From the NCBI GenBank assembly GCA_021155985.1, contig JAJNBA010000005.1, forward strand, positions 61,855 through 125,854: 64,000 nt of DNA, read 5' to 3'. The notes under the pieces were generated by a model that was not told where the DNA came from, did no database searches, and worked only from the letters and a program-made list of their open reading frames with translations. Shown here piece after piece: positions 1-64,000 of this stretch. Each line of letters starts with the position of its first letter. Position 1 is the stretch's first letter. Origin of the DNA: Actinomycetes bacterium (GTDB taxonomy: Bacteria > Actinomycetota > UBA4738 > HRBIN12). A program made the position numbers and the translations under genes.

Positions 1-44
1 GCTGGCGCGCAGATCTGACGCGCCGGCGATGTGACCGCAACGAG

Positions 45-1286
45 ATGAGGACCGATCCGGGGATCGAGGATCTCCTGCGCACACTTGCGCCGCAGGTCCT
101 CGGGACATTGGTGCGCCGGCATGGCCAGTTCGACGCGTGCGAGGACGCCGTCCAGGAGGCGTTGCTCGCCGCGGGGTTGGAGTGGCCAGGAGGCGGTGTC
201 CCTCGCGATCCTCGGGCGTGGCTCGTCACGGTCGCCTCTCGGCGTCTCGTCGATGGATGGCGGAGCGAGAGCGCGCGACGGCGCCGGGAGGAGATCACCG
301 TCGCGATGGAGGTCCCTGCTCCCGATGAGCGGACCGACCGTGACGACACGCTCACCCTCCTCTTCCTCTGCTGCCACCCCGCGCTGTCGGTGCCGTCGCA
401 GCTCGCGCTCACGCTGCGAGCCGTGGGTGGACTCACGACCGAGGAGATCGCCAAGGCGTTCCTCGTGCCCGAGGCCACGATGGCGCAGCGGATCAGCCGC
501 GCGAAGCAACGGATCAGGGATGCGGGAGCGCGGTTCGACCTTCCGCCCGAGCAGGATCGGGCCGAGCGACTGCGGGTCGTCCTGCAGGTCCTCTACCTCG
601 TCTTCAACGAGGGGTACGCGGCGACCGCGGGGCGCGGCGTCACCCGGGCGGACCTCACGGCGGAGGCGATCCGCCTCACACGGCTGCTCCATCGGCTGAT
701 GCCGGCCGATGGTGAGGTCGCAGGCCTCCTGGCCCTGATGCTGCTGACCGATGCCCGCCGCGCCGCTCGCGCCGACGAGGATGGCTCCCTCGTGCCGCTC
801 GCCGAGCAGCGCCGCGAGCTCTGGAACGCGGCCCTGATCGCGGAGGGCGTTTCGCTCGTGACGGGAACGCTGGGGTCGGCTCCCGTGGGCCCGTATCAGC
901 TCCAGGCGGCGATCGCGGCGATCCACGACGAAGCCCCGACGGCGGAGGCGACCGACTGGCCCCAGATCCTGGCGCTCTACGAGGTCTTGGAGCGCGTGTC
1001 GCCCGGGCCGGTCGTCACGTTGAACCGCGCCGTGGCGGTCGCCATGGTCCACGGTCCTCGAGCGGGCCTGGCCCTCCTCGGGACCATCGAGGCCGACGAT
1101 CGTATGACCCATACGCATCGGCTCGACGCCGTAAGGGGCCATCTCCTCGAGCTGGCGGGAGACGCCGATGCCGCCCGCGAGGCGTACCAGCGCGCAGCTC
1201 GGCGCACCGCGAGCCTCCCTGAGGCCCGCTACCTCGCCCTGCAGGCCGCCCGGCTCGAGTCCGCGCCGACGGACGCGAGCGAGTAG
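45..1286 (+). CDS. ECF-type sigma-70 family RNA polymerase sigma factor with extended C-terminal domain
   Basis: 413-aa ORF. N-terminal half reads as sigma regions 2 and 4 (LLFLCCHPALS, LTTEEIAKAFLVPEATMAQRISRAK). C-terminal YQLQAAIAAIHDEA...LNRAVAVAMVHGP block matches the extended ECF sigma factors I recall. Confidence 0.75.
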   Translation: MRTDPGIEDLLRTLAPQVLGTLVRRHGQFDACEDAVQEALLAAGLEWPGGGVPRDPRAWLVTVASRRLVDGWRSESARRRREEITVAMEVPAPDERTDRDDTLTLLFLCCHPALSVPSQLALTLRAVGGLTTEEIAKAFLVPEATMAQRISRAKQRIRDAGARFDLPPEQDRAERLRVVLQVLYLVFNEGYAATAGRGVTRADLTAEAIRLTRLLHRLMPADGEVAGLLALMLLTDARRAARADEDGSLVPLAEQRRELWNAALIAEGVSLVTGTLGSAPVGPYQLQAAIAAIHDEAPTAEATDWPQILALYEVLERVSPGPVVTLNRAVAVAMVHGPRAGLALLGTIEADDRMTHTHRLDAVRGHLLELAGDADAAREAYQRAARRTASLPEARYLALQAARLESAPTDASE

Positions 1287-1315
1287 GGACCACTCGACCG
1301 GGGTAGGGAGCCGGC

Positions 1316-1945
1316 ATGACCTCCGCGGCGGACTTCGTTCCCGATCGCACAACGCTCCCTGCGCTCCGGGAGGCGGCGGCGGAGTGCCGAGGGTGCGATC
1401 TGTACCGGGGCGCCACGCAGACCGTGTTCGGCGAGGGACCCCGCGGCGCGCGGATCGTGATGGTCGGCGAGCAGCCGGGCGACAAGGAGGACCTCGTCGG
1501 ACGACCCTTCGTGGGCCCGGCGGGCGGCCTCCGCGCTCGCGCGATCGAGGAGGCAGGTCTGTCCCGTGGCGACATCTACCTCACCAACGTCGTGAAGCAC
1601 TTCAAGCACGTCGTGCGGGGCAAGCGCAGGATCCACCGCAAGCCGGACATGGAGGAGATCCGGGCGTGCACGCCGTGGCTCGACGCGGAGCTCGAGCGGA
1701 TCGGTCCCGAGGTTCTCGTGCTCCTCGGGGCGACAGCGGCCCAAGCGATCCTCGGGCGGAGCTTCCGGGTGACCCGGCAACGAGGAACGTTCGTCGAGTC
1801 GCCACTCGCGCCGCTGGTGACCGCGACGGTGCATCCGTCCTCGATCCTCCGCTCGCGGGGCGACGCCGAACGGCGAGCTGCCTTCGAGGGCTTCGTCCGC
1901 GATCTCCGCACGGTCGCCCGCGCGTTGAAGGCCCGCGCGAGCTGA
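1316..1945 (+). CDS. Uracil-DNA glycosylase, family 4 (Fe-S type)
   Basis: 209 aa. Family-4 UDG motifs present: CRGCDLY cysteine pair, GEGPRGARIVMVGEQPG, PFVGPAGGLL-like segment, HPSSILR. Confidence 0.85.
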   Translation: MTSAADFVPDRTTLPALREAAAECRGCDLYRGATQTVFGEGPRGARIVMVGEQPGDKEDLVGRPFVGPAGGLRARAIEEAGLSRGDIYLTNVVKHFKHVVRGKRRIHRKPDMEEIRACTPWLDAELERIGPEVLVLLGATAAQAILGRSFRVTRQRGTFVESPLAPLVTATVHPSSILRSRGDAERRAAFEGFVRDLRTVARALKARAS

Positions 1946-2005
1946 GCCCGTATCATCGTCGCCGGCGCGCAGCGCCGTCCCGTTCGAAACGCCGGAGGAT
2001 CGAAC

Positions 2006-3232
2006 ATGAAGACGGAACCGAAGCTCGGATCGGCGGAGCTGATCGAGCTCGTCGATCGCCACAGCGCGCACAACTACCATCCCCTCCCCGTGGTCGTCGC
2101 GGAAGCCGAGGGAGCCTGGGTCACCGACGTCGAGGGCACGCGCTACCTCGACATGCTGGCCGCCTACTCCGCGCTGAATTTCGGCCACCGCCATCCCGAC
2201 CTGATCCGCGCGGCGAAGGAGCAGCTCGACCGGGTCACGCTCACCTCCCGAGCGTTCCACCACGACCTGTTCGGCCCGTTCTGCGAGCAGCTCGCCGATC
2301 TCTGCGGCACCGACATGGTGCTGGCGATGAACTCCGGTGCCGAGGGCGTCGAGACGGCGATCAAGACGGCCCGCCGATGGGGCTACGACGTGAAGGGCGT
2401 CCCCGAGGGCCGCGCCAAGATCGTGGTGTGCGACGGCAACTTCCACGGGCGCACGATCACGATCGTCGGGTTCTCCACCGATCCGTCGGCGACGGGAGGG
2501 TTCGGCCCGTTCACACCGGGGTTCGTGTCGGTCCCCTTCGGCGACGCCGGGGCGCTCGCGGCAGCCCTCGACGATCCCGACGTGGTGGCGTTCCTCGTGG
2601 AGCCGATCCAGGGAGAGGCCGGCGTCGTGATCCCGCCCGCCGGCTACCTCGCCGAGGTGCGAAGGCTCTGCACCGAGCGGAACGTGCTGATGATCGCCGA
2701 CGAGATCCAGACCGGCCTCGGCCGCACTGGCACGACGTTCGCCTGCGATCACGAGGACGTGGAGCCCGATGTCTATCTCCTCGGCAAGGCCCTGGGCGGC
2801 GGGATCCTCCCGGTCTCGGCGGTGGTCTCGCGTGCCGACGTCCTCGGCGTCTTCCGGCCGGGCGAGCACGGGAGCACGTTCGGGGGGAATCCGATCGCCT
2901 GCGCGGTGGGGCTCGAGGTGCTCCGCCTGCTGCGGACCGGCGAGTACCAGCAGCGCTCGAAGGACCTCGGGGCCTGGTTCCTCGAGCGGCTGCGCGAGGA
3001 GGCGCCCACGTCCGTCACGGAGGTGCGCGGGCGCGGCCTGTGGTTCGGGATCGAGCTCACGCCGGCGGCCGCGCCCGCGCGGGCCGTCTGCGAACGGCTC
3101 CTCGAGCTCGGGATCCTCGCGAAGGACACACACGAGACCACGGTTCGGCTCGCACCTCCGCTCATGGTCTCCCACGGTGATCTGGAATGGGCGTTGGAGC
3201 GGATCGTGAACGCCCTGTCCGAGCGGGCCTGA
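2006..3232 (+). CDS. rocD: Ornithine aminotransferase (ornithine--oxo-acid transaminase)
   Basis: 408 aa with strong class-III aminotransferase / OAT similarity (HNYHPLPVV, LDMLAAYSALNFGHRHP, LGKALGGG PLP-lysine region). GGAGGA Shine-Dalgarno upstream of the ATG. Confidence 0.85.
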   Translation: MKTEPKLGSAELIELVDRHSAHNYHPLPVVVAEAEGAWVTDVEGTRYLDMLAAYSALNFGHRHPDLIRAAKEQLDRVTLTSRAFHHDLFGPFCEQLADLCGTDMVLAMNSGAEGVETAIKTARRWGYDVKGVPEGRAKIVVCDGNFHGRTITIVGFSTDPSATGGFGPFTPGFVSVPFGDAGALAAALDDPDVVAFLVEPIQGEAGVVIPPAGYLAEVRRLCTERNVLMIADEIQTGLGRTGTTFACDHEDVEPDVYLLGKALGGGILPVSAVVSRADVLGVFRPGEHGSTFGGNPIACAVGLEVLRLLRTGEYQQRSKDLGAWFLERLREEAPTSVTEVRGRGLWFGIELTPAAAPARAVCERLLELGILAKDTHETTVRLAPPLMVSHGDLEWALERIVNALSERA

Positions 3233-3286
3233 GGGGGGTTCGGGGGCTCAAGAAGCGATCGCCGAGCGAGCGCAGCCCCGAGAGGA

Positions 3287-3622
3287 TCAGTCCCAGAGCC
3301 GCTCCACGTGCCAGCGATCGCGCTGGCGATCGTGGTACAGGTCCCACACGGCCCCACCGCGAGCTTCCACTCGCCAGTACTCACGATCCCGGCCGTCCTC
3401 CCACCAGCGGCCTTCGATCCGCCACCGTCCGATCACGTCGACGACCCGGTAGCGGCGGCCGCGCCATTCGAACCCCGAGGGCATCCCCGCATCCCGCTCG
3501 ACCCGCACCTCCTCGTCGAATCGCTTCGTCATGCGCGTCCCAACTCTTGGCGGCTCGTCCCGGAGTCGAACAGGTGTTCGGACGGGAGAGGGACGATACG
3601 CCTCCCCGGCGACATCCGTCAA
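3287..3622 (-). CDS. Hypothetical Trp/Arg-rich small protein (possible shorter start at MTKRFDE, ~3532)
   Basis: 111-aa ORF immediately downstream, on the same strand, of the SGNH hydrolase gene. Repeated W-x-x-R motifs (RWRIEGRWWEDGRDREYWRVEARGGAVWDLY). No recognised family. N-terminal 30 aa are low-complexity. Confidence 0.4.
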   Translation of the reverse strand: MTDVAGEAYRPSPVRTPVRLRDEPPRVGTRMTKRFDEEVRVERDAGMPSGFEWRGRRYRVVDVIGRWRIEGRWWEDGRDREYWRVEARGGAVWDLYHDRQRDRWHVERLWD

Positions 3623-3638
3623 GACATCGGAGGCGCGG

Positions 3639-4538
3639 TCAGGTCACTCCCACGAGGGCGGCTCGCATGTCCCGCACGATCGCTCTCGCCGCTCGGAGCT
3701 CACCCCTGTCCTCGTAGTGGGTTCCGTCCGGGCGAGCGAGCGATCCGCCCCACATCCGGTCGTCGCAGGGAGAGATGTTCGAGCGACAGATCGTGTCCGT
3801 GATCGTGATGAACACGGCTTCGTCCGGGTGGGCGACCGCGTACCGACGCAGCATCCGATTGTGCGGTTGCGTCACGTCCTTGTACCGATTCATCCGGAAG
3901 CGCCGCCACGCGCAGTTCATGGTGTCCTCACCCGCGCATCGTTCCGCGAACCCGACCCCGATCGGTTCGGTAGCCACGAACACGATCGTTCCGCCCCCCG
4001 CGCGCAGCCGAGCCAACGTGTCCTCGAAGGCGATGGCCCGGTGTCTCCAGAACCGATCGGACCCAGACCGCGCGAGCTCTCCCTCGGCCGTGAGGAACGG
4101 CATCGTCGACAGCCGGTCCCACCAGATCACGACGTCGGGATCGTGTTGCTGCACCAGGGACGCCTGGGTCGGAGGGACGAGTCCGGGGCACCGCTCAGGG
4201 TCCCCTTTGGGCTTGCCGCTCTTCGGCCAGGCGAGAGGGTCGCCGTAGACCGAGCAGATGGGCACCGCGGCGGAGACGAGGTCCCAGCCGAGCGTGTCGT
4301 CGAGCACGAGCCCCAGGGTGTCCACGAGATGGAGCGGCACCGAGTCGCCGGCGATGAGGGCGGTCAGTCCCTCCGCGAGCGTCGTCGCCGTGGGCTCGAT
4401 CCGCGCCGGGGCCGAGAGCACCTCGGCTTCGGGCGTCTCGAACGTATCGGTCACGAAGGTCACCACGAGGATCCCCACGGCGACCAGGAGGATCCCCACG
4501 CCGATGCGCGCCCGCTGCCTCCCGCCCGCGGTGCTCAT
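3639..4538 (-). CDS. Membrane-anchored SGNH/GDSL-family hydrolase
   Basis: Real start is the internal ATG at 4538 (MSTAGG...); the upstream part of track ORF 3639..5447 is antisense noise. One N-terminal TM segment (IGVGILLVAVGILVVTFV) followed by an SGNH domain (MLAGDSVP...DVVIWWDR...DGTHY). This domain is paralogous to the C-terminal domain of the acyltransferase at 5268..7301. Confidence 0.7.
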   Translation of the reverse strand: MSTAGGRQRARIGVGILLVAVGILVVTFVTDTFETPEAEVLSAPARIEPTATTLAEGLTALIAGDSVPLHLVDTLGLVLDDTLGWDLVSAAVPICSVYGDPLAWPKSGKPKGDPERCPGLVPPTQASLVQQHDPDVVIWWDRLSTMPFLTAEGELARSGSDRFWRHRAIAFEDTLARLRAGGGTIVFVATEPIGVGFAERCAGEDTMNCAWRRFRMNRYKDVTQPHNRMLRRYAVAHPDEAVFITITDTICRSNISPCDDRMWGGSLARPDGTHYEDRGELRAARAIVRDMRAALVGVT

Positions 4539-4607
4539 CACGCCCTCGCCCATGCCACACGGGATGCTACGAGAGACGATCGGGGTCGAGCCGATCGGAG
4601 ATACGGT

Positions 4608-5243
4608 GTGCTCTTGGTCTTCGAGCCCGGCGAGGGGATCGTGCTCCGGGAGGTGTGGCGTGGCCGCGTCTTCGAGGCGCGGCCGACGACCGTCGTCCGG
4701 GACGACCCCGATCAGTTGATCCTCCTGCTGCCAGGCGGTGCCCGGTGCGGGGTCCCGATCGGGGGGGACGGACGTGAGCTCAGACTTCCCGACCGCCCGT
4801 GGCGTCTCGAGATCCGGCCGCGAGGCGATCGGTCGATCCTGTCCTTCGCCTGGCCGGCAACGCCCTACTCCGTCCTGTTGTGGACCGCCCGCGACCATCG
4901 GCGGGTCTGGTACGTCAACCTGCAGGATCCGCTCACCCGTACCGCGATCGGGTTCGACACGGTGGATCACGCGTTGGACGTCGTGATCGAGCTCGATCGT
5001 TCCTCCTGGCGATGGAAGGACGAGGAGGAGCTCGCCGAGGCCGTCAGCGGCGGGCTCTTCACCGCCCAGGAGGCGGCGGACTTCCGAGCATGGGGTCTCA
5101 GGGCCGTCGATCGGATCATCTCGGAGAGCCCCCCCTTCGACCTCGACTGGGAGGGCTGGCACCCCGACCCGGACTGGCCACTCCCGGAGCTCCGGGAGGG
5201 GTGGGACGTCGATCCGGGGGTGAGCGACCGGGCAACGCCCTAG
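4608..5243 (+). CDS. DUF402 (FomD/YgaC-like) family protein
   Basis: Only the C-terminal ~210 aa of track ORF 3531..5243 look coding (GTG 4608, VLLVFEPGEG). DUF402-like core: WYVNLQDP...DLDVVIELDRSSWRWKDEEELAEAV. Divergently arranged with the SGNH gene. Confidence 0.6.
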   Translation: MLLVFEPGEGIVLREVWRGRVFEARPTTVVRDDPDQLILLLPGGARCGVPIGGDGRELRLPDRPWRLEIRPRGDRSILSFAWPATPYSVLLWTARDHRRVWYVNLQDPLTRTAIGFDTVDHALDVVIELDRSSWRWKDEEELAEAVSGGLFTAQEAADFRAWGLRAVDRIISESPPFDLDWEGWHPDPDWPLPELREGWDVDPGVSDRATP

Positions 5244-5267
5244 GCTGTACCGTGCCTCGGTCCGACC

Positions 5268-7301
5268 GTGCGGGGTGAGGTGCCACCTCGAGCGACCGAA
5301 GGCTCGATGAAGGTTGGCGCGATGAGTGGAGCACACGAGGAACGCGGATCGGCGGCGGCGGGATCGGGCGAGCCGGCGGCGGGAGGGCACGTTCGCGCGC
5401 TCGACGGGGTCCGGGCCGTCGCCGTCCTGCTGGTCCTGCTGTTCCACCTACGGTTCCCGGGCTTCTCCTCCGGGTTCCTCGGCGTGGACATCTTCTTCGT
5501 GCTCTCCGGGTTCCTGATCACGACGCTGCTGCTCACCGAGCACGATCGGACCGGACGTATCTCCCTGTCCGAATTCTGGGCGAGGCGGGCGAGGCGGCTG
5601 TTGCCCGCCCTCGTGATCCTCCTGCTCGTGGTGGCCGCCGTCACCTGGGCGCAGGGAACGTTCACCGAGCGGGCGTCCGTCCGCGGGGATCTCCTCGCGA
5701 CGACGGGCTACGTTGCCAACTGGCATCTCATCAACACGTCGAGCTACTTCGCCGACATCGGCATCGATTCCCCGCTCGAGCACACGTGGTCGCTCGCCAT
5801 CGAGGAGCAGTTCTACGTGCTGTGGCCGCTCGTCGTGGTCGGCATCGCCGCTCTTCTGAAGCGGCGACCACAGGTCGGCGTGGCAGGGGTCGCCGTGGCG
5901 GGATCCGTGCTTTCGGCGATGCTCCTGTGGCTGCTGTGGTCGGATGGGAACGTCGATCGCGCGTACATGGGGACGGATGCGCGGATCTTCGAGCCGCTGG
6001 TGGGGGCCGTCGGAGCAGCCTGCGTCGCCGTGCCGAGGGGTCGCCGTTGGATCGACCGCCGAGGAGGCCTCCTGTTCGCTCTCGGCGCGGTGGGGCTGGT
6101 GTCGGGCGTCGTCCTCGTCGCCCTCAGTCCCTCGAGCTACCCCGTCGGCGGGGCGATGCTCGTCACGCTGGCCACGTTGCTGGTCGTGATGTCGCTGTGG
6201 CTCGGCCACGGTGGCATCGTGATGCGGTCGCTCGGATGGGCGCCGATCGCATGGATCGGCGTCGTCTCCTACGGCGCCTATCTGTGGCATTGGCCGCTCG
6301 TCGTGTGGCTCGGGGCGAACGAGGGGACGGATGCAACGATCACCAGACGGCTGGGAGTCATCGTCGCGACCTTCGCGATCGCGGCGATCTCCTACCGGTT
6401 GATCGAGTCCCCCATCCGCCGGGGACGGGTACGCGCCGCAACGACCGAAGGCCCTCGCTCCCGCTCGGCGCGCCGGCTCCGCCGCACGCTCGTGGCGATC
6501 CCGGTCGCGCTGCTCGCGGTCGCCTCCATCTCGGTGGCGGCGACCCAGGTCCCGGTCGAGACGGGCTCGACACCGTCGCTGATGCTGGCCGGCGATTCCG
6601 TCCCACGCCATCTCACCGTCGCCCTGGATCGAGCGATGACCGATCGAGGATGGCGCCTGTTCTCGGCCACGTTCGGGTCCTGCCCCGTGACGGGCGAAGA
6701 ACCGGCGCGGGCCGATGGCACCCCGGTACGGTCGAGCACCCACTGCTCGACCCACGTGGTCCAGGAGCAGGACCGGATCGTGCAGACATCGGACCCCGAG
6801 ATCGTGATCTGGTGGGACCGATGGTCGCTCTCCGACTTCTTGACGCCCGCGGGAGAGGTCGTTCGATCGGGAACATCGCGCTACTGGGAGCTCCGGCGGG
6901 AGGGTGTGCGTCACGCCGTGGAACGGCTCAGCTCGGGCGGGGCGACGGTGGTCTTCGTCGCGACGGAGCCTCCCGGCGCCACGATCGGAGTGGAGCGATG
7001 TACCGAAGCCGACTGCCATCGGTTCGTTCGTCTCCAGATCGACCGCTATCACGACCTGACCGCGCGCTGGAACGCGATGCTGCAGCGGTTCGCCGAGCGA
7101 CATCCCGACCGCGCGTATTTCCTGAGCGTCACCGACGCGATCTGCCACACGGACGCGGCGCCGTGTGACGATCGCATCGACGGGGTCCCTGCTCGCCCCG
7201 ACGGCACCCACTACGAAGGGGTCGGCGAGTCCCTCGTGATCGCGACCCTCCTCCGCTTGATGGCTCCGGTCATGGATCCCCCGGCCGCACCCGCGTCGTA
7301 G
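5268..7301 (+). CDS. Acyltransferase family 3 (OatA-like O-acyltransferase) with C-terminal SGNH hydrolase domain
   Basis: 677 aa. N-terminal polytopic AT3 domain (LDGVRAVAVLLVLLFH, multiple TM segments). C-terminal SGNH domain (MLAGDSVPRHL...IVIWWDRWS...DGTHY). True start may be an internal ATG at 5307 or 5322. Confidence 0.85.
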   Translation: MRGEVPPRATEGSMKVGAMSGAHEERGSAAAGSGEPAAGGHVRALDGVRAVAVLLVLLFHLRFPGFSSGFLGVDIFFVLSGFLITTLLLTEHDRTGRISLSEFWARRARRLLPALVILLLVVAAVTWAQGTFTERASVRGDLLATTGYVANWHLINTSSYFADIGIDSPLEHTWSLAIEEQFYVLWPLVVVGIAALLKRRPQVGVAGVAVAGSVLSAMLLWLLWSDGNVDRAYMGTDARIFEPLVGAVGAACVAVPRGRRWIDRRGGLLFALGAVGLVSGVVLVALSPSSYPVGGAMLVTLATLLVVMSLWLGHGGIVMRSLGWAPIAWIGVVSYGAYLWHWPLVVWLGANEGTDATITRRLGVIVATFAIAAISYRLIESPIRRGRVRAATTEGPRSRSARRLRRTLVAIPVALLAVASISVAATQVPVETGSTPSLMLAGDSVPRHLTVALDRAMTDRGWRLFSATFGSCPVTGEEPARADGTPVRSSTHCSTHVVQEQDRIVQTSDPEIVIWWDRWSLSDFLTPAGEVVRSGTSRYWELRREGVRHAVERLSSGGATVVFVATEPPGATIGVERCTEADCHRFVRLQIDRYHDLTARWNAMLQRFAERHPDRAYFLSVTDAICHTDAAPCDDRIDGVPARPDGTHYEGVGESLVIATLLRLMAPVMDPPAAPAS

Positions 7302-7356
7302 CCGACCCCAGGCCGACCCTGGTGCGGTCGGCGAGCCGGTTGCCGGGAGCGACCGG

Positions 7357-8607
7357 GTGCGGGAGCCTGTGTCCGTGATCGACGTCGAGGCCGTCCGCGC
7401 CCGCTTCCCGGCCCTCGCCCGCGTCGGTGACGACGGCCGGCCGCGGGTCCTCGTGGATGCCCCCGGTGGCTCCCAGGTGCCGCAGGACGTGATCGAGGCG
7501 GTGTCTCGCCACTACCGCCGTGGGATGAGCAACACGCACGGCGCGTTCGCGACGAGCGAGGAAACGGACGCCGTGATCGGAGAGGCTCGCCGAGCCGCCG
7601 CGGACTTCACGGGAGCCGATCCCGACGAGATCGTCTTCGGTCCGAACGCGACGAGCCTGCTGCTCCATGTGTCCCGATCGTTCGCGAAGACGCTGGAACC
7701 GGGCGACGAGGTGGTCGTCACCCGGTTGGACCACGATGCGAACGTCCGACCGTGGGTGCTCGCGGCTGCGGACGCCGGCGCCACCGTGCGATGGGTGGAC
7801 GTCCACGCGGACGACGTCACGATCGACGTCGCGTCCTTCGACGCGGCCCTGTCGCCGCGGACGAAGTTCGTCGCGTTCACGCTCGCGTCCAACGCCGTCG
7901 GCACGATCCCTGCCGCCCACGATCTGGTCGCCCGGGCGAAAGCGGTGGGCGCCGTCGTCGCGCTCGATGGGGTCCATCTGGCGCAGCACCGTCTCCCGGA
8001 CCTCCACGGGCTCGGCGCCGACCTGCTCGTGTGCTCTCCGTACAAGTTCTTCGGGCCGCACCTCGGTGTCCTCGCGGCGGAGCGGAGCATCCTCGCGTCC
8101 TGGTCGCCGTACAAGCTGATCCCGTCGTCGGACGACGTCCCCGAGCGATGGGAGACCGGGACCCAGAACCACGAGGGCCTCGCCGGCCTCACGGCGGCCG
8201 TGGAGTATCTCGCGGGGCTCGCCACCGTCTCCGACACCGGTCGGCGGGACCGACTCGCTGCCGCCTACGAGGCGATCACCACACACGAGCGGATGCTGGC
8301 GGATCGGTTCCTCGCCGGTCTCGCGAGCCTCCCCTCCGTTCGCCTCTGGGGCATCGCCGACCGCGATCGCAGCGGTGAGCGGACCCCGACGTTCGCGATC
8401 CGCGTGGGCGACGACCATCCGGCCGAGACGGCGAAGGCGCTCGCGGCGCGCGGCATCTTCGTCTGGGACGGCGACTACTACGCCCGCGAGATCATGGTCC
8501 GCCTCGGACTGTTCGACACGGGCGGTGCCGTCCGCATCGGCTTCTGTCACTACCACTCGCCTGACGAGGTGGATCGGGTGCTGGACGCGCTCCGCGAGCT
8601 CGGCTAG
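7357..8607 (+). CDS. Class V aminotransferase-fold PLP enzyme, cysteine desulfurase-like (SufS/CsdA-related)
   Basis: 416 aa. RFPAL...YLD.AGGSQ.P N-terminus, CSPYKFFGPHLGVL PLP-lysine motif, overall cysteine-desulfurase-like fold. Ten nt upstream of the next gene. Confidence 0.8.
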   Translation: MREPVSVIDVEAVRARFPALARVGDDGRPRVLVDAPGGSQVPQDVIEAVSRHYRRGMSNTHGAFATSEETDAVIGEARRAAADFTGADPDEIVFGPNATSLLLHVSRSFAKTLEPGDEVVVTRLDHDANVRPWVLAAADAGATVRWVDVHADDVTIDVASFDAALSPRTKFVAFTLASNAVGTIPAAHDLVARAKAVGAVVALDGVHLAQHRLPDLHGLGADLLVCSPYKFFGPHLGVLAAERSILASWSPYKLIPSSDDVPERWETGTQNHEGLAGLTAAVEYLAGLATVSDTGRRDRLAAAYEAITTHERMLADRFLAGLASLPSVRLWGIADRDRSGERTPTFAIRVGDDHPAETAKALAARGIFVWDGDYYAREIMVRLGLFDTGGAVRIGFCHYHSPDEVDRVLDALRELG

Positions 8608-8617
8608 CGACGTCGGC

Positions 8618-11732
<3,115 letters not shown>

Positions 11733-11735
11733 CCG

Positions 11736-12779
11736 ATGTCCGCGATCCGGATCCTGGCCGGGATGGGGGCCGCCGCGTTGGTCGTCCTCGCGGTGCGCGG
11801 CTACGACCGCAGGAACATCAGCCGGCTGAACCTGATCATCCTGTTCGGTCTGTGTGCGGCGGTCGCGGCGCTGGCGATCTATCCGCCGCTGTTCGATCCG
11901 ATCCTCCGCACGTTCGACTTCGAACGCGGTACCGACGGCGTGATCTTCGCCCTGCTCGTCGCCGTCTTCGTGCTGTTCTTCCTGTACCTCCGCGCCCAGA
12001 CCACGGCCGATACGAACGAGCGGAGCATCCGTCTGCTCGTCGAGGCGCTCGGTGAGGAACGGTTCGACTGGGATCGAGCGGAGGGCCTGCCGGACGGCCA
12101 GCGGCTCGTCACGATCTGCCCGGCGTTCAACGAGGCCGAGAACGTGGCGGCCGTGATCAAGCAGATCCCGGCGATGATCGAGGGCCATCACGTGGTCCCC
12201 GTCGTGGTGAGCGACGGCTCGACCGACGGGACGGCCGCCGTGGCGCGCGAGGCGGGCGCGTACGTCGCCGAGCTCCCGATCCGGCGGGGAGGCGGGCTGG
12301 CGCTCCGCGTGGGCTACGAGATCGCCTTGCAGCTCGGCGCCCAGATCGTGGTCACGCTGGATTCCGACGGACAGCATCTGCCCGAGGAGATCCCGATCGT
12401 GATCGCGCCGATCCTCGCAGGGGAGGCCGACTACGTGAACGGCTCACGGCTGCTCGGGTCGTTCGAGCGAGAGAGCGTCGTCCGGCACCTCGGCGTGCAC
12501 GTGTTCTCCCGCATCATCACGCTCCTCACCGGCCGCCGGATCACCGACCCCTCCTCCGGGTACCGGGCGGCGCGCGCCGACCTGCTCGAGCGCGTCGTGC
12601 TGAAGCAGGATCAGTTCTGGTCGACGGAGATCCTGATCGAGGCGCTGCGACATCGCGCTCGGGTCGTCGAGGTGCCGGTCACGTTCCTCGCCCGCGCCGG
12701 CGGAGAATCGAAGAAGCCGAAGTCCTTCCGCTACGGCTGGAACTTCCTGAAGGTCATCATCCAGACCTGGCTCCGGTAG
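11736..12779 (+). CDS. GT2 polyprenyl-phosphate glycosyltransferase (DPM1/GtrB/ArnC-like) with N-terminal TM segments
   Basis: 347 aa. ~3 N-terminal TM helices then a GT-A domain with CPAFNEAENV, VSDGSTDGT and DSDGQH (DxD) motifs typical of the dolichyl/undecaprenyl-phosphate sugar synthase family. Starts 3 nt after sqdB. Confidence 0.85.
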   Translation: MSAIRILAGMGAAALVVLAVRGYDRRNISRLNLIILFGLCAAVAALAIYPPLFDPILRTFDFERGTDGVIFALLVAVFVLFFLYLRAQTTADTNERSIRLLVEALGEERFDWDRAEGLPDGQRLVTICPAFNEAENVAAVIKQIPAMIEGHHVVPVVVSDGSTDGTAAVAREAGAYVAELPIRRGGGLALRVGYEIALQLGAQIVVTLDSDGQHLPEEIPIVIAPILAGEADYVNGSRLLGSFERESVVRHLGVHVFSRIITLLTGRRITDPSSGYRAARADLLERVVLKQDQFWSTEILIEALRHRARVVEVPVTFLARAGGESKKPKSFRYGWNFLKVIIQTWLR

Positions 12780-13689
12780 CGAACGCGACGGCCACGTCCC
12801 CGGCGAGCCCCGCGTTCGCCTCGAGCAACGCGAGGTTGGCCTCGAGGGAACGACCGCCCGTCTCCTCCCCGAGACACGTGAGCAGGAACGGCGTCAGGTC
12901 GCGACCGCGGATGCCCTCGCGTTCGGCCCGATCCTCGGACCGCCGTGCCGCGGCCTCGACCTCGACGGGGTCCATCGCGAGGGCGACGTCGATCGGGTTG
13001 CAGAGCAGGAGGGTCGATCGGGTGTCCAGTGCGATCGCGGCCTCGAGCGCCGCGGCAGCGTCCGCCGGCGTGTCCACGCGATGTTCCAGCAGGACGGTCG
13101 ACTCGCGCGCCAGGAAGAAGGGAAGGCGGTCGACGCCGTAGCCGAGAAGGCTCACGCCGAGCTCCTCGAGGCGTTCCGCGGTCAACAGCGGATCGACGAT
13201 CGACTTCGGTCCGCTGCACACCAGGAGTCCTGGCGTCCGCGACAGCTCCACGAGATCGGCGCTGACGTCCGGATGCGACCCGCGGTGCACGCCGCCGATG
13301 CCTCCCGTCGCGCTCACGGCGATCCCGGCGCGCGCGGCGGCCCAGATCGTCGCCGAGACGGTGGTCGCGCCGAGGCCGCCGCGGACGCACGCCGCGGGGA
13401 GGTCGCGCCGCGCGACCTTGTCGGCCCGCCCGGGCTCCGTGAAGGGATCGAGCTCGGCCTCGCTGAGCCCGACCACCACCTCGCCGCCGACCACCGCGAC
13501 CCAGGCGGGCAGGGCTCCCGCCCCGCGGATCGCGCCGGCCATCCGCTCGATGCACTCCACGTTGTCGGGATGCGGCAGTCCCTGGCCGATCACGCTGGTC
13601 TCGAGGCACACGACCGGCCTCGCGGTGACCACCGCGCGATCGACCTCCTCACCGAGCCGGATCCGCACGCTCACGACGCCGACGGCCAC
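12757..13689 (-). CDS. psuG: Pseudouridine-5'-phosphate glycosidase
   Basis: 310 aa with strong YeiN/PsuG (indigoidine synthase A-like) similarity. 3' end overlaps the convergent GT2 gene by 23 nt. Confidence 0.9.
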   Translation of the reverse strand: MAVGVVSVRIRLGEEVDRAVVTARPVVCLETSVIGQGLPHPDNVECIERMAGAIRGAGALPAWVAVVGGEVVVGLSEAELDPFTEPGRADKVARRDLPAACVRGGLGATTVSATIWAAARAGIAVSATGGIGGVHRGSHPDVSADLVELSRTPGLLVCSGPKSIVDPLLTAERLEELGVSLLGYGVDRLPFFLARESTVLLEHRVDTPADAAAALEAAIALDTRSTLLLCNPIDVALAMDPVEVEAAARRSEDRAEREGIRGRDLTPFLLTCLGEETGGRSLEANLALLEANAGLAGDVAVAFATGARSG

Positions 13690-14534
13690 ACGGACGCACT
13701 CGCGGCGACCTCCGCTCCGGCCCGACAGGCGCGGTGGAGTGATGCCTCAGGGTCGATCCCCCGCGCGAGCGAGGCGAGGAGGACCCCGTCGAACGCATCC
13801 CCCGCCCCCGTGGGGTCTCGTTCGTCGATCGCGTCCGCCTGCGCCTCGAAGACCGACCCATCGACGACGAGCACGGCGCCGGAAGCTCCGCGCTTGACGG
13901 CGACCACACGATAGCGCTCACCGAGCTCGCGCGCCGCGTCGATCGGGCCCAGCGACGTCAGCGCCTCAGCCTCTCGCTCGTTCGCCAGGACGACGGATGC
14001 TCCGGACGCGAGCTCGTGGAACCTGTCGGGACCGATCGCCTCGACGAGGGGCCAGGTGGCGGCCTCCACCGCGATCCATCCGGCCCGTGACCGGCGGATC
14101 GCCTCGACCCCGGCTCGCTGCGCACCGTCCTGGAGGAGGAGGTAGCCGGACACCAGCACGGCCCCGGCGACGAGCTCCGGTGGGAGGTCATCGGGCCGGA
14201 GCCTGGCGTTCGCCCCGCGGTCCGCCACCATCGATCGCTCCCCCGCCTCGAACACGACCAGCATCGTGCCCGAGGGAGCATCCGGATCGTCCACGAGCGC
14301 CGCCTCGACGCCGCGGACCTCGAGCTCGGTGCGGAGCAGCCGTCCCACGAGGTCGCCCCCCACCCGGCCGTGGACGCGCGCCGTCGCGCCCGTCGCCGCG
14401 GCCCACACCGCGGCGTTGCCCGAGGTCCCCCCGGGCTGGAGGGCGACGCGCCCGTGAACGTCCCCGCCCCGGGCGAGCTCTCCTGCGTCGACGCGCACAT
14501 CCAGCATCACGTCGCCGACGCAGATCAGGTCCAT
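13671..14534 (-). CDS. psuK: PfkB-family carbohydrate kinase, probable pseudouridine kinase
   Basis: Real start is ATG 14534 (MDLICVGDVMLDV); upstream part of track ORF 13671..15248 is noise. Ribokinase-fold motifs (GGTSGNAAV, DPTGAGDAF). Overlaps psuG start by 19 nt. Confidence 0.8.
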   Translation of the reverse strand: MDLICVGDVMLDVRVDAGELARGGDVHGRVALQPGGTSGNAAVWAAATGATARVHGRVGGDLVGRLLRTELEVRGVEAALVDDPDAPSGTMLVVFEAGERSMVADRGANARLRPDDLPPELVAGAVLVSGYLLLQDGAQRAGVEAIRRSRAGWIAVEAATWPLVEAIGPDRFHELASGASVVLANEREAEALTSLGPIDAARELGERYRVVAVKRGASGAVLVVDGSVFEAQADAIDERDPTGAGDAFDGVLLASLARGIDPEASLHRACRAGAEVAASASVWPSAS

Positions 14535-14584
14535 CGCGCCGAGGGTACCGGGAGAGACAGCGACCCGCGTCAGGACCGGCGCCG

Positions 14585-15664
14585 TCAGGCGTCGGCGCCG
14601 GCGGCATCGGCCGCCCACGCGCCGAACGCTCCCCAGAAGGGATCGAGGCCGGGGTGGACGAGGGGCTCTTCGCGACCGTCCACGACGAGCCGATGCCCTT
14701 CCGCGCGTGGGATCAGTTCGCCCGCGATGGCGGCGTCGATCCCGGCGCCCGCGAGCAGCTCCACGAAGGCGTCGGCGCGCGCGGGCACGACGGTCGCGAT
14801 CAACGAGCCCTCGCTGATCGCGGTGTACGGGTCGATGCCGAGGTGCTCGCACACGGCGCGCACCTCCGGCCGGACCGGGATGCGGTCCCGATCCACACGG
14901 ATCCCGTTGCCGGACGCGATCGCCACTTCGAGCAGCCCACCGAGCACCCCGCCCTCGGTCGCGTCGTGCATCGACGTCACGCCGTCCTCGCGCAGGCCGA
15001 ACCCACGGGCGAGCACGGCCTCGGGAACCACCGTCATCGACTCGAAGAGGGAGTCGGCGGCGCGCAGCGTGTCCTTCCCGACGGCGGACCCCAGCCGATC
15101 GGGGAACGTGGCGGCGAACAGAGCGGTCGTCTCGATCGCCGCTCCCTTCGTCACCACGACGGCATCGCCCGCGCGCGCCATCGTCGGGGTGACGAACGCG
15201 TCGGCCGGCCCGAGCGCCAGGCAGGTCGCTCCCCCCACCATCGGCCACTCACACCCGTCGTAGCGACCCGTGTGGCCCGTCACCACCGCGATCCCGAGGT
15301 CCTCGCACGCGCCGTGGAACGCGTCCCATAGGAGGGTGAGCTCCTCGTCGGAGATCGAGGGCGGCAGGTTCAGGTCGACGGACATCCAGCGAAGCGGCAG
15401 GCCGCTCGTGGACGCGTCGGACGCGAGGATGTGGACGGCGAACCATGCGGCCCGCTCCCACCCGTACGCCGGCACCACGAAGACGGGATCGGCAGTGAGC
15501 GCCATGGCGACGCCGTCGGCCACGCGGACCACGCCCACGTCGACGCCGTGCTGGGGACCGACGAGCACGTCCTCGTCACGGGCACCGAGTCGTCGCAGGA
15601 TGACCTGCTCGAACAGCTCGGGCGTGGCCTTCCCGGTCCGCTGCTCGCGCGGTGGTGCGCTCAT
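14585..15664 (-). CDS. AIR synthase-related protein (PurM/HypE/ThiL superfamily); possibly a thiamine-monophosphate kinase analogue
   Basis: 359 aa with PurM-like N- and C-terminal domains (VTGHTGRYDG, DATEGGVLGGLLE). ATGA overlap with the thiE stop at 15661..15664. Confidence 0.7.
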   Translation of the reverse strand: MSAPPREQRTGKATPELFEQVILRRLGARDEDVLVGPQHGVDVGVVRVADGVAMALTADPVFVVPAYGWERAAWFAVHILASDASTSGLPLRWMSVDLNLPPSISDEELTLLWDAFHGACEDLGIAVVTGHTGRYDGCEWPMVGGATCLALGPADAFVTPTMARAGDAVVVTKGAAIETTALFAATFPDRLGSAVGKDTLRAADSLFESMTVVPEAVLARGFGLREDGVTSMHDATEGGVLGGLLEVAIASGNGIRVDRDRIPVRPEVRAVCEHLGIDPYTAISEGSLIATVVPARADAFVELLAGAGIDAAIAGELIPRAEGHRLVVDGREEPLVHPGLDPFWGAFGAWAADAAGADA

Positions 15665-16308
15665 GCCCGACGGTCCTCGTAGCTGTCATCCACCACGGCC
15701 CGCAGCTCCCGGACGGCCACGGTCGGATCATCGGCGGTCGCGACGGCGCCGATCACCGCGATCCCCGCCGCCCCTGCCACGAGGACGTCCCGAGCGTTAC
15801 GCGCGTCGATCCCGCCGATGCCGACGACCGGCAGCGCGGTCACTCCGACCACCGTCCGGACGCCTTCGAGTCCCATCGCGATCGCCTCGGGCTTCGTGGA
15901 GGTCTCCCACACGGTCACGCCGAGGTAGTCGGCGCCGGCGGCCTCCGCGGCCCGGGCCTCCTCGACGCTCCCGACGCTCACGCCGAGGATCCGTTCCGGG
16001 CCGAGCCGTCCCCGTACCGCGTGCACGTCCTCGTCCTGTCCGATGTGCGCCCCGGCGGCGTCGCAGCGGATCGCCACCTCCACCCGGTCGTTCACGAGGA
16101 ACAGGACGCCCGCCTCTCCGCAGCTCCTCGCGAGGACCGCCGCGAGCGGCAGCAGGCGGTCGTCGGAGAGCTCCGGAGCACGAAGCTGGACCGCGGTGGC
16201 GCCGCCTTCCACCGCCGCCGTCGCGATCTCGCCGTGCGCGCGACCGGAGACGAGGGTCCCGGTCGTCACGACGTACAGGTCGAGCGCTCTGGGCTCGAGT
16301 CTCGCCAT
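15661..16308 (-). CDS. thiE: Thiamine-phosphate synthase
   Basis: 215 aa from ATG 16308 (MARLEPRALDLYVVTT...); the rest of track ORF 15661..17286 is noise. ThiE TIM-barrel motifs (LRAPELS, HIGQDED, GADYLGV, GGI). Confidence 0.85.
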   Translation of the reverse strand: MARLEPRALDLYVVTTGTLVSGRAHGEIATAAVEGGATAVQLRAPELSDDRLLPLAAVLARSCGEAGVLFLVNDRVEVAIRCDAAGAHIGQDEDVHAVRGRLGPERILGVSVGSVEEARAAEAAGADYLGVTVWETSTKPEAIAMGLEGVRTVVGVTALPVVGIGGIDARNARDVLVAGAAGIAVIGAVATADDPTVAVRELRAVVDDSYEDRRA

Positions 16309-16311
16309 CGC

Positions 16312-16400
16312 TCCCTCCGCCGGCATTGCCCGGTTCAGGTCCTGCGGGTCGCGGGGCGGTCCCCGCCTCTCAGCCCGGCCGTGTCCGAGCTCCCCGAGTG
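16312..16400 (-). promoter_or_regulatory. TPP (THI-box) riboswitch in the thiE 5' leader
   Basis: Minus-strand RNA: ACUCGGGGAGCUCGGACACGGCCGGGCUGAGAGGCGGGGACCGCCCCGCGACCCGCAGGACCUGAACCGGGCAAUGCCGGCGGAGGGAGCG-AUG. Carries the conserved CUGAGA, ACCC, GACCUGA, UAAUGCCGGCG and GGAGGGA blocks; the Shine-Dalgarno is embedded in the 3' strand. Confidence 0.8.
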
Positions 16401-16421
16401 GTCGGTCGCAGGATACCCGTG

Positions 16422-17240
16422 TCAGACGGCGACGCGCCGCCGCGCCCGGCCGATCTCCAGCTCGCGTCGCACCTTCTTCCAATCGCTGGCCTTCGTGCTG
16501 AAGAGCACGTCGGTGACGATCTGGAACAGACCCAACGCGAGCAGGACGACCACCGTCCACCCGGGCGCGCCGGTCGCGGGCGCGAGCGCGAGCGCGAGGA
16601 AGGGCGCCAGCTTCGTCGCGACCGCCCCCGACGCGTGCATCCACGCACGACCGGTCGGCGTGGCGCGCAGGTAGGTCGCGTAGTCGGTCTTCAGCCCGGG
16701 CAACGGCGGCGGCGGGATCACGAAGAAGTAGCGCCGGAACCGGATCCCCACGAGTCGTCCCACGACGTAGTGCGCGGACGAGTGGAGCCCGACCATCCAC
16801 GCCAGCGCCGCCACGAGCAAGGCGACGCCGACCGCGGTCCGTGACTCGGAGGAGGTATCGATCGCGAAGAGGACCGCGGCCCAGGCCGCCAGCACGCCCA
16901 CCGCGATCGTGGCGGCCAAGAGTGCGTTCCCGAGCCAGAGCGGCACCCGATGAGGGAACCGGGCATCGAACGCCCTCGCGTCGATCCGGCCCACCTGGTC
17001 GGCGTACCGATGGATCAGCTCGTCGTCGCGCTTGATCAGACCGACCATCCGCCAGAAGCCGAGCCGGCGAAGATCGATGTCCCCCGCATCGACCGCCGCC
17101 TCGATCCGGTCGAGCTCTGCTCCGAGTCCCCCCGAGGGACTTCCCCCAGCTTCCACGGTTGCCTCCAGGTCCGGCGGTACGATGCGCCGGACGCGCTCCG
17201 ACCCTGCCCTCGAGCGCTTCCCTAGGGAGGAGAGCACCAT
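16422..17240 (-). CDS. Hypothetical integral membrane protein
   Basis: 272 aa from ATG 17240 (MVLSSLGK...). Four-plus hydrophobic helices and an unusual IPPPPLPGLKTDYATYL segment. The rest of track ORF 16422..19013 is antisense to the kinase gene. Confidence 0.55.
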   Translation of the reverse strand: MVLSSLGKRSRAGSERVRRIVPPDLEATVEAGGSPSGGLGAELDRIEAAVDAGDIDLRRLGFWRMVGLIKRDDELIHRYADQVGRIDARAFDARFPHRVPLWLGNALLAATIAVGVLAAWAAVLFAIDTSSESRTAVGVALLVAALAWMVGLHSSAHYVVGRLVGIRFRRYFFVIPPPPLPGLKTDYATYLRATPTGRAWMHASGAVATKLAPFLALALAPATGAPGWTVVVLLALGLFQIVTDVLFSTKASDWKKVRRELEIGRARRRVAV

Positions 17241-17312
17241 CGCAAGGAGTATCACGCAGCCGGCGCCCCCGCACGGCGGAGGGCATGCATTCGTCACGCT
17301 CGACGGCCGCGC

Positions 17313-19043
17313 GAGGTCGCGATCAAGGTCCTTCACCGTTCCCTCGCAGGTGATCCTGCCTTCGTCGATCGGTTCCGCCGCGAGGCCCGCGCCGCGGCCA
17401 GCCTCTCTCACCCGAACATCGTCGCCGTCTACGACTGGGGCGCCGTCGACGGCGTCTACTACATGGTCATGGAGTACGTGCGAGGCCCGAGCGTCCGGCA
17501 CCTGCTGAACGAGCAAGGACGGATGGAGCCGGCCCAGGCCGCGGAGATCCTCCGCCAATCGCTCCTCGCGCTCGGGCACGCTCACCGCGAGGGCTTCGTC
17601 CATCGAGACATGAAGCCCGAGAACCTCCTCGTGACGCAGGAAGGCGTGGTCAAGGTCGCCGACTTCGGGCTCGCTCGAGCGTACGCCGACGGCCGCGTGA
17701 CGCAGGCCGGGGCGGTCACCGGCACGGTGCAGTATCTGGCGCCAGAGCAGATCCGCGGCGAGCCGGCCGATCCGCGAAGCGACCTCTACTCCCTCGGCAT
17801 CGTGGCCTACGAGCTCCTGACCGGGAAGCTCCCGTTCACCGGCGAGACCGCGATGGCCGTGGCCTACAAGCACCTCTCGGACCGCGTCCCCGCTCCCTCG
17901 TCCGTCCTGCCGGACCTGCCGGCCGAGCTGGACGGCTTCGTGGCTGCCGCGACCGATCGCGACCGAGAGCTCCGGCCCGAGTCCGCCGACGTGATGCGGA
18001 TGGACCTCGATGTGCTCTCGCACCAGCTCCCCCCGGCCCGGAAGCTCTCCACGATCGTTCGGGAGATCCCGTCCGTGACGGTGGAGGGAGGAGAGACGAC
18101 CGAGGTGGGGGTGAGGCTCGAGACCTCGGTCCCCCGCATGGAGCGCCATCGGAAGCGCCGGAGGTTCGTCAAGAGGGTCCTCGGCGCGGTCGCGCTGGTG
18201 GCGCTGTTGACGGCGGCCGCGTGGGGCACGTGGACGTACGCGATCCCGCACACGGCCGTGATCCCCGCGCTCGTCGGTGAGACCGTCGAGAACGCGACGG
18301 ATCGGCTCACGAGCCTCGGGTTCGACGTCACGCGGGCTCCCGGTGAGTACTCGATGCAGGTTCCCGACGGCCACGTGAAGCAGATCCAGCCGGCCGCCGG
18401 CGCGGAGCGCGATGTCGGCACCACCATCACGATCGTCCCGTCGCTCGGACCGCCGCCGGTGGACGTTCCCAGGGTGCGAGGAGAGCTCCTCCCGGACGCG
18501 CGCGAGGCGATCGCGGGGGCGGGCTTGCACGTGGCGGCCGTCAGACATCGGTTCGATCGGGAGGTGCCCGAGGGTCACGTGATCGGCGTGCAGCCCGACG
18601 CCCCGAGGCTCCCCCGGGGGACGTCGGTCACGGTGATCGTCAGCGACGGCCCGAAGCCGGTGGCGATCCCCGACGTCGGCGGCATGACGGAAGACAGGGC
18701 GGTCGATGCGCTCACCGCGAAGGACTTCGAGGTCGTGATCGAGGAGGACTTCTCGAACAAGGTCGCGCGCGGACGAGCCCTGGGAACCGATCCGGCGAGC
18801 GGGACCGAGCTCCAGCCCGGTGAGACGATCGTGTTGCGGGTCTCGCTCGGGCCCGAGTTCTTCGCCAGTCCCGACTTCGGCGGCATGACGGTCGACGACG
18901 CGCGCGGGCTCGCGGATAGCGTCGGGCTGGAACTCACCGCGCTCCCGGTCCCCGGCAGCAGTGGCGGCTCCATCGTGAGCCAGCTCCCGCCCGCCGGCAC
19001 GCGGGTTCGCCACGGCTCCACGATCACCGTCTACTACGCGTGA
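17313..19043 (+). CDS. Ser/Thr protein kinase with C-terminal PASTA repeats (PknB-like); N-terminus disrupted or uncertain
   Basis: Track ORF starts at 17463 (MVMEYV). In-frame kinase sequence extends upstream to EVAIKVLHRSLAGDPAFVDRFRREARAAASLSHPNIV (from ~17313) with no start codon. The glycine-loop region lies in another frame (GGGHAFVTLDGRAR). HRDMKPENL, DFG and APE motifs are intact. One TM, then 3-4 PASTA repeats. Confidence 0.7.
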   Translation, partial: EVAIKVLHRSLAGDPAFVDRFRREARAAASLSHPNIVAVYDWGAVDGVYYMVMEYVRGPSVRHLLNEQGRMEPAQAAEILRQSLLALGHAHREGFVHRDMKPENLLVTQEGVVKVADFGLARAYADGRVTQAGAVTGTVQYLAPEQIRGEPADPRSDLYSLGIVAYELLTGKLPFTGETAMAVAYKHLSDRVPAPSSVLPDLPAELDGFVAAATDRDRELRPESADVMRMDLDVLSHQLPPARKLSTIVREIPSVTVEGGETTEVGVRLETSVPRMERHRKRRRFVKRVLGAVALVALLTAAAWGTWTYAIPHTAVIPALVGETVENATDRLTSLGFDVTRAPGEYSMQVPDGHVKQIQPAAGAERDVGTTITIVPSLGPPPVDVPRVRGELLPDAREAIAGAGLHVAAVRHRFDREVPEGHVIGVQPDAPRLPRGTSVTVIVSDGPKPVAIPDVGGMTEDRAVDALTAKDFEVVIEEDFSNKVARGRALGTDPASGTELQPGETIVLRVSLGPEFFASPDFGGMTVDDARGLADSVGLELTALPVPGSSGGSIVSQLPPAGTRVRHGSTITVYYA

Positions 19044-19879
19044 TCCTGGGCGCCCACGTCCGGCGCAGGCACACCGGCATCGAGGGAGCGATCGAGGAAG
19101 CCGAGCTCCGGGGCGCCGACTGCCTCCAGATCTTCGTCTCCAACCCGCGGGCGTGGGCCGCTCCCCGGTACGACGGACCGCAGGTCGGGCGGTTCCTCGA
19201 TGCCCTCACGGCGAGCGGCCTGCGGCCGTGTGTGGCGCATCTGTCCTATGTAGGCAACGTCGCGTCCTGGGATCCCACGACGCTCCAGCGCACCCGGGAG
19301 CTCCTCCTCGGAACCGTGCACGCGTGCGACGCGCTGGGGGTGGATCTCTTGGTCGTCCATGCCGGAGCCGGCGGGCCGCAGGATCGTGATACGGCGTTGG
19401 GAGCAGCAGTGGAGAGCTTCCGGCTGGCGGTGAGCGAAGCCGACCGCACGCGGGTGGTGGTCGAGCTGATGGCCGGCACCAGCGGTGCCGTCGCCTCCGT
19501 GCCGAGCGAAGCCGAGGAGCTGTGCACGGCGGTGGACGATGAGCGACTCGGCATCTGCCTCGACACCGCGCACCTGTTCGCGGCCGGCGTTCCCCTCGAC
19601 GTCGCCGACGGCGTGGAGGGGCTCGCCCAGGAGCTTCGCGCTCGCGCGCTCGACCACCGTCTGGCCCTGGTCCACGCGAACGACTCGGTCTTCGAGCGTG
19701 GCGCCCGCCGCGATCGTCATGCCGACATCGGCGACGGGCAGATCGGTGAGGAGGGCTGGCGGGCGCTGGCGAACGATCCCGTGCTCGGCTCGGTTCCCTG
19801 GATGCTCGAGACGCCCGGAGATGCCGATCGCCAACGGAGGGACATCGCCCACCTGCGGCGCCTCGCGGCTCCGGATTAG
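19040..19879 (+). CDS. nfo: Deoxyribonuclease IV (AP endonuclease family 2)
   Basis: 279 aa with xylose-isomerase-like TIM-barrel Nfo similarity (AHLSYVGN, LLVVHAGA, CLDTAHLFAAG). 4-nt overlap with the kinase stop. Confidence 0.85.
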   Translation: MILGAHVRRRHTGIEGAIEEAELRGADCLQIFVSNPRAWAAPRYDGPQVGRFLDALTASGLRPCVAHLSYVGNVASWDPTTLQRTRELLLGTVHACDALGVDLLVVHAGAGGPQDRDTALGAAVESFRLAVSEADRTRVVVELMAGTSGAVASVPSEAEELCTAVDDERLGICLDTAHLFAAGVPLDVADGVEGLAQELRARALDHRLALVHANDSVFERGARRDRHADIGDGQIGEEGWRALANDPVLGSVPWMLETPGDADRQRRDIAHLRRLAAPD

Positions 19880-19905
19880 ACTCCGCGCCGGGAGGAGGAG
19901 TGCTT

Positions 19906-20154
19906 GTGGACGACGCTTCCGATCGGCTCCTGCGGGTCATCGAGGAGTACGAACGAGTGGCCGAGTCGGTCACCCCCGACGACGCGATCCGCACCTTCGA
20001 CGAGACGACCCTGCAGCTCTTCTGGCAACGCTGGCCGCACGTGAGCTCGTGGGGTGGCGCGCTCTGGCGTCAGCTGAACGACGACCTGGCCGATCCCGCC
20101 ACCCCGGCCGGGGATCTCGAGACCCATGAGGTCGGCGGCGAGGGCGGCGGTTGA
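19906..20154 (+). CDS. Hypothetical small acidic protein
   Basis: Track ORF 19900..20154. High GC3, non-Arg-rich composition. GGAGGAGGAG Shine-Dalgarno 7 nt before GTG 19906. No recognised family. Confidence 0.45.
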   Translation: MDDASDRLLRVIEEYERVAESVTPDDAIRTFDETTLQLFWQRWPHVSSWGGALWRQLNDDLADPATPAGDLETHEVGGEGGG

Positions 20155-20175
20155 GATGGAGCCTGAGGAGCGGAC

Positions 20176-20559
20176 ATGGCCACGCTGAGGGAGATCATGA
20201 CGCCGGAGGTGTTCTCGACCACGCCGAGCACACCCGTCGCGGACGTCGCGGCCAGCATGCTGAAGGGGCGCTTCGGATCGGCGCTGGTGATGGAGGGATC
20301 CACGTTGATGGGGATCTTCACGGAACGCGACGTGCTCCGCGCCGCCGCCGCGCGCGCCGACCTGACCTCGACGCGCGTCGTCGACTGGATGACCGGGGAT
20401 CCGGTCACCGCGAGACCCGACATGGAGACCGGTGAAGCCACCGAGATCATGATGAGTCAAGGCTTCCGCCATCTGCCGGTGGTGGACGGGACGACCATCG
20501 CGGGCATCGTGAGCTTCCGGGACATCCTGAGGACCCGCATCCGGCGCGTCACACCGTGA
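20176..20559 (+). CDS. CBS domain-containing protein
   Basis: 127 aa with a tandem CBS pair (MTPEVFSTTPSTPVADVAASM..., GFRHLPVVDGTTIAGIVSFRDIL). GAGGAG Shine-Dalgarno. Confidence 0.8.
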   Translation: MATLREIMTPEVFSTTPSTPVADVAASMLKGRFGSALVMEGSTLMGIFTERDVLRAAAARADLTSTRVVDWMTGDPVTARPDMETGEATEIMMSQGFRHLPVVDGTTIAGIVSFRDILRTRIRRVTP

Positions 20560-20617
20560 CGGGGTCCGAGGGTGGAACGGCGACCTTCGACGTCAGGTCC
20601 GCGCGTTCGCCGACCAC

Positions 20618-22459
20618 GTGATCGAAGGGATCGAGCGAGCGCGCTGGGGGAGCCAGCGCACGAGGAAGCTCTGGTTCGAGATCCTGGTCGCGGTGGTCCT
20701 CCCCGCGGGGATCATCGCGGCGATCTACCTGGTCCCGTTCGTCGCCGACCCCTCGACGATGCCGTTCGGCGTCGACACGTCCACCTACATCTGGCGGACC
20801 AACGTGGTCCACGATCTCGGGATCGCGTCCCTCAACCCGGACGAGACGAACGCCCCCAAGCCGCTGGGCGATCGCCCCGGATACCCTCTCGTGCTGAGCC
20901 TCCTTCGATCGACGACGGGCCTCTCGTCCTTGTCGCTGATGTGGCTGGCGCCGGCTCTGTTCTCGGCCGCGCTGGGTCTGGCGACCGGCTCACTCGCCTC
21001 TGATGGGGCGCTGGAGCGACGTGCTCGCTCCGGTGCCATCGCCGTCGCGGTCGGTGGCTCGGCGTTCGTCGCATGGACCGCCGTCGGCTACGCCGCGAAT
21101 CTCGCTCTCGATGTGGTCGCGATGGCGGCCGCGGTCATGACGCTCGAGGTCGCCCGTGGTCGCCGCGGTGTCTGGGCCGGAGCCGTCCTCGTCGTCGGAG
21201 CGGTCCTCCTGCATTGGATGTTCGCGCTCCTGTTCGTCGCGATCCTCGCGGTGACGGCGGTCATCCGCTCCGTCCGCCTCGGTGATGAAGAGGATCGATC
21301 GCCACGCGTGGCCCTCGGCAGGCTCGCCAGGATGCTCGCGATCGGCACGGTGGTCGGCGTGATCGGTCTCCTGCTCCTGGCGCCGCAGCGCCCCTCACGT
21401 CTGCCCGAGGTCGATCCCGCCCGCCCGGGTCCGGCGGGGAGGGTCGAGTTGCGCCTCCCCGCCCTCGCCCTTCCGGTCACGATCCCGCTCGCCGCCCTCG
21501 GATCGGCACTCCTCGTCTCCGATCGGAGGCGCCGGAGTGCCGGGGTTCTCCTGGGCATCTGGGCGTCCCTCGGGGTCATCAGCATCGTGGCCTGGTTCCT
21601 CCTCGAGCTGCCACTCCCTCCCTACCGTTGGGCCGGATTCGCACTCGGGATCCCGATCGCGCTCGTGCTCGGAGCGTTCGCTGCCGGCGACCTCCTCGAA
21701 CGACGCGGTCGGCGCCTCCTCGCCTCCCTCGCCATCGCGGGAGCCCTGGCGGCGACGATCGGCCTCGTGGGAGCGGGCGCATCCGTGTGGTGGAGCCGAG
21801 AGCCGACCCTGGAAGCGGATGAGTTCGGGCAGCTCCGCACGCTCTCGTCCTACGTCGGATCGCTGCCGCCGCAGACGAGGATCGTGATCCTCATCGAGGC
21901 GTACCGGGAACGGGCTCCCTTCAACCGTGCGTGGACGGTGTTGCCGGCAGATCGACTGCGCTTCATCACGATGATCCCTGCGAGGATCGACGAGCACGCC
22001 CCCGATCTCGGACTCCCACCCGCCGCCCGCGAGCGGGCGGGGACCGTCGTGGTGTCTCTGGATGCCTACCGGGAACCGCCGGGCGTCGGACGCTCCCTCG
22101 GCCCGGGCGTCCACCTCATCTTCGGTCCCGATCCCGAGGGGATCCAGGTCGGACAGCCGCCACGGGCACCACCTCCGATCCATCTGGCCGCGTCGGTGGT
22201 GGTCCTCCTCGCACTCTTGGCCTTCAGCGGCGGGGGGTGGGCGTCCCTCACCGATCTGCCCGGTATCGGCGTCATGTCCGTGGCCCCGGCGTTCGGCGTG
22301 GGGATCCTGACATCGGTCGGGCTCCTGGCTAGCCGCGCCGGCGTCCCGCTCCACCCACCGTGGGGGACGGTCCTCGTCGCGGCCGTGGGGATCGCCGGGT
22401 GGGTGATGGCCTTCGTGCAACGAGGCCGCCCGCGTGTGGGCGAGGACCGGTCGGGCTAG
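20618..22459 (+). CDS. Large polytopic membrane protein, paralog of 8618..10522 (candidate GT-C-type glycosyltransferase)
   Basis: 613 aa, GTG start. Shared motifs with 8618..10522: TSTYIWRTNVV vs TPYYVWRTRAV, LHWMFALLFVA vs THWVFAALFLL, and C-terminal SVAPAFGVGILTSVGLLASRAG vs LAPAFGVAAIVLVGTAASRLG. Confidence 0.65.
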   Translation: MIEGIERARWGSQRTRKLWFEILVAVVLPAGIIAAIYLVPFVADPSTMPFGVDTSTYIWRTNVVHDLGIASLNPDETNAPKPLGDRPGYPLVLSLLRSTTGLSSLSLMWLAPALFSAALGLATGSLASDGALERRARSGAIAVAVGGSAFVAWTAVGYAANLALDVVAMAAAVMTLEVARGRRGVWAGAVLVVGAVLLHWMFALLFVAILAVTAVIRSVRLGDEEDRSPRVALGRLARMLAIGTVVGVIGLLLLAPQRPSRLPEVDPARPGPAGRVELRLPALALPVTIPLAALGSALLVSDRRRRSAGVLLGIWASLGVISIVAWFLLELPLPPYRWAGFALGIPIALVLGAFAAGDLLERRGRRLLASLAIAGALAATIGLVGAGASVWWSREPTLEADEFGQLRTLSSYVGSLPPQTRIVILIEAYRERAPFNRAWTVLPADRLRFITMIPARIDEHAPDLGLPPAARERAGTVVVSLDAYREPPGVGRSLGPGVHLIFGPDPEGIQVGQPPRAPPPIHLAASVVVLLALLAFSGGGWASLTDLPGIGVMSVAPAFGVGILTSVGLLASRAGVPLHPPWGTVLVAAVGIAGWVMAFVQRGRPRVGEDRSG

Positions 22460-23079
22460 GGCTCCAACTCCGCCCGTGCACCCTCTTGGTAGGAGTACCG
22501 CTCCTCGCCGAACGGCTCGGCGTGGATGTGATACCCGCGGACCTCCCAGAAGCCCCGCTTGTTCTCGTCGACGAACTCGAGCCCCGTGAGCCATTTCGCG
22601 CTCTTCCAGGCGTACCGCTTCGGCACGACGAGCCGGAGCGGCCACCCGTGCTCCGGCTCGAGATCCTGTCCCCCGTTCGCCCACGCGACCAGGACGTCCT
22701 CGTCGCTCATCGCCTCGAGGGAGAGGTTCGACGTGTAGCCGTACTCGCAGTGGGCGATCACCCACTTCGCCTCCGGCGTGGGCTTCACCAGCTCGAGCAG
22801 CGTCCGGAACGAGACCCCGTGCCAGGAGTTGTCCAGCGTCGTCCATCCGGTCACGCAGTGCATGTCGGCCGGCACGTCGGCGTTCGGCAGGGCGCGGAGC
22901 TCCTGGTAGGAGAGCGTCACGGGGTTCTCCACCAGTCCGGCGAGCTCCAGGTCCCAGTTCGTCCCGTCGAAGGTCGGGATCGGCCCGTAGTGCAGCACCG
23001 GCCAGGTCTTCACCAACCGCTGCCCCGGCGGGATGCGCGCGGCGATCTCCGGCGGATAGTTCTTCGAGAACAGGGCCAT
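22456..23079 (-). CDS. Molybdopterin-dependent oxidoreductase, sulfite-oxidase family (YuiH/MsrP-like, soluble)
   Basis: 207 aa from ATG 23079 (MALFSKNYPPE...). ATGA overlap with the ltaE stop. SO-family Moco-binding motifs (HCVTGWT, WHGVSF, RLVVP.RY..KW). Confidence 0.75.
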   Translation of the reverse strand: MALFSKNYPPEIAARIPPGQRLVKTWPVLHYGPIPTFDGTNWDLELAGLVENPVTLSYQELRALPNADVPADMHCVTGWTTLDNSWHGVSFRTLLELVKPTPEAKWVIAHCEYGYTSNLSLEAMSDEDVLVAWANGGQDLEPEHGWPLRLVVPKRYAWKSAKWLTGLEFVDENKRGFWEVRGYHIHAEPFGEERYSYQEGARAELEP

Positions 23080-24134
23080 CAGCGTCCTCTCTCCGACGCG
23101 AGCGCACGCCACGCATCCAGCGCGACCGCGACGCCGGTGTCGTCGATATCGAGGTGTGTGACCATCCGGATCTGCCCACCCGAATGCGTCACGCCCACCC
23201 CGAGGGCGGCCAGCCGCTCGATGGTCTCGAGCATCGGCATCCCCACGGCTTCGGTGTCGACGAAGACCATGTTCGTTTCAACCTGTTCGAGGTCGACGGA
23301 GCCGGGCAGCGTCTCGGCCACGCCCTCGGCGAGATGGCGGGCGCGTTCGTGGTCCTCGTGGAGGCGCTTCGGGCCCTCCTCGAGGGCGATCAGGCCGGCC
23401 GCGGCGACGATCCCGGCCTGACGCCAGGCGCCGCCGTACAGGATCTTCAGGCGCCGGGCCTCCCGCGCCATGTCCGCCGGCCCGCACAGGACGGAGCCGA
23501 TCGGAGCGCCGAGGCCCTTCGAGAGACAGAACATCACGGTGTCGACCTCGGCGGCGATCTCCGCCGCGTCGTTCTGGCCGGTCGCGGCCGCGTTGAAGAT
23601 CCGAGCCCCGTCGAGGTGGATCGGCACCCCCGCGTCGTTCGCCACCTTCCGAACCGCACGGAGCTCGTCGATCGGCATCACGCGTCCGCCGGCCCCCCCG
23701 ACCGTGTTCTCCACGGACAGGAGGTCGATCACCTCGACGTCGTAGAACTCGTCGGGTTCGAGGAGCTGTGCAGCCTGCTCGGCATCGATCCAGCCACGTG
23801 GGCCGGGATCGATGGTGCGGTAGGCGATGCCTGCCAACGCCGCTGCCGTCATCACCTCGACGCTGGTGACGTGCAGGCCGGCCGCCGCCGCGACGAGGTG
23901 TCCGGGTCCTTCGAAGTGCAGTCGCAGCCCGATCTGGTTCGCCATCGTCCCGGTGGGCACGAACGCGCTGGCTTCCTTGCCGACGGCTTCCGCGCAGCGC
24001 TCCTGGAGCAGGTTCACGGTCGGGTCGTCGTCGTACCAGTCGTCGCCGACCTCGGCCTCGGCCATCGCGCGACGCATCGCCTCGGACGGCTTCGTGACCG
24101 TGTCCGAACGGAGGTCGACCCGGAAGGAGCTCAT
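23079..24134 (-). CDS. ltaE: Low-specificity L-threonine aldolase
   Basis: 351 aa. LRSDTVTKPS N-terminus, PLP-lysine region FCLSKGLGAPIGS. Strong threonine-aldolase similarity. Confidence 0.85.
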   Translation of the reverse strand: MSSFRVDLRSDTVTKPSEAMRRAMAEAEVGDDWYDDDPTVNLLQERCAEAVGKEASAFVPTGTMANQIGLRLHFEGPGHLVAAAAGLHVTSVEVMTAAALAGIAYRTIDPGPRGWIDAEQAAQLLEPDEFYDVEVIDLLSVENTVGGAGGRVMPIDELRAVRKVANDAGVPIHLDGARIFNAAATGQNDAAEIAAEVDTVMFCLSKGLGAPIGSVLCGPADMAREARRLKILYGGAWRQAGIVAAAGLIALEEGPKRLHEDHERARHLAEGVAETLPGSVDLEQVETNMVFVDTEAVGMPMLETIERLAALGVGVTHSGGQIRMVTHLDIDDTGVAVALDAWRALASERGR

Positions 24135-24183
24135 GGCCGCCGAGTGTATCGGCGGTGCTCAGGCGCCGTCGGCGCGGCCGACC

Positions 24184-25332
24184 TCAGTAGAGGAACATCG
24201 GCTTGCCGTCGACGTGGCGGATCTTCGGGCGATACTCGTCGGCGTCGTAGAGCGCGTCCACGTCGGCTCTCTTGACGCCCTGGCGGACGACCTCGAGCGG
24301 CACGTTCACGTAGCTGCCGTTCCGGAGCGCCACGAGTCGTCCGTGCGTTCCCTCGAGCAACAGATCCGCCGCCATCACCGCGTAGTTGATCGCCACCATC
24401 AGGTCGAGCGAGTCCGGCTGGCCCGAGCGCATCAGATAGCCGATCTGCTGGTAGATGATCCCCTCGCCGGTGATCTCCTTCAGGGCCTCGCCGGTCTGCG
24501 CGCCGATCCCGCCGAGCTTGCGATGGCCGTACGCGTCCGCGGTGCCGCCCATCACCATCTCGCCGCCGACGAAATGCGCGCCCTCCGAGATCGTGGTCAT
24601 CGCGTACCGCGACGGGTTCTTCCTCTTGTCGTCCATCAGGAACGTGGCGAGCTTCTCGACGTCGAACGGGACCTCGCTGATGATGGCGCGGTCCATCCCC
24701 GAGAGGTAGGCGGATACCAGCGAGGTCTCACCGCTGTACCGGCCGAACACCTCGACGACCGCCAGCCGCTCGTGCGACCCGGCGCTCGTGCGGAGCTGGT
24801 GGATGAAGATCACCGTGCGGGTGACCGCCGTGGAGAAGCCGATGCAGTAGTCGGTGCCGTGGACGTCGTTGTCCATCGTCTTCGGGACGGCCACCACGGG
24901 CACGCCCTCGTCGTGGAGCCGGAGCGCGAACGAGAGCGTGTCGTCGCCGCCGATCGGGATCATCGCGTCGATCCCGAGGTGGTCGAGCACCTTCATCACG
25001 TGGGACGTGTGGTCCCTGGCCTCGTCGTTGACTCGACCGGCCTTCAGGAAGTCGGGCTCGTCCGCGGCGCGGACCTTCGCCGGGTTCGTCCGCGACGTGT
25101 GCAGGATCGTGCCCCCGGTCCGGTCGATCGTTCGGACCACGTCGGGATCGAGCCGGACCGTGTGGGTGGCCGTGGAGGCCGGGTCGTCGGGGTCGAGTTC
25201 CAGCATGCCCCCCCAGCCGCGACGGATGCCGACGACATCGTGGCCCTCCTGGACGGCCCGGGTCGTCGCGGCCTTGATGCACGCGTTCAGGCCGGGGACG
25301 TCGCCGCCTCCCGTGAGGATGCCGATGCGCAT
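24184..25332 (-). CDS. 6-phosphofructokinase, long group-III form with PPi-type signature residues (GGDDT, PKTMDND)
   Basis: 382 aa. [41 protein letters not shown]. Confidence 0.85.
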
Positions 25333-25362
25333 GCGTCGACCCTACAACCGGCCCGCGTCGAC

Positions 25363-26391
25363 CTACCCGAAGAAGACCTCGGCCTCCCGATACAGCTCCA
25401 CCGGGACCAGGTTGCGCTCCGACACCGCCTCGGTGATCGGCACGTCGCGGATGTCCTGGGCCTTCCGCGCGACCATCCGGCCCCAGCCGCCCGCGGCCGC
25501 CAGGTCGGCGGCGGCGACACCGAACCGGGTGGCGAGGACCCGGTCGAACGAGACCGGCGTGCCTCCCCGCTGGACGTGGCCGAGGATCGTGACGCGCGTC
25601 TGGAACCCGGTCCGTTTCTCGATCTCGGGTGCCAGATGATTCGCGAGGCCGCCGAGCCTCGGGAAGCCGTTCTCGTCGAATGGGGCCTCCGGGAGCTCCA
25701 GCGTTCCGTCTGCAGGCACCGCACCCTCGGCGACCACCACGATCGAGAACGAGCTGCGGCTGGCGTGACGGTGGCGCAGGTGGTCGCAGATCCCGTCGAT
25801 GTCGAAGGGCTGCTCGGGGATCAGGATCGTGTCGGCTCCCCCGGCCATCCCCGCGTAGACGGCGATCCAGCCGGCGTACCGGCCCATGACCTCGACCAGC
25901 ATCACCCGGTCGTGGCTCTCCGCGGTGGTGTGGAGCCGATCGATCGCGTCCGTGGCGACCTGGACCGCCGTGTGGAACCCGACCGTGACGTCGGTCCCCG
26001 CGAGGTCGTTGTCGATCGTCTTCGGGATCCCCACGATGCGCACGCCCTCGTCCGCGAGCCGGACCGCGGCGCCGAGCGTCCCCTCGCCGCCGATCACGAT
26101 CAACCCGTCCAGCTCGTGCTCGGCGATGGTCGCGACGACGGTGGCGGGACCATCCTCGTGGCGGTAGGGGTTCGCGCCAGAGGAGCCGAGGATCGTCCCC
26201 CCGCGCGGCAAGATGCCGGTCGTGTCGGCGATCCCGAGCGGCTGGGTCGCGCCGTCGAGGACGCCACGCCACCCGTCCTGGAACCCAACGAACGCCATGC
26301 CGTGGAACCGGATGCCGCGGCGGACCACCGCCCGGATCACGGCGTTCAGTCCCGGGCAATCGCCTCCGCCGGTGAGGATCCCGAGGCGCAT
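25363..26391 (-). CDS. pfkA: 6-phosphofructokinase, actinobacterial ATP-type signature (GGEGT, PKTIDND)
   Basis: 342 aa. [41 protein letters not shown]. Tandem with the paralog at 24184..25332. Confidence 0.85.
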   Translation of the reverse strand: MRLGILTGGGDCPGLNAVIRAVVRRGIRFHGMAFVGFQDGWRGVLDGATQPLGIADTTGILPRGGTILGSSGANPYRHEDGPATVVATIAEHELDGLIVIGGEGTLGAAVRLADEGVRIVGIPKTIDNDLAGTDVTVGFHTAVQVATDAIDRLHTTAESHDRVMLVEVMGRYAGWIAVYAGMAGGADTILIPEQPFDIDGICDHLRHRHASRSSFSIVVVAEGAVPADGTLELPEAPFDENGFPRLGGLANHLAPEIEKRTGFQTRVTILGHVQRGGTPVSFDRVLATRFGVAAADLAAAGGWGRMVARKAQDIRDVPITEAVSERNLVPVELYREAEVFFG

Positions 26392-26443
26392 CGCGCCACC
26401 CTACCGAAGCGTTCCCCCGAACCCCCGCCGGTAGGATGCACAC

Positions 26444-26590
26444 GTGCTCGCGATCAACGGGTTCCTCGAGTGGTTCTTCCTCGGGCTGCTGTCCCTCCTG
26501 GTGGTGGCGGTCACCCTCTTCGGGTTGTACATGGCGCTCCAGCTCTTCAGGAACCCCGGGCGCTCGCCCCGTCCTCCCGGCTCGCTGTGA
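26444..26590 (+). CDS. Possible small hydrophobic protein (48 aa)
   Basis: GTG-initiated ORF VLAINGFLEWFFLGLLSLLVVAVTLFGLYMALQLF..., a single TM helix with high GC3. Below the track's length cutoff. Overlaps the 3' end of the EEP gene. Confidence 0.3.
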   Translation: MLAINGFLEWFFLGLLSLLVVAVTLFGLYMALQLFRNPGRSPRPPGSL

Positions 26591-27251
26591 GCCCGAGGTC
26601 CGCCACGACCATCAGATGGTCGGAGGCGGTGCCCCCCGCGGTCCACGCGCGGAGCGGCCGGAACGCTCGCCCCGCGAACAGGTAGTCGATCCGCGCCGTG
26701 GGCGCGTGGGAGGGATACGTCGCGCCGGAGCCCTCGCCCGCGGCCTCCCAACAGTCCGGGGCGAGGCCGGCGAGCGACGACGGACCAGGCTGGCCCGGGA
26801 GGGCGTTCAGGTCTCCCCCCACGACGAAGGTGGCGGCCGATCCCTCGAGCATCGCCAACAGCTGTTCGACGTGCTGCGCGCGTTCGCTCCTGTCCAAGCC
26901 GAGATGCACCGACAGCACGGAGAGGCGGGGGTCGGCGTCGGCGAGCATCGCACCTCGCGGATACAGGAGGGAGCCCCCCGAGAACCGACGGAGACGGTGG
27001 GAGACCGTGGCGGCCAGCCCTCGCCGGATGAGGACCGCGTTCTGGATCCTTCGGCGTGGGAACGCCCATGGGTCGGCACACACCAGCATGCCGAGGCGCT
27101 CGCCGACGGTCCGGAGGCGCCGGCGAGGACCGGACTCCTGCAGCAGCACGATGTCGGTCTGCTCGGCCCGGATCACGTGAGCGATCTCGTCCACGCCGGC
27201 GCGCATCCCGTGGACGTTCCAGGTGCCGACGCGGAGCGTGTCGCCGTTCAC
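26547..27251 (-). CDS. Endonuclease/exonuclease/phosphatase (EEP) family protein
   Basis: 234 aa with EEP motifs (VGTWNVHG, VLLQE, GGDLN, SDH). Confidence 0.8.
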   Translation of the reverse strand: MNGDTLRVGTWNVHGMRAGVDEIAHVIRAEQTDIVLLQESGPRRRLRTVGERLGMLVCADPWAFPRRRIQNAVLIRRGLAATVSHRLRRFSGGSLLYPRGAMLADADPRLSVLSVHLGLDRSERAQHVEQLLAMLEGSAATFVVGGDLNALPGQPGPSSLAGLAPDCWEAAGEGSGATYPSHAPTARIDYLFAGRAFRPLRAWTAGGTASDHLMVVADLGLTASREDGASARGS

Positions 27252-28186
27252 GACGGGACGATCTCGGTGCCCGCCTCGCCGCGGAGCACCGCCGGCGCCT
27301 CGTCGAGGTCACCGATCATCACGCGGGTCCCGCCGGCCTCGAGGAAGTCGATCGCGGCCTGGACCTTCGGTCCCATCGAGCCGGCGCCGAACTCCCCACG
27401 TTTCAGCAGGTCCGCGGCCTCGTCGGCGGTCATGCGATCGATCGCGTCCGGATAGAGCGTGCCGAACCCTCGCTGGACCTTCTGCACGTCGGTGAGGATC
27501 AGCAGCGTGCTCGCCTCCACCTCGGCGGCGAGGATCGCGGCCGCCAGGTCCTTGTCGACCACGCCTTCCTTGCCGATCAGACGTGGCCCCTTCTCGATCA
27601 CGGGTACCCCTCCCCCACCGCCGGCGATCACGATCACCCCGTCGGCGACCAATCGCTTCACGATCGGCGTCTCGACGATCGAGTAGGGACGCGGGGACGG
27701 CACGACCCGACGCCACCCACCGTGCGGGTCCTCCTTCATCACCCAGTGGCGTTGCTCCTCGAGCCTGTGTGCCTGGGCCGCGGTGTAGAAGGGACCGATG
27801 AACTTCGATGGCTTCCGGAAGGCCGGGTCCTGCGGTCGGACCCGCGTCAGCGTGAGCACCGTGGCGACCGGGCGCTCCATCCCTCGCTCGAAGAAGACGT
27901 CGCCGATCGTCACCTGGAGCAGGTAGCCGATCAGCCCCTGACTCTCGGCGCCACAGACGTCCAGTGGCATCGGGGACACCGTCTTGGCCGCGGCCTCCTG
28001 CTGGATCAGGATGCGTCCCACCTGCGGGCCGTTGCCGTGCGTGACGACGACCTCCCACCCCTCGGCAGCGATCTCGGCGATCCGCTCCGCGGCGGTGCGG
28101 GCCGCCCGATACAGCTCCTCGAACGTGTCGTCGGCACCGCGTCGGAGCAGCGCGTTGCCGCCGAGCGCGACGACGACGCGTTCCAT
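27248..28186 (-). CDS. arcC: Carbamate kinase
   Basis: 312 aa of amino-acid-kinase fold with canonical carbamate kinase motifs (VVALGGNAL, VVTHGNGPQVG, AGGGGGVPV). 4-nt overlap with the downstream gene. Confidence 0.85.
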   Translation of the reverse strand: MERVVVALGGNALLRRGADDTFEELYRAARTAAERIAEIAAEGWEVVVTHGNGPQVGRILIQQEAAAKTVSPMPLDVCGAESQGLIGYLLQVTIGDVFFERGMERPVATVLTLTRVRPQDPAFRKPSKFIGPFYTAAQAHRLEEQRHWVMKEDPHGGWRRVVPSPRPYSIVETPIVKRLVADGVIVIAGGGGGVPVIEKGPRLIGKEGVVDKDLAAAILAAEVEASTLLILTDVQKVQRGFGTLYPDAIDRMTADEAADLLKRGEFGAGSMGPKVQAAIDFLEAGGTRVMIGDLDEAPAVLRGEAGTEIVPS

Positions 28187-28229
28187 GTTCGGCGGCTCCC
28201 TTCACCTGCTTCGCTCGGGGCGGAGTCTG

Positions 28230-29540
28230 TTACACGACCGGCCGCAGCACGTCGAGCAGCTGCGGCGATTCCGGAAGCACGTCGAGGTCGTACCGCACCC
28301 GAACGGCGGGCTTGCGGATGTCGATCACATGACGGAGGTCGATCGGCGTCCCGATCACCACCAGGTCGGCGTTCGCTGCGTCGATGATCTTCGCCATCTC
28401 GTCGAGCTGACCCTGGCTGTAGCCCATCGCGGGCAGGACCGCTCCCACGTCGTATCTCTCGAACGTCTCGGCGATCGTCCCCACCGCCCACGGCCGCGGA
28501 TCCACGATCTCGGCGGCGCCGGAGCGCTGCGCCGCCACCACACCGGCGCCGATCTTCATCTCCCCGTGCGTGAGCGTCGGACCGTCCTCGACCACGAGCA
28601 CCCGTTTCCCGGCGATCGCAGCGGGATCGTCCACCGTCACCCTCGAGTTGGCCTTCACCACGGTGGCCATCGGATTCGTCTGCGCGATCGTCTCCTCGAG
28701 CCGCGCGACCTGTTCCGGCGTCGATGAATCCATCTTGTTGATCAGGATCACGTCGGCCCGGCGGAGGTTGGCCTCGCCGGGGTGATACCTCGTCTCGTGG
28801 CCCACCCGGAGAGGATCGACGAGCGCGATGTGAACGTCCGGCAGGTAGAAGGGAAGATCGTTGTTCCCTCCGTCCCACAGGAGCACGTCGCCCTCGGACT
28901 GTGCCTGCTCGAGGATCGCGGCGTAGTCGACGCCCGCGTAGATCACGGTTCCCGTGGTGATGTGTGGCTCGTACTCCTCACGCTCCTCGATCGTGCAGTG
29001 GTGGCGATCGAGATCCTCGAGCTCCGCGAACCGTTGGACGCGCTGCGCCGTGAGGTCGCCGTACGGCATCGGATGGCGCACCGCGACCACCTTCTTGCCG
29101 GCCTCCTTCAGGGTCGCTGCGACCGCGCGGGTCGTCTGCGACTTCCCGACGCCGGTGCGGACGGCCGTCACGGCCACGGTGGGGATGGCAGGCTTCAGCA
29201 TCGTGGCGTCCGGCCCCAGCAGCAGGAAGTTCGCTCCGGCCGCGAGCGCCTCGCTCGCCTTGTGCATGACGTGCTCGTGCGAGACGTCGGAGTAGGCGAA
29301 CACCACGTCGTCCACCTTGAGCTGGCGGATCAGCCGTGAGAGCTCGTCCTCCTCGTGGATCCGGATCCCGTCCGGGTAGCGCTCCCCGGCGAGCTTCGCG
29401 GGATAGGTCCGGTCGTCGATGTACGGGATCTGCGTCGCGGTGAACGCGACGACCTCGGTGGAGGGGTCGTCGCGGAAGACGACGTTGAAATTGTGGAAGT
29501 CGCGGCCGGCGGCTCCCATGATCAGGACACGACGCGACAT
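28230..29540 (-). CDS. P-loop protein of the cyclic-2,3-diphosphoglycerate-synthetase-like family (assignment from recollection)
   Basis: 436 aa. N-terminal MSRRVLIMGAAGRDFHNFN and Walker-A GVGKSQT. Overall size and architecture match my recollection of cPGS homologs. No other family fits better from sequence alone. Confidence 0.5.
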   Translation of the reverse strand: MSRRVLIMGAAGRDFHNFNVVFRDDPSTEVVAFTATQIPYIDDRTYPAKLAGERYPDGIRIHEEDELSRLIRQLKVDDVVFAYSDVSHEHVMHKASEALAAGANFLLLGPDATMLKPAIPTVAVTAVRTGVGKSQTTRAVAATLKEAGKKVVAVRHPMPYGDLTAQRVQRFAELEDLDRHHCTIEEREEYEPHITTGTVIYAGVDYAAILEQAQSEGDVLLWDGGNNDLPFYLPDVHIALVDPLRVGHETRYHPGEANLRRADVILINKMDSSTPEQVARLEETIAQTNPMATVVKANSRVTVDDPAAIAGKRVLVVEDGPTLTHGEMKIGAGVVAAQRSGAAEIVDPRPWAVGTIAETFERYDVGAVLPAMGYSQGQLDEMAKIIDAANADLVVIGTPIDLRHVIDIRKPAVRVRYDLDVLPESPQLLDVLRPVV

Positions 29541-29693
29541 GCCGAGGTCCTTTCAGGAGAGGGTGGTGTGATGCGCGGGCAGATGCGCGAGGCGCCCGCT
29601 CTTCGGGAACGACTGTAGTCCAACGCGGGCCCGGACGACCTGGCCTAGACTCCTGCCCTCGTGGAGGAGGAACGGCCGGAGACAGGATCACCG

Positions 29694-31327
29694 GTGGGCG
29701 CGTTCTCGCCGACGCGCGGACGTCGTTCGCAGCGCTCGGCCGGTCGTTCCGGTCCCCCGATATCGCGAAGGCGCTGGCGGCCTACCTCGCGTTCACGATC
29801 ACCGAATGGGCGGCGTTCATCGCGCTGATCGTCTACGCGTACGAGGACGGCGGCAGCGTCATGGTCGGTCTGGCGAGCCCCTTGCAACTGATCCCCGCCG
29901 CGCTCATCGCACCGGTGGGGTCGGTCCTCGGAGATCGGCACCGCCGCGAGCGGGTGTTGCTGTACGCCTATGCCTCGCTCAGCGCGACGACGACGCTGGC
30001 CGCCGTCGCATTGCTCACCACCGCTCCGGCCCCGCTCGTCTACGCGTCGGCCACGACCGCGGGGTGGATGATCACGCTCGTCCGTCCCACGCATGCCTCC
30101 CTCCTCCCGCGGGTGGCTCGCACGCCGGAGGAGCTCTCGAGCGCCTTCGCTGCGAGCAGCCTCCTCGAGAGCTTCAGCATCCTCCTCGGCCCACTCCTCG
30201 CCGGTGGACTGATGGCGCTGGCGCCGGGTTCTCTTTCGCGATCCCGCGTGGTGGATGCCGCCCTCGCCGCGATGCTCTTCCTGGGCACCGTGAGCGTGGC
30301 TTCGATCCGGGTACGCACGGAGCCCGCGAAGGAGGGAGGGACGTCCGGCGTCCGGGTCGTCGCATCCGATGCCGTCGAGGGCGTCCGGGCGGTGGCCCAG
30401 GATCGCCGTTCGCTGCTCCTGATGGCGACGGTGGGGCTCTCGATGGTCCAGCTCGGGTTCGTCGACGTGTTGATCGTGGTCCTCGCCGTCGACTCGTCGG
30501 CACGGGCGACGCCGGCGTCGGCTTCCTTACCGCCTCGATCGGCGTCGGCGCCGTCGTGGGAGCGACGCTCGCGGTCGGCCTCGCGGCGCGGTGGCGGGCA
30601 TCCCGATCGTTCCGGTGGGGGGTCTCGTGGAGCGGACTCTCGATCGCCGGGATCGCCGCGCATCCGGCTCTGGCGGGCTTCTTCCTGGCGATGAGCGGGG
30701 TGGGAGGCGCGCTCGCCGATGTCAACGGGCGGGTGATGCTTCAGCGATTGATCCTGGACAAGCAGCTGTCACGCGCGTTCGGGGTTCTGGAGTCGGTCTA
30801 CATGGCCGGCGAGGGTCTCGGCTCCTTCCTCGCGTCGCTCATCATCGTCGCGATCGGGCCTCGATGGACCTTGTTGATCGCCGGCGTCCTCCTGCCGGCC
30901 GTCGCCCTGCTGGGTCGCCGAGCCCTCATCGCGCTCGACGTCGGGATCCGGATCCCCTCGGAAGAGATGGCGCTCCTGCGATCGACGCGGTTCTTCACCC
31001 CGCTCCCCACGCCGATGCTCGAACGACTGGCGAGGAACCTCGTCCCGATCCACGTGCCGGATGGATCCGTCGTGATCACGCAGGGCGACGCGGGCGATCG
31101 CCTACGCGATCGTCGAAGGCGCGGTGGAGGTTCTCGAGGGTGGTCGGCGGATCGGGACGCTGGGGCCGGGCGGATCGTTCGGAGAGATCGCCCTGATCCG
31201 CGATGTCCCCCGGACCGCGACCGTGATCGCCACGACCGAGAGCAAACTCCTGGCGCTCGATCGGGACGAGTTCCTCCGGGCCATCACCGGTCAGAGGCGG
31301 CATCGGAGGAGGCCGACGGACTGGTGA
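29694..31327 (+). pseudogene. MFS transporter fused to a C-terminal cNMP-binding domain, disrupted by >=3 frameshifts
   Basis: Coding signal hops frames: GTG 29694 MGAFSPTR (frame 0) -> SFAALGRSFRSPDIAKALAAYLAFT...LIVVLAVDS (frame 2, through ~30492) -> GTGDAGVGFLTASIG...QGDAGDR (frame 1, through ~31100) -> [41 protein letters not shown] (cNMP-binding, ends 31327). Confidence 0.6.
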
Positions 31328-31378
31328 CGGAGCGGCTCGACGAACTGGAGGCGACCCGCGAACCGTAACCGAGGGAGA

Positions 31379-32200
31379 TCAGATCGGGGACCAGCCGGCC
31401 GCCGCCACGTGCCCGAAGGGACGGCCGAAGTGCCCGACGCAGACCGTCCATCCTTCCCTGTCCGCGGCGTCGATCCAGAGCGCGCGATGCTCTGCCGCGA
31501 GCTCGGGATCCTCGTCGTGGTTCGACCGCCACGTGGGATGGACCACCTGAGGCGTCGTGTGGAGGAGGTCGCCGACGAGCAGCAAGGTGGCGTCCGCTTG
31601 CTCCAGCTGGACCACCCGGTGCCCCGGCGTGTGCCCGGGTGCGTGCCGCAGGGAGAGCCCCGGCATGACCTCGTGATCCGTCGGGTCGAGGTCGAGCATG
31701 CCGAGCCCCTCGAGGCCGGCCATCGCGAAACGGCCCGTGAAGTCCTTCGGCGTCCGGTGGGTAGCGAAGAACGTCCAGTCCTCCGGATGCACGTGGTACC
31801 GAGCGTTCGGGAACAGCGGACTGCCGTCGCCCGCGCACGCGCCGCCCGCATGGTCGCCGTGCAGGTGCGTGAGGATCACGTGCTGCACGCTGTCCGGAGA
31901 GACCTCGATCGCGGCGAGCTCATCCTCGAGCCGCCCCGCGACGTCGAAGGGTGGTCGGCCGAGGCCGCCGATCCCCGTATCGACGAGCACCGGGCCATCC
32001 GGGTGGCGGATCAGGAAGGCGTGGACGTGCCACGCCCAGCTCTTCGCGTCGTCGGGAGGGAACGCCCACGGGAACCGGGAGCGGTGTTCTCCCCAGTCGA
32101 CGTCGTGGCCGGGCGCCTCGTCGTCGAGCGGCAGAGGCGCCCATCCATCGCAGAGGGGCACGACCTCGAACGATCCGAGCGTGAACGGCTCGTGCGGCAC
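31379..32200 (-). CDS. MBL-fold metallo-hydrolase
   Basis: 273 aa. THLHGDHAGG metal-binding motif and beta-lactamase-like fold. Confidence 0.8.
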   Translation of the reverse strand: MPHEPFTLGSFEVVPLCDGWAPLPLDDEAPGHDVDWGEHRSRFPWAFPPDDAKSWAWHVHAFLIRHPDGPVLVDTGIGGLGRPPFDVAGRLEDELAAIEVSPDSVQHVILTHLHGDHAGGACAGDGSPLFPNARYHVHPEDWTFFATHRTPKDFTGRFAMAGLEGLGMLDLDPTDHEVMPGLSLRHAPGHTPGHRVVQLEQADATLLLVGDLLHTTPQVVHPTWRSNHDEDPELAAEHRALWIDAADREGWTVCVGHFGRPFGHVAAAGWSPI

Positions 32201-32209
32201 CCCACGAGC

Positions 32210-32791
32210 CTAGCGGCGAGGCGCGCGCTCGACGTCGGCCGGCTCGTCGATATCCACCAGGGTCCGACGCCCCGGATCGAGGGCGGCCCAGGAAGGCTCG
32301 TCCACCACCACGGTCCGGACGGCCGAGAGGAGATCCCGGAGCCTTCGCCGTCCACTCCCGAGGAGGACCGCGACGGCATCCGCGGCCGGCTCGGTCCGCA
32401 CGACGCAGGGAAGCGGCCTGGCGTCCCCGCCATCGGAGAGGATGACCGCCACGGCGCCGGTCTCCCGGCCTGCCCGGAGCATCTCCCGGAGCACGGGCGG
32501 TTGGAGGTCCGGCATGTCGCCGCCCGCCACGATCGCCCACGTCGCATCGGCGATCTCGAGCCCCGCAGCCAACCCGCGGAGCGGGCCCTCGTCGGCGGTC
32601 GAGTCACGAGCGAAGGTGACGGAGGCACCGGCGGGCATGGACGGTTCCTCGATCTGGGGGCCGATCACCACGACGACGCGATCGCAGATGTCGAGGAGTC
32701 GGAGGACCGGATGGTGGAGCAACGGCCGACCGTCGATCTCCTCGGCGAGCTTGTCGCGGCCGAACCGTCGGGAGCGGCCTCCCGCGAGCAC
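32210..32791 (-). CDS. mobA: Molybdenum cofactor guanylyltransferase
   Basis: 193 aa. LAGGRSRRFGRDK N-terminal motif of MobA, GTG start. Sits immediately downstream of the formate dehydrogenase genes. Confidence 0.8.
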   Translation of the reverse strand: MLAGGRSRRFGRDKLAEEIDGRPLLHHPVLRLLDICDRVVVVIGPQIEEPSMPAGASVTFARDSTADEGPLRGLAAGLEIADATWAIVAGGDMPDLQPPVLREMLRAGRETGAVAVILSDGGDARPLPCVVRTEPAADAVAVLLGSGRRRLRDLLSAVRTVVVDEPSWAALDPGRRTLVDIDEPADVERAPRR

Positions 32792-32804
32792 GATCCCGGC
32801 GACG

Positions 32805-33767
32805 CTATCTCGGTCGTCGGTCGTCGCGACCCCTCCGACTCTGCACGTAGGAGAACCCGAACCGCCCCTTGATGCAGAGGTGGCCGCTCGTCACCGAGTG
32901 GTCCTCCGGCGACGATACCTTGACGATCTCGTTGTCTTGGACGTGCACTTCCAGCTCGCACCCCACGCCGCAGTACGGGCAGATCGTGTTCGTAACGGTC
33001 TGCGCGTCCTCGTCCCACGTCTCCTCCGCTCGCATGTCGTGCTCGGACTTGAACATCAGGGCACCGGTGGGACAGACACCGATGCAGTTCCCGCAGTACA
33101 CGCATGCGGACTCGTCCAGCGGCACGGCGAACTCCGTGGAGATCCTCGCGTCGAAGCCGCGACCTGCCACCGCGATCGCGAACGTGTTCTGCGCATCGAC
33201 CCCGCACGCTTCGACGCACTTGTAGCAGAGGACGCACCGCTCATAGTCGCGGACGTACAGCTCGTTGTCCACCTTCACGGGCTGGGCGACGGTCTCCGCG
33301 ATCGTCGGGTCGGGGTCATGATGGTGACCGGCCCACCGCTCGTCGCGCTCGCCGGTCTCCATCGGTTCCATCGCGGCCCCGTAGCGCGACGGATCCGCTC
33401 CGTACTCCCCCATCCATCGGAGCCAGTCGGTGGAGGCGAGGCTCGTGTCCACGCTCGAGGCGAGGAACTCCATCACGAGCTTCCGCGAATGGCGCACGCG
33501 CTCGGTATCGGTCTGCACCTTCATCCCGTCCTCGACGGGCCGGGAGCACGCCGGGACCAACACGCGCGAGCCCTCTACCTCGACCATGCAGACCCGGCAG
33601 GCGTTGACCGGCGTGAGGTTGCCCGCGTAGCACATCGTCGGTGTATCCACGCCCTCCGCCCGGCAGGCGTCCAGGATCGTCGCACCTTCGGGGGCCCGCG
33701 TCGTTCGACCGTCGATCTCCAGGTCGAGGAGCCGCCGGGGCCGGTCGAGCGGCACGGCCTGGCTCAC
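32805..33767 (-). CDS. Formate dehydrogenase alpha subunit, N-terminal Fe-S module (NuoG/FdsA-N-like: 2Fe-2S, 4Fe-4S ferredoxin domains and the FS0 CxxCxxxC...C motif)
   Basis: GTG 33767 overlaps the upstream stop (GTGA). MSQAVPLDRPRRLLDLEIDGRTT...CRVCMVEV..., CVLCYKCVEAC, CVYCGNCIGVCP, ICPYCGVGCELEVHV...GHLCIKGRFGFSYVQ. Ends exactly where the catalytic subunit (35694..37628) begins by alignment to E. coli FdhF. Confidence 0.8.
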   Translation of the reverse strand: MSQAVPLDRPRRLLDLEIDGRTTRAPEGATILDACRAEGVDTPTMCYAGNLTPVNACRVCMVEVEGSRVLVPACSRPVEDGMKVQTDTERVRHSRKLVMEFLASSVDTSLASTDWLRWMGEYGADPSRYGAAMEPMETGERDERWAGHHHDPDPTIAETVAQPVKVDNELYVRDYERCVLCYKCVEACGVDAQNTFAIAVAGRGFDARISTEFAVPLDESACVYCGNCIGVCPTGALMFKSEHDMRAEETWDEDAQTVTNTICPYCGVGCELEVHVQDNEIVKVSSPEDHSVTSGHLCIKGRFGFSYVQSRRGRDDRRPR

Positions 33768-35626
33768 GCGGCACCCCCGTCGAAGACGCCCAGCTTGGAG
33801 ATCGCGGACTGGACGGCGTTGGCCGCCGTCTGTCCGAGGCCGCAGATCGACGCGTCGCGCATCACCCGGGCCACCTCGTCGATCAGGGCGAGCTCGTCCT
33901 GGGCGGAGCCGATCGGGGTCCCCGCCACGAGCCGATGGAGCGCTTCCTCCTGCCGCACGGTTCCCACGCGGCACGGCACGCACTGCCCACAGCTCTCGTC
34001 GCGGAAGAACCGTGCGATCCGCAAGCACAGATCGACCAGGTCCGCGCGCTCGTCGAAGACCATGATCACGCCGGATCCGAGCGTGTAGCCGCCCTGTCGC
34101 GCGTCCTCGAACGTCAGCCTCGCATCGAGCATGTCCGGGCCCACGAACCCCCCGGCCGCTCCACCCAGCAGGACCGCCTTCAGCGTGCTCCCCCGAGGGA
34201 CACCGCCGGCGAGTGCGATCAGGTCGCGGACGGTCGCCCCGTGCTCGACCTCGTAGACACCGGGTCGCTCAACGGCACCGGAGAGACAGAACAGCCTGGG
34301 TCCGGTGGACCCCTCGGTGCCGATCGCAGCGTAGGCGTCGGCTCCGATCCGGAGGACCTCCAGGACGTTGATCAGGGTCTCCACGTTGTTGATCGCCGTC
34401 GGTCTGCCGAACACACCGAACGTGACCGGGAACGGCGGCTTGTTCCTCGGCTCTCCGCGCTTCCCCTCGAGCGAGTTGAACAGGGCCGTCTCCTCCCCAC
34501 AGATGTAGGCTCCGGCGCCGCGGCGGAGCTCGATGTCGAAGGTCCTGCCGCTGCCCATCACGTCGTCACCGAGGGATCCGTGCCGTCGCGCCTCTCCGAT
34601 CGCGTGCTCCATCCGCTCGGTCGCGAGCGGATATTCACCCCGGATGTACACGAAGCCTCGGTCGGCACCACACGCGAACCCCGCGACCGTCAACGACTCC
34701 ACCACAGCGAACGGGTCTTGCTCCATCACCACGCGGTCCTTGAACGTGCCCGGCTCGGACTCGTCGGCGTTGCAGACCACGTAGCGAGGCCCCGCGGGCT
34801 GGGTGGACACGGCCTGCCACTTGACGCCGGTCGGGAACGCGGCCCCGCCGCGACCCAGGAGCTTCGCTTCGGTGATGGCCTCGATCACGCGGCCTGGACC
34901 CATCTCGTACGCCGCGCGCAGCGCCTCGTACCCTCCGTGCGCGCGATAGTCGTCGATCGACGTGGGGTCGACGACGCCGGCGCGACGGAGCAAGCGCAGG
35001 CTGTCTCGGGATCCCGCATCCGCCGTCTGCGGAGCTCCCACGCCGCCGGCGCAGATGACGGCGGAGTCCGGCGCGACGACCTCGGCCACGGTCTCGCGCG
35101 TCGCGCCGCCGAGGGCGACCTCCGGTCGTCCCGCCCGCTGCGCGAAGACGGCCGGCGCCTGCTCGCACATGCCGAGGCACGGCGAACGGACCCACGTCCA
35201 GCCGCCGGCGTCTGCCCCTTCCGGCCCCGCGTCGCGCTCGAGCTCCCCGCAGAGGGCGAGGCCGCCGGCTCCCCTGCACGCGAGGTCGTCGCACACGTGG
35301 ACCACGTTGGCGGGTCGCTCCTCGACGCTGAACATCGCGTAGAACGTCGCCACGCCGTACGCCTCGGCCGGCGGAACGGAGAGCCGCTGGCACACGTAGT
35401 TCAGCCCTCCGCGGCTGATCCAGCCGACCCCCGCCTGGAGCGCGTGCAGGGCCGGCAGCAGCAGGTGCCGCTGCTCGCGCGCCTCGCGACCGGCGCGGAC
35501 GACGCGGAGATCGTCCGCGCTCCGCTCGGTGGCGCCCACCCAGCCGGTCTCCGGCGGCCCGAGGAGCCCGTCGACCGCGGCACGTTCTTCCGCGGTCGGC
35601 GCGGCCTCCATCAGATGCAGGTCCAC
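33764..35626 (-). CDS. NAD(H)-binding diaphorase subunit, fused NuoE-like (2Fe-2S thioredoxin-like) and NuoF-like (FMN, NADH, 4Fe-4S) domains (FdsG-FdsB fusion)
   Basis: 620 aa. CDDLACRGAGG...C...C NuoE motif, then GGAAFPTGVKW, GEYPLA, CGQCVPCR NuoF motifs. Confidence 0.85.
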   Translation of the reverse strand: MDLHLMEAAPTAEERAAVDGLLGPPETGWVGATERSADDLRVVRAGREAREQRHLLLPALHALQAGVGWISRGGLNYVCQRLSVPPAEAYGVATFYAMFSVEERPANVVHVCDDLACRGAGGLALCGELERDAGPEGADAGGWTWVRSPCLGMCEQAPAVFAQRAGRPEVALGGATRETVAEVVAPDSAVICAGGVGAPQTADAGSRDSLRLLRRAGVVDPTSIDDYRAHGGYEALRAAYEMGPGRVIEAITEAKLLGRGGAAFPTGVKWQAVSTQPAGPRYVVCNADESEPGTFKDRVVMEQDPFAVVESLTVAGFACGADRGFVYIRGEYPLATERMEHAIGEARRHGSLGDDVMGSGRTFDIELRRGAGAYICGEETALFNSLEGKRGEPRNKPPFPVTFGVFGRPTAINNVETLINVLEVLRIGADAYAAIGTEGSTGPRLFCLSGAVERPGVYEVEHGATVRDLIALAGGVPRGSTLKAVLLGGAAGGFVGPDMLDARLTFEDARQGGYTLGSGVIMVFDERADLVDLCLRIARFFRDESCGQCVPCRVGTVRQEEALHRLVAGTPIGSAQDELALIDEVARVMRDASICGLGQTAANAVQSAISKLGVFDGGAA

Positions 35627-35693
35627 GGCAACCTTCGCTTCCAGGGGGCTGCGCTCGCGCCTTCGACGCTCGCTCCTCGGGTCCCCGGCCCCG

Positions 35694-37628
35694 TCACTCG
35701 CCGCCCCCGCCGCCGCTCGCGACGGCCGGTTCCTCGAGCTTCTCCACGCGGACCGCGGTCGCCTTGAACTCCGCCGTCCCCGACTTCGGATCCCAAGCGT
35801 CGATCGTGAGGTTGTTCACGTCCACCTGGTCGGGGAAGTGCAGCGTCATGAACAGGAGACCGGGTCGCAGGCCCAGGGCGAGCCGGACCGGCGCCACGAC
35901 CTCGCCTCGTCGGGAGAGAACCCGGACCCGCTCCCCCTCGCGGAGCCTGAGGCGCTCCGCGTCCTCCGGGGACATGTCCAGTGTCTCCTCGCGTCGGAGC
36001 GGCGAGGTGTACTCGCCGGTCTGCACGCCGGTGTTGTAGGAGTCCAACCGACGACCGGTGGTGAGCCGGAACGGGTAGTCCTCGTCGAGCTCGTCTACGG
36101 GGGGCTCGTAGAGCACGACGGAGAACGGCGCCTTCCTCCCCTGCTCTGCCGGATCCTCGGACCACAGCCGCCCATGGAGGAACGTCGTTCCGGGATGCTC
36201 GTCGTCCGGGCACGGCCATTGGATCCCACCGAGCTCCTCGAGCCGCTCCCACGCCATCCCGGCGTGCATCGGCGACAGGCGCCGGACCTCCTCCCACACG
36301 TCGTGAGCGGAAGGGTCGCCCCAGTCGTGCCCCAGTCGAGCGGCGAGCTGCGCGATGATCCAGATGTCGTCCCGGGCATTCCCCGGTGGTTGCAGCGCGG
36401 GCCGCACGCGTTGCACGCGCCGCTCGCTGTTCGTCACGGTCCCCTCCGATTCGAACGCCGAGTTCGCCGCCGGCAGCACGACGTCGGCCATCTCCGCGGT
36501 GTGCGTCAGGAAGATGTCCTGGACGATCAGGATGTCGAGGTTGGCCAGGAGCTTGTGCGTGCGCTGGTTGTCGGCCTCGGAGGCCGCCGGGTTCTCTCCG
36601 ATCACGTAGAGCGCTGTGAGCTCGCCTTCCTCCATCGCCTCGAACATCTGGGAGAGATGCCACCCCTTCTTGGGGTTGATCTTCGATCCCCACTCCTGCT
36701 CGAAGCGAGCCCGCACGACATCGTTCTCGACCTCCTGGAAGCCGGTCAGGTGGTGAGGGATCGCGCCCATGTCGCCACCGCCCTGGACGTTGTTCTGGCC
36801 CCGCAGCGGGTTCAGCCCCGATCCGTACGTCCCCACGTGCCCGGTCAGAAGGCCGAGGTTGATCAGGGCCAGCACGTTGTCGGCGGCGTTGTGATGCTCC
36901 GTGATCCCGAGGGTCCAACAGATCATGGCGCGGTCCGCCTTGGCGTAGGCGTGCGCCACCTCGCGGATCACGTCCGCCGGGATCCCGGTGACCTCCGCGC
37001 CCCGCTCGAGCGTCCAGTCCATCACCGAGGCCACGTAGTCATCGAAGTCCGTCGTCGCGAGCTCGATGAACGCGCGGTGATGCAGATCGTTCACGATGAT
37101 CTCCCGAGCCATCGTGTTCGAGAGCGCGATGTCGGTCCCGACATCCAGGCCGAGCCAGAGGTCGCCCCACTCGGCGGACTCGGTGCGGCGGGGGTCGACG
37201 ACGATCAGTCGCATGCCCTTGTGGATCCCCTTCAGGACATGGTGGAAATAGATCGGGTGCGCCGCCCGGGCGTTCGAGCCCCAGAGCATCATGAGGTCGA
37301 CGTGCTCGACCTCCTCGTATGAGCTGGTACCGCCTCCGGCACCGAAGACCGTGGCCAGACCGACCACGCTCGGCGCGTGTCAGGTGCGGTTGCAGCTGTC
37401 GATGTTGTTGCTGCCGAGGGCCTGACGGAAGAACTTCTGGGCTGCGAAGTTCATCTCGTTCGTGGCCTTCGAGCAGCTGAACAGGCCGACCCCCGTGCCG
37501 CCGTGACGCTCCGTGGCGGCCCGCAACCCGTCGGCGGCCCGGTCGAGGGCCTCCTCCCAGGTCGCGACGCGCAGCTCGCCGTCCTCGCGCACCATCGGCT
37601 CGGTGAGTCGGGTGAGCCCGTTCGGCAT
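35694..37628 (-). CDS. fdhA: Formate dehydrogenase catalytic (molybdopterin) subunit, selenocysteine-containing; in-frame TGA at 37380..37382 read as Sec
   Basis: ATG 37628 with AGGGAG Shine-Dalgarno (MPNGLTRLTEPMVREDG...). ...GSNNIDSCNRT-TGA-HAPSVVGLATVFGAGGG aligns with E. coli FdhF ...NNVDCCARV-U-HGPSVAGL. Track ORFs 37380..38246 and 35694..37367 are the same frame split only by this TGA. Downstream RGQNNVQGGGDMG and other bis-MGD domain motifs present. Confidence 0.8.
37336..37358 (-). promoter_or_regulatory. Candidate bacterial SECIS hairpin downstream of the FDH UGA
   Basis: mRNA 5'-CUGG(C)CAC GGUCUUCG GUGCCGG-3' starts about 24 nt after the UGA. 7-bp stem with one bulge and a GGUC-containing apical loop, as in fdhF-type SECIS elements. 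Confidence 0.45.
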
Positions 37629-37754
37629 CCCGCTCCCTTCTGGTCGTGCTGGCCGTCGATCAGCAGCCGGACGTCCCGGCCGCACGGCGATTCTAGGCCC
37701 CTGCGGTGCCCCCGGGATGGGAGTTGGAACGCCGCGCCGTCTACCGTGTGCGGG

Positions 37755-38558
37755 ATGACCGAGCGTGGCTCCACGCGGGAACGTGCCCGCGAGCGGGGAG
37801 GCCTCCTGGATCGCCTGCGAGGCCGGAGGTCGCGGATCTCGCCCCACCCCGGCCCGGTGGACGCGGAGCAGGACGCGTCCACCAGCAAGTCGGGGGCGCT
37901 CCGCGCCGCGATCTTCGGGATGAACGACGGGCTCGTGTCGAATCTCTCCCTCATCTTCGGCGTGGCCGGATCGGTCGTGGAGCGTGACGTGGTGGTCATC
38001 GCCGGGATCGCCGGTCTTCTCGCGGGAGCGTTCTCGATGGCGGCAGGCGAATACGTCTCGATGAAGGTGCAGCGGGAGGTCTTCGAGCAACTGATCCACA
38101 GGGAGGCCCATGAGATCGCCACGCAGCCCGAGGAAGAGCTGCAGGAGCTCGCGGCGATCTACGAATCCAAGGGCATCGGGGCGGAGACCGCGGCGACGAT
38201 CGCCGCCGAGCTGATGAAGGATCCGCAGATCGCGCTGGCGACGCACGCACGCGAGGAGCTCGGGATCGACATGGAGGAGGGCCTCGGCTCCCCGTGGGCG
38301 GCCGCCGGATCCTCGTTCGGGACGTTCGCGATCGGTGCCGCGGTCCCGCTCCTGCCCTTCCTGTTCACGTCGGGCGGCTCGGCGGTCGCCGTCTCCGCCG
38401 GCCTCTCGGGGGTGACCCTGTTCGCCGTGGGCAGCGCGATGACCGTGCTCACCGGTCGGAGCGCGTTGTTCTCGGGCGCGCGGATGCTCGCGATCGGCGC
38501 GGTCGCCGCGACGATCACGTACGGGGTCGGCGCCCTACTGAACGTGGCCGTCTCTTAG
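37755..38558 (+). CDS. VIT1/CCC1-family (vacuolar iron transporter-like) membrane protein
   Basis: Real start ATG 37755 (MTERGSTRERA...); upstream part of track ORF 37377..38558 is antisense to fdhA. FGMNDGLVSN motif and C-terminal TM helices. Divergent from fdhA, convergent with fdhD (4-nt overlap). Confidence 0.8.
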   Translation: MTERGSTRERARERGGLLDRLRGRRSRISPHPGPVDAEQDASTSKSGALRAAIFGMNDGLVSNLSLIFGVAGSVVERDVVVIAGIAGLLAGAFSMAAGEYVSMKVQREVFEQLIHREAHEIATQPEEELQELAAIYESKGIGAETAATIAAELMKDPQIALATHAREELGIDMEEGLGSPWAAAGSSFGTFAIGAAVPLLPFLFTSGGSAVAVSAGLSGVTLFAVGSAMTVLTGRSALFSGARMLAIGAVAATITYGVGALLNVAVS

Positions 38559-39403
38559 TTCGCGTCTCCGACACGTTCGGGATGCGTGTACACGTTCAGC
38601 CGCTCATCGCGGACGAAGCCGACCAGCGTCATGCCGAACCGCTCGCCCGCCTCCACCGCGAGGGATGAGGGCGCGCTCACCGCGCTCACGATCGGGATGC
38701 CGGCGACCGCCGCCTTCTGCACGATCTCGAAGGAGAGCCGGCCACTCACCTGGAGGACGTGGTCCGCGAGCGGGACTCGACCGGCCAGCACCTGCTCCCC
38801 CACGACCTTGTCCACGGCGTTGTGACGGCCCACGTCCTCTCGGACGGAGACGACGCGACCGTCCGGGGAGAAGAGACCGGCTGCGTGGAGGCCCCCCGTC
38901 CGTTCGAAGACCTTCTGGGCCTTCCGGAGTGCATCGGGAAGGCCGAGCAGAGTGGCGGCATCGACGGTCGTTCCGGTGGCGACTGGGGCGCACCGGACCT
39001 CGATGTCGTCGAGGGCCGCCTTGCCACACACCCCGCAGGACGAAGTGGCGTAGAAGTTCCGCTTGAGACGGTCGAAGTCGAACGGCCGCACGAGCGTGAC
39101 CGAGACGATGTTGTACTGCTGATCCTCGCCGGGGAGCGTGTCGCAGTAGGCGACCCGGCTCACGTCCCCGGGCACGATCAGGCCCTCGGTGAACAGGAAG
39201 CCCACGGCGAGCTCGAAGTCGCCACCAGGGGTCCGCATGGTGACGGCCACGGAGCGCTGTTCCTGACCAGGGCCTTGCACACGGATCTCGAGCGGCTCCT
39301 CGGCGGCCAGGGTGTCGGTCCGCTCCGAGCGGACCCCGTCGTTCATCGCGACGACGTGCACGTTCGCGATGTTCCGGCGGAGAGGCTGCGCTGCGGTCGC
39401 CAT
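38555..39403 (-). CDS. fdhD: Formate dehydrogenase accessory sulfurtransferase
   Basis: 282 aa from ATG 39403 (MATAAQPLRRN...). FdhD motifs SSCGVCGKAAL, DVGRHNAVDKV. Confidence 0.85.
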   Translation of the reverse strand: MATAAQPLRRNIANVHVVAMNDGVRSERTDTLAAEEPLEIRVQGPGQEQRSVAVTMRTPGGDFELAVGFLFTEGLIVPGDVSRVAYCDTLPGEDQQYNIVSVTLVRPFDFDRLKRNFYATSSCGVCGKAALDDIEVRCAPVATGTTVDAATLLGLPDALRKAQKVFERTGGLHAAGLFSPDGRVVSVREDVGRHNAVDKVVGEQVLAGRVPLADHVLQVSGRLSFEIVQKAAVAGIPIVSAVSAPSSLAVEAGERFGMTLVGFVRDERLNVYTHPERVGDAN

Positions 39404-39532
39404 GGGAACGATTATCGTCCTTCCGAGGTGCGCGGAACGGGCGATGACCGCACGGCTCCTCACCACCCGGCTCGGACCCGAGCACGAGCGCCTAGGAACG
39501 GACTGGCCCCCTCCTCGCGCTACGCTCGCGAC

Positions 39533-39859
39533 GTGACGCGCCGCACCTGGATGTTCGTTCTCGTCGTGGCGATCCTCGGGGCCGCCGTGGGGCTCGTGTA
39601 CGTGATCGTGTACGACCCGCTGTGCATGTATCCCGCCGGGATCCTGGATCCTGCCCCCGGCGGATGCGCGCATGATGAGATCTTCGGGTGGCAGCCGGGG
39701 TCGCTCGCGGTCCCCATATGGACGCTGATCGGGCTGGTGGGTGGTGGACTCGTCGGCTGGGTCGCAGCGGGGCCGATGACACCCATCCGCTGGCTGCTGA
39801 TCGGGTTCGTCGTCGTCGTTGGTGTGATCGCCTACTTCGCCTGGGTGTACACGGGGTGA
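39533..39859 (+). CDS. Hypothetical small membrane protein (~100-108 aa)
   Basis: C-terminal part of track ORF 38759..39859. GTG 39533 or ATG 39551 (MFVLVVAILGAAVGLVYVIV...). Three hydrophobic helices, high GC3. Confidence 0.45.
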   Translation: MTRRTWMFVLVVAILGAAVGLVYVIVYDPLCMYPAGILDPAPGGCAHDEIFGWQPGSLAVPIWTLIGLVGGGLVGWVAAGPMTPIRWLLIGFVVVVGVIAYFAWVYTG

Positions 39860-39932
39860 CAACATGAGGAGGCCTTCCCATCGTCCCCAAGCACGTCGGC
39901 GGCGAACGCAGGGTGTCCGGGATCGAACCGCG

Positions 39933-41147
39933 CTAGTGGGAGACGGCGGCGGCGGCGATCTCGGAGACGAGCTCTCGCTTCCAGAACCGCTCCAGCGCGA
40001 ACGGCGCGATCAGATCGGGGACCTGGTTGTCGGCGATGAGGTCGGCCATCGTGACGCCGACGATCGGTGTGGCTTTGAAGCCGTAGGTTCCCCAGCCGCC
40101 GTCGATCAGGAAGCCCTCCACGTCCGTGAGGCCCATGATCGGCGAGTAGTCGGGCGTCACGTCGCAGAGCCCTCCCCAGGCTCGCATGAGTTTCACCTTG
40201 CCGAGCATCGGGAGGAGCTCGAGGGAATGGGCCGCCGTGACCTCGAGGAAGTCGAGCGTCGACTCCTGCGAGTACGACGTGTAGGGCTCGATCTCCGAGC
40301 CGATCAACACCTCGCCCCGGTCGGTCTGCGAGATGTACACGTGCAGCGTGGCCGAGACCAGGATCACATCGAGGAAGGGCTTCAGCGGCTCCGTCACGAA
40401 CGCCTGCAGCGGGTGCGTGACGATCGGCGTCTCCACCCCCGCCATGCGGCAGACCTCGCTCGTCCATCCCGCCACCGCCGAGATGACGATGCCCGCGGCG
40501 ATGTCGCCCCGGTTCGTCCGGACGCCGGTGACGCGACCGTCGCGGACGTCGATGTCGGTCACGTCGGTGCCCTGATGGATGTGCACACCCATCCGGTCGG
40601 CCATCCGCGCGTACGCCCAGACGACGGCGTCGTGGCGGATCACGCCCCCCGGCGGGTGGTAGAGCGCGGCCATGATCGGGAAGTCGGGGTGGGTGGAGAG
40701 ATCGAGCTCCGGGCAGAGCTTCGCGATCTCGTCCGGGTAGATCACCCGCGAGTCCACGCCGAGGAGCCGGTTCACCTCTGCGCGCTCGTGCGCGACGATC
40801 ACGGCGCGCTCGGCATGGGCGAGGGTCAGGTGGCCCTCCTGGGAGAGCAGGAGGTTGTAATCCAGCTCCTGCGCGAGCTGCTCGTAGAGCCGGAGGGACT
40901 CCTTGTAGAAGGCCACGCCCTCCGGCGTTCGGTAGTTCGCCCGGACGATCGTCGTGTTGCGGCCGGACCCGCCGGCGCCGATGTAGCTCTTGTCGAGGAC
41001 CGCGACGTCGCGGATGCCGCGCTTCGCCAGCTCGTAGGCGATCGCGAGCCCGTGGGCGCCGCCGCCGACGATCACGACGTCGTAGGCATCCTTCATCTCG
41101 TGACGGCGCCACATCCGCCACGGCCTGAAGTACCGGATCGGGTGCAT
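39933..41147 (-). CDS. soxB: Heterotetrameric sarcosine oxidase beta subunit family (SoxB; could equally be N-methylglutamate dehydrogenase subunit)
   Basis: 404 aa from ATG 41147 (MHPIRYFRPWRMW...). FAD motif DVVIVGGGAHGLAIAYELA. ATGA overlap with the soxG stop. Confidence 0.85.
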   Translation of the reverse strand: MHPIRYFRPWRMWRRHEMKDAYDVVIVGGGAHGLAIAYELAKRGIRDVAVLDKSYIGAGGSGRNTTIVRANYRTPEGVAFYKESLRLYEQLAQELDYNLLLSQEGHLTLAHAERAVIVAHERAEVNRLLGVDSRVIYPDEIAKLCPELDLSTHPDFPIMAALYHPPGGVIRHDAVVWAYARMADRMGVHIHQGTDVTDIDVRDGRVTGVRTNRGDIAAGIVISAVAGWTSEVCRMAGVETPIVTHPLQAFVTEPLKPFLDVILVSATLHVYISQTDRGEVLIGSEIEPYTSYSQESTLDFLEVTAAHSLELLPMLGKVKLMRAWGGLCDVTPDYSPIMGLTDVEGFLIDGGWGTYGFKATPIVGVTMADLIADNQVPDLIAPFALERFWKRELVSEIAAAAVSH

Positions 41148-41773
41148 CAGCGCCAGCCTTCCGCTCGGAGGGCCTGCCACCCGGCCGGCGCGCCGCCGAG
41201 GCTCGTCACGATGCCCGAGAGCGTCTCCCACACGTACCGGCCGAACTCTGTGGCCACGAACACCTCGAGGAGGGGGAACGGGAGTTCGCGGCGGACCAGC
41301 AGCGCCCGGACCTCGGCGATCGGTGCGCCGGCCGCCGCGCCCGGCGGAAGGGTCGAGGGATCCCACGAAGTGGCACGCTGGACCACCTCCGGCAACGCCG
41401 GCCCGGCCAGCGCCACGCCGGCGAACAGGTGGGTCACGTCGGTCACCATCGCCCCGGCCCCGGCGACGGGTTCGATCGCCCGGATCAGCCTCCCTTCCGC
41501 GTCTGGCGCTCCGAGCAGCACCGCCCACTCCGCCGAGATCCGCGCGAGGACGGTGTCGGCCGGCGAGGGCAGCGCCTCCGGGATGCGGCCCCGGATGTCC
41601 ACCTTGGCGCGTGCCGTGATGTCCGCGATCGCCACGCGATCGCGGATCGCCGCGCGCTCCTCCGCGTGGTTCCCGTACGAGGCGGGGATCTCCCATCCCG
41701 CCTCCTCCACGAACACCGCCCCGCGGCGCGACGACAGCCGCGCCGCGGGTGAGCGCCGGATGGCCGTGCTCAC
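41147..41773 (-). CDS. soxG: Sarcosine oxidase gamma subunit family
   Basis: 208 aa from GTG 41773 (overlaps the soxA stop as GTGA). SoxG-like sequence ...VSTAIRRSPAARL...FGRYVWETL.... Confidence 0.7.
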   Translation of the reverse strand: MSTAIRRSPAARLSSRRGAVFVEEAGWEIPASYGNHAEERAAIRDRVAIADITARAKVDIRGRIPEALPSPADTVLARISAEWAVLLGAPDAEGRLIRAIEPVAGAGAMVTDVTHLFAGVALAGPALPEVVQRATSWDPSTLPPGAAAGAPIAEVRALLVRRELPFPLLEVFVATEFGRYVWETLSGIVTSLGGAPAGWQALRAEGWR

Positions 41774-44580
41774 GACCGGAGCCTCTCGCCGCGCGGGTCG
41801 TAGAACGGATCGATCCGGACCGTTCCGATCGTGTGGCTCCCGCCGAACTGGATCTCGAACGTGCTGCCGTCCGCGGCCCACTCCGCGGGCACCCACGCCA
41901 GCCCGACCACGCCACCGACGGCCTCGCTCCGCCTCGCCGAGGTGACCCGGCCGACCCACGCTCCCTCGCGCACCACGGACGCGCCTTCGGGCGGCAGCCA
42001 GCGCTCCGGCGCCGTGAACCCGACGAGCCGCTCGAGCGGGCCCCGCTCCTTCAAGTCGCGGAGCGACCGCAGACCGAGGAAGTCCTCCTTGTCGTCCTTC
42101 ACCATCCAGCCGAGCCCCGCCTCGTAGGGATCGGATTCGGCGTCCGTGTCCTGTCCCACGAGGATGTGCTGCTTCTCCAGGCGGAGGATCCGCTGGGCCT
42201 CCAGACCGAAGGCGACGATCCCGTGGGAGCGACCGGCCCCCATCACGGCGTCCCACAGGTGCTCGCCGTAGGCGGACGGGAAGTGGATCTCGTAGCCCGT
42301 CTCCCCCACGAAGCCGATCCGCAGCACCAGCGAAGGCACGTCCGCCACCGCCATCCTGGTCGCGGTCATGTACGGCATCGCCGACCCGGAGACGTCCGCG
42401 TCCGTGAGCGAGGTCATCACGTCGCGGGCTCGGGGCCCGGCCAGGTTGACGGCCCCGTAGGCCCCCGTCACGTTCAGGATGAGCGCGTCGAGGCCCCAGT
42501 CCGCGTTCCACCAGGTGATCCATCGTTCCAGCGCGGCCGTGTTCCCCGTCGTCACCGTGACGAAGAACTCATCGTCGGCCAGGCGAACGACGGCTCCGTC
42601 GTCGAGGATGACTCCCTCGTCGTTGAGCATCACGCCGTACCGGACCCGTCCCACGGCGAGGTCCGAGAACCGGTTCGGGTAGAGCCGTTCGAGGAGCTCG
42701 ACCGACTCGGGGCCTTTGATCCGGAACGTGCCGAGGGTGCTCACGTCGATCAGGCCGACTCGGTTTCGGACGGCGGCGACCTCCGCTTCGGGGGTCGTGT
42801 AGTGGTGAGGACGTCGCCAGTCCCCGGCCCACATGAACTCCGCGCCCGCGGCGACGTGCCGGTCGTGCATCGTCGTCTCCTTGCGCGGGGTGAGCCGGGC
42901 GCCGGCCAGCGTGCCCATCTCCACCGGTACCCACGGCGGCCGCGACGTGGTGGGCGACGTCTCGGCGAAGGACCGGCCCGTGATTGCGCCGCAGAGTCGT
43001 TGCGACGAGGCCATGCACGCCTTCCCCTGACAGGGGCCCATCGTGATCGTCGTGTAGCGCTTGAGGAGCTCCATCGAGTCGAACCCCTCGGCCGCGGCCG
43101 TCGTGAGCTCCTTCGCGGTCACGTCCATGCAGACGCAGGCGAACTGTTTCCCGGACGCCGCCGATGCCTCCGGCGGTAGGACGATCGGGTCTCCGGATCG
43201 AGCGGCCTCGCTCCGGAGTGCCGCGATCGACGCCGCGTCCACCGGGTGTCCCGATCCCGCCGCTGCCTCGAGACCCGCGAGCCTTCCTTGCGCCACGGAG
43301 GCCTCCGGAGAGCGGGCCCCCGCCACCGCCCCCACGGCCCACATGCGATCGGGCATCTCGTCCGGGAGGAAGGCCTGCAACGTCTCATCGAAGACCAAGC
43401 GCGCTCCGGCCTGCGCGAGGAGGTTCGTGGACGGCGTCTGCACGCAGGCGTTCACGACGAGATCGCAGGAGACCTTCTGCCCCGACGTCGCGCCGACGGT
43501 GCCGACGGACACGGCGCTCACCCGCCGCCGCCCGTGCGCGGACAGGATCGTGGCTCCGGCGAACACCGGGAACCCCTCCGGCCAGCCACCGTCGGAGCGG
43601 AGATCGACGACCGTCACCTCCGCTCCGGCGTCCTTCAGGGCCCAGGCGGTCGAGTAGCCGACGTTGTCGCCGGTGAGGACCACCGCCCGCCGGCCGGGGA
43701 GCACGCCGTAGCGGTGGAGCAGCAGATGCACGGCGGACGAGAGCATCACGCCGGGAAGGTCGTTGCCGGGGAACACCGCGGATCCCTCGACCGCCCCCGT
43801 GGCGAAGATCACGTGTTGGGCGCGGATCCGATACAGGGCGTCCGGCCCCGACGCCCCGATCAGCCCGCCACCGAAGACCCCGAACGCCGCCGTCTCCGCC
43901 AGGAACCGTGCTCTTGACCCGAGGGCTTCCCGCGCGAGCGCCGATCGGAGGGTGCTGCTCGCTTCCCCCAGGAGGTGGCCGCCGGCCTCGCGGCCCTGGT
44001 CGAGCAGGACGACCGATGCCCCCGCCTTCGCGGCCTCGGCCGTGGCCGCGAGGCCGGCCGCCCCGGCACCGATCACGAGGACGTCGGGGTGCAGGTTGAT
44101 CCGCCGGCGCCGCCGGTGATCGGGCTCCTGGGGCACCCTGCCCAGCCCGGCCTTCGAACGGATGTAGGGCTCCACGAGGGGCCATGCCCAGTGAGGGTGC
44201 TGGAAGATCTTGTAGTAGAAGCCCGGCGGCATCATGAACGAGAACGTGTTCAGCCATCCGTGGATGTCCCGGTCGGCGGAGGGCCATGCGTTCTGGCGTT
44301 CGACCCGCATGCCTTCCCGCGCGGGCTCGGTACAGGCGCGCACGTTGGGGATCCCGTCGATCTGCATCAGGCAGTTCGGGCACGAACCCGTCATGCACGA
44401 CAGCCCGCGGGGCCGGTGGTACTTGAACGACCGACCCGTGATCGTGACGCCCGCCGCCGCCAGCGCCGATCCCACGGTGTCCCCTTCGAACGCGGCGATC
44501 GTCCTGCGCTCGAGCCGGAACCTGATCCGCCGGTCGCGCCGGATCGCTTCGCCCTGACGCGCCGGGAGACGTTCGCTCAC
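41770..44580 (-). CDS. soxA: Sarcosine oxidase alpha subunit family
   Basis: 936 aa from GTG 44580 (GTGA overlap with the soxD stop). GDTVGSALAAAGV...SFKYHRPRG, NAD/FAD dinucleotide fold VLVIGAGAAGLAA, C-terminal folate-binding GcvT-like domain. Confidence 0.85.
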   Translation of the reverse strand: MSERLPARQGEAIRRDRRIRFRLERRTIAAFEGDTVGSALAAAGVTITGRSFKYHRPRGLSCMTGSCPNCLMQIDGIPNVRACTEPAREGMRVERQNAWPSADRDIHGWLNTFSFMMPPGFYYKIFQHPHWAWPLVEPYIRSKAGLGRVPQEPDHRRRRRINLHPDVLVIGAGAAGLAATAEAAKAGASVVLLDQGREAGGHLLGEASSTLRSALAREALGSRARFLAETAAFGVFGGGLIGASGPDALYRIRAQHVIFATGAVEGSAVFPGNDLPGVMLSSAVHLLLHRYGVLPGRRAVVLTGDNVGYSTAWALKDAGAEVTVVDLRSDGGWPEGFPVFAGATILSAHGRRRVSAVSVGTVGATSGQKVSCDLVVNACVQTPSTNLLAQAGARLVFDETLQAFLPDEMPDRMWAVGAVAGARSPEASVAQGRLAGLEAAAGSGHPVDAASIAALRSEAARSGDPIVLPPEASAASGKQFACVCMDVTAKELTTAAAEGFDSMELLKRYTTITMGPCQGKACMASSQRLCGAITGRSFAETSPTTSRPPWVPVEMGTLAGARLTPRKETTMHDRHVAAGAEFMWAGDWRRPHHYTTPEAEVAAVRNRVGLIDVSTLGTFRIKGPESVELLERLYPNRFSDLAVGRVRYGVMLNDEGVILDDGAVVRLADDEFFVTVTTGNTAALERWITWWNADWGLDALILNVTGAYGAVNLAGPRARDVMTSLTDADVSGSAMPYMTATRMAVADVPSLVLRIGFVGETGYEIHFPSAYGEHLWDAVMGAGRSHGIVAFGLEAQRILRLEKQHILVGQDTDAESDPYEAGLGWMVKDDKEDFLGLRSLRDLKERGPLERLVGFTAPERWLPPEGASVVREGAWVGRVTSARRSEAVGGVVGLAWVPAEWAADGSTFEIQFGGSHTIGTVRIDPFYDPRGERLRS

Positions 44581-44867
44581 GCGGGCGCGGCCTCCTGCTC
44601 CTCGTCCCGCGGGCGGTCCTGCGGCCGGTACGTCCGCCGGATCTCGTTCGTCGTCGTGTGCCGCTCCGCCAGGAACCACGCCCGACAGCCACTCTGGTGC
44701 ACCCACCACTCGGTCTGCCAACCGTTCACGTTCCGGCGGAAGTACAGGGCGGCGGCCAGTTCCCGGTCGGTCGCCGACGGGCTCGCGCGGCGGGTGGTCT
44801 CGCCGCCGAAGGAGAACTCGAGGGCCTCGCGCGGCCCGCAGTTCGGACACGTGATCAGGAAGGTCAC
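44577..44867 (-). CDS. soxD: Sarcosine oxidase delta subunit family
   Basis: 96 aa (track ORF 44577..44867), GTG start. MTFLITCPNCGPREALEFSFGGE...WQTEWWVHQSGCRAWF matches the SoxD zinc-binding fold. Confidence 0.8.
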   Translation of the reverse strand: MTFLITCPNCGPREALEFSFGGETTRRASPSATDRELAAALYFRRNVNGWQTEWWVHQSGCRAWFLAERHTTTNEIRRTYRPQDRPRDEEQEAAPA

Positions 44868-45222
44868 CCCGCTCCTCCGATCCCGGCCTCGTCCGAGCGC
44901 CGAGGACGCGCGTGAGACTATCGCGTCGCCACCTGGGCATGTACAACAGCCACCAGCCTGCCATCGCGATCAGCGCCAGCGGGAACAGAGGCCGGTCGGT
45001 GAGCGTCGCAAGCAGCACGACACCGAGCCCGATCGCGCTCCCCAGCACCATCGCCTGGATCCGGAATCCGCGCATGTCGCGCATCACGCCTTCATATTCC
45101 TCGGCGGGGATCTGACTCGTGTCCCATCGACGTCCACACGAAGGGCACGTCCAGGTTTCGCCGTACGGGATCCGCTCTACGGCCGTGCAGTCGCACGTCA
45201 CGGTGATCGGTGGACCCTTCAC
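44868..45222 (-). CDS. Possible zinc-ribbon / two-TM small protein whose frame has no stop before running into soxD (frameshift or artefact)
   Basis: First ~118 codons of track ORF 41770..45222: MKGPPITVTCDCTAVERIPYGETWTCPSCGRRWD... then two hydrophobic helices. High GC3 up to exactly the soxD start, after which the frame turns Arg/Pro-rich. Confidence 0.3.
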
Positions 45223-45371
45223 GTCGCGGATGGTACACGCCCCTTCTCACATGCCGTTCGGCGCAACCCGCTCAGATTGAACGCCTCGGTCACGTCGTGC
45301 TATACCGCCGCCAGCGGTTCCGGCGGCGCTCGGGGCCGGGAGGCCGAGCTTCCGGAAAGGGAGGGGGTCAA

Positions 45372-46895
45372 GTGGCTGAGGTCACGGCGCAGGCGACGAT
45401 CGAGGAACGCCAGCTCCTGAAGTCGCTCAACTGGTGGGACGGGTTCGTGATCGCCCTGTGCAATCCGGGGTTCCTGATCGCCTCCCTGGGCTTCACGCTG
45501 GCCACCGTGGGGGCGTTGGGCTCCGTGGTGCTGTGGGGTATCTCCGCGGTGGTGGGACTGCTGCAGAACTGGATCTACTCCGAGACCGCCGCGATGTTCC
45601 CCGACAAACCGGGCGGGATCGCGCTGTACGCACACGAGGGCTGGCGGAGGTACTTCAATCTCATCGGTCCGATCTCGGCATTCGGGTACTGGATCGGCTG
45701 GTCCGTCGTGCTGTCCATCTTCGGCAACCTGATCGGATCGCTCGTGGTGGCCGAGTGGCTCCCGAACTCGGTCGACACCGTGTTCTTCACCTCACCCTTC
45801 GACGTCGCGATCGGTCCCGCGAACCTGATCGGGATCGGGATCGTCGTCGCCGTCTGGCTCTTCAACATCTTCGGGGTCAAGCCCTCCCTCGCCGTCGGCT
45901 ACGTGACCGGCGTGCTCCTGATGATCCCGCTCGCGATCTTCATCGTGGTCCCCTACTTCACCGGGGACTGGCTGAGCTCGAACGTCACGTTCGAGGATGT
46001 CGCGTCGAACGGCGAGTTCAGCCTGTTCGGGATCTCGATGATGTGGTTGTTCATCATGTGCTGGTCCGCGTACGGGATCGAGGTGTCGGCGAGCTTCGCC
46101 CCGGAGTTCCACGACACGAAGCGTGACACGGCCCTGGCGCTCAGGTCGGCCGCCGCGTTCTCGCTGGCCGTGTACATCCTGCTCCCGTTGGGCCTCGGCG
46201 GCGTGGTAGGCACGGCGGGTGACTCGGGCGCGTACTACGTCGAGGCGTTCAAGTCGATCGTGGGGAACACGCTGGGCGGCCTCGCGATCGTGTCGCTGCT
46301 CGCGAGCCTGATCCTCTCGATGAACTCCGCGACGGCCGACGGCGGACGTGCCCTCTACGGGATCGCTCGCGACGACATGACGATCAAGTGGCTGTACCAC
46401 CTGAACAAGTACCACGTGCCCGCTCGCGGGATGACCGTGGATATGGTGGTGAACGTCGGGTTGATCCTGCTCCTGGGGGCGAGCAACCTCGCCATCCTGT
46501 ACATGTCGAACATCGGCTACGTGCTGGCGCACGTGTTCGCGCTCTCCGGGTTCCTGCTGCTACGGCGAGACCGCCCCGACTGGCCGAGGCCGATCAAGGT
46601 GAACCCGGTCTGGGTCGGGCTGGCGTGGCTCCTCGCCGCGTTCAATCTCATCCTGGTGCTCTTCGGCGTGACGCAGAGCGACCTGGCTGCGTTCGTCGGG
46701 TTCTACGAGTTCGCGGGCGCGCCCTTGTACATCGGATTGGGCGTCCTGATCCTGTCGGTCCTGCTGTTCTTCTACCGGCGGGTGGTCGAGGATCGGAAGC
46801 CCATCACGTTCCGGGATCTGGACGTTCCCACCATGCCCAACGAGGACCAGATGCGGATGCTCCGTGAGGAGGTTATGCCCGATCGACCCTCGTAA
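45372..46895 (+). CDS. APC-superfamily amino acid/amine permease
   Basis: About 507 aa from GTG 45372, which is in frame with track ORF 45210..46895, with a GGGAGGGGG Shine-Dalgarno. Twelve TM helices and APC family features. Confidence 0.8.
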   Translation: MAEVTAQATIEERQLLKSLNWWDGFVIALCNPGFLIASLGFTLATVGALGSVVLWGISAVVGLLQNWIYSETAAMFPDKPGGIALYAHEGWRRYFNLIGPISAFGYWIGWSVVLSIFGNLIGSLVVAEWLPNSVDTVFFTSPFDVAIGPANLIGIGIVVAVWLFNIFGVKPSLAVGYVTGVLLMIPLAIFIVVPYFTGDWLSSNVTFEDVASNGEFSLFGISMMWLFIMCWSAYGIEVSASFAPEFHDTKRDTALALRSAAAFSLAVYILLPLGLGGVVGTAGDSGAYYVEAFKSIVGNTLGGLAIVSLLASLILSMNSATADGGRALYGIARDDMTIKWLYHLNKYHVPARGMTVDMVVNVGLILLLGASNLAILYMSNIGYVLAHVFALSGFLLLRRDRPDWPRPIKVNPVWVGLAWLLAAFNLILVLFGVTQSDLAAFVGFYEFAGAPLYIGLGVLILSVLLFFYRRVVEDRKPITFRDLDVPTMPNEDQMRMLREEVMPDRPS

Positions 46896-46917
46896 CGATC
46901 CGTGATCCACCGGAGGA

Positions 46918-46947
46918 GGGGGCGCTCAGCCGCCCCCTTCTTCGTCC
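46918..46947 (+). terminator. Putative intrinsic terminator after the permease gene
   Basis: GGGGGCG-CUCAGC-CGCCCCC perfect 7-bp GC stem followed by UUCUUCGU. Confidence 0.45.
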
Positions 46948-47014
46948 CCGGAGCCCGGCGTTGCCCGCTCCGCGAGCCGCGCTAGCATGAGGCGGTTCCC
47001 GTCAGGAGGTCGAG

Positions 47015-48418
47015 ATGACAGACAAGATGTGGGGTGGCGAGCCGTTCTGGGGCCTCGGATACGACTGGGATCCCGATTGGGTCTACACGGACAAGCAGAA
47101 GGAGCTGCGCGCCACCCTGATCGAGCTCTGCGAGAAGGAGCTCCGCGCCAACGCCAAGCGCTTCGACGACGAGCTGATGTTCCCCCGTCGCAACCTGGAG
47201 CTTCTCGGCGAGCACGGCTTCCTCGCGCTGACGGTGCCGGAGGGATACGGAGGCCTGGGCGAGAACCACGTCGCCTACTCGATGGTCTGCGAGACGATCG
47301 CGCGGTACGGCTGCGCGTCGACCGCGATGTGCTACGTGATGCACATGGGCGCGGTGAACGCGATCATGCTGCGCGCCACCCCCGAGCTGATCGACAAGTA
47401 CATCCGACCACTCAACTCCGGCAAGATCGGCACGCTCTCCTACTCCGACCCCGAGACGGGCTCGCACTTCTGGTACCCGATCTCCTCCGGCGCCGAGCGC
47501 TCGAACGGCGGCTTCAAGGTTCGGAAGAAGGCATCGTGGACCACGTCGGGGGGCTTCGCCGACTTCTACGTCGTGCAGACCACCAGCCCGGATTTCTCCG
47601 GCTACGACGACCTGTCGGTCTTCGTCGTCGACGGCGAGCACATCCAGGCGCAGCCGTCGCTGTGGGATGCGCTCGGGCTCCGGGGCAACCAGTCGGGGCC
47701 GATCGAGATCGACAACATCGAGATCCCGGCGGAGCAGCTCGTCGGCCCGACCGGCGACGGCGCGAACTCGAACGACGAGTCCGTGGACCCCTGGTTCCTG
47801 GTGGGCTCCGCGTCGGTGTGGAACGGCCTGGCCCTCGGAGCGATCGACATCGCGAAACGCCACACCACGCGCAAGAAGCACGTCGATGTCGGACTGCGGG
47901 TGGCGGACTACCCGACCATCCAGGACTACGTCGGCGAGGCGGTGATGGACACGAACGCCTCGCGGCTGTTCACGCTGTCCGTCGCCCAAGCGATGGACGG
48001 CGCCACGGAGAACAACACGGTGAACCCCGGCCCGGGTGAGCTGGCCCGTGGGAACTTCCTCCACTGGGCGTGGCAGATCAAGTTCGAGGCGGCGAAGAAC
48101 ACCGCGCACGTCGTCGACAAGATGCTCCACGCCTGCGGGGGCTCCGGCTACAAGCGCGACATGGAGCTCGAGCGCTACCTCCGGGACGCGAAGGCCGGCT
48201 GGGTGATGGGCCCGACGAACGAGGTGCTCCGCCAGTTCGTCGGCAAGGCCGTGCTGCTGGGTTTCGACTCCCTCGACTACTGGAACCAGTCCTACAATCG
48301 ACGGGCCGTGGAGAACGAGGTCAAGAAACTCGACGCCGCCGGCAAGCGGGAGCTCGCCGAGCAGCTGTTCAAGGAGGCCGACGAGCAGGCGTCGAAGGAA
48401 CCGGCGGCCAAGGGCTGA
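47015..48418 (+). CDS. Acyl-CoA dehydrogenase family protein
   Basis: 467 aa. ACAD three-domain pattern (N-terminal helical, middle beta, C-terminal helical; ...YKRDMELERYLRDAK). GGAGG Shine-Dalgarno. Confidence 0.8.
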   Translation: MTDKMWGGEPFWGLGYDWDPDWVYTDKQKELRATLIELCEKELRANAKRFDDELMFPRRNLELLGEHGFLALTVPEGYGGLGENHVAYSMVCETIARYGCASTAMCYVMHMGAVNAIMLRATPELIDKYIRPLNSGKIGTLSYSDPETGSHFWYPISSGAERSNGGFKVRKKASWTTSGGFADFYVVQTTSPDFSGYDDLSVFVVDGEHIQAQPSLWDALGLRGNQSGPIEIDNIEIPAEQLVGPTGDGANSNDESVDPWFLVGSASVWNGLALGAIDIAKRHTTRKKHVDVGLRVADYPTIQDYVGEAVMDTNASRLFTLSVAQAMDGATENNTVNPGPGELARGNFLHWAWQIKFEAAKNTAHVVDKMLHACGGSGYKRDMELERYLRDAKAGWVMGPTNEVLRQFVGKAVLLGFDSLDYWNQSYNRRAVENEVKKLDAAGKRELAEQLFKEADEQASKEPAAKG

Positions 48419-48423
48419 GGCCG

Positions 48424-50763
48424 ATGGCGATCTCGTCCGGCCGCCGCAGCCTGACCGTCCCCGGCCTGCTGCCCGAGGACCCGTACCTGGAGCGGTACTG
48501 GGTGCGGCCGGGAGGTGCCACGGTGCTCGCTCTCGAGGGCGACGACCGGCTGACGATCCGAGATCCCGACGGCGGCCAGGCCGCCGAGGTCACGGCGCTC
48601 GCGCCGGACGGATCGGAGGACGCCGCCGCTCTCGGCGCGCGAGCCGACGCCCCCGCGACGGTGCTCCGCTCGCTGATCGGGTCCGGGGCCGACGGCGCGC
48701 GAGACGTGATCGACGCCCTGGCCGGCCACGGACTGGATCCCACGCATGCGACCGCCGTCCGGCTGTTCGGGCAGTGGTCGCCGGCCGGCTCGGTCCACTC
48801 GTTCACGGCCGAGCGGCCCGTAGTCGTGGTGATCGCGGCGCCCGAGGGCGCGTCCGTGCTCGAGGGGGGGGTACCGGCATCGGATCTCGATGTGGAGGTG
48901 CGCCGGACGCGCCCTCGGACCCACGACCAGCTCGAGCTTCCTCCCCCGCTCGCGGAACCCCGCCTGGACTTCCGGGTCGACCGGGCCACGGCGCTGTCCT
49001 ACGAGGTGAAGGCCGGGGAGTACATCCAGATCATCGACCTCCAGGGGAAGCAGTGCTCGGACTTCCTCGCGTTCCATCGACGGAAGCTCGAGGACGGGAT
49101 CGAGCGTGGGTTCGACCCGACGATCACCCGCACGCTGATGGGCAACGCGTTCCCCCAGCCGGGGCTGTACTCGAAGTTCTACGACCTCGACATGGACGTT
49201 CTGGTCGAGGTGATCCGGGACACGGTGGGACGGCACGACTCGTTCCTGCTGGCCTGCACGTCCCGGTACTACGAGAGCCTCGGGTACTTCGGCCACACGA
49301 ACTGCACCGACAACTTCAACGGACAGCTCGAGACGTACGCGATCGCGCCGCGGAAGGGTTGGCAGGCGCTCAACTTCTTCTACAACACGATGTTCGCGAC
49401 CGATCACCTCCTCGTCTTCGACGAGCCGTGGTCCCGGCCGGGCGACTACGTCTTGCTGCGTGCCGCCACGGACCTGGTCTGCGCCTCGAGCGCATGCCCC
49501 GACGACGTGGACCCGGCGAACGGATGGGACCCGACCGAGGTGCACGTGCGTGTCTACTCCCCGGAGCACACGTTCTCAGCCGCGATCGCGCACCGGGTGA
49601 CGCCCGACGCCGAACCGACCCTCACGACCGAGACCGGCTTCCACCCTCGGATCTCGGCACTCACGAGCCGGACCACGGAGTACAACGGCTACTGGCTGCC
49701 GACGAGCTTCGACAACCACGGGGCGACGGACGAGTACTGGGCATGCCGGGAGCGTGCCGCGATCATGGACCTCTCGCCGCTCCGGAAGTTCGAGGTGCTG
49801 GGACCGGACGCCGAGGCGTTGCTGCAGGCCACCGTGACGCGCGACGTCCGACGGCTCTCGGACGGCCACGTCGTCTACACGGCGATGTGCAACGAGGACG
49901 GCGGGATGATCGACGACGCGACGATCTTCCGGATCGCAGACACGAACTTCCGGTTCGTCGGCGGGGGCGAGTACGACGGCGTGTGGCTCAGGGAACAGGC
50001 GTCGCGGCTCGGCCTCAACGCCTTCGTGAAAGAATCCACCGACCACCTCCACAACGTGGCGGTCCAAGGTCCGGCGAGCCGGGCGCTCCTCGAGGAGATC
50101 GTCTGGACGCCCCCCGCGCAGACGCCGTTCGGCGCGCTCGAGTGGTTCCGGTTCTCCGTGGGCCGGGTCGGCGGTCCGACCGGCGTCCCCGCCGTGATCT
50201 CGCGGACCGGGTACACGGGTGAGCTCGGCTACGAGATCTTCTGCCACCCGAAGGACGCGCCGACGGTGTGGGACTCGATCTGGGCCGCCGGAGAGCCGCA
50301 CGGCCTCCTGCCGCTGGGCCTGGACGCGCTCGACATCCTCCGGATCGAGGCCGGGCTGATCTTCGCCGGATACGAGTTCGACGATCAGGTCGATCCGTTC
50401 GAGGCGGGCATCGGTTTCACGGTCACGAAGGCCAAGGACGAGGACTACGTCGGGCGCGAGGCGCTCCGCGAGCGTCGCGACCATCCGCAGCGGACCCTGG
50501 TCGGCCTCGACCTTGCGGGGAACGAGCCGGCCGGGCACGGCGACGGCGTGTACGTCGATCGTCAGCAGGTGGGAGTGGTCACCAGCGGAACCCGCTCGCC
50601 GATCCTGAAGAAGAACATCGCGCTCGCCCGTGTCGCGGTGCAGCACCGTGACCCTGGCGCCGCCCTCGAGGTGGGCAAGCTCGACGGGCACCAGAAGCGG
50701 ATCCCGGCGACGGTCGTACCGTTCCCCTTCTACGACCCCGAGAAGACGCGGCCTCGTTCCTGA
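48424..50763 (+). CDS. Fusion protein: N-terminal DUF1989-like (urea-carboxylase-associated family) region plus C-terminal aminomethyltransferase (GcvT-like, folate-binding) domain
   Basis: Real start ATG 48424 (MAISSGRRSLTV...), GAGG Shine-Dalgarno; the upstream 118 codons of the track ORF overlap the ACAD end and are noise. DUF1989-like blocks AGEYIQIIDLQGKQCSDF, CTSRYYESLGYFGHTNCTDNFN. GcvT blocks from ACRERAAIMDLSPLRKFEVLGPDA to GYTGELGYEIF. Confidence 0.75.
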   Translation: MAISSGRRSLTVPGLLPEDPYLERYWVRPGGATVLALEGDDRLTIRDPDGGQAAEVTALAPDGSEDAAALGARADAPATVLRSLIGSGADGARDVIDALAGHGLDPTHATAVRLFGQWSPAGSVHSFTAERPVVVVIAAPEGASVLEGGVPASDLDVEVRRTRPRTHDQLELPPPLAEPRLDFRVDRATALSYEVKAGEYIQIIDLQGKQCSDFLAFHRRKLEDGIERGFDPTITRTLMGNAFPQPGLYSKFYDLDMDVLVEVIRDTVGRHDSFLLACTSRYYESLGYFGHTNCTDNFNGQLETYAIAPRKGWQALNFFYNTMFATDHLLVFDEPWSRPGDYVLLRAATDLVCASSACPDDVDPANGWDPTEVHVRVYSPEHTFSAAIAHRVTPDAEPTLTTETGFHPRISALTSRTTEYNGYWLPTSFDNHGATDEYWACRERAAIMDLSPLRKFEVLGPDAEALLQATVTRDVRRLSDGHVVYTAMCNEDGGMIDDATIFRIADTNFRFVGGGEYDGVWLREQASRLGLNAFVKESTDHLHNVAVQGPASRALLEEIVWTPPAQTPFGALEWFRFSVGRVGGPTGVPAVISRTGYTGELGYEIFCHPKDAPTVWDSIWAAGEPHGLLPLGLDALDILRIEAGLIFAGYEFDDQVDPFEAGIGFTVTKAKDEDYVGREALRERRDHPQRTLVGLDLAGNEPAGHGDGVYVDRQQVGVVTSGTRSPILKKNIALARVAVQHRDPGAALEVGKLDGHQKRIPATVVPFPFYDPEKTRPRS

Positions 50764-50765
50764 CG

Positions 50766-51644
50766 ATGGGCGGCCTGATCGAGTCCTTCACGCAGGAGCA
50801 GGTCGAGGCGTTCCACCAGGACGGCTTCCTGATCGTCGAGGAAGGGCTGGTCTCCGAGAAGGCTCTCGAACTCCTCGAGGAACGCTACCTCCGCCTCTTC
50901 GACGGCGAGTACGAGACCGGGATCAAGCCGGACGAGGTCAATTGGGTCAAGGGCAGGGATCCCGAGGATCGCACCCGGCAGCTCTGCAACGCCTGGCGCG
51001 CCGACACCGTGATCGCGGCCCAGGTCCTGTCGGCGAGGATCGGCCGCCTCGCGGCCCAGCTGATGGGCTATCCGGGCGTGCGGATCCTCCAGGACAACGT
51101 GCTCTGGAAGCCGCCCGGCACCAAGGCGATCGGCTTCCACCAGGACGGATCCTACGCCGACTACCTGGTACCCCCGGAGATGGTGACGTGCTGGATGTCG
51201 CTGCACGAGACCCAGGCGGACGCCGGGCCGATCGCCTACGTGCGTGGGTCGAACCACTGGCCGTGGACACCGCCGGAGCGGTCGCAGTTCCATGCGCCCG
51301 ATGACTGGCTCGCCGGCGTCCGGGACGCGAAGCCCGCGGACGCGGAGATGGACATCATGCCGGTCGTCGTGAAACCGGGCGGCGGCGCGTTCCACCACAA
51401 CCTCACGTGGCACGGCTCCGAGCCGAACACGAGCGGCACCGTTGCGCGGATGGCCTTGGTCTCCCACATGCTCCCTACCACCGCGCGGTTCCACCACCGC
51501 AACGTCGACCTGATCTACTCGCGCTATCGGCGCCGGGGCGACACCGCGATGGACGAGTCGTTCTTCCCCGTGCTCTGGGACGAGACGGGCCATCGGACGA
51601 CATGGCTCGAGGAGCTCCCCGAGATCGAGGAAGCGATCGAGTAG
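50766..51644 (+). CDS. Phytanoyl-CoA dioxygenase (PhyH) family Fe(II)/2-oxoglutarate oxygenase
   Basis: 292 aa. HxD...H facial triad candidates (GFHQDGSY, WHGSEPN). Starts 3 nt after the previous stop. Confidence 0.8.
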   Translation: MGGLIESFTQEQVEAFHQDGFLIVEEGLVSEKALELLEERYLRLFDGEYETGIKPDEVNWVKGRDPEDRTRQLCNAWRADTVIAAQVLSARIGRLAAQLMGYPGVRILQDNVLWKPPGTKAIGFHQDGSYADYLVPPEMVTCWMSLHETQADAGPIAYVRGSNHWPWTPPERSQFHAPDDWLAGVRDAKPADAEMDIMPVVVKPGGGAFHHNLTWHGSEPNTSGTVARMALVSHMLPTTARFHHRNVDLIYSRYRRRGDTAMDESFFPVLWDETGHRTTWLEELPEIEEAIE

Positions 51645-51650
51645 CGAGGA

Positions 51651-51669
51651 GGGACGAGTCAGTCGTCCC
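51651..51669. terminator. Bidirectional terminator-like hairpin between convergent genes
   Basis: GGGACGA-GUCAG-UCGUCCC, a perfect 7-bp stem lying between the PhyH stop (51644) and the stop of the minus-strand gene (51659..51661). Confidence 0.35.
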
Positions 51670-52639
51670 GGAGCCGTCCGGCGAGCACCTCCAGCATCGC
51701 CCACGCCGCTCGAGGCTCGCGCTCGACCGTGCTCCGCACGAGGTCGCGCGAGATCGCGAGGGCCCGCAACGGCGACACCGCCACGACGTCGGCACTCCGC
51801 GGTCGCCCGTCGATCACCGCGATCTCCCCGAAGAACTCGCCCTCCCCGAAGGTCGACAGCGCGTTCCCCTCCCGTTCCACGCGAGCTTCGCCTTCGATGA
51901 TCACGAAGAGCTCATCTCCCGGTTCGCCCTCCCGCACGACGAACTCCCCCGGCTCGAACGTTCGCTCGACCCCCTCCGCCGTGATCACGGCCAGGATCTC
52001 CGGGGGGAGCGACGAGAACACGGGGGCGCGCTCGAGGAGGTGCCGGTACCGCCCGCCCTGGAACAGCAGAGGCCGTCCTTCCCCGTACCTCGCGTACTCG
52101 ACCTGTCCCACGAACAAGGAGTGATCGCCACCCCAGTTAGACCGCACCACCTTGGCCACCAGATGGGCGAGCGCCCCGCGCACGAGGGGCGTGTCATGGA
52201 CCAGGTCGAATCCGACCTCTTCCGTCCCCTCGGTCGCGCGGCCCGCGAAGCGATCGGAGAGGGACCGCTGCTCATCCGCGAGCACGCTGATCCCGTACCG
52301 GCGACCCTCGTGGAGGAGAGCGTGCATCTTCGCCCGGCGGTCCACCGAGATCACCACGAGCGGCGGCCGGAGCGACACCGACATGAAGGCGTTCGCCGTC
52401 ATGCCGTGCACCTGCTCACCGTCTTGCGTGGTGATCACGGTCACTCCGGTCGCGAACATCCCCAGCGTGCGGCGGAAGGCGGCCGCCGGGTCCTGTCCCG
52501 GCTCGCCCGCGATCTCGAGCTCGTCGGCGTCCGGGGTGTCATCCGGGAACGTCTCCCCGATCCCCACCGGGGCGAACCCACCGTGGACCGGCAGGTCGAA
52601 CTCGACCGGACGCGCCGAGGAGGCGGGGCGCTCGGCCAC
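51659..52639 (-). CDS. Flavin reductase (HpaC/NADH:FMN oxidoreductase-like) fused to a C-terminal cyclic-nucleotide-binding domain
   Basis: GTG 52639 directly follows the upstream stop (alternative ATG 52459). Flavin reductase core AAFRRTLGMFATGVTVITT. cNMP-binding FEPGEFVVREGEPGDELFVIIEGEARV...FGEIAVIDGRPRSADVVAV. Confidence 0.7.
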   Translation of the reverse strand: MAERPASSARPVEFDLPVHGGFAPVGIGETFPDDTPDADELEIAGEPGQDPAAAFRRTLGMFATGVTVITTQDGEQVHGMTANAFMSVSLRPPLVVISVDRRAKMHALLHEGRRYGISVLADEQRSLSDRFAGRATEGTEEVGFDLVHDTPLVRGALAHLVAKVVRSNWGGDHSLFVGQVEYARYGEGRPLLFQGGRYRHLLERAPVFSSLPPEILAVITAEGVERTFEPGEFVVREGEPGDELFVIIEGEARVEREGNALSTFGEGEFFGEIAVIDGRPRSADVVAVSPLRALAISRDLVRSTVEREPRAAWAMLEVLAGRLRDD

Positions 52640-52641
52640 GC

Positions 52642-53988
52642 CTAGCTCCAGGGGTACGGAGAGTGACTGACGGGGTGCAGCTTCCCTTCGGCGAAGCGGG
52701 AGAAACGGAACGGCTCGAGGAGACCCTGCGGCTCGCCGAGGAGCTCCTTCGCGACGAGCTGCCCGATCCCGATCATCTTGTAGCCGTGGTTCGAATCGGC
52801 GACCACGTAGGCGTTGTCCACGAAGCGGTCGAAGACGGGGAAGCTGTCGGGCGTGAACGCGCCGATCCCCCCGGTGGGCGCCTTCCGGTACAGCCCGCGC
52901 TTCCCCTCGAACCGCTTGTGACAGTGCGCGAGCGCCGCCGTCCACATACGTTCGAACTCCGGCGTCACGACGAACTCCGTGCTCAGGTGGCCGTAGGGAT
53001 CGACGGCCACGTCGTCGGCGGGCTGGTCCACGACCCACGGCATCGCGCCGCCCTGGACGCCACCGAAGTTGACGTCGGGCTTGTAGTAGATGCCCCAGAG
53101 CTCCTCGGTCACGATGGAGCCGTCCATGTCGTCGATCAGCGGCGCGTCCGTGTCCACGTGCACGACCGGCGGCATGTTGCCCTCGTTGTCCAGCAGGTAG
53201 CTCGGGTCGACGCCGAGCGTGCCCTCCTGGAGGCACCAGTACGTCCACATCGGCCGCTCGTAGACGTTCCCGTCGCGCCCCTTCACGTCCACCACGCCGG
53301 GCAGGTCGAGCATGCGCCAGAAGTCGCGGACCCAGGGGCCGGCCGCGACCACGACCTGCTCGCAGGCGATCGCGCCTCGGTCCGTCTCGACCGCGGCGAC
53401 CGCTCCCCCGCCGACCCGGAACCCGGTCACCGACACCGGTGCGTGGAGGATGACACCGAGCCCCTCGCTCTTGGCGCGCAGGCCCCGCATCGAGGGCATG
53501 TTCTCCGCGTAGCCACCCTTCTTCTCGTGCAGGACCGCCGTGATCTTCTTCGCCTGCCAGTCCGAGAAGATCGACTCCATGTACGAGCGGCAATCGTCCT
53601 CGCCCTCGATCAGCTCCGACGTGTAGCCGATGGCCTGCTGCTGCTCGTAGATCGTCCGGACGTCGGACCGCATCACCTCTGGCGCGATCTGGAGGTAGCC
53701 GATCGGGTGGTAGTGGAAGGCTTCCGGGTCCGATTCCCAGACCTGCACCGAGTGGGCCATCAGCTCCCGCATCGCCGGCTGGAAGTAGTTGTTACGGATC
53801 ACACCGCACGCGATCCCGGACGGTCCCGCCCCGATCCCGGTCTTGTCGAGGATCACGATGTCGCCCCCGTCACCCTCGCCGCGGCGTTCGAGCTCCTTCG
53901 CGAGATGCCAGGCCGTGGAGAGGCCGTGGATGCCGGCACCGATCACGACGAACCGCGCGCTCCCGGGGAGCTCCACCGTGCGGACCAC
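52642..53988 (-). CDS. FAD-dependent oxidoreductase (DAO family; PuuB / sarcosine-oxidase-beta-like)
   Basis: 448 aa. FVVIGAGIHGLSTAWHLA dinucleotide-binding motif and DAO-family C-terminus. Confidence 0.8.
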   Translation of the reverse strand: MVRTVELPGSARFVVIGAGIHGLSTAWHLAKELERRGEGDGGDIVILDKTGIGAGPSGIACGVIRNNYFQPAMRELMAHSVQVWESDPEAFHYHPIGYLQIAPEVMRSDVRTIYEQQQAIGYTSELIEGEDDCRSYMESIFSDWQAKKITAVLHEKKGGYAENMPSMRGLRAKSEGLGVILHAPVSVTGFRVGGGAVAAVETDRGAIACEQVVVAAGPWVRDFWRMLDLPGVVDVKGRDGNVYERPMWTYWCLQEGTLGVDPSYLLDNEGNMPPVVHVDTDAPLIDDMDGSIVTEELWGIYYKPDVNFGGVQGGAMPWVVDQPADDVAVDPYGHLSTEFVVTPEFERMWTAALAHCHKRFEGKRGLYRKAPTGGIGAFTPDSFPVFDRFVDNAYVVADSNHGYKMIGIGQLVAKELLGEPQGLLEPFRFSRFAEGKLHPVSHSPYPWS

Positions 53989-54012
53989 CTTTCGTGTCGG
54001 ATCGGGCCGATT

Positions 54013-55125
54013 CTAGGGTCTCGCGGTACACACGCAGAACAACGTTCCCTGCGGGTCGGACATCGTCGTCCAGCGGCTGCCGCCGTCCGCCGTCTCGTCG
54101 ATCGTCCACTCCACCGTCGCGCCGAGTCCTCGAAGCCGAGTCACCTCCGCGTCGACGTCGTCGACCCGGAGATCGAGGTGGACGGGGTTCTTCCCGGGCC
54201 CGATCGCGTCCACCTGCTGGATCACCACGGCGGGTCGCGCGTCCCCCGCCGGAGGGACGAGCACGACGAAGGGGCCGCGCGCCGAGCGTCGCTCGTAGCC
54301 CAGCGCCGCCTGCCAGAACGCCACCGCGCCGGCGGAGTCCGTCGCGTCGATCGTGACCTCGATCGACGCCGTCAGGGGACCCCGACCTCCTCCCTCCCAG
54401 ATCCCCAGCGTCCGGTCGTCGTCCTGCCACTCCTCATGGAGCTCCCACTGGACACCGAGGACGAACGAGGAGGATCCGGGCATCTCCACGGCTTCGATCG
54501 TTCCATGAGGCGCCCAGGCAACGGCCTCCAAGCCCGTCCCCAGATCCTTGACCGCCTGATGGTGGTAGCTGTCGACCTCCGCATGCTCGCCCAGGTGCGA
54601 CGCGAGCAGGGAGCCGGGCTTCACATCGACCGGATGCGTGGGATGTGGCGGCCGGGGCGCTCCTTCGAGCGTCGCCGTCACCAGCGCTCGCCATTCGCCC
54701 CACTTCGCCCCCGGATGGTCCGCCCCGCCCCGTGGGAACTCCTCCAGGTCCCCGTAGAGCGTTCCGCCCAGGGCGACGTTCAGGACCTGGCATCCGCGGC
54801 ACACGCCGAGGACGGGCACCTCTTCCTCTACCGCGAGCAGCGCGTACGACAGGTCGATCTCGTCGAGGAACGGCTGCCCGGGGAGGTGCTTCGGATGTGG
54901 CTCTTCTCGGCCGTACCGCCACGCCTCGATGTCGCGCCCGCCGGCCAGGACCAACCCGTCGATCCGCTCGATCAGCTCGACCCGATCCTCCTCGCGTTCG
55001 TAGAACGGCAGGAGGACGGGGAGGGCGCCCGCTGCGAGGAGCGGGCGCCCGTACCCGTAGCCGTAGTAGTCGCCGTAGTCGGCGAAGCCTTCCGAGATCG
55101 CGACCAGCGGGCGCCGATCCGTCAT
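54013..55125 (-). CDS. Gamma-glutamyl-amine hydrolase-like class-I glutamine amidotransferase (peptidase C26, PuuD-like) with C-terminal VOC/glyoxalase domain
   Basis: 370 aa. C26 triad context GVCRGCQ, SYHHQAV, GVQWELHEE. C-terminal ~120 aa glyoxalase-like domain. Confidence 0.75.
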   Translation of the reverse strand: MTDRRPLVAISEGFADYGDYYGYGYGRPLLAAGALPVLLPFYEREEDRVELIERIDGLVLAGGRDIEAWRYGREEPHPKHLPGQPFLDEIDLSYALLAVEEEVPVLGVCRGCQVLNVALGGTLYGDLEEFPRGGADHPGAKWGEWRALVTATLEGAPRPPHPTHPVDVKPGSLLASHLGEHAEVDSYHHQAVKDLGTGLEAVAWAPHGTIEAVEMPGSSSFVLGVQWELHEEWQDDDRTLGIWEGGGRGPLTASIEVTIDATDSAGAVAFWQAALGYERRSARGPFVVLVPPAGDARPAVVIQQVDAIGPGKNPVHLDLRVDDVDAEVTRLRGLGATVEWTIDETADGGSRWTTMSDPQGTLFCVCTARP

Positions 55126-55147
55126 GGATCCGACCTCGGCACCCTCG

Positions 55148-55582
55148 TCAGTGGCCGGCGGGACGTTCCCAGCCTTCCAGCACCGGCGGCGTCCAGTCCG
55201 TTCCCACCGTCTCGGATCCCTCGACCCACGGTCCGAGCTCGGGTTGCGGGAACTTCGCGTGCTTCGCCTTCAGCTGGATCCCGTAGGAGTTGCCCTCGAT
55301 CAGGTGCTTCATCAGGACCTTGCGGGCGATCTCGTCCTCGCGCCCGCCGGGGATGTCGAAGTAGATCTTCAGGAACGAGTTCGAGTAGCGATCGAACACC
55401 GCGGCCACGCCGTCCTCCTGCAGCAGCGTGACGTCTTCGAGCCAGTTCAGGTCCTGGCCCGGTGTGAGCGTGTCCAGATCCACGTCCTCCACGAGGGAGA
55501 TGTCCTCCTGGTACGGGAACCGTCGGCCGGCGAGCTCCTCGGCGTCGATCCCGATCTTCGTCGAGAGGTGCGGCTCGTTCAT
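55148..55582 (-). CDS. Hypothetical protein (144 aa) embedded in the glutamate-synthase-like cluster
   Basis: ATG 55582 with GAAGGGA Shine-Dalgarno (MNEPHLSTKIGIDAEEL...). The upstream part of track ORF 55148..56809 is antisense noise. No family recognised. Confidence 0.5.
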   Translation of the reverse strand: MNEPHLSTKIGIDAEELAGRRFPYQEDISLVEDVDLDTLTPGQDLNWLEDVTLLQEDGVAAVFDRYSNSFLKIYFDIPGGREDEIARKVLMKHLIEGNSYGIQLKAKHAKFPQPELGPWVEGSETVGTDWTPPVLEGWERPAGH

Positions 55583-55611
55583 GACGTCCCTTCTGACCCT
55601 GATCGGTGGTT

Positions 55612-57015
55612 TCAGCCGGGGAACTGCCCGGTATCGGCGAGGTACTTCTGCATCATCGTCTTGATGTCCTCGAGCGTCTCCTTGTCCGTGACGCCGGGGA
55701 TGTAGTCGGTACCGGCGAGCGGCACCTTCGCCATCGCGGCCGCCTCCACGGTGAGCGCGCAGAGGTCTTCCGGCTCCAGCGAGTGGACGTCGGTCTTGCC
55801 GCAGGCGCGGGCGAGCATCTGGAGCTCCATCGTCATCGCCGTCAGGAAGTTGTAGACGCGTTCGGCTGCCGAGTCGACCTCGAGCCGCTTGCGCAGCTCC
55901 GGATCCTGCGTCGTGATCCCGACCGGGCACCGGCCGGTGTGGCAGTGGTAGCACTGACCGGCCGGCACGCCGACGGTGCCCTCGTAATCGGTGACCCCGG
56001 GGATCTCCTTGTTGCAGTTCAGGGCCATCAGCGCCGAGTGTCCGATCGCGACCGCCGTCGCGCCGAGGGCCAGGCACTTCGCGACGTCCGCGCCGTTGCG
56101 GATCCCGCCGGCCACGACCAGGTCCACCTCGTCCACCAGGCCGACATCCTCGAGGGCGCGACGAGCCTCGGGGATCGCGGCCATCAGCGGGATGCCGGTC
56201 TCCTCGGCGGCGATGTGGGGGCCGGCCCCCGTCGAGCCCTCGGCCCCGTCGAGGTAGATGATGTCCGGGCCGCACTTCGCGGCCATCCGCACGTCGTCGT
56301 AGACGCGGGCCGCGCCCAGCTTCAGCTGGATCGGGATCCGGTAGTCGGTCGCCTCGCGAACCTCCTGGACCTTCAGCGAGAGGTCGTCGGGCCCGAGCCA
56401 GTCCGGATGCCGGGCGGGCGAGCGCTGATCGATCCCGGCGGGGAGCGATCGCATCTCGGCCACCTGCTCGGTGACCTTCTGGCCCATCAGGTGGCCGCCG
56501 AGCCCGACCTTGCACCCCTGACCGATGAAGAACTCGCACGCGTCGGCCAGCATCAAGTGGTGCGGGTTGAACCCGTACCGCGACTGGATGTTCTGGTAGT
56601 ACCACTTCGTCGAGAGGTCCCGCTCGGGCGGGATCATCCCGCCTTCCCCCGAGCAGGTGGCCGTGCCGGCCATCGAGGCGCCCTTCGCGAGCGCCATCTT
56701 GGCCTCGAGCGACAGCGCGCCGAACGACATCCCCGTGATGTAGATCGGGATGTCGAGCTCGATCGGGTGCGTCGCGAAGCGGGCGCCGAGGACCGTCCTC
56801 GTGTCGCACTTCTCGCGGTAGCCCTCGATCACGAAGCGGGTCAGGGTGCCGGGCAGGAACATCAGCTGGTCCCAGCCGGGCATCGGCTTGAACATCGAGA
56901 ACCCGCGCATCCGGTAGCGACCGAGCTCCGACTTCACGTGGATGTCGTTGATGACCTCCTCCGTGAAGATGGGGCTCCGCCCCAGGACCTCCTTGCGGGA
57001 GGACACCTCCGCCAT
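55612..57015 (-). CDS. mgsC: Glutamate synthase-family FMN-binding domain protein (GltB domain-2-like; N-methylglutamate synthase subunit C-like)
   Basis: 467 aa. TIM-barrel FMN domain motifs (PIYITGMSFGALS, GEGG, LDGAEGSTGAGP, CHTGRCPVGI). Confidence 0.85.
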   Translation of the reverse strand: MAEVSSRKEVLGRSPIFTEEVINDIHVKSELGRYRMRGFSMFKPMPGWDQLMFLPGTLTRFVIEGYREKCDTRTVLGARFATHPIELDIPIYITGMSFGALSLEAKMALAKGASMAGTATCSGEGGMIPPERDLSTKWYYQNIQSRYGFNPHHLMLADACEFFIGQGCKVGLGGHLMGQKVTEQVAEMRSLPAGIDQRSPARHPDWLGPDDLSLKVQEVREATDYRIPIQLKLGAARVYDDVRMAAKCGPDIIYLDGAEGSTGAGPHIAAEETGIPLMAAIPEARRALEDVGLVDEVDLVVAGGIRNGADVAKCLALGATAVAIGHSALMALNCNKEIPGVTDYEGTVGVPAGQCYHCHTGRCPVGITTQDPELRKRLEVDSAAERVYNFLTAMTMELQMLARACGKTDVHSLEPEDLCALTVEAAAMAKVPLAGTDYIPGVTDKETLEDIKTMMQKYLADTGQFPG

Positions 57016-57043
57016 ATCGTCTCCTTCGGTCTCCGCCGGCGGC

Positions 57044-57835
57044 TCAGATGACGAGCTTCTTCTCGCTCGGCTCGAGGTTGTCGTAGTTGTAGAGCATCTT
57101 GCCGCACACGAACTTCTGGAACGCGGGTGGGGTCCCGAGGCCGTAGATCCGGAACTTGCGCTCGATCAGCTCGGTGTCGGCGTCGGTCCACTCCCCCTCG
57201 ACGCAGTCGATGCCGAGGGATTTCACCGATCCGGCGACGTAGATCTGGCCGTCGTACATCGAGTCGCCGAGGCCGGGGCCGACGTCGCCGAGGATGATCT
57301 GGCGGCCGCGCTGCATCATGAACGCGGTCATCGTGCCGGCGTCGCCGCCGACGATGATCGTGCCGCCCTTCTGGTCGATCCCGGTTCGGGCCCCGACGCT
57401 CCCGTGCACGACGAGGTCACCGCCGCGCATCGCCGCGCCCGTGAGGGACCCGGCGTTCTTCTCGATCACCACGACGCCGGACATCATGTTCTCGCACACC
57501 GACCAGCCGACCCGTCCGGTGACGGTGATCTCCGGGCCGTCGATCAGCCCGAGCCCGAAGTAGCCCAGGGAGCCTTCGTACCGGATCCGGCAACGCTGCA
57601 GGATCCCGACGCCGATCGAGTGCTTCGCGCCCGGGTTCCGCACGGTGACGTCGAGGATCCTCAGCTCGTAGAGCAGCCACCGGAGCTCCAGGTTGATCTG
57701 GCGGGTCGTCAGCTCCGTCGCGTCGAAGCTCGCCGCGGCCCCGTCGATGTCGGAGACCTTGGGGACCTCCGCGTGCGGCTCGGCGAGGCCGCGCGCGTCG
57801 TACGTGGTGCGCCGGGCCCCGCTCATCGTGTCCAC
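57044..57835 (-). CDS. mgsB: Glutamate synthase GXGXG-domain protein (GltB domain-3-like; MgsB-like)
   Basis: 263 aa. Beta-helix GXGXG repeats (GSLGYFGLGLIDG, GRVGWSVCENMMSG, GSVGARTG). 13-nt overlap with the mgsA-like gene. Confidence 0.8.
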   Translation of the reverse strand: MDTMSGARRTTYDARGLAEPHAEVPKVSDIDGAAASFDATELTTRQINLELRWLLYELRILDVTVRNPGAKHSIGVGILQRCRIRYEGSLGYFGLGLIDGPEITVTGRVGWSVCENMMSGVVVIEKNAGSLTGAAMRGGDLVVHGSVGARTGIDQKGGTIIVGGDAGTMTAFMMQRGRQIILGDVGPGLGDSMYDGQIYVAGSVKSLGIDCVEGEWTDADTELIERKFRIYGLGTPPAFQKFVCGKMLYNYDNLEPSEKKLVI

Positions 57836-58752
57836 ACGAGCACCTGCCCTTCGTAGGGATCCGTCGTCTCGATCTCGCGGTTCAAGACCGCGCGGATCGC
57901 GATCTCCTCCGACGCCATCGCCACGATGCCGTCGGACTCGTACAGGACGAGGGGTTTGGCGGCCATCTCGTCCTTCGCCACACCGAGCGCGTCCTGCGTG
58001 ACCGCCATGTAGGTGAACACGCCGTCGAGCTCATCGAGACTCCTGTGCATCGCATCCTCGAGGGAGTCGCCGTCGGCCATCTTCTCGGCGAGGTAGACGG
58101 CGATGATCTCGGAGTCGCACTCCGACTGGAACCGGTGACCGCTGGACTCCAGACGGCGCTTCCACTGGAAGTAGTTCGTCAGCTGCCCGTTGTGGACGAC
58201 CGCCACGTCGGAGAACGGATACGCCCAGTACGGGTGGGCGCCGGAGATGTCGACGTCGGATTCCGTGGCCATCCGCACATGCCCGATCGCGTGGGTGCCG
58301 CTGAACCCGCCGAGCCGGTAGAGATCCGAGACCTCCTGGGCGTCGCCCAGATCCTTCACGATCTCCAGGGAATGCCCGAGCGAGAGCACCTCGCACCCCG
58401 GCACGTCCTCGAGGTAGTCGGCCAGCGCCTTCATGTCGCCGTCATAGCGCACCGTCGCCCGGTAGGCGTATTCCGTCTCCCGCTCGACGCGATCCACCGA
58501 GGCGCCGATCTTGTGGAGGCGGGATTCCACCTCCTGGCGATGGCGCTCGAGTCGCTCCTTGAAGTCGAAGTCGCGTGGGTCGTTCGCATCGGCGAGCTTG
58601 AAGCGGATCACGACGAGCTCGGATGGCTCCCCGAAGAGCGCGTATCCGGACGAGTCGGGGCCGCGGTGCTTCATCGCCTGGAGCATGCGTGTCATCTCGC
58701 TCCCGACGTCAGATGAGCCGTCGCGATGGATGATGCCTGCGATGCCGCACAT
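57823..58752 (-). CDS. mgsA: Class-II (Ntn) glutamine amidotransferase domain protein (GltB domain-1-like; MgsA-like)
   Basis: 309 aa from ATG 58752 (MCGIAGIIHRDG...). Cys2 nucleophile and Ntn-amidotransferase core. Confidence 0.8.
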   Translation of the reverse strand: MCGIAGIIHRDGSSDVGSEMTRMLQAMKHRGPDSSGYALFGEPSELVVIRFKLADANDPRDFDFKERLERHRQEVESRLHKIGASVDRVERETEYAYRATVRYDGDMKALADYLEDVPGCEVLSLGHSLEIVKDLGDAQEVSDLYRLGGFSGTHAIGHVRMATESDVDISGAHPYWAYPFSDVAVVHNGQLTNYFQWKRRLESSGHRFQSECDSEIIAVYLAEKMADGDSLEDAMHRSLDELDGVFTYMAVTQDALGVAKDEMAAKPLVLYESDGIVAMASEEIAIRAVLNREIETTDPYEGQVLVWTR

Positions 58753-58817
58753 GGAGGGAAGAGCTCCTTTCTCGGTTCTTTGGTCGCCTCGTCTTCGGTC
58801 CTCGGGTCCTCTCGCTC

Positions 58818-60125
58818 CTAGGGAAGCACGTCCAGGTACTCGGCGACGTCCCAATCACTGACCGTCCCGATGAACCGCTTCCACTCATCCGTCTTGTAGT
58901 GCATGAACACCCGGTACATGTCTCCTGGGAGCGCCGTCTTCACCACGTCGTCCGCTGGGGGCCCCGGATCCAGGTTGCGGGCCAGTCCGTCCTTCATCGC
59001 CATCAGGAGCGCGGCGAACGACAGGTACGGGTTCACTGCCGAGTCCACGGACCGGTACTCGTACCGTCCGGGCGCCGAGATCCGCAGCGCGGTCGTCCGG
59101 TTCTGGAACCCCCAGTCGGCGAAGATCGGCGCCCAGAACCCCGCGTCGGCGAATCGCCGGTAGGAATTCACGGTCGGGGAGGTGATGCAGGTGAGCGCCC
59201 GGAGGTGCTCCAGCACGCCGCCGATCGCGTGCAGGCCGATCTTGCCCGGCACCCGCGGATCGTCCCCGTCGGGCATGAACATGTTCTCGTCGCCCTGCCA
59301 CAGCGAGATGTTGTGGTGGCAGCCGTTCGCGGAGACGCCCATGAACGGCTTCGGCATGAAGCACGCGAACGCGTTCATCTCCCTGCCGACCTGCCGGCAG
59401 ATCTGGCGGTAGGTCGTGAGTCGGTCGGCGGTGGCCTCGGCTTTGTCGAACATGAAGTTCAACTCGAGCTGTCCGGGCGCGTCCTCGTGATCCCCCTGGA
59501 TCATGTCGAGCCCCATGGCGTCGCCGTACTCCATCACCTTGTGGATGATCGGCTGGAGCTCGGAGAACTGGTCGATGTGGTAGCAGTACGGCTTGGTCTT
59601 GCCGTCCACCGACGGCGTGCCGTCGGGGTTCGTCTTCAGCCACATCATCTCCGGCTCGGTGCCGGCCCGGAGGTGCAGGCCCGTCTCCGCGGTGAACTCG
59701 TCGTGGAGCCGCTTGAGGTTGCCCCGGCAGTCCGACGTCAGGAACGCGCCGCCGTCGACCTCTTCCTCGCGGCCCCGGAAGAGCGTGCAGAAGACCCTCG
59801 CGGTCTTCCGGTCCCACGGCAGAACGCAGAACGTCTCGACGTCGGGGATGCCGACGAGCTCCCGGGCCTCCGGACCGTAGCCGATGTAGTTGCCGAGCCG
59901 GTCGACGAACAGGTTGGCGGTCGACCCGTACACGAGCTGGAAGCCCTTGTGCGCGATCGTCTCCCAGTGTTTGGCCGGGATACCCTTGCCCATGATTCGC
60001 CCGGTGACGGAGACGAACTGGTAGTACATGTACGTCACGCCTTCGGCCTCGATCTGCCGGCGAACCTCCTTGATCGCATCGTCGCGCCCGGACCGCTCCA
60101 CGAACTGCTCGATGTCGGTGGCCAA
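58818..60125 (-). CDS. gmaS: Glutamine-synthetase-family gamma-glutamyl-amine ligase (gamma-glutamylmethylamide synthetase / PuuA-like)
   Basis: About 435 aa from TTG 60125 with AAGGGAGG Shine-Dalgarno (MATDIEQFVERSGRDDAIKEV...). GS catalytic-domain motifs and beta-grasp N-domain VTYMYYQFVSVTGRIMGKGIP. The rest of track ORF 58818..61298 is noise. Confidence 0.8.
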   Translation of the reverse strand: MATDIEQFVERSGRDDAIKEVRRQIEAEGVTYMYYQFVSVTGRIMGKGIPAKHWETIAHKGFQLVYGSTANLFVDRLGNYIGYGPEARELVGIPDVETFCVLPWDRKTARVFCTLFRGREEEVDGGAFLTSDCRGNLKRLHDEFTAETGLHLRAGTEPEMMWLKTNPDGTPSVDGKTKPYCYHIDQFSELQPIIHKVMEYGDAMGLDMIQGDHEDAPGQLELNFMFDKAEATADRLTTYRQICRQVGREMNAFACFMPKPFMGVSANGCHHNISLWQGDENMFMPDGDDPRVPGKIGLHAIGGVLEHLRALTCITSPTVNSYRRFADAGFWAPIFADWGFQNRTTALRISAPGRYEYRSVDSAVNPYLSFAALLMAMKDGLARNLDPGPPADDVVKTALPGDMYRVFMHYKTDEWKRFIGTVSDWDVAEYLDVLP

Positions 60126-60287
60126 CTGACGCCTCCCTTCGGCGACCCTCCCGCGGGCCGGCTGGGCGCATCCTACGTCGAGTGCCCTGACCCGCGCCAC
60201 GCGCCGGACCTCGGTCCGCGGTCCGTAGGTGAGGGGTATCCTCACGCAGCCCCGGAACAGCCGGCGGGACCGAGGGGAGGCGAGGCC

Positions 60288-61958
60288 GTGAAGAGCGGGC
60301 TGGAGATCGCGCAGGAGGCCGTCCTTCGGCCCATCACCGACGTCGCGGCGGACGCCGGGATCCTCGGGGACGAACTCGAGCAGTACGGCCGATCGAAGGC
60401 GAAGGTCTCGCTCTCGATCCTCGATCGCCTGGCCGACCGGCCCGACGGCAAGCTCGTCATCACCACCGCCATCACCCCCACGAAAGCGGGCGAGGGCAAG
60501 ACGACGACGTCGATCTCGCTCGCCCAGGGCATGGGGAAGATCGGCAAGGACGTGATGCTGTGCCTCCGCGAACCGTCGATGGGACCCGTCTTCGGGATCA
60601 AAGGGGGCGGTAATGGAGGCGGCTACGCCCAGGTCGTCCCGATGGAGGAGATCAACCTGCACTTCAACGGCGACTTCCACGCCGTCCAGGCGGCGCACAA
60701 CCTCCTCGCGGCGGCTCTGGATGCATCGATCTACCACGGGAACGCGCTCGGGATCGACCCGGTCTCGGTGACCTGGCCCCGGACCCTCGACGTCAACGAT
60801 CGCGAGCTCCGGTACTCGGTGGTGGGGCTCGGGGGCAAGCTGCACGGCGTCCCGCGGGAGAACCAGTTCGTGATCGTGGCCGCCTCCGAGATCATGGCGG
60901 TGCTCGCGCTCTCGAACGACCTTCCCGATCTCCGGGCGCGGCTCGGCCGGATCGTGGTGGCCTCCACGTACGACGGGACACCGGTCACGGCCGAAGCGCT
61001 GCGGGTCGCCGGCGCGATGGCGGTGATCATGAAGGAGGCCATCAAGCCGAACCTCGTCCAGACGCTCGAGGGGCAGCCCACGCTGATCCACGCGGGGCCG
61101 TTCGGGAACATCGCGCACGCGAACAACTCGATCATCGAGGATCGGATCGCGCTGAAGCTCGCCGACTACGTCGTCACCGAAGCCGGGTTCGCCTCCGATC
61201 TGGGGTTCCAGAAGTTCTGCGACATCGTGTGCCGCATGGGCGGCTTCACTCCCTCCGCCGGCGTGCTCGTCACGACCGTACGCGCCACGAAGTCCCACGG
61301 CGGCATGCCGTTCGACCAGCTCGCGACCGAGGACGTCGAGGCCTTACGGCTCGGGATCGATAACCTCGCGGCGCACATCGGCATCGTGCGCGAGTACGGC
61401 CTCCCGTGCGTGGTCTCGATCAACGCCTTCCCGACCGACACCGGAAAGGAGATCGAGACGATCAGGGAGCTCGCGGGCGGCGCCGGTGCCGAGACCGTGG
61501 TGGTGAACCGGGCGTTCGCGGAGGGCGGCGCCGGCGCCACCGAGCTCGCCGAGGCCGTCGTCGCCGCGTGCGAGCAGCCGAGCTCGTTCCACCAGCTCAC
61601 GCCCGACGGCGCGCCGCTCAAGGAGCAGATCGAGGCGATCGCCACGCGGATCTACGGAGCGGACGGCGTCGACTACCAGGCTCAGGCCGAGAAGGACCTC
61701 GCCCGCATGGAGCAGCTCGGGTTCGGTGCGATGCCCGTGTGTATGGCCAAGACCCACCTCTCGCTGAGCCACGACCCGCTCCTGCTGAACAGGCCGACCG
61801 GCTACCGGCTCCCCGTCCGGGGTGTCGTGCCCAGCGCCGGCGCCGGGTTCGTGGTCGTGCTGTGCGGCGACATGCAACGGATGCCCGGCCTCGGCAAGAC
61901 ACCCGCGTTCATGCACGTCGACATGGACGCCGAGGGCCGCACCGTCGGCCTCTTCTAG
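60288..61958 (+). CDS. fhs: Formate--tetrahydrofolate ligase
   Basis: 556 aa from GTG 60288 with GGGGAGG Shine-Dalgarno (VKSGLEIAQEAVLRPI...). TPTKAGEGKTTT P-loop and strong FTHFS similarity throughout. Confidence 0.9.
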   Translation: MKSGLEIAQEAVLRPITDVAADAGILGDELEQYGRSKAKVSLSILDRLADRPDGKLVITTAITPTKAGEGKTTTSISLAQGMGKIGKDVMLCLREPSMGPVFGIKGGGNGGGYAQVVPMEEINLHFNGDFHAVQAAHNLLAAALDASIYHGNALGIDPVSVTWPRTLDVNDRELRYSVVGLGGKLHGVPRENQFVIVAASEIMAVLALSNDLPDLRARLGRIVVASTYDGTPVTAEALRVAGAMAVIMKEAIKPNLVQTLEGQPTLIHAGPFGNIAHANNSIIEDRIALKLADYVVTEAGFASDLGFQKFCDIVCRMGGFTPSAGVLVTTVRATKSHGGMPFDQLATEDVEALRLGIDNLAAHIGIVREYGLPCVVSINAFPTDTGKEIETIRELAGGAGAETVVVNRAFAEGGAGATELAEAVVAACEQPSSFHQLTPDGAPLKEQIEAIATRIYGADGVDYQAQAEKDLARMEQLGFGAMPVCMAKTHLSLSHDPLLLNRPTGYRLPVRGVVPSAGAGFVVVLCGDMQRMPGLGKTPAFMHVDMDAEGRTVGLF

Positions 61959-62322
61959 CCCTCGCAGCCGACCGGGCGTCGGAGGCACCGGCCGCGGCGA
62001 GGTGCCTGCGCCCACTCCGGACCGGGTGTTCCCCACCTGGCTCCGCTCCGAGCGGTATGGAACGATCGGATCGTGAGCGCCACCGCGACCGTCGCCGCCC
62101 TGCCTCGAACCCTCGGTGACGCGATGGCTCCGCGCGTGCGGGCGGCGGCCATCGTGGCGATCGGAGCCGGCGCCTTCGTCGTGGCGAGGCCGTGGCTCCC
62201 CCCGCCGGACCGTCCCGCGCGGGTTGGTCTTCGGCGGGTTCCTGCTGGCGACGATGGGCGCCTCGGTGATCGATGCGGGCAACGCCGACTTCGTGATCCT
62301 GGGGATCGCCTCCTGAATAGCG

Positions 62323-62673
62323 ATGTTCCCCGCGCTGTTCCTCGCGTTCGGAGTGGTTGCCTCGGCGGCGTACGCGGCTCTGGAGGCGCGGGTGCCGGCG
62401 GCCACCGCGCTCTCGCCTCGGATGTGGGCGGTCTCGGCGATCTGCGCCCTGCCGCTGATCCCGGGCGTGATCGGCCTGGCATTCGGGTTCGAGACGAAAC
62501 TCGGCATCCCGCTCGTCGCCGCGTGGGTGGCGATGCTCGCCGTTCCCGCCGTCGAGCGACGCGGACGTCACGGCACGGCGCAGATGCTCCGCGTCGGCGC
62601 GACGGCGGGGATGCTGGTCGTCGTCGGGCTCTCGGGTGCCGAGTACGTCGATAACGCGATCACGATCCTCTAG
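62323..62673 (+). CDS. Hypothetical small membrane protein (possibly the 3' part of a frameshifted / TGA-interrupted longer gene beginning near 62073)
   Basis: 116 aa, 4 hydrophobic helices, high GC3. Same frame as the upstream hydrophobic stretch ...GLVFGGFLLATMGASVIDAGNADFVILGIAS, from which it is separated only by TGA at 62317. Confidence 0.4.
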   Translation: MFPALFLAFGVVASAAYAALEARVPAATALSPRMWAVSAICALPLIPGVIGLAFGFETKLGIPLVAAWVAMLAVPAVERRGRHGTAQMLRVGATAGMLVVVGLSGAEYVDNAITIL

Positions 62674-62683
62674 CGGTGCCGCC

Positions 62684-63118
62684 TCAGCGGTCCCCGTCGA
62701 CCTCGTCCTCATCCTCGTCGGACGCGGTCACCACGCAGAATTCGTTGCCCTCGGGATCGAGCATGACGCACCACGTGCTGCCGTCCTCCTCGGCCCAGTT
62801 CCGGACGTGGGCCCCGAGCTCCTCCAAGCGCTGCACCTCGTCCTCGAGGGGCCCGTCCGCGCCCAGGTCCAGGTGGACGCGATTCTTCGCGGCCTTCTCC
62901 TCCGGCACCTCGGTGAAGAACAGGACGGGCAGTTCGGCGCCGACGGGTGGTTGGACCATCACCGATGGATCGTCCTCCGGGTCGTAGATCCCCTTCGACG
63001 CGAGGCGTTCGAGCTCCTCCTCGTCGTACGGGGCGACGGACCACCCCAGCGCATCCGCCCAGAAGCGGGCGAGCGGCGCGGCATCGTGGCAATCGAAGAC
63101 GACCGATTCGATCCTCAC
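62684..63118 (-). CDS. VOC-family (glyoxalase/bleomycin-resistance/dioxygenase fold) protein
   Basis: 144 aa (MRIESVVFDCHDAAPLARFWADALGW...). Single VOC domain. Confidence 0.75.
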   Translation of the reverse strand: MRIESVVFDCHDAAPLARFWADALGWSVAPYDEEELERLASKGIYDPEDDPSVMVQPPVGAELPVLFFTEVPEEKAAKNRVHLDLGADGPLEDEVQRLEELGAHVRNWAEEDGSTWCVMLDPEGNEFCVVTASDEDEDEVDGDR

Positions 63119-63168
63119 CGTCCTCGAAGCCTAGGCCAAGCAGCAGGTGGGCGCTCGGGTCGGAACCT

Positions 63169-63801
63169 TCAGGAGGAAAGACGCAGGAGGAAGGCTTCCT
63201 CCAGCTGCTGGAGGAGGGCGTCTGCCCGCGCTCGCAACGCGTCACACTCGTCGACGAGCCCTTGACCCGTCGCTTCGTCCTTGAAACCGGCGGCGTTGAT
63301 CCGAACGTTCGCCATGGCGGCGAGGGCGGCCGCGAACAGGAGCTGTCCCGCCGAGTAGCCGTCGGAGGCCGCGTGGGGGTTCCCCAGCGCGGTCGCATCC
63401 TCCGCCAGTTCCATCAACCCGACTGCTCGCGTCGCGAGCTGGAGCGGGACGGCCGCGGCGCCCGCGTACGCCTCCTGGATCCGCATCGTCCGCGAGGACT
63501 TCTCCTCGTCCGTCCCCTTGGGGAGCCGGAACGCGTCCATCACCGACTGGAACGCGGCGGCGTCCTCGTCGGCGAGGGCCAGGAAGGTCTCGCGCTCCCC
63601 CTCCGCCGAGTCCACCAAGGAGCGCATGCGGGCGTCCAGATCCTCGAAGCCTTCCTTCCCGACGGTGAGGTGGCCCACCATCGCGATCAGGGCCGCCCCC
63701 ATCGCCGCGGCGACCCCGGCGGCAGCACCACCCCCCGGGGTCGGCGATGCCGAGCCGAGCTCGTCCAGCCACGAACCGATCGCGTCGTCGCGCGTGCCCA
63801 T
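63169..63801 (-). CDS. Methenyltetrahydrofolate cyclohydrolase / formiminotetrahydrofolate cyclodeaminase family protein (FtcD C-domain-like)
   Basis: ATG 63801 with GGAGAGAGAGGAGA Shine-Dalgarno (MGTRDDAIGSWLDELGSASPTPGGGAAAG...); an alternative GTG lies at 63828. All-helical cyclodeaminase domain. Confidence 0.8.
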   Translation of the reverse strand: MGTRDDAIGSWLDELGSASPTPGGGAAAGVAAAMGAALIAMVGHLTVGKEGFEDLDARMRSLVDSAEGERETFLALADEDAAAFQSVMDAFRLPKGTDEEKSSRTMRIQEAYAGAAAVPLQLATRAVGLMELAEDATALGNPHAASDGYSAGQLLFAAALAAMANVRINAAGFKDEATGQGLVDECDALRARADALLQQLEEAFLLRLSS

Positions 63802-63838
63802 CGAGGTCTCCTCTCTCTCCCTTTCCACGAGATCGGGC

Positions 63839-64000
63839 TCAGCCGGTCTCGACCAGCCGTTCCAGGATCTGCGTCTCCGGCGAGAAGCCGGCGAGTCGCA
63901 CGTGCTCCGCCGTTCCGCCCGGAAGGGCCGCCTCCGGCGCGAGGCCGACGATCTCGGAGTCGATCACCTCGAGCCCGCGTGCGGCCGCCGCGCGCACGAC
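63839..64000 (-). CDS. Glutamate formimidoyltransferase domain protein, C-terminal fragment (gene continues beyond the window)
   Basis: Minus-strand translation ...VVRAAAARGLEVIDSEIVGLAPEAALPGGTAEHVRLAGFSPETQILERLVETG ends with a stop at 63839..63841. The reading frame is open to the window edge. Confidence 0.55.
   Translation of the reverse strand, partial: VVRAAAARGLEVIDSEIVGLAPEAALPGGTAEHVRLAGFSPETQILERLVETG

Follow-up and report, generated by a model that had tools for sequence, protein, structure and literature searches.

A gene encoding a flavoprotein of the acyl-CoA dehydrogenase (ACAD) fold, directly upstream of the gene for trimethylamine N-oxide demethylase (Tdm), probably specifies an enzyme not yet described that makes trimethylamine N-oxide (TMAO) from trimethylamine (TMA). 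Both genes lie in a 64,000-nucleotide stretch of actinobacterial DNA, here called the window, whose relevant features are given in Table 1. In our view the ACAD-fold protein is likely to be no acyl-CoA dehydrogenase but a flavoprotein which activates O2 after reduction by NAD(P)H via a dedicated flavin reductase. The assignment of TMA as its substrate, N-oxygenated to TMAO, is an evenly balanced judgement. Tdm itself contributes nothing new, since it has been characterised down to cryoEM structures. The interest of the locus may lie in the conserved ACAD-fold partner.

The ACAD-fold protein, Tdm and a PhyH-family dioxygenase are encoded by three co-directional open reading frames (ORFs) with GC3 values of 0.94, 0.84 and 0.88, a strong coding bias. 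An earlier note on this DNA had described the three genes, and all are present where it placed them. Its spacers of 6 and 3 nucleotides differ trivially from the 5 nucleotides (GGCCG) between the ACAD-fold gene and tdm and the 2 nucleotides (CG) between tdm and the PhyH gene that we read from the sequence. A GGAGG ribosome-binding site is located 5' of the ACAD-fold start codon, and a scan of positions 46700-52800 for promoters and terminators gave no signal over shuffled expectation. A fourth relevant gene, encoding a flavin reductase, had been overlooked and is convergent to the PhyH gene.

Table 1. Features of the window around the ACAD-fold gene and tdm, in order of position.
Feature	Position	Strand	Length and evidence
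SoxB-like and SoxA-like genes, heterotetrameric sarcosine-oxidase type, as in N-methylglutamate dehydrogenase	39933-45222	-	NCBIfam soxB 3.9e-135, soxA 6.1e-227
APC-family permease, distant TmoP relative	45210-46895	+	Pfam AA_permease_2 9.6e-37; NCBIfam TmaoPremMsil 210 bits vs cut-off 690
ACAD-fold flavoprotein, candidate TMA N-oxygenase	47015-48418	+	467 aa; putative oxygenase component of a reductase-fed monooxygenase
Tdm, TMAO demethylase	48424-50763	+	779 aa; N-terminal domain, DUF1989 Zn-Cys3 core and GcvT-type THF-binding domain
PhyH-family Fe(II)/2-oxoglutarate dioxygenase	50766-51644	+	292 aa; Pfam PhyH 9.9e-23, 82 bits vs cut-off 22
NAD(P)H:flavin reductase (HpaC-like) with cyclic-nucleotide-binding domain	51659-52639	-	Pfam Flavin_Reduct 1.2e-36, cNMP_binding 1.1e-20; frame plot
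DAO-family FAD-dependent amine oxidoreductase (SoxB-like N-terminal part)	52642-53988	-	Pfam DAO 2.1e-32
Peptidase_C26 (gamma-glutamyl hydrolase type) and Glyoxalase_6 fusion	54013-55125	-	Pfam 6.9e-50, 1.3e-24
mgsC, mgsB, mgsA-like (N-methylglutamate synthase)	55612-57015, 57044-57835, 57823-58854	-	Pfam Glu_synthase 5.2e-91
gmaS-like glutamine-synthetase-type III ligase	58818-61298	-	NCBIfam gln_synth_III 5.7e-79, residues 414-784
Methenyl-THF cyclohydrolase, FchA-like (folate C1 oxidation)	63169-63828	-	NCBIfam NF045657 3.9e-47, 160 bits vs cut-off 275

Judged by its sequence, the fusion protein encoded by the middle gene is the known enzyme Tdm. Pfam matches to DUF1989 (7.4e-45, residues 185-352), GCV_T (2.9e-68, residues 407-665) and GCV_T_C (1.2e-20, residues 690-771) bear out the DUF1989 and GcvT architecture that had been proposed for it. 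The NCBIfam equivalog NF053776 scores 1161.9 bits against a cut-off of 1100 and is covered at profile positions 11-762 of 763. Residues 14-779 align to residues 24-787 of the TMAO demethylase cryoEM structure 9Q59 with an E-value of 5.8e-269, and a further TMAO demethylase structure, 9Q5A, is likewise matched. The three-part architecture is identical to that of Methylocella silvestris Tdm (Msil_3603) and Paracoccus TDM (PDB 9Q59/9Q5A/9Q5L). When the 9Q59 alignment is read against the residues described for the Paracoccus enzyme (PMC13619132), the Zn-Cys3 site is kept as C278, C294 and C358 (Paracoccus C285, C301 and C365), the substrate/product residues as D213 and D360 (D220 and D367), and the THF pocket as R473, F575, F665 and K774 (R480, F582, F672 and K782). 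H291 is also conserved, and Y320 replaces Paracoccus F327, a conservative change. With the Zn-Cys3, substrate and THF residues conserved, the substrate should therefore be TMAO, in place of the unidentified substrate for which carnitine, gamma-butyrobetaine, DMSP and betaines had been suggested. Tdm has previously been characterised as a TMAO demethylase, and its DUF1989 core, which the earlier note had credited with no established biochemistry, houses the Zn-Cys3 catalytic site (PMC13619132; PMC12560246). The enzyme would cleave TMAO to dimethylamine (DMA) and formaldehyde, and the formaldehyde would then travel through an internal tunnel to THF in the GcvT domain to give 5,10-methylene-THF. 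The THF role foreseen earlier holds in that the GcvT domain does point to tetrahydrofolate as the acceptor of a C1 unit derived from a methyl group. As a side result, a 156-172-aa protein that follows short cyanobacterial Tdm was tried as a detached N-terminal Tdm domain, an idea left unsupported by an hhalign probability of about 1%.

The ACAD-fold protein matches Acyl-CoA_dh_N (4.8e-22) and Acyl-CoA_dh_1 (1e-11) in Pfam, while its middle domain scores 31.1 bits, slightly below the 33.3 cut-off. An AF2 model has a pLDDT of 89.2, and Foldseek returns TM-scores of 0.85-0.91 to SCAD and IVD. The N- and C-terminal Pfam domains, the model and the structural matches together place the protein within the three-domain ACAD fold, with extensions of about 20 aa at the N-terminus and about 50 aa at the C-terminus. 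The position of the MCAD catalytic glutamate E376 is occupied by G399 (VMGPT vs IYEGT), and that of IVD E254 by W260. Where ACADs bind the thioester, W260, F261, W396 and M398 take the place of their Glu/Arg residues. All 59 of 59 family members have G or A at the former and W, F or Y at the latter, and a wider clade with 27-39% identity to the ACAD-fold protein likewise lacks the catalytic glutamate. The family-wide loss of both known glutamates argues that this protein is not a dehydrogenase, and the acyl-CoA dehydrogenase identity assumed in the earlier note is not sustained. The GGSGY motif of the C-terminal domain, which in ACADs contacts FAD, is invariant in the family and suggests tightly bound FAD, unlike in most two-component oxygenases.

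Sequence relationships point in the other direction. Among solved structures and sequences, the closest relatives of the protein are genuine acyl-CoA dehydrogenases (E-values of about 1e-33), and known ACAD-fold oxygenases are more remote (SfnB 2e-18, DnmZ 9e-12, DszC 9e-10), an order of relatedness that speaks against our proposal. The nearest NCBIfam family is Rv1679 (2e-65), and we found no described function for Rv1679/FadE16 in the literature. A tblastn search of a plasmid collection gave 35% identity at best and no annotated close relative. In animals, the homologues are natural fusions to an FNR-type reductase (FAD_binding_6 and NAD_binding_1) and occur in marine invertebrates, including decapods, amphipods (among them the hadal Hirondellea gigas), barnacles, corals and brachiopods. 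One decapod example is the fusion encoded by Homarus LOC121875790.

To place the gene in its genomic context, we compared 80 actinobacterial loci, a second set of 80 loci and 11 further contexts (about 170 in all), and counted neighbours near tdm in the 53 loci with full flanks. In 69 of 71 related actinobacterial loci, tdm is immediately preceded by a co-directional ACAD-fold gene; the labels of most related loci name Thermoleophilia orders or families. Median identity across the actinobacterial loci is 84% for the ACAD-fold protein and 67% for Tdm, so the former is the more conserved. The pairing recurs in cyanobacteria, where the two genes are separated by 1 nucleotide or overlap, and in other lineages; of the 22 metagenome loci with sufficient flank, 16 have tdm within 3.5 kb of the ACAD-fold gene. 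In 25/53 loci, about half, a PhyH gene is found no more than 10 kb from tdm, and this co-occurrence extends across phyla. The earlier note had asked whether this gene order is conserved and whether the DUF1989 assignment holds; coupling of both neighbours to the fusion is conserved in relatives and the architecture is confirmed, and hence neither observation that it had named as contrary was made.

The flavin reductase is a similarly constant neighbour. A Flavin_Reduct homologue is present near tdm in 48/53 loci; in 31 loci it is the next gene 3' of tdm in the same orientation, such that an ACAD-Tdm-reductase operon is frequent. In 22 of 48 metagenome loci the reductase gene immediately adjoins the ACAD-fold gene. 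Within the window, the reductase gene stands outside the ACAD operon, following the DAO gene on the opposite strand, and carries a cNMP domain; it could therefore serve another enzyme. Ten metagenome loci have the order permease-dmmA-dmmB-dmmC-ACAD-reductase-tdm, so that the ACAD-fold gene stands where Tmm, the canonical TMA monooxygenase, would be encoded. Neither locus set had a Tmm/FMO-like family among its recurrent neighbours, and none was found in the window ORFs scanned. Compared with known Tdm systems, the host here is an uncultured actinobacterium and the neighbour of tdm is an ACAD-fold gene rather than tmm. In our literature search, no paper connected Tdm with either an ACAD-fold gene or a two-component TMA oxygenase.

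We propose that electrons would pass from NAD(P)H through the flavin reductase to the ACAD-fold flavoprotein, where O2 would be activated, and that the resulting monooxygenase would convert TMA to TMAO, which is then passed to Tdm. By analogy, this would be the same reaction (TMA + O2 + NAD(P)H to TMAO) as that of Tmm, a class B flavin-containing monooxygenase (FMO), and the ACAD-fold gene is placed as tmm is with respect to tdm and dmmABC (gene nomenclature of PMC5520151). The folds are unrelated, so the ACAD-fold protein would be a non-homologous replacement of Tmm. Tmm binds NADPH directly, whereas here the electrons would arrive via a separate reductase, fused to the oxygenase in animals. 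The ACAD-fold protein has no FMO-like or Pyr_redox Pfam match and is not a class B FMO; the analogy to Tmm that we propose is one of function only.

Oxygenation of a heteroatom, N or S, is typical of Group D flavin monooxygenases. These enzymes, which have an ACAD fold and are driven by a flavin reductase, provide a precedent (classification per PMC13352529). DszC, SfnB, HsaA and the amine N-oxygenases DnmZ, KijD3 and isobutylamine N-hydroxylase share with the ACAD-fold protein a fold without the dehydrogenase base and a flavin reductase encoded nearby. Sequence similarity to this group is remote (E-values of 1e-9 to 1e-18), and the family described here, in which GGSGY is kept, is nearer to true ACADs than to the characterised Group D oxygenases.

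Nitrogen gain from TMAO needs a DMA-consuming step, and dmm genes were found neither in the window nor in the 80 actinobacterial loci, with no DmmA/HODM match among the window ORFs scanned. The ACAD-fold protein and flavin reductase might act after Tdm, as a DMA monooxygenase or dehydrogenase that yields methylamine and formaldehyde in place of DmmABC. The literature acknowledges a gap in accounting for DMA degradation where dmmDABC is lacking (PMC5520151), and the TmoP-like permease suggests that the imported substrate is TMAO rather than TMA. Since direct import of TMAO is implied, the pathway could in principle do without a TMA oxygenase. We nevertheless regard a role in DMA oxidation as unlikely, and disfavour it on account of the ten metagenome loci in which complete dmmABC and tdm are clustered with the ACAD-fold and reductase genes. 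In those loci only the TMA to TMAO step is missing, because dmmABC already covers DMA. Moreover, flavin N-oxygenation of a secondary amine gives hydroxylamines or nitrones rather than methylamine.

The very tight coupling of the ACAD-fold gene to tdm, both here and in cyanobacteria, and the greater conservation of its product than of Tdm would also fit a pair of redox helpers, with no substrate of their own, that keep a redox-labile metal in Tdm reduced or form an activating complex. The metal content of Tdm is indeed disputed: Zn and Fe2+ have been proposed in M. silvestris, Zn alone in Paracoccus, and the activities that have been reported are low (PMC12560246; PMC13619132). However, proteobacterial Tdm is active alone in vitro, with no ACAD-fold-type partner (PMC13619132). 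Some ACAD-fold family members, at five of the loci, have no tdm within 8-10 kb, which weighs on the TMAO proposal as well, and the reductase-fused animal homologues may also argue against a helper role, which we judge to be quite improbable. The CoA-linked route of the earlier note has in its favour the fold, the Pfam matches and the nearest PDB relatives, all of which are those of acyl-CoA dehydrogenases. In such a route, the ACAD-fold protein would dehydrogenate an acyl-CoA such as gamma-butyrobetainyl-CoA or eliminate TMA from it, and the fusion and PhyH proteins would demethylate or hydroxylate the same substrate. An ACAD-like enzyme has been described for the anaerobic conversion of gamma-butyrobetaine to TMA (bioRxiv 10.1101/2021.01.25.428109). 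This enzyme, BbuA, reportedly frees TMA from a CoA ester. DMSP catabolism combines a THF-dependent GcvT-fold demethylase (DmdA) with an ACAD-fold enzyme (DmdC), and methylated onium substrates are common to these systems. The ACADs of both pathways act on CoA thioesters supplied by dedicated ligases or transferases, whereas in the roughly 170 loci the recurrent neighbours include neither CoA ligases or CoA transferases nor hydratases or ETF genes, a flavin reductase and not ETF is the conserved partner, and the GcvT domain is part of an equivalog-level TMAO demethylase with TMAO-binding residues. These observations, together with the missing catalytic base, led us to reject a CoA-linked pathway as highly implausible.

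The wider consequences of a TMAO-forming ACAD-fold oxygenase are correspondingly conditional. To our knowledge, aerobic TMA catabolism is currently described with one TMA oxygenase, the FMO-type Tmm, and in surveys of soil and marine methylated-amine cycling the genes counted are tmm, tdm and dmm. If an ACAD-fold and reductase system does fill the Tmm slot, TMA-oxidising capacity is under-counted in soil Actinomycetota (mostly MAGs labelled as Thermoleophilia), Cyanobacteria and other lineages. Annotations would then need correcting, because the family is labelled everywhere as 'acyl-CoA dehydrogenase' or 'AidB-like'. More tentatively, the family may constitute a second TMAO route, evolutionarily unrelated to FMOs, in both bacteria and animals. 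The reductase would be separate in bacteria and the product would feed Tdm; in animals, the fusion to a cytochrome-b5-reductase-like module could make TMAO as an osmolyte or piezolyte. The bacterial range of this possible route would take in Actinomycetota, Cyanobacteria and others. If the proposal is true, the animal fusions are testable candidates for TMAO synthesis in marine invertebrates.

DmmDABC performs the step required after Tdm, and where it is missing, in the window and the 80 actinobacterial loci, PhyH and/or DAO are the only candidates for DMA conversion. The PhyH protein has the iron triad H125-x-D127...H216, of which, across 14 sequences, both histidines are invariant and D127 is nearly so. 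The PhyH domain and HxD...H triad are shared with MysH, SnoK, EvdO2, PHYHD1 (PDB) and ectoine hydroxylase, but similarity to characterised members is weak, with E-values of about 1e-8 or worse and a best PDB match of 2.5e-8. NCBIfam scores are all about 20 bits against cut-offs of 200-336, which places the protein outside the characterised subfamilies (ectoine hydroxylase, halogenases and PhyH proper). Homologues with 43-45% identity adjoin the ACAD-fold and Tdm genes in three cyanobacterial loci. Speculatively, and with considerable doubt, PhyH may act in an accessory role, hydroxylating a methyl group of DMA so that methylamine and formaldehyde are released. It would then fill the step done elsewhere by DmmABC, making its gene a candidate for the missing DMA step in organisms without dmmABC.

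The fusion being Tdm, the surrounding region can be read as a methylated-amine catabolic island, in agreement with the amine island named in the earlier note; gmaS, mgsABC, the SoxBA-type dehydrogenase, the TmoP-like permease and FchA accompany Tdm. Of these, gmaS, mgsABC and the permease are context shared with known Tdm systems. A permease homologue is present near tdm in 45/53 full-flank loci, and the permease ORF start is probably over-extended in the window, as its Pfam domain begins at residue 73. The gmaS-like ORF is probably also over-extended, because only its C-terminal region of about 410 residues is matched and the N-terminal 412 aa have no Pfam match. The mgs genes have NCBIfam matches of the GXGXG type and to class-II amidotransferase and are syntenic with tdm in many loci. 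The DAO gene, found in 35/53 loci, recurs with gmaS/mgsABC, and a homologue with 64% identity adjoins Gln-synt in two loci. The SoxBA-like genes contain GCV_T, Fer2_4 and SO_alpha_A3 domains (Pfam), and the island also holds a formate dehydrogenase.

The three co-directional genes of the earlier note are confirmed at the same positions by gene calling from third-position GC bias (window G+C ~70%) and by Pfam searches (table). They encode an acyl-CoA dehydrogenase (ACAD)-fold protein, a DUF1989-GcvT fusion and a PhyH-type oxygenase. The tight spacing also holds, although the claimed spacers of 6 and 3 nt are 5 nt (ACAD-fold/fusion) and 2 nt (fusion/PhyH) in the sequence.

Features of the window, including the methylated-amine and C1 island at ~33.7-63.8 kb
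Feature	Position	Strand	Size	Remarks
AIR-synthase-related gene	14585-15664			possibly SelD
Formate dehydrogenase alpha	35694-37628	-		in-frame TGA at 37380-37382
Other formate dehydrogenase subunits, FdhD				in island
SoxB-like	39933-41915	-		as in N-methylglutamate dehydrogenase
SoxA-like	41770-45222	-		as in N-methylglutamate dehydrogenase
APC permease				in island; distant relative of TMAO permease TmoP
ACAD-fold	47015-48418	+	467 aa	Acyl-CoA_dh_N 4.8e-22; C-terminal domain 1e-11; middle domain slightly below Pfam cut-off
Fusion (Tdm)	48424-50763	+	779 aa	DUF1989 7.4e-45; GCV_T 2.9e-68; GCV_T_C 1.2e-20
PhyH	50766-51644	+	292 aa	PhyH 9.9e-23
Flavin reductase + cNMP domain	51659-52639	-		PF01613 1.2e-36, then cyclic-nucleotide-binding domain 1.1e-20
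DAO-family oxidoreductase		-		in island
Peptidase_C26-Glyoxalase_6 fusion	54013-55125	-		gamma-glutamyl-hydrolase type
Small conserved protein	55151-55552	-	~150 aa	no Pfam family; between Peptidase_C26-glyoxalase gene and mgsC
mgsCBA-like				N-methylglutamate synthase
gmaS-like	58818-61298	-		type III glutamine-synthetase-like ligase
FchA-like cyclohydrolase				in island
Glyoxalase_6	62684-63118	-		stand-alone; second of island

The Pfam matches bear out the join between DUF1989 and a GcvT-type aminomethyltransferase. The fusion scores 1161.9 bits against NCBIfam NF053776 "trimethylamine N-oxide demethylase" (curated equivalog cut-off 1100), and its residues 14-779 align with the cryoEM structure of Paracoccus TDM (9Q59) at E 5.8e-269. 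In the Paracoccus enzyme, a Cys3-Zn site (C285, C301, C365) lies within the DUF1989 core, D220, F327 and D367 bind trimethylamine N-oxide (TMAO), the products are dimethylamine (DMA) and formaldehyde, and a tunnel carries formaldehyde to tetrahydrofolate (THF) in the GcvT domain, where the THF pocket includes R480, F582, F672 and K782 (PMC13619132). The alignment with 9Q59 gives C278, C294 and C358 at the zinc-ligand positions, D213 and D360 for the two aspartates, and R473, F575, F665 and K774 in the THF pocket; Y320 in place of F327 is the sole change among these residues. His291 corresponds to H276 of the Methylocella enzyme (PMC12560246). On the equivalog score, the full-length alignment and the retained catalytic and THF residues, we assign the fusion with high confidence as Tdm, predicted to convert TMAO to DMA and a folate-bound C1 unit. 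The flagged fusion is thus a known enzyme rather than an orphan acting on an unidentified substrate, and DUF1989, held to lack established biochemistry, has an established role as its Cys3-Zn core (PMC13619132). The proposal that the GcvT domain hands methyl-derived C1 to THF fits Tdm.

Four cyanobacterial Tdm homologues of 607-619 aa (L082 9465-11855; L083 9421-11716; L091 13903-16241; L092 14239-16559) are missing the N-terminal domain, which has been described as ubiquitous (PMC12560246). Each is followed by a conserved 156-172-aa ORF outside any Pfam family; hhalign shows no similarity between this ORF and the Tdm N-terminal domain.

The ACAD-fold protein was taken in the earlier note for an acyl-CoA dehydrogenase, and database names for its family ("acyl-CoA dehydrogenase" or "AidB-like") say the same. 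Its AF2 model is confident (pLDDT 89.2) and Foldseek matches it to genuine ACADs only (20-27% identity), so its fold is that of an ACAD, which by itself does not separate a dehydrogenase from an ACAD-fold oxygenase. The family resembles true ACADs more closely than it does known oxygenases, and it retains GGSGY as an invariant motif. Alignment to solved ACADs, however, places Gly399 (motif VMGPT) at the catalytic Glu of MCAD/SCAD (IYEGT) and Trp260 at the alternative Glu of isovaleryl-CoA dehydrogenase. Across bacteria and animals, 59/59 family members have G/A and W/F/Y at these positions; the wider clade (27-39% identity) lacks Glu at both, with G or A at the first. An arginine conserved beside the base in ACADs is Phe or Leu here. 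Judged by these residues, this is no ordinary acyl-CoA dehydrogenase. The family is narrow, with only 211 of 1.84 billion cluster representatives scoring below 1e-30.

We mapped the window genes by tblastn onto 80 actinobacterial loci with Tdm at 64-96% identity, the nearest being uncultured Actinomycetota MAGs and the more distant mostly labelled Gaiellaceae, Solirubrobacterales or Thermoleophilaceae. The association described in the earlier note is conserved: the ACAD-fold gene lies immediately upstream of tdm on the same strand in 69/71 loci with sufficient upstream DNA, and its product is better conserved than Tdm (median identity 84% vs 67%). Among 53 loci flanked by 8 kb or more on each side, the genes found near tdm were ACAD-fold (52), flavin reductase (48), permease (45), mgsC (37), DAO (35) and PhyH (25), the last always accompanied by the reductase. 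Immediately after tdm comes a same-strand flavin reductase gene in 31 loci and a PhyH gene in 26. The eight relatives nearest to the window (Tdm identity at least 89%; L001, L002, L003, L006, L008, L011, L016, L054) keep ACAD-Tdm-PhyH, as do many Gaiellaceae-labelled loci; Solirubrobacterales- or Thermoleophilaceae-labelled loci are mostly ACAD-Tdm-FlavRed. The window's own reductase gene, overlooked earlier and concealed in a longer spurious ORF, has a clear minus-strand coding signal in the frame plot and lies in the operon opposing ACAD-Tdm-PhyH. Where the reductase directly follows tdm, tblastn matches its flavin-reductase portion alone, which suggests that those genes lack the cNMP domain.

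Bacterial ACAD-fold homologues at 62-64% identity to the window protein were examined in 11 further contexts. Leptolyngbya sp. NK1-12 has PhyH ... Amt ... ACAD-Tdm-small protein-GntR-mgsABC, preceded by DAO and a Gln-synt gene; other cyanobacteria-like contigs carry either the ACAD-Tdm-small protein operon alone or PhyH-ACAD-permease-x-Tdm-small protein-GntR. One lineage has ACAD-Flavin_Reduct convergent to Tdm, FTHFS, DAO and Gln-synt; one context is DAO-gmaS-mgsABC-Amt-ACAD-Tdm-Flavin_Reduct, all on the same strand; and one contig is DmmA-DmmB-DmmC-ACAD-Tdm. No tdm was found within 8-10 kb of the ACAD-fold gene in 3/11 contexts, one of which has an adjoining OpuAC-type ABC transporter. A metagenome scan with the ACAD-fold protein of the DmmABC contig gave 80 additional loci, and three types recur among the 45 of at least 7 kb: type A, permease-dmmA-dmmB-dmmC-(194 aa)-ACAD-FlavRed-Tdm (10 loci); type B, FA desaturase / aldolase / HAL-like lyase ... 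FlavRed-ACAD-TPR-SHMT-like-Tdm; and type C, DAO-gmaS-mgsABC-137 aa-ACAD-Tdm-FlavRed. A reductase lies immediately beside the ACAD-fold gene in 22/48 metagenome loci with flanks, and Tdm within 3.5 kb in 16/22 with sufficient flank. Eight loci (L104, L123, L126, L143, L149, L151, L157, L161) share a cluster in which FlavRed-ACAD is preceded by fatty-acid-desaturase-like, class II aldolase and aromatic-amino-acid-lyase-like genes plus several unknown small ORFs, and followed by genes for a TPR protein and an SHMT-like protein and by tdm in convergent orientation. The amine substrate may originate from a pathway encoded there.

Among the nearest full-length outgroups are ~770-aa proteins joining the ACAD-fold domain to FAD_binding_6 and NAD_binding_1, a cytochrome-b5-reductase-like module. 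They come from marine invertebrates: decapods (lobster, shrimps, crabs, crayfish), amphipods including the hadal Hirondellea gigas, barnacles, corals, the brachiopod Lingula, and one species each of isopod, stomatopod, annelid and chiton. TMAO accumulates in many of them. On a more speculative reading, the family would be a TMAO synthase shared by bacteria and animals. The fusions (P0245, P0263, P0271, P0391-P0454), often several paralogues, have ACAD-fold domains at 46-52% identity; their annotations read uncharacterised, 'ACAD9-like' or 'b5 reductase'.

Three independent observations, namely loss of the base, synteny with the flavin reductase and natural fusion to an FNR-type reductase, lead us to favour a reductase-fed oxygenase, in which NAD(P)H would reduce the partner reductase and this the ACAD-fold protein, which would use O2. 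Whether its substrate is trimethylamine (TMA), making it a TMA N-oxygenase that supplies TMAO to Tdm, we consider an even call. Canonically, the FMO-type monooxygenase Tmm converts TMA to TMAO and DmmABC converts DMA to methylamine (MMA). No ORF scanned across the window matched Tmm or carried a DmmABC signature, and no FMO-like family is among the recurrent neighbours in the actinobacterial or metagenome set. TMA is suggested by the ACAD-fold gene taking the place of tmm beside tdm and by type A clusters, where DmmABC covers the DMA step and the sole gap is TMA to TMAO. It also has precedent in ACAD-fold (group D) monooxygenases: isobutylamine N-hydroxylase, KijD3 and DnmZ N-oxygenate amines, and DszC S-oxygenates thioethers. 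Group D enzymes driven by flavin reductases form a recognised class (PMC13352529); we found no paper in the searchable literature that pairs Tdm with an ACAD-fold protein and reductase. We read the locus as the known TMA-TMAO-DMA-MMA pathway with its first enzyme apparently, and its third possibly, replaced by a non-homologous one.

For that third step, PhyH is an attractive guess since PhyH and dmmABC occur in separate cluster types: PhyH-bearing actinobacterial and cyanobacterial clusters lack dmmABC, and tblastn detected no PhyH homologue in type A clusters. The protein has the HxD...H iron triad; profile and structure-database comparisons gave no close characterised relative. It co-occurs with the ACAD-Tdm module in two phyla, yet in only about half of loci, and we regard it as a doubtful candidate for an oxidative DMA demethylase. 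The DAO-family enzyme, whose gene accompanies gmaS and mgsABC, may be part of the methylamine branch instead.

The rest of the island is predicted to provide the later methylamine (N-methylglutamate) and C1 oxidation steps, and the TmoP-like permease may allow direct TMAO uptake. The TGA in formate dehydrogenase alpha (SCNRT*HAPSV) falls where FdhF-type enzymes have selenocysteine; because of it, the ORF list gives the C-terminal 557 aa alone. The small protein encoded next to mgsC is 80% identical to an ORF that comes after mgsC in 25 related loci. The SoxB-like, SoxA-like and gmaS-like ORFs each overlap neighbours and have 220-410 N-terminal residues without a Pfam match; they are probably over-extended in high-GC DNA or conceal soxD/soxG-type small subunit genes. 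The two Glyoxalase_6 genes, one fused to Peptidase_C26, together with DAO and the gmaS-like gene are reminiscent of a Puu-type route in which an amine is gamma-glutamylated.
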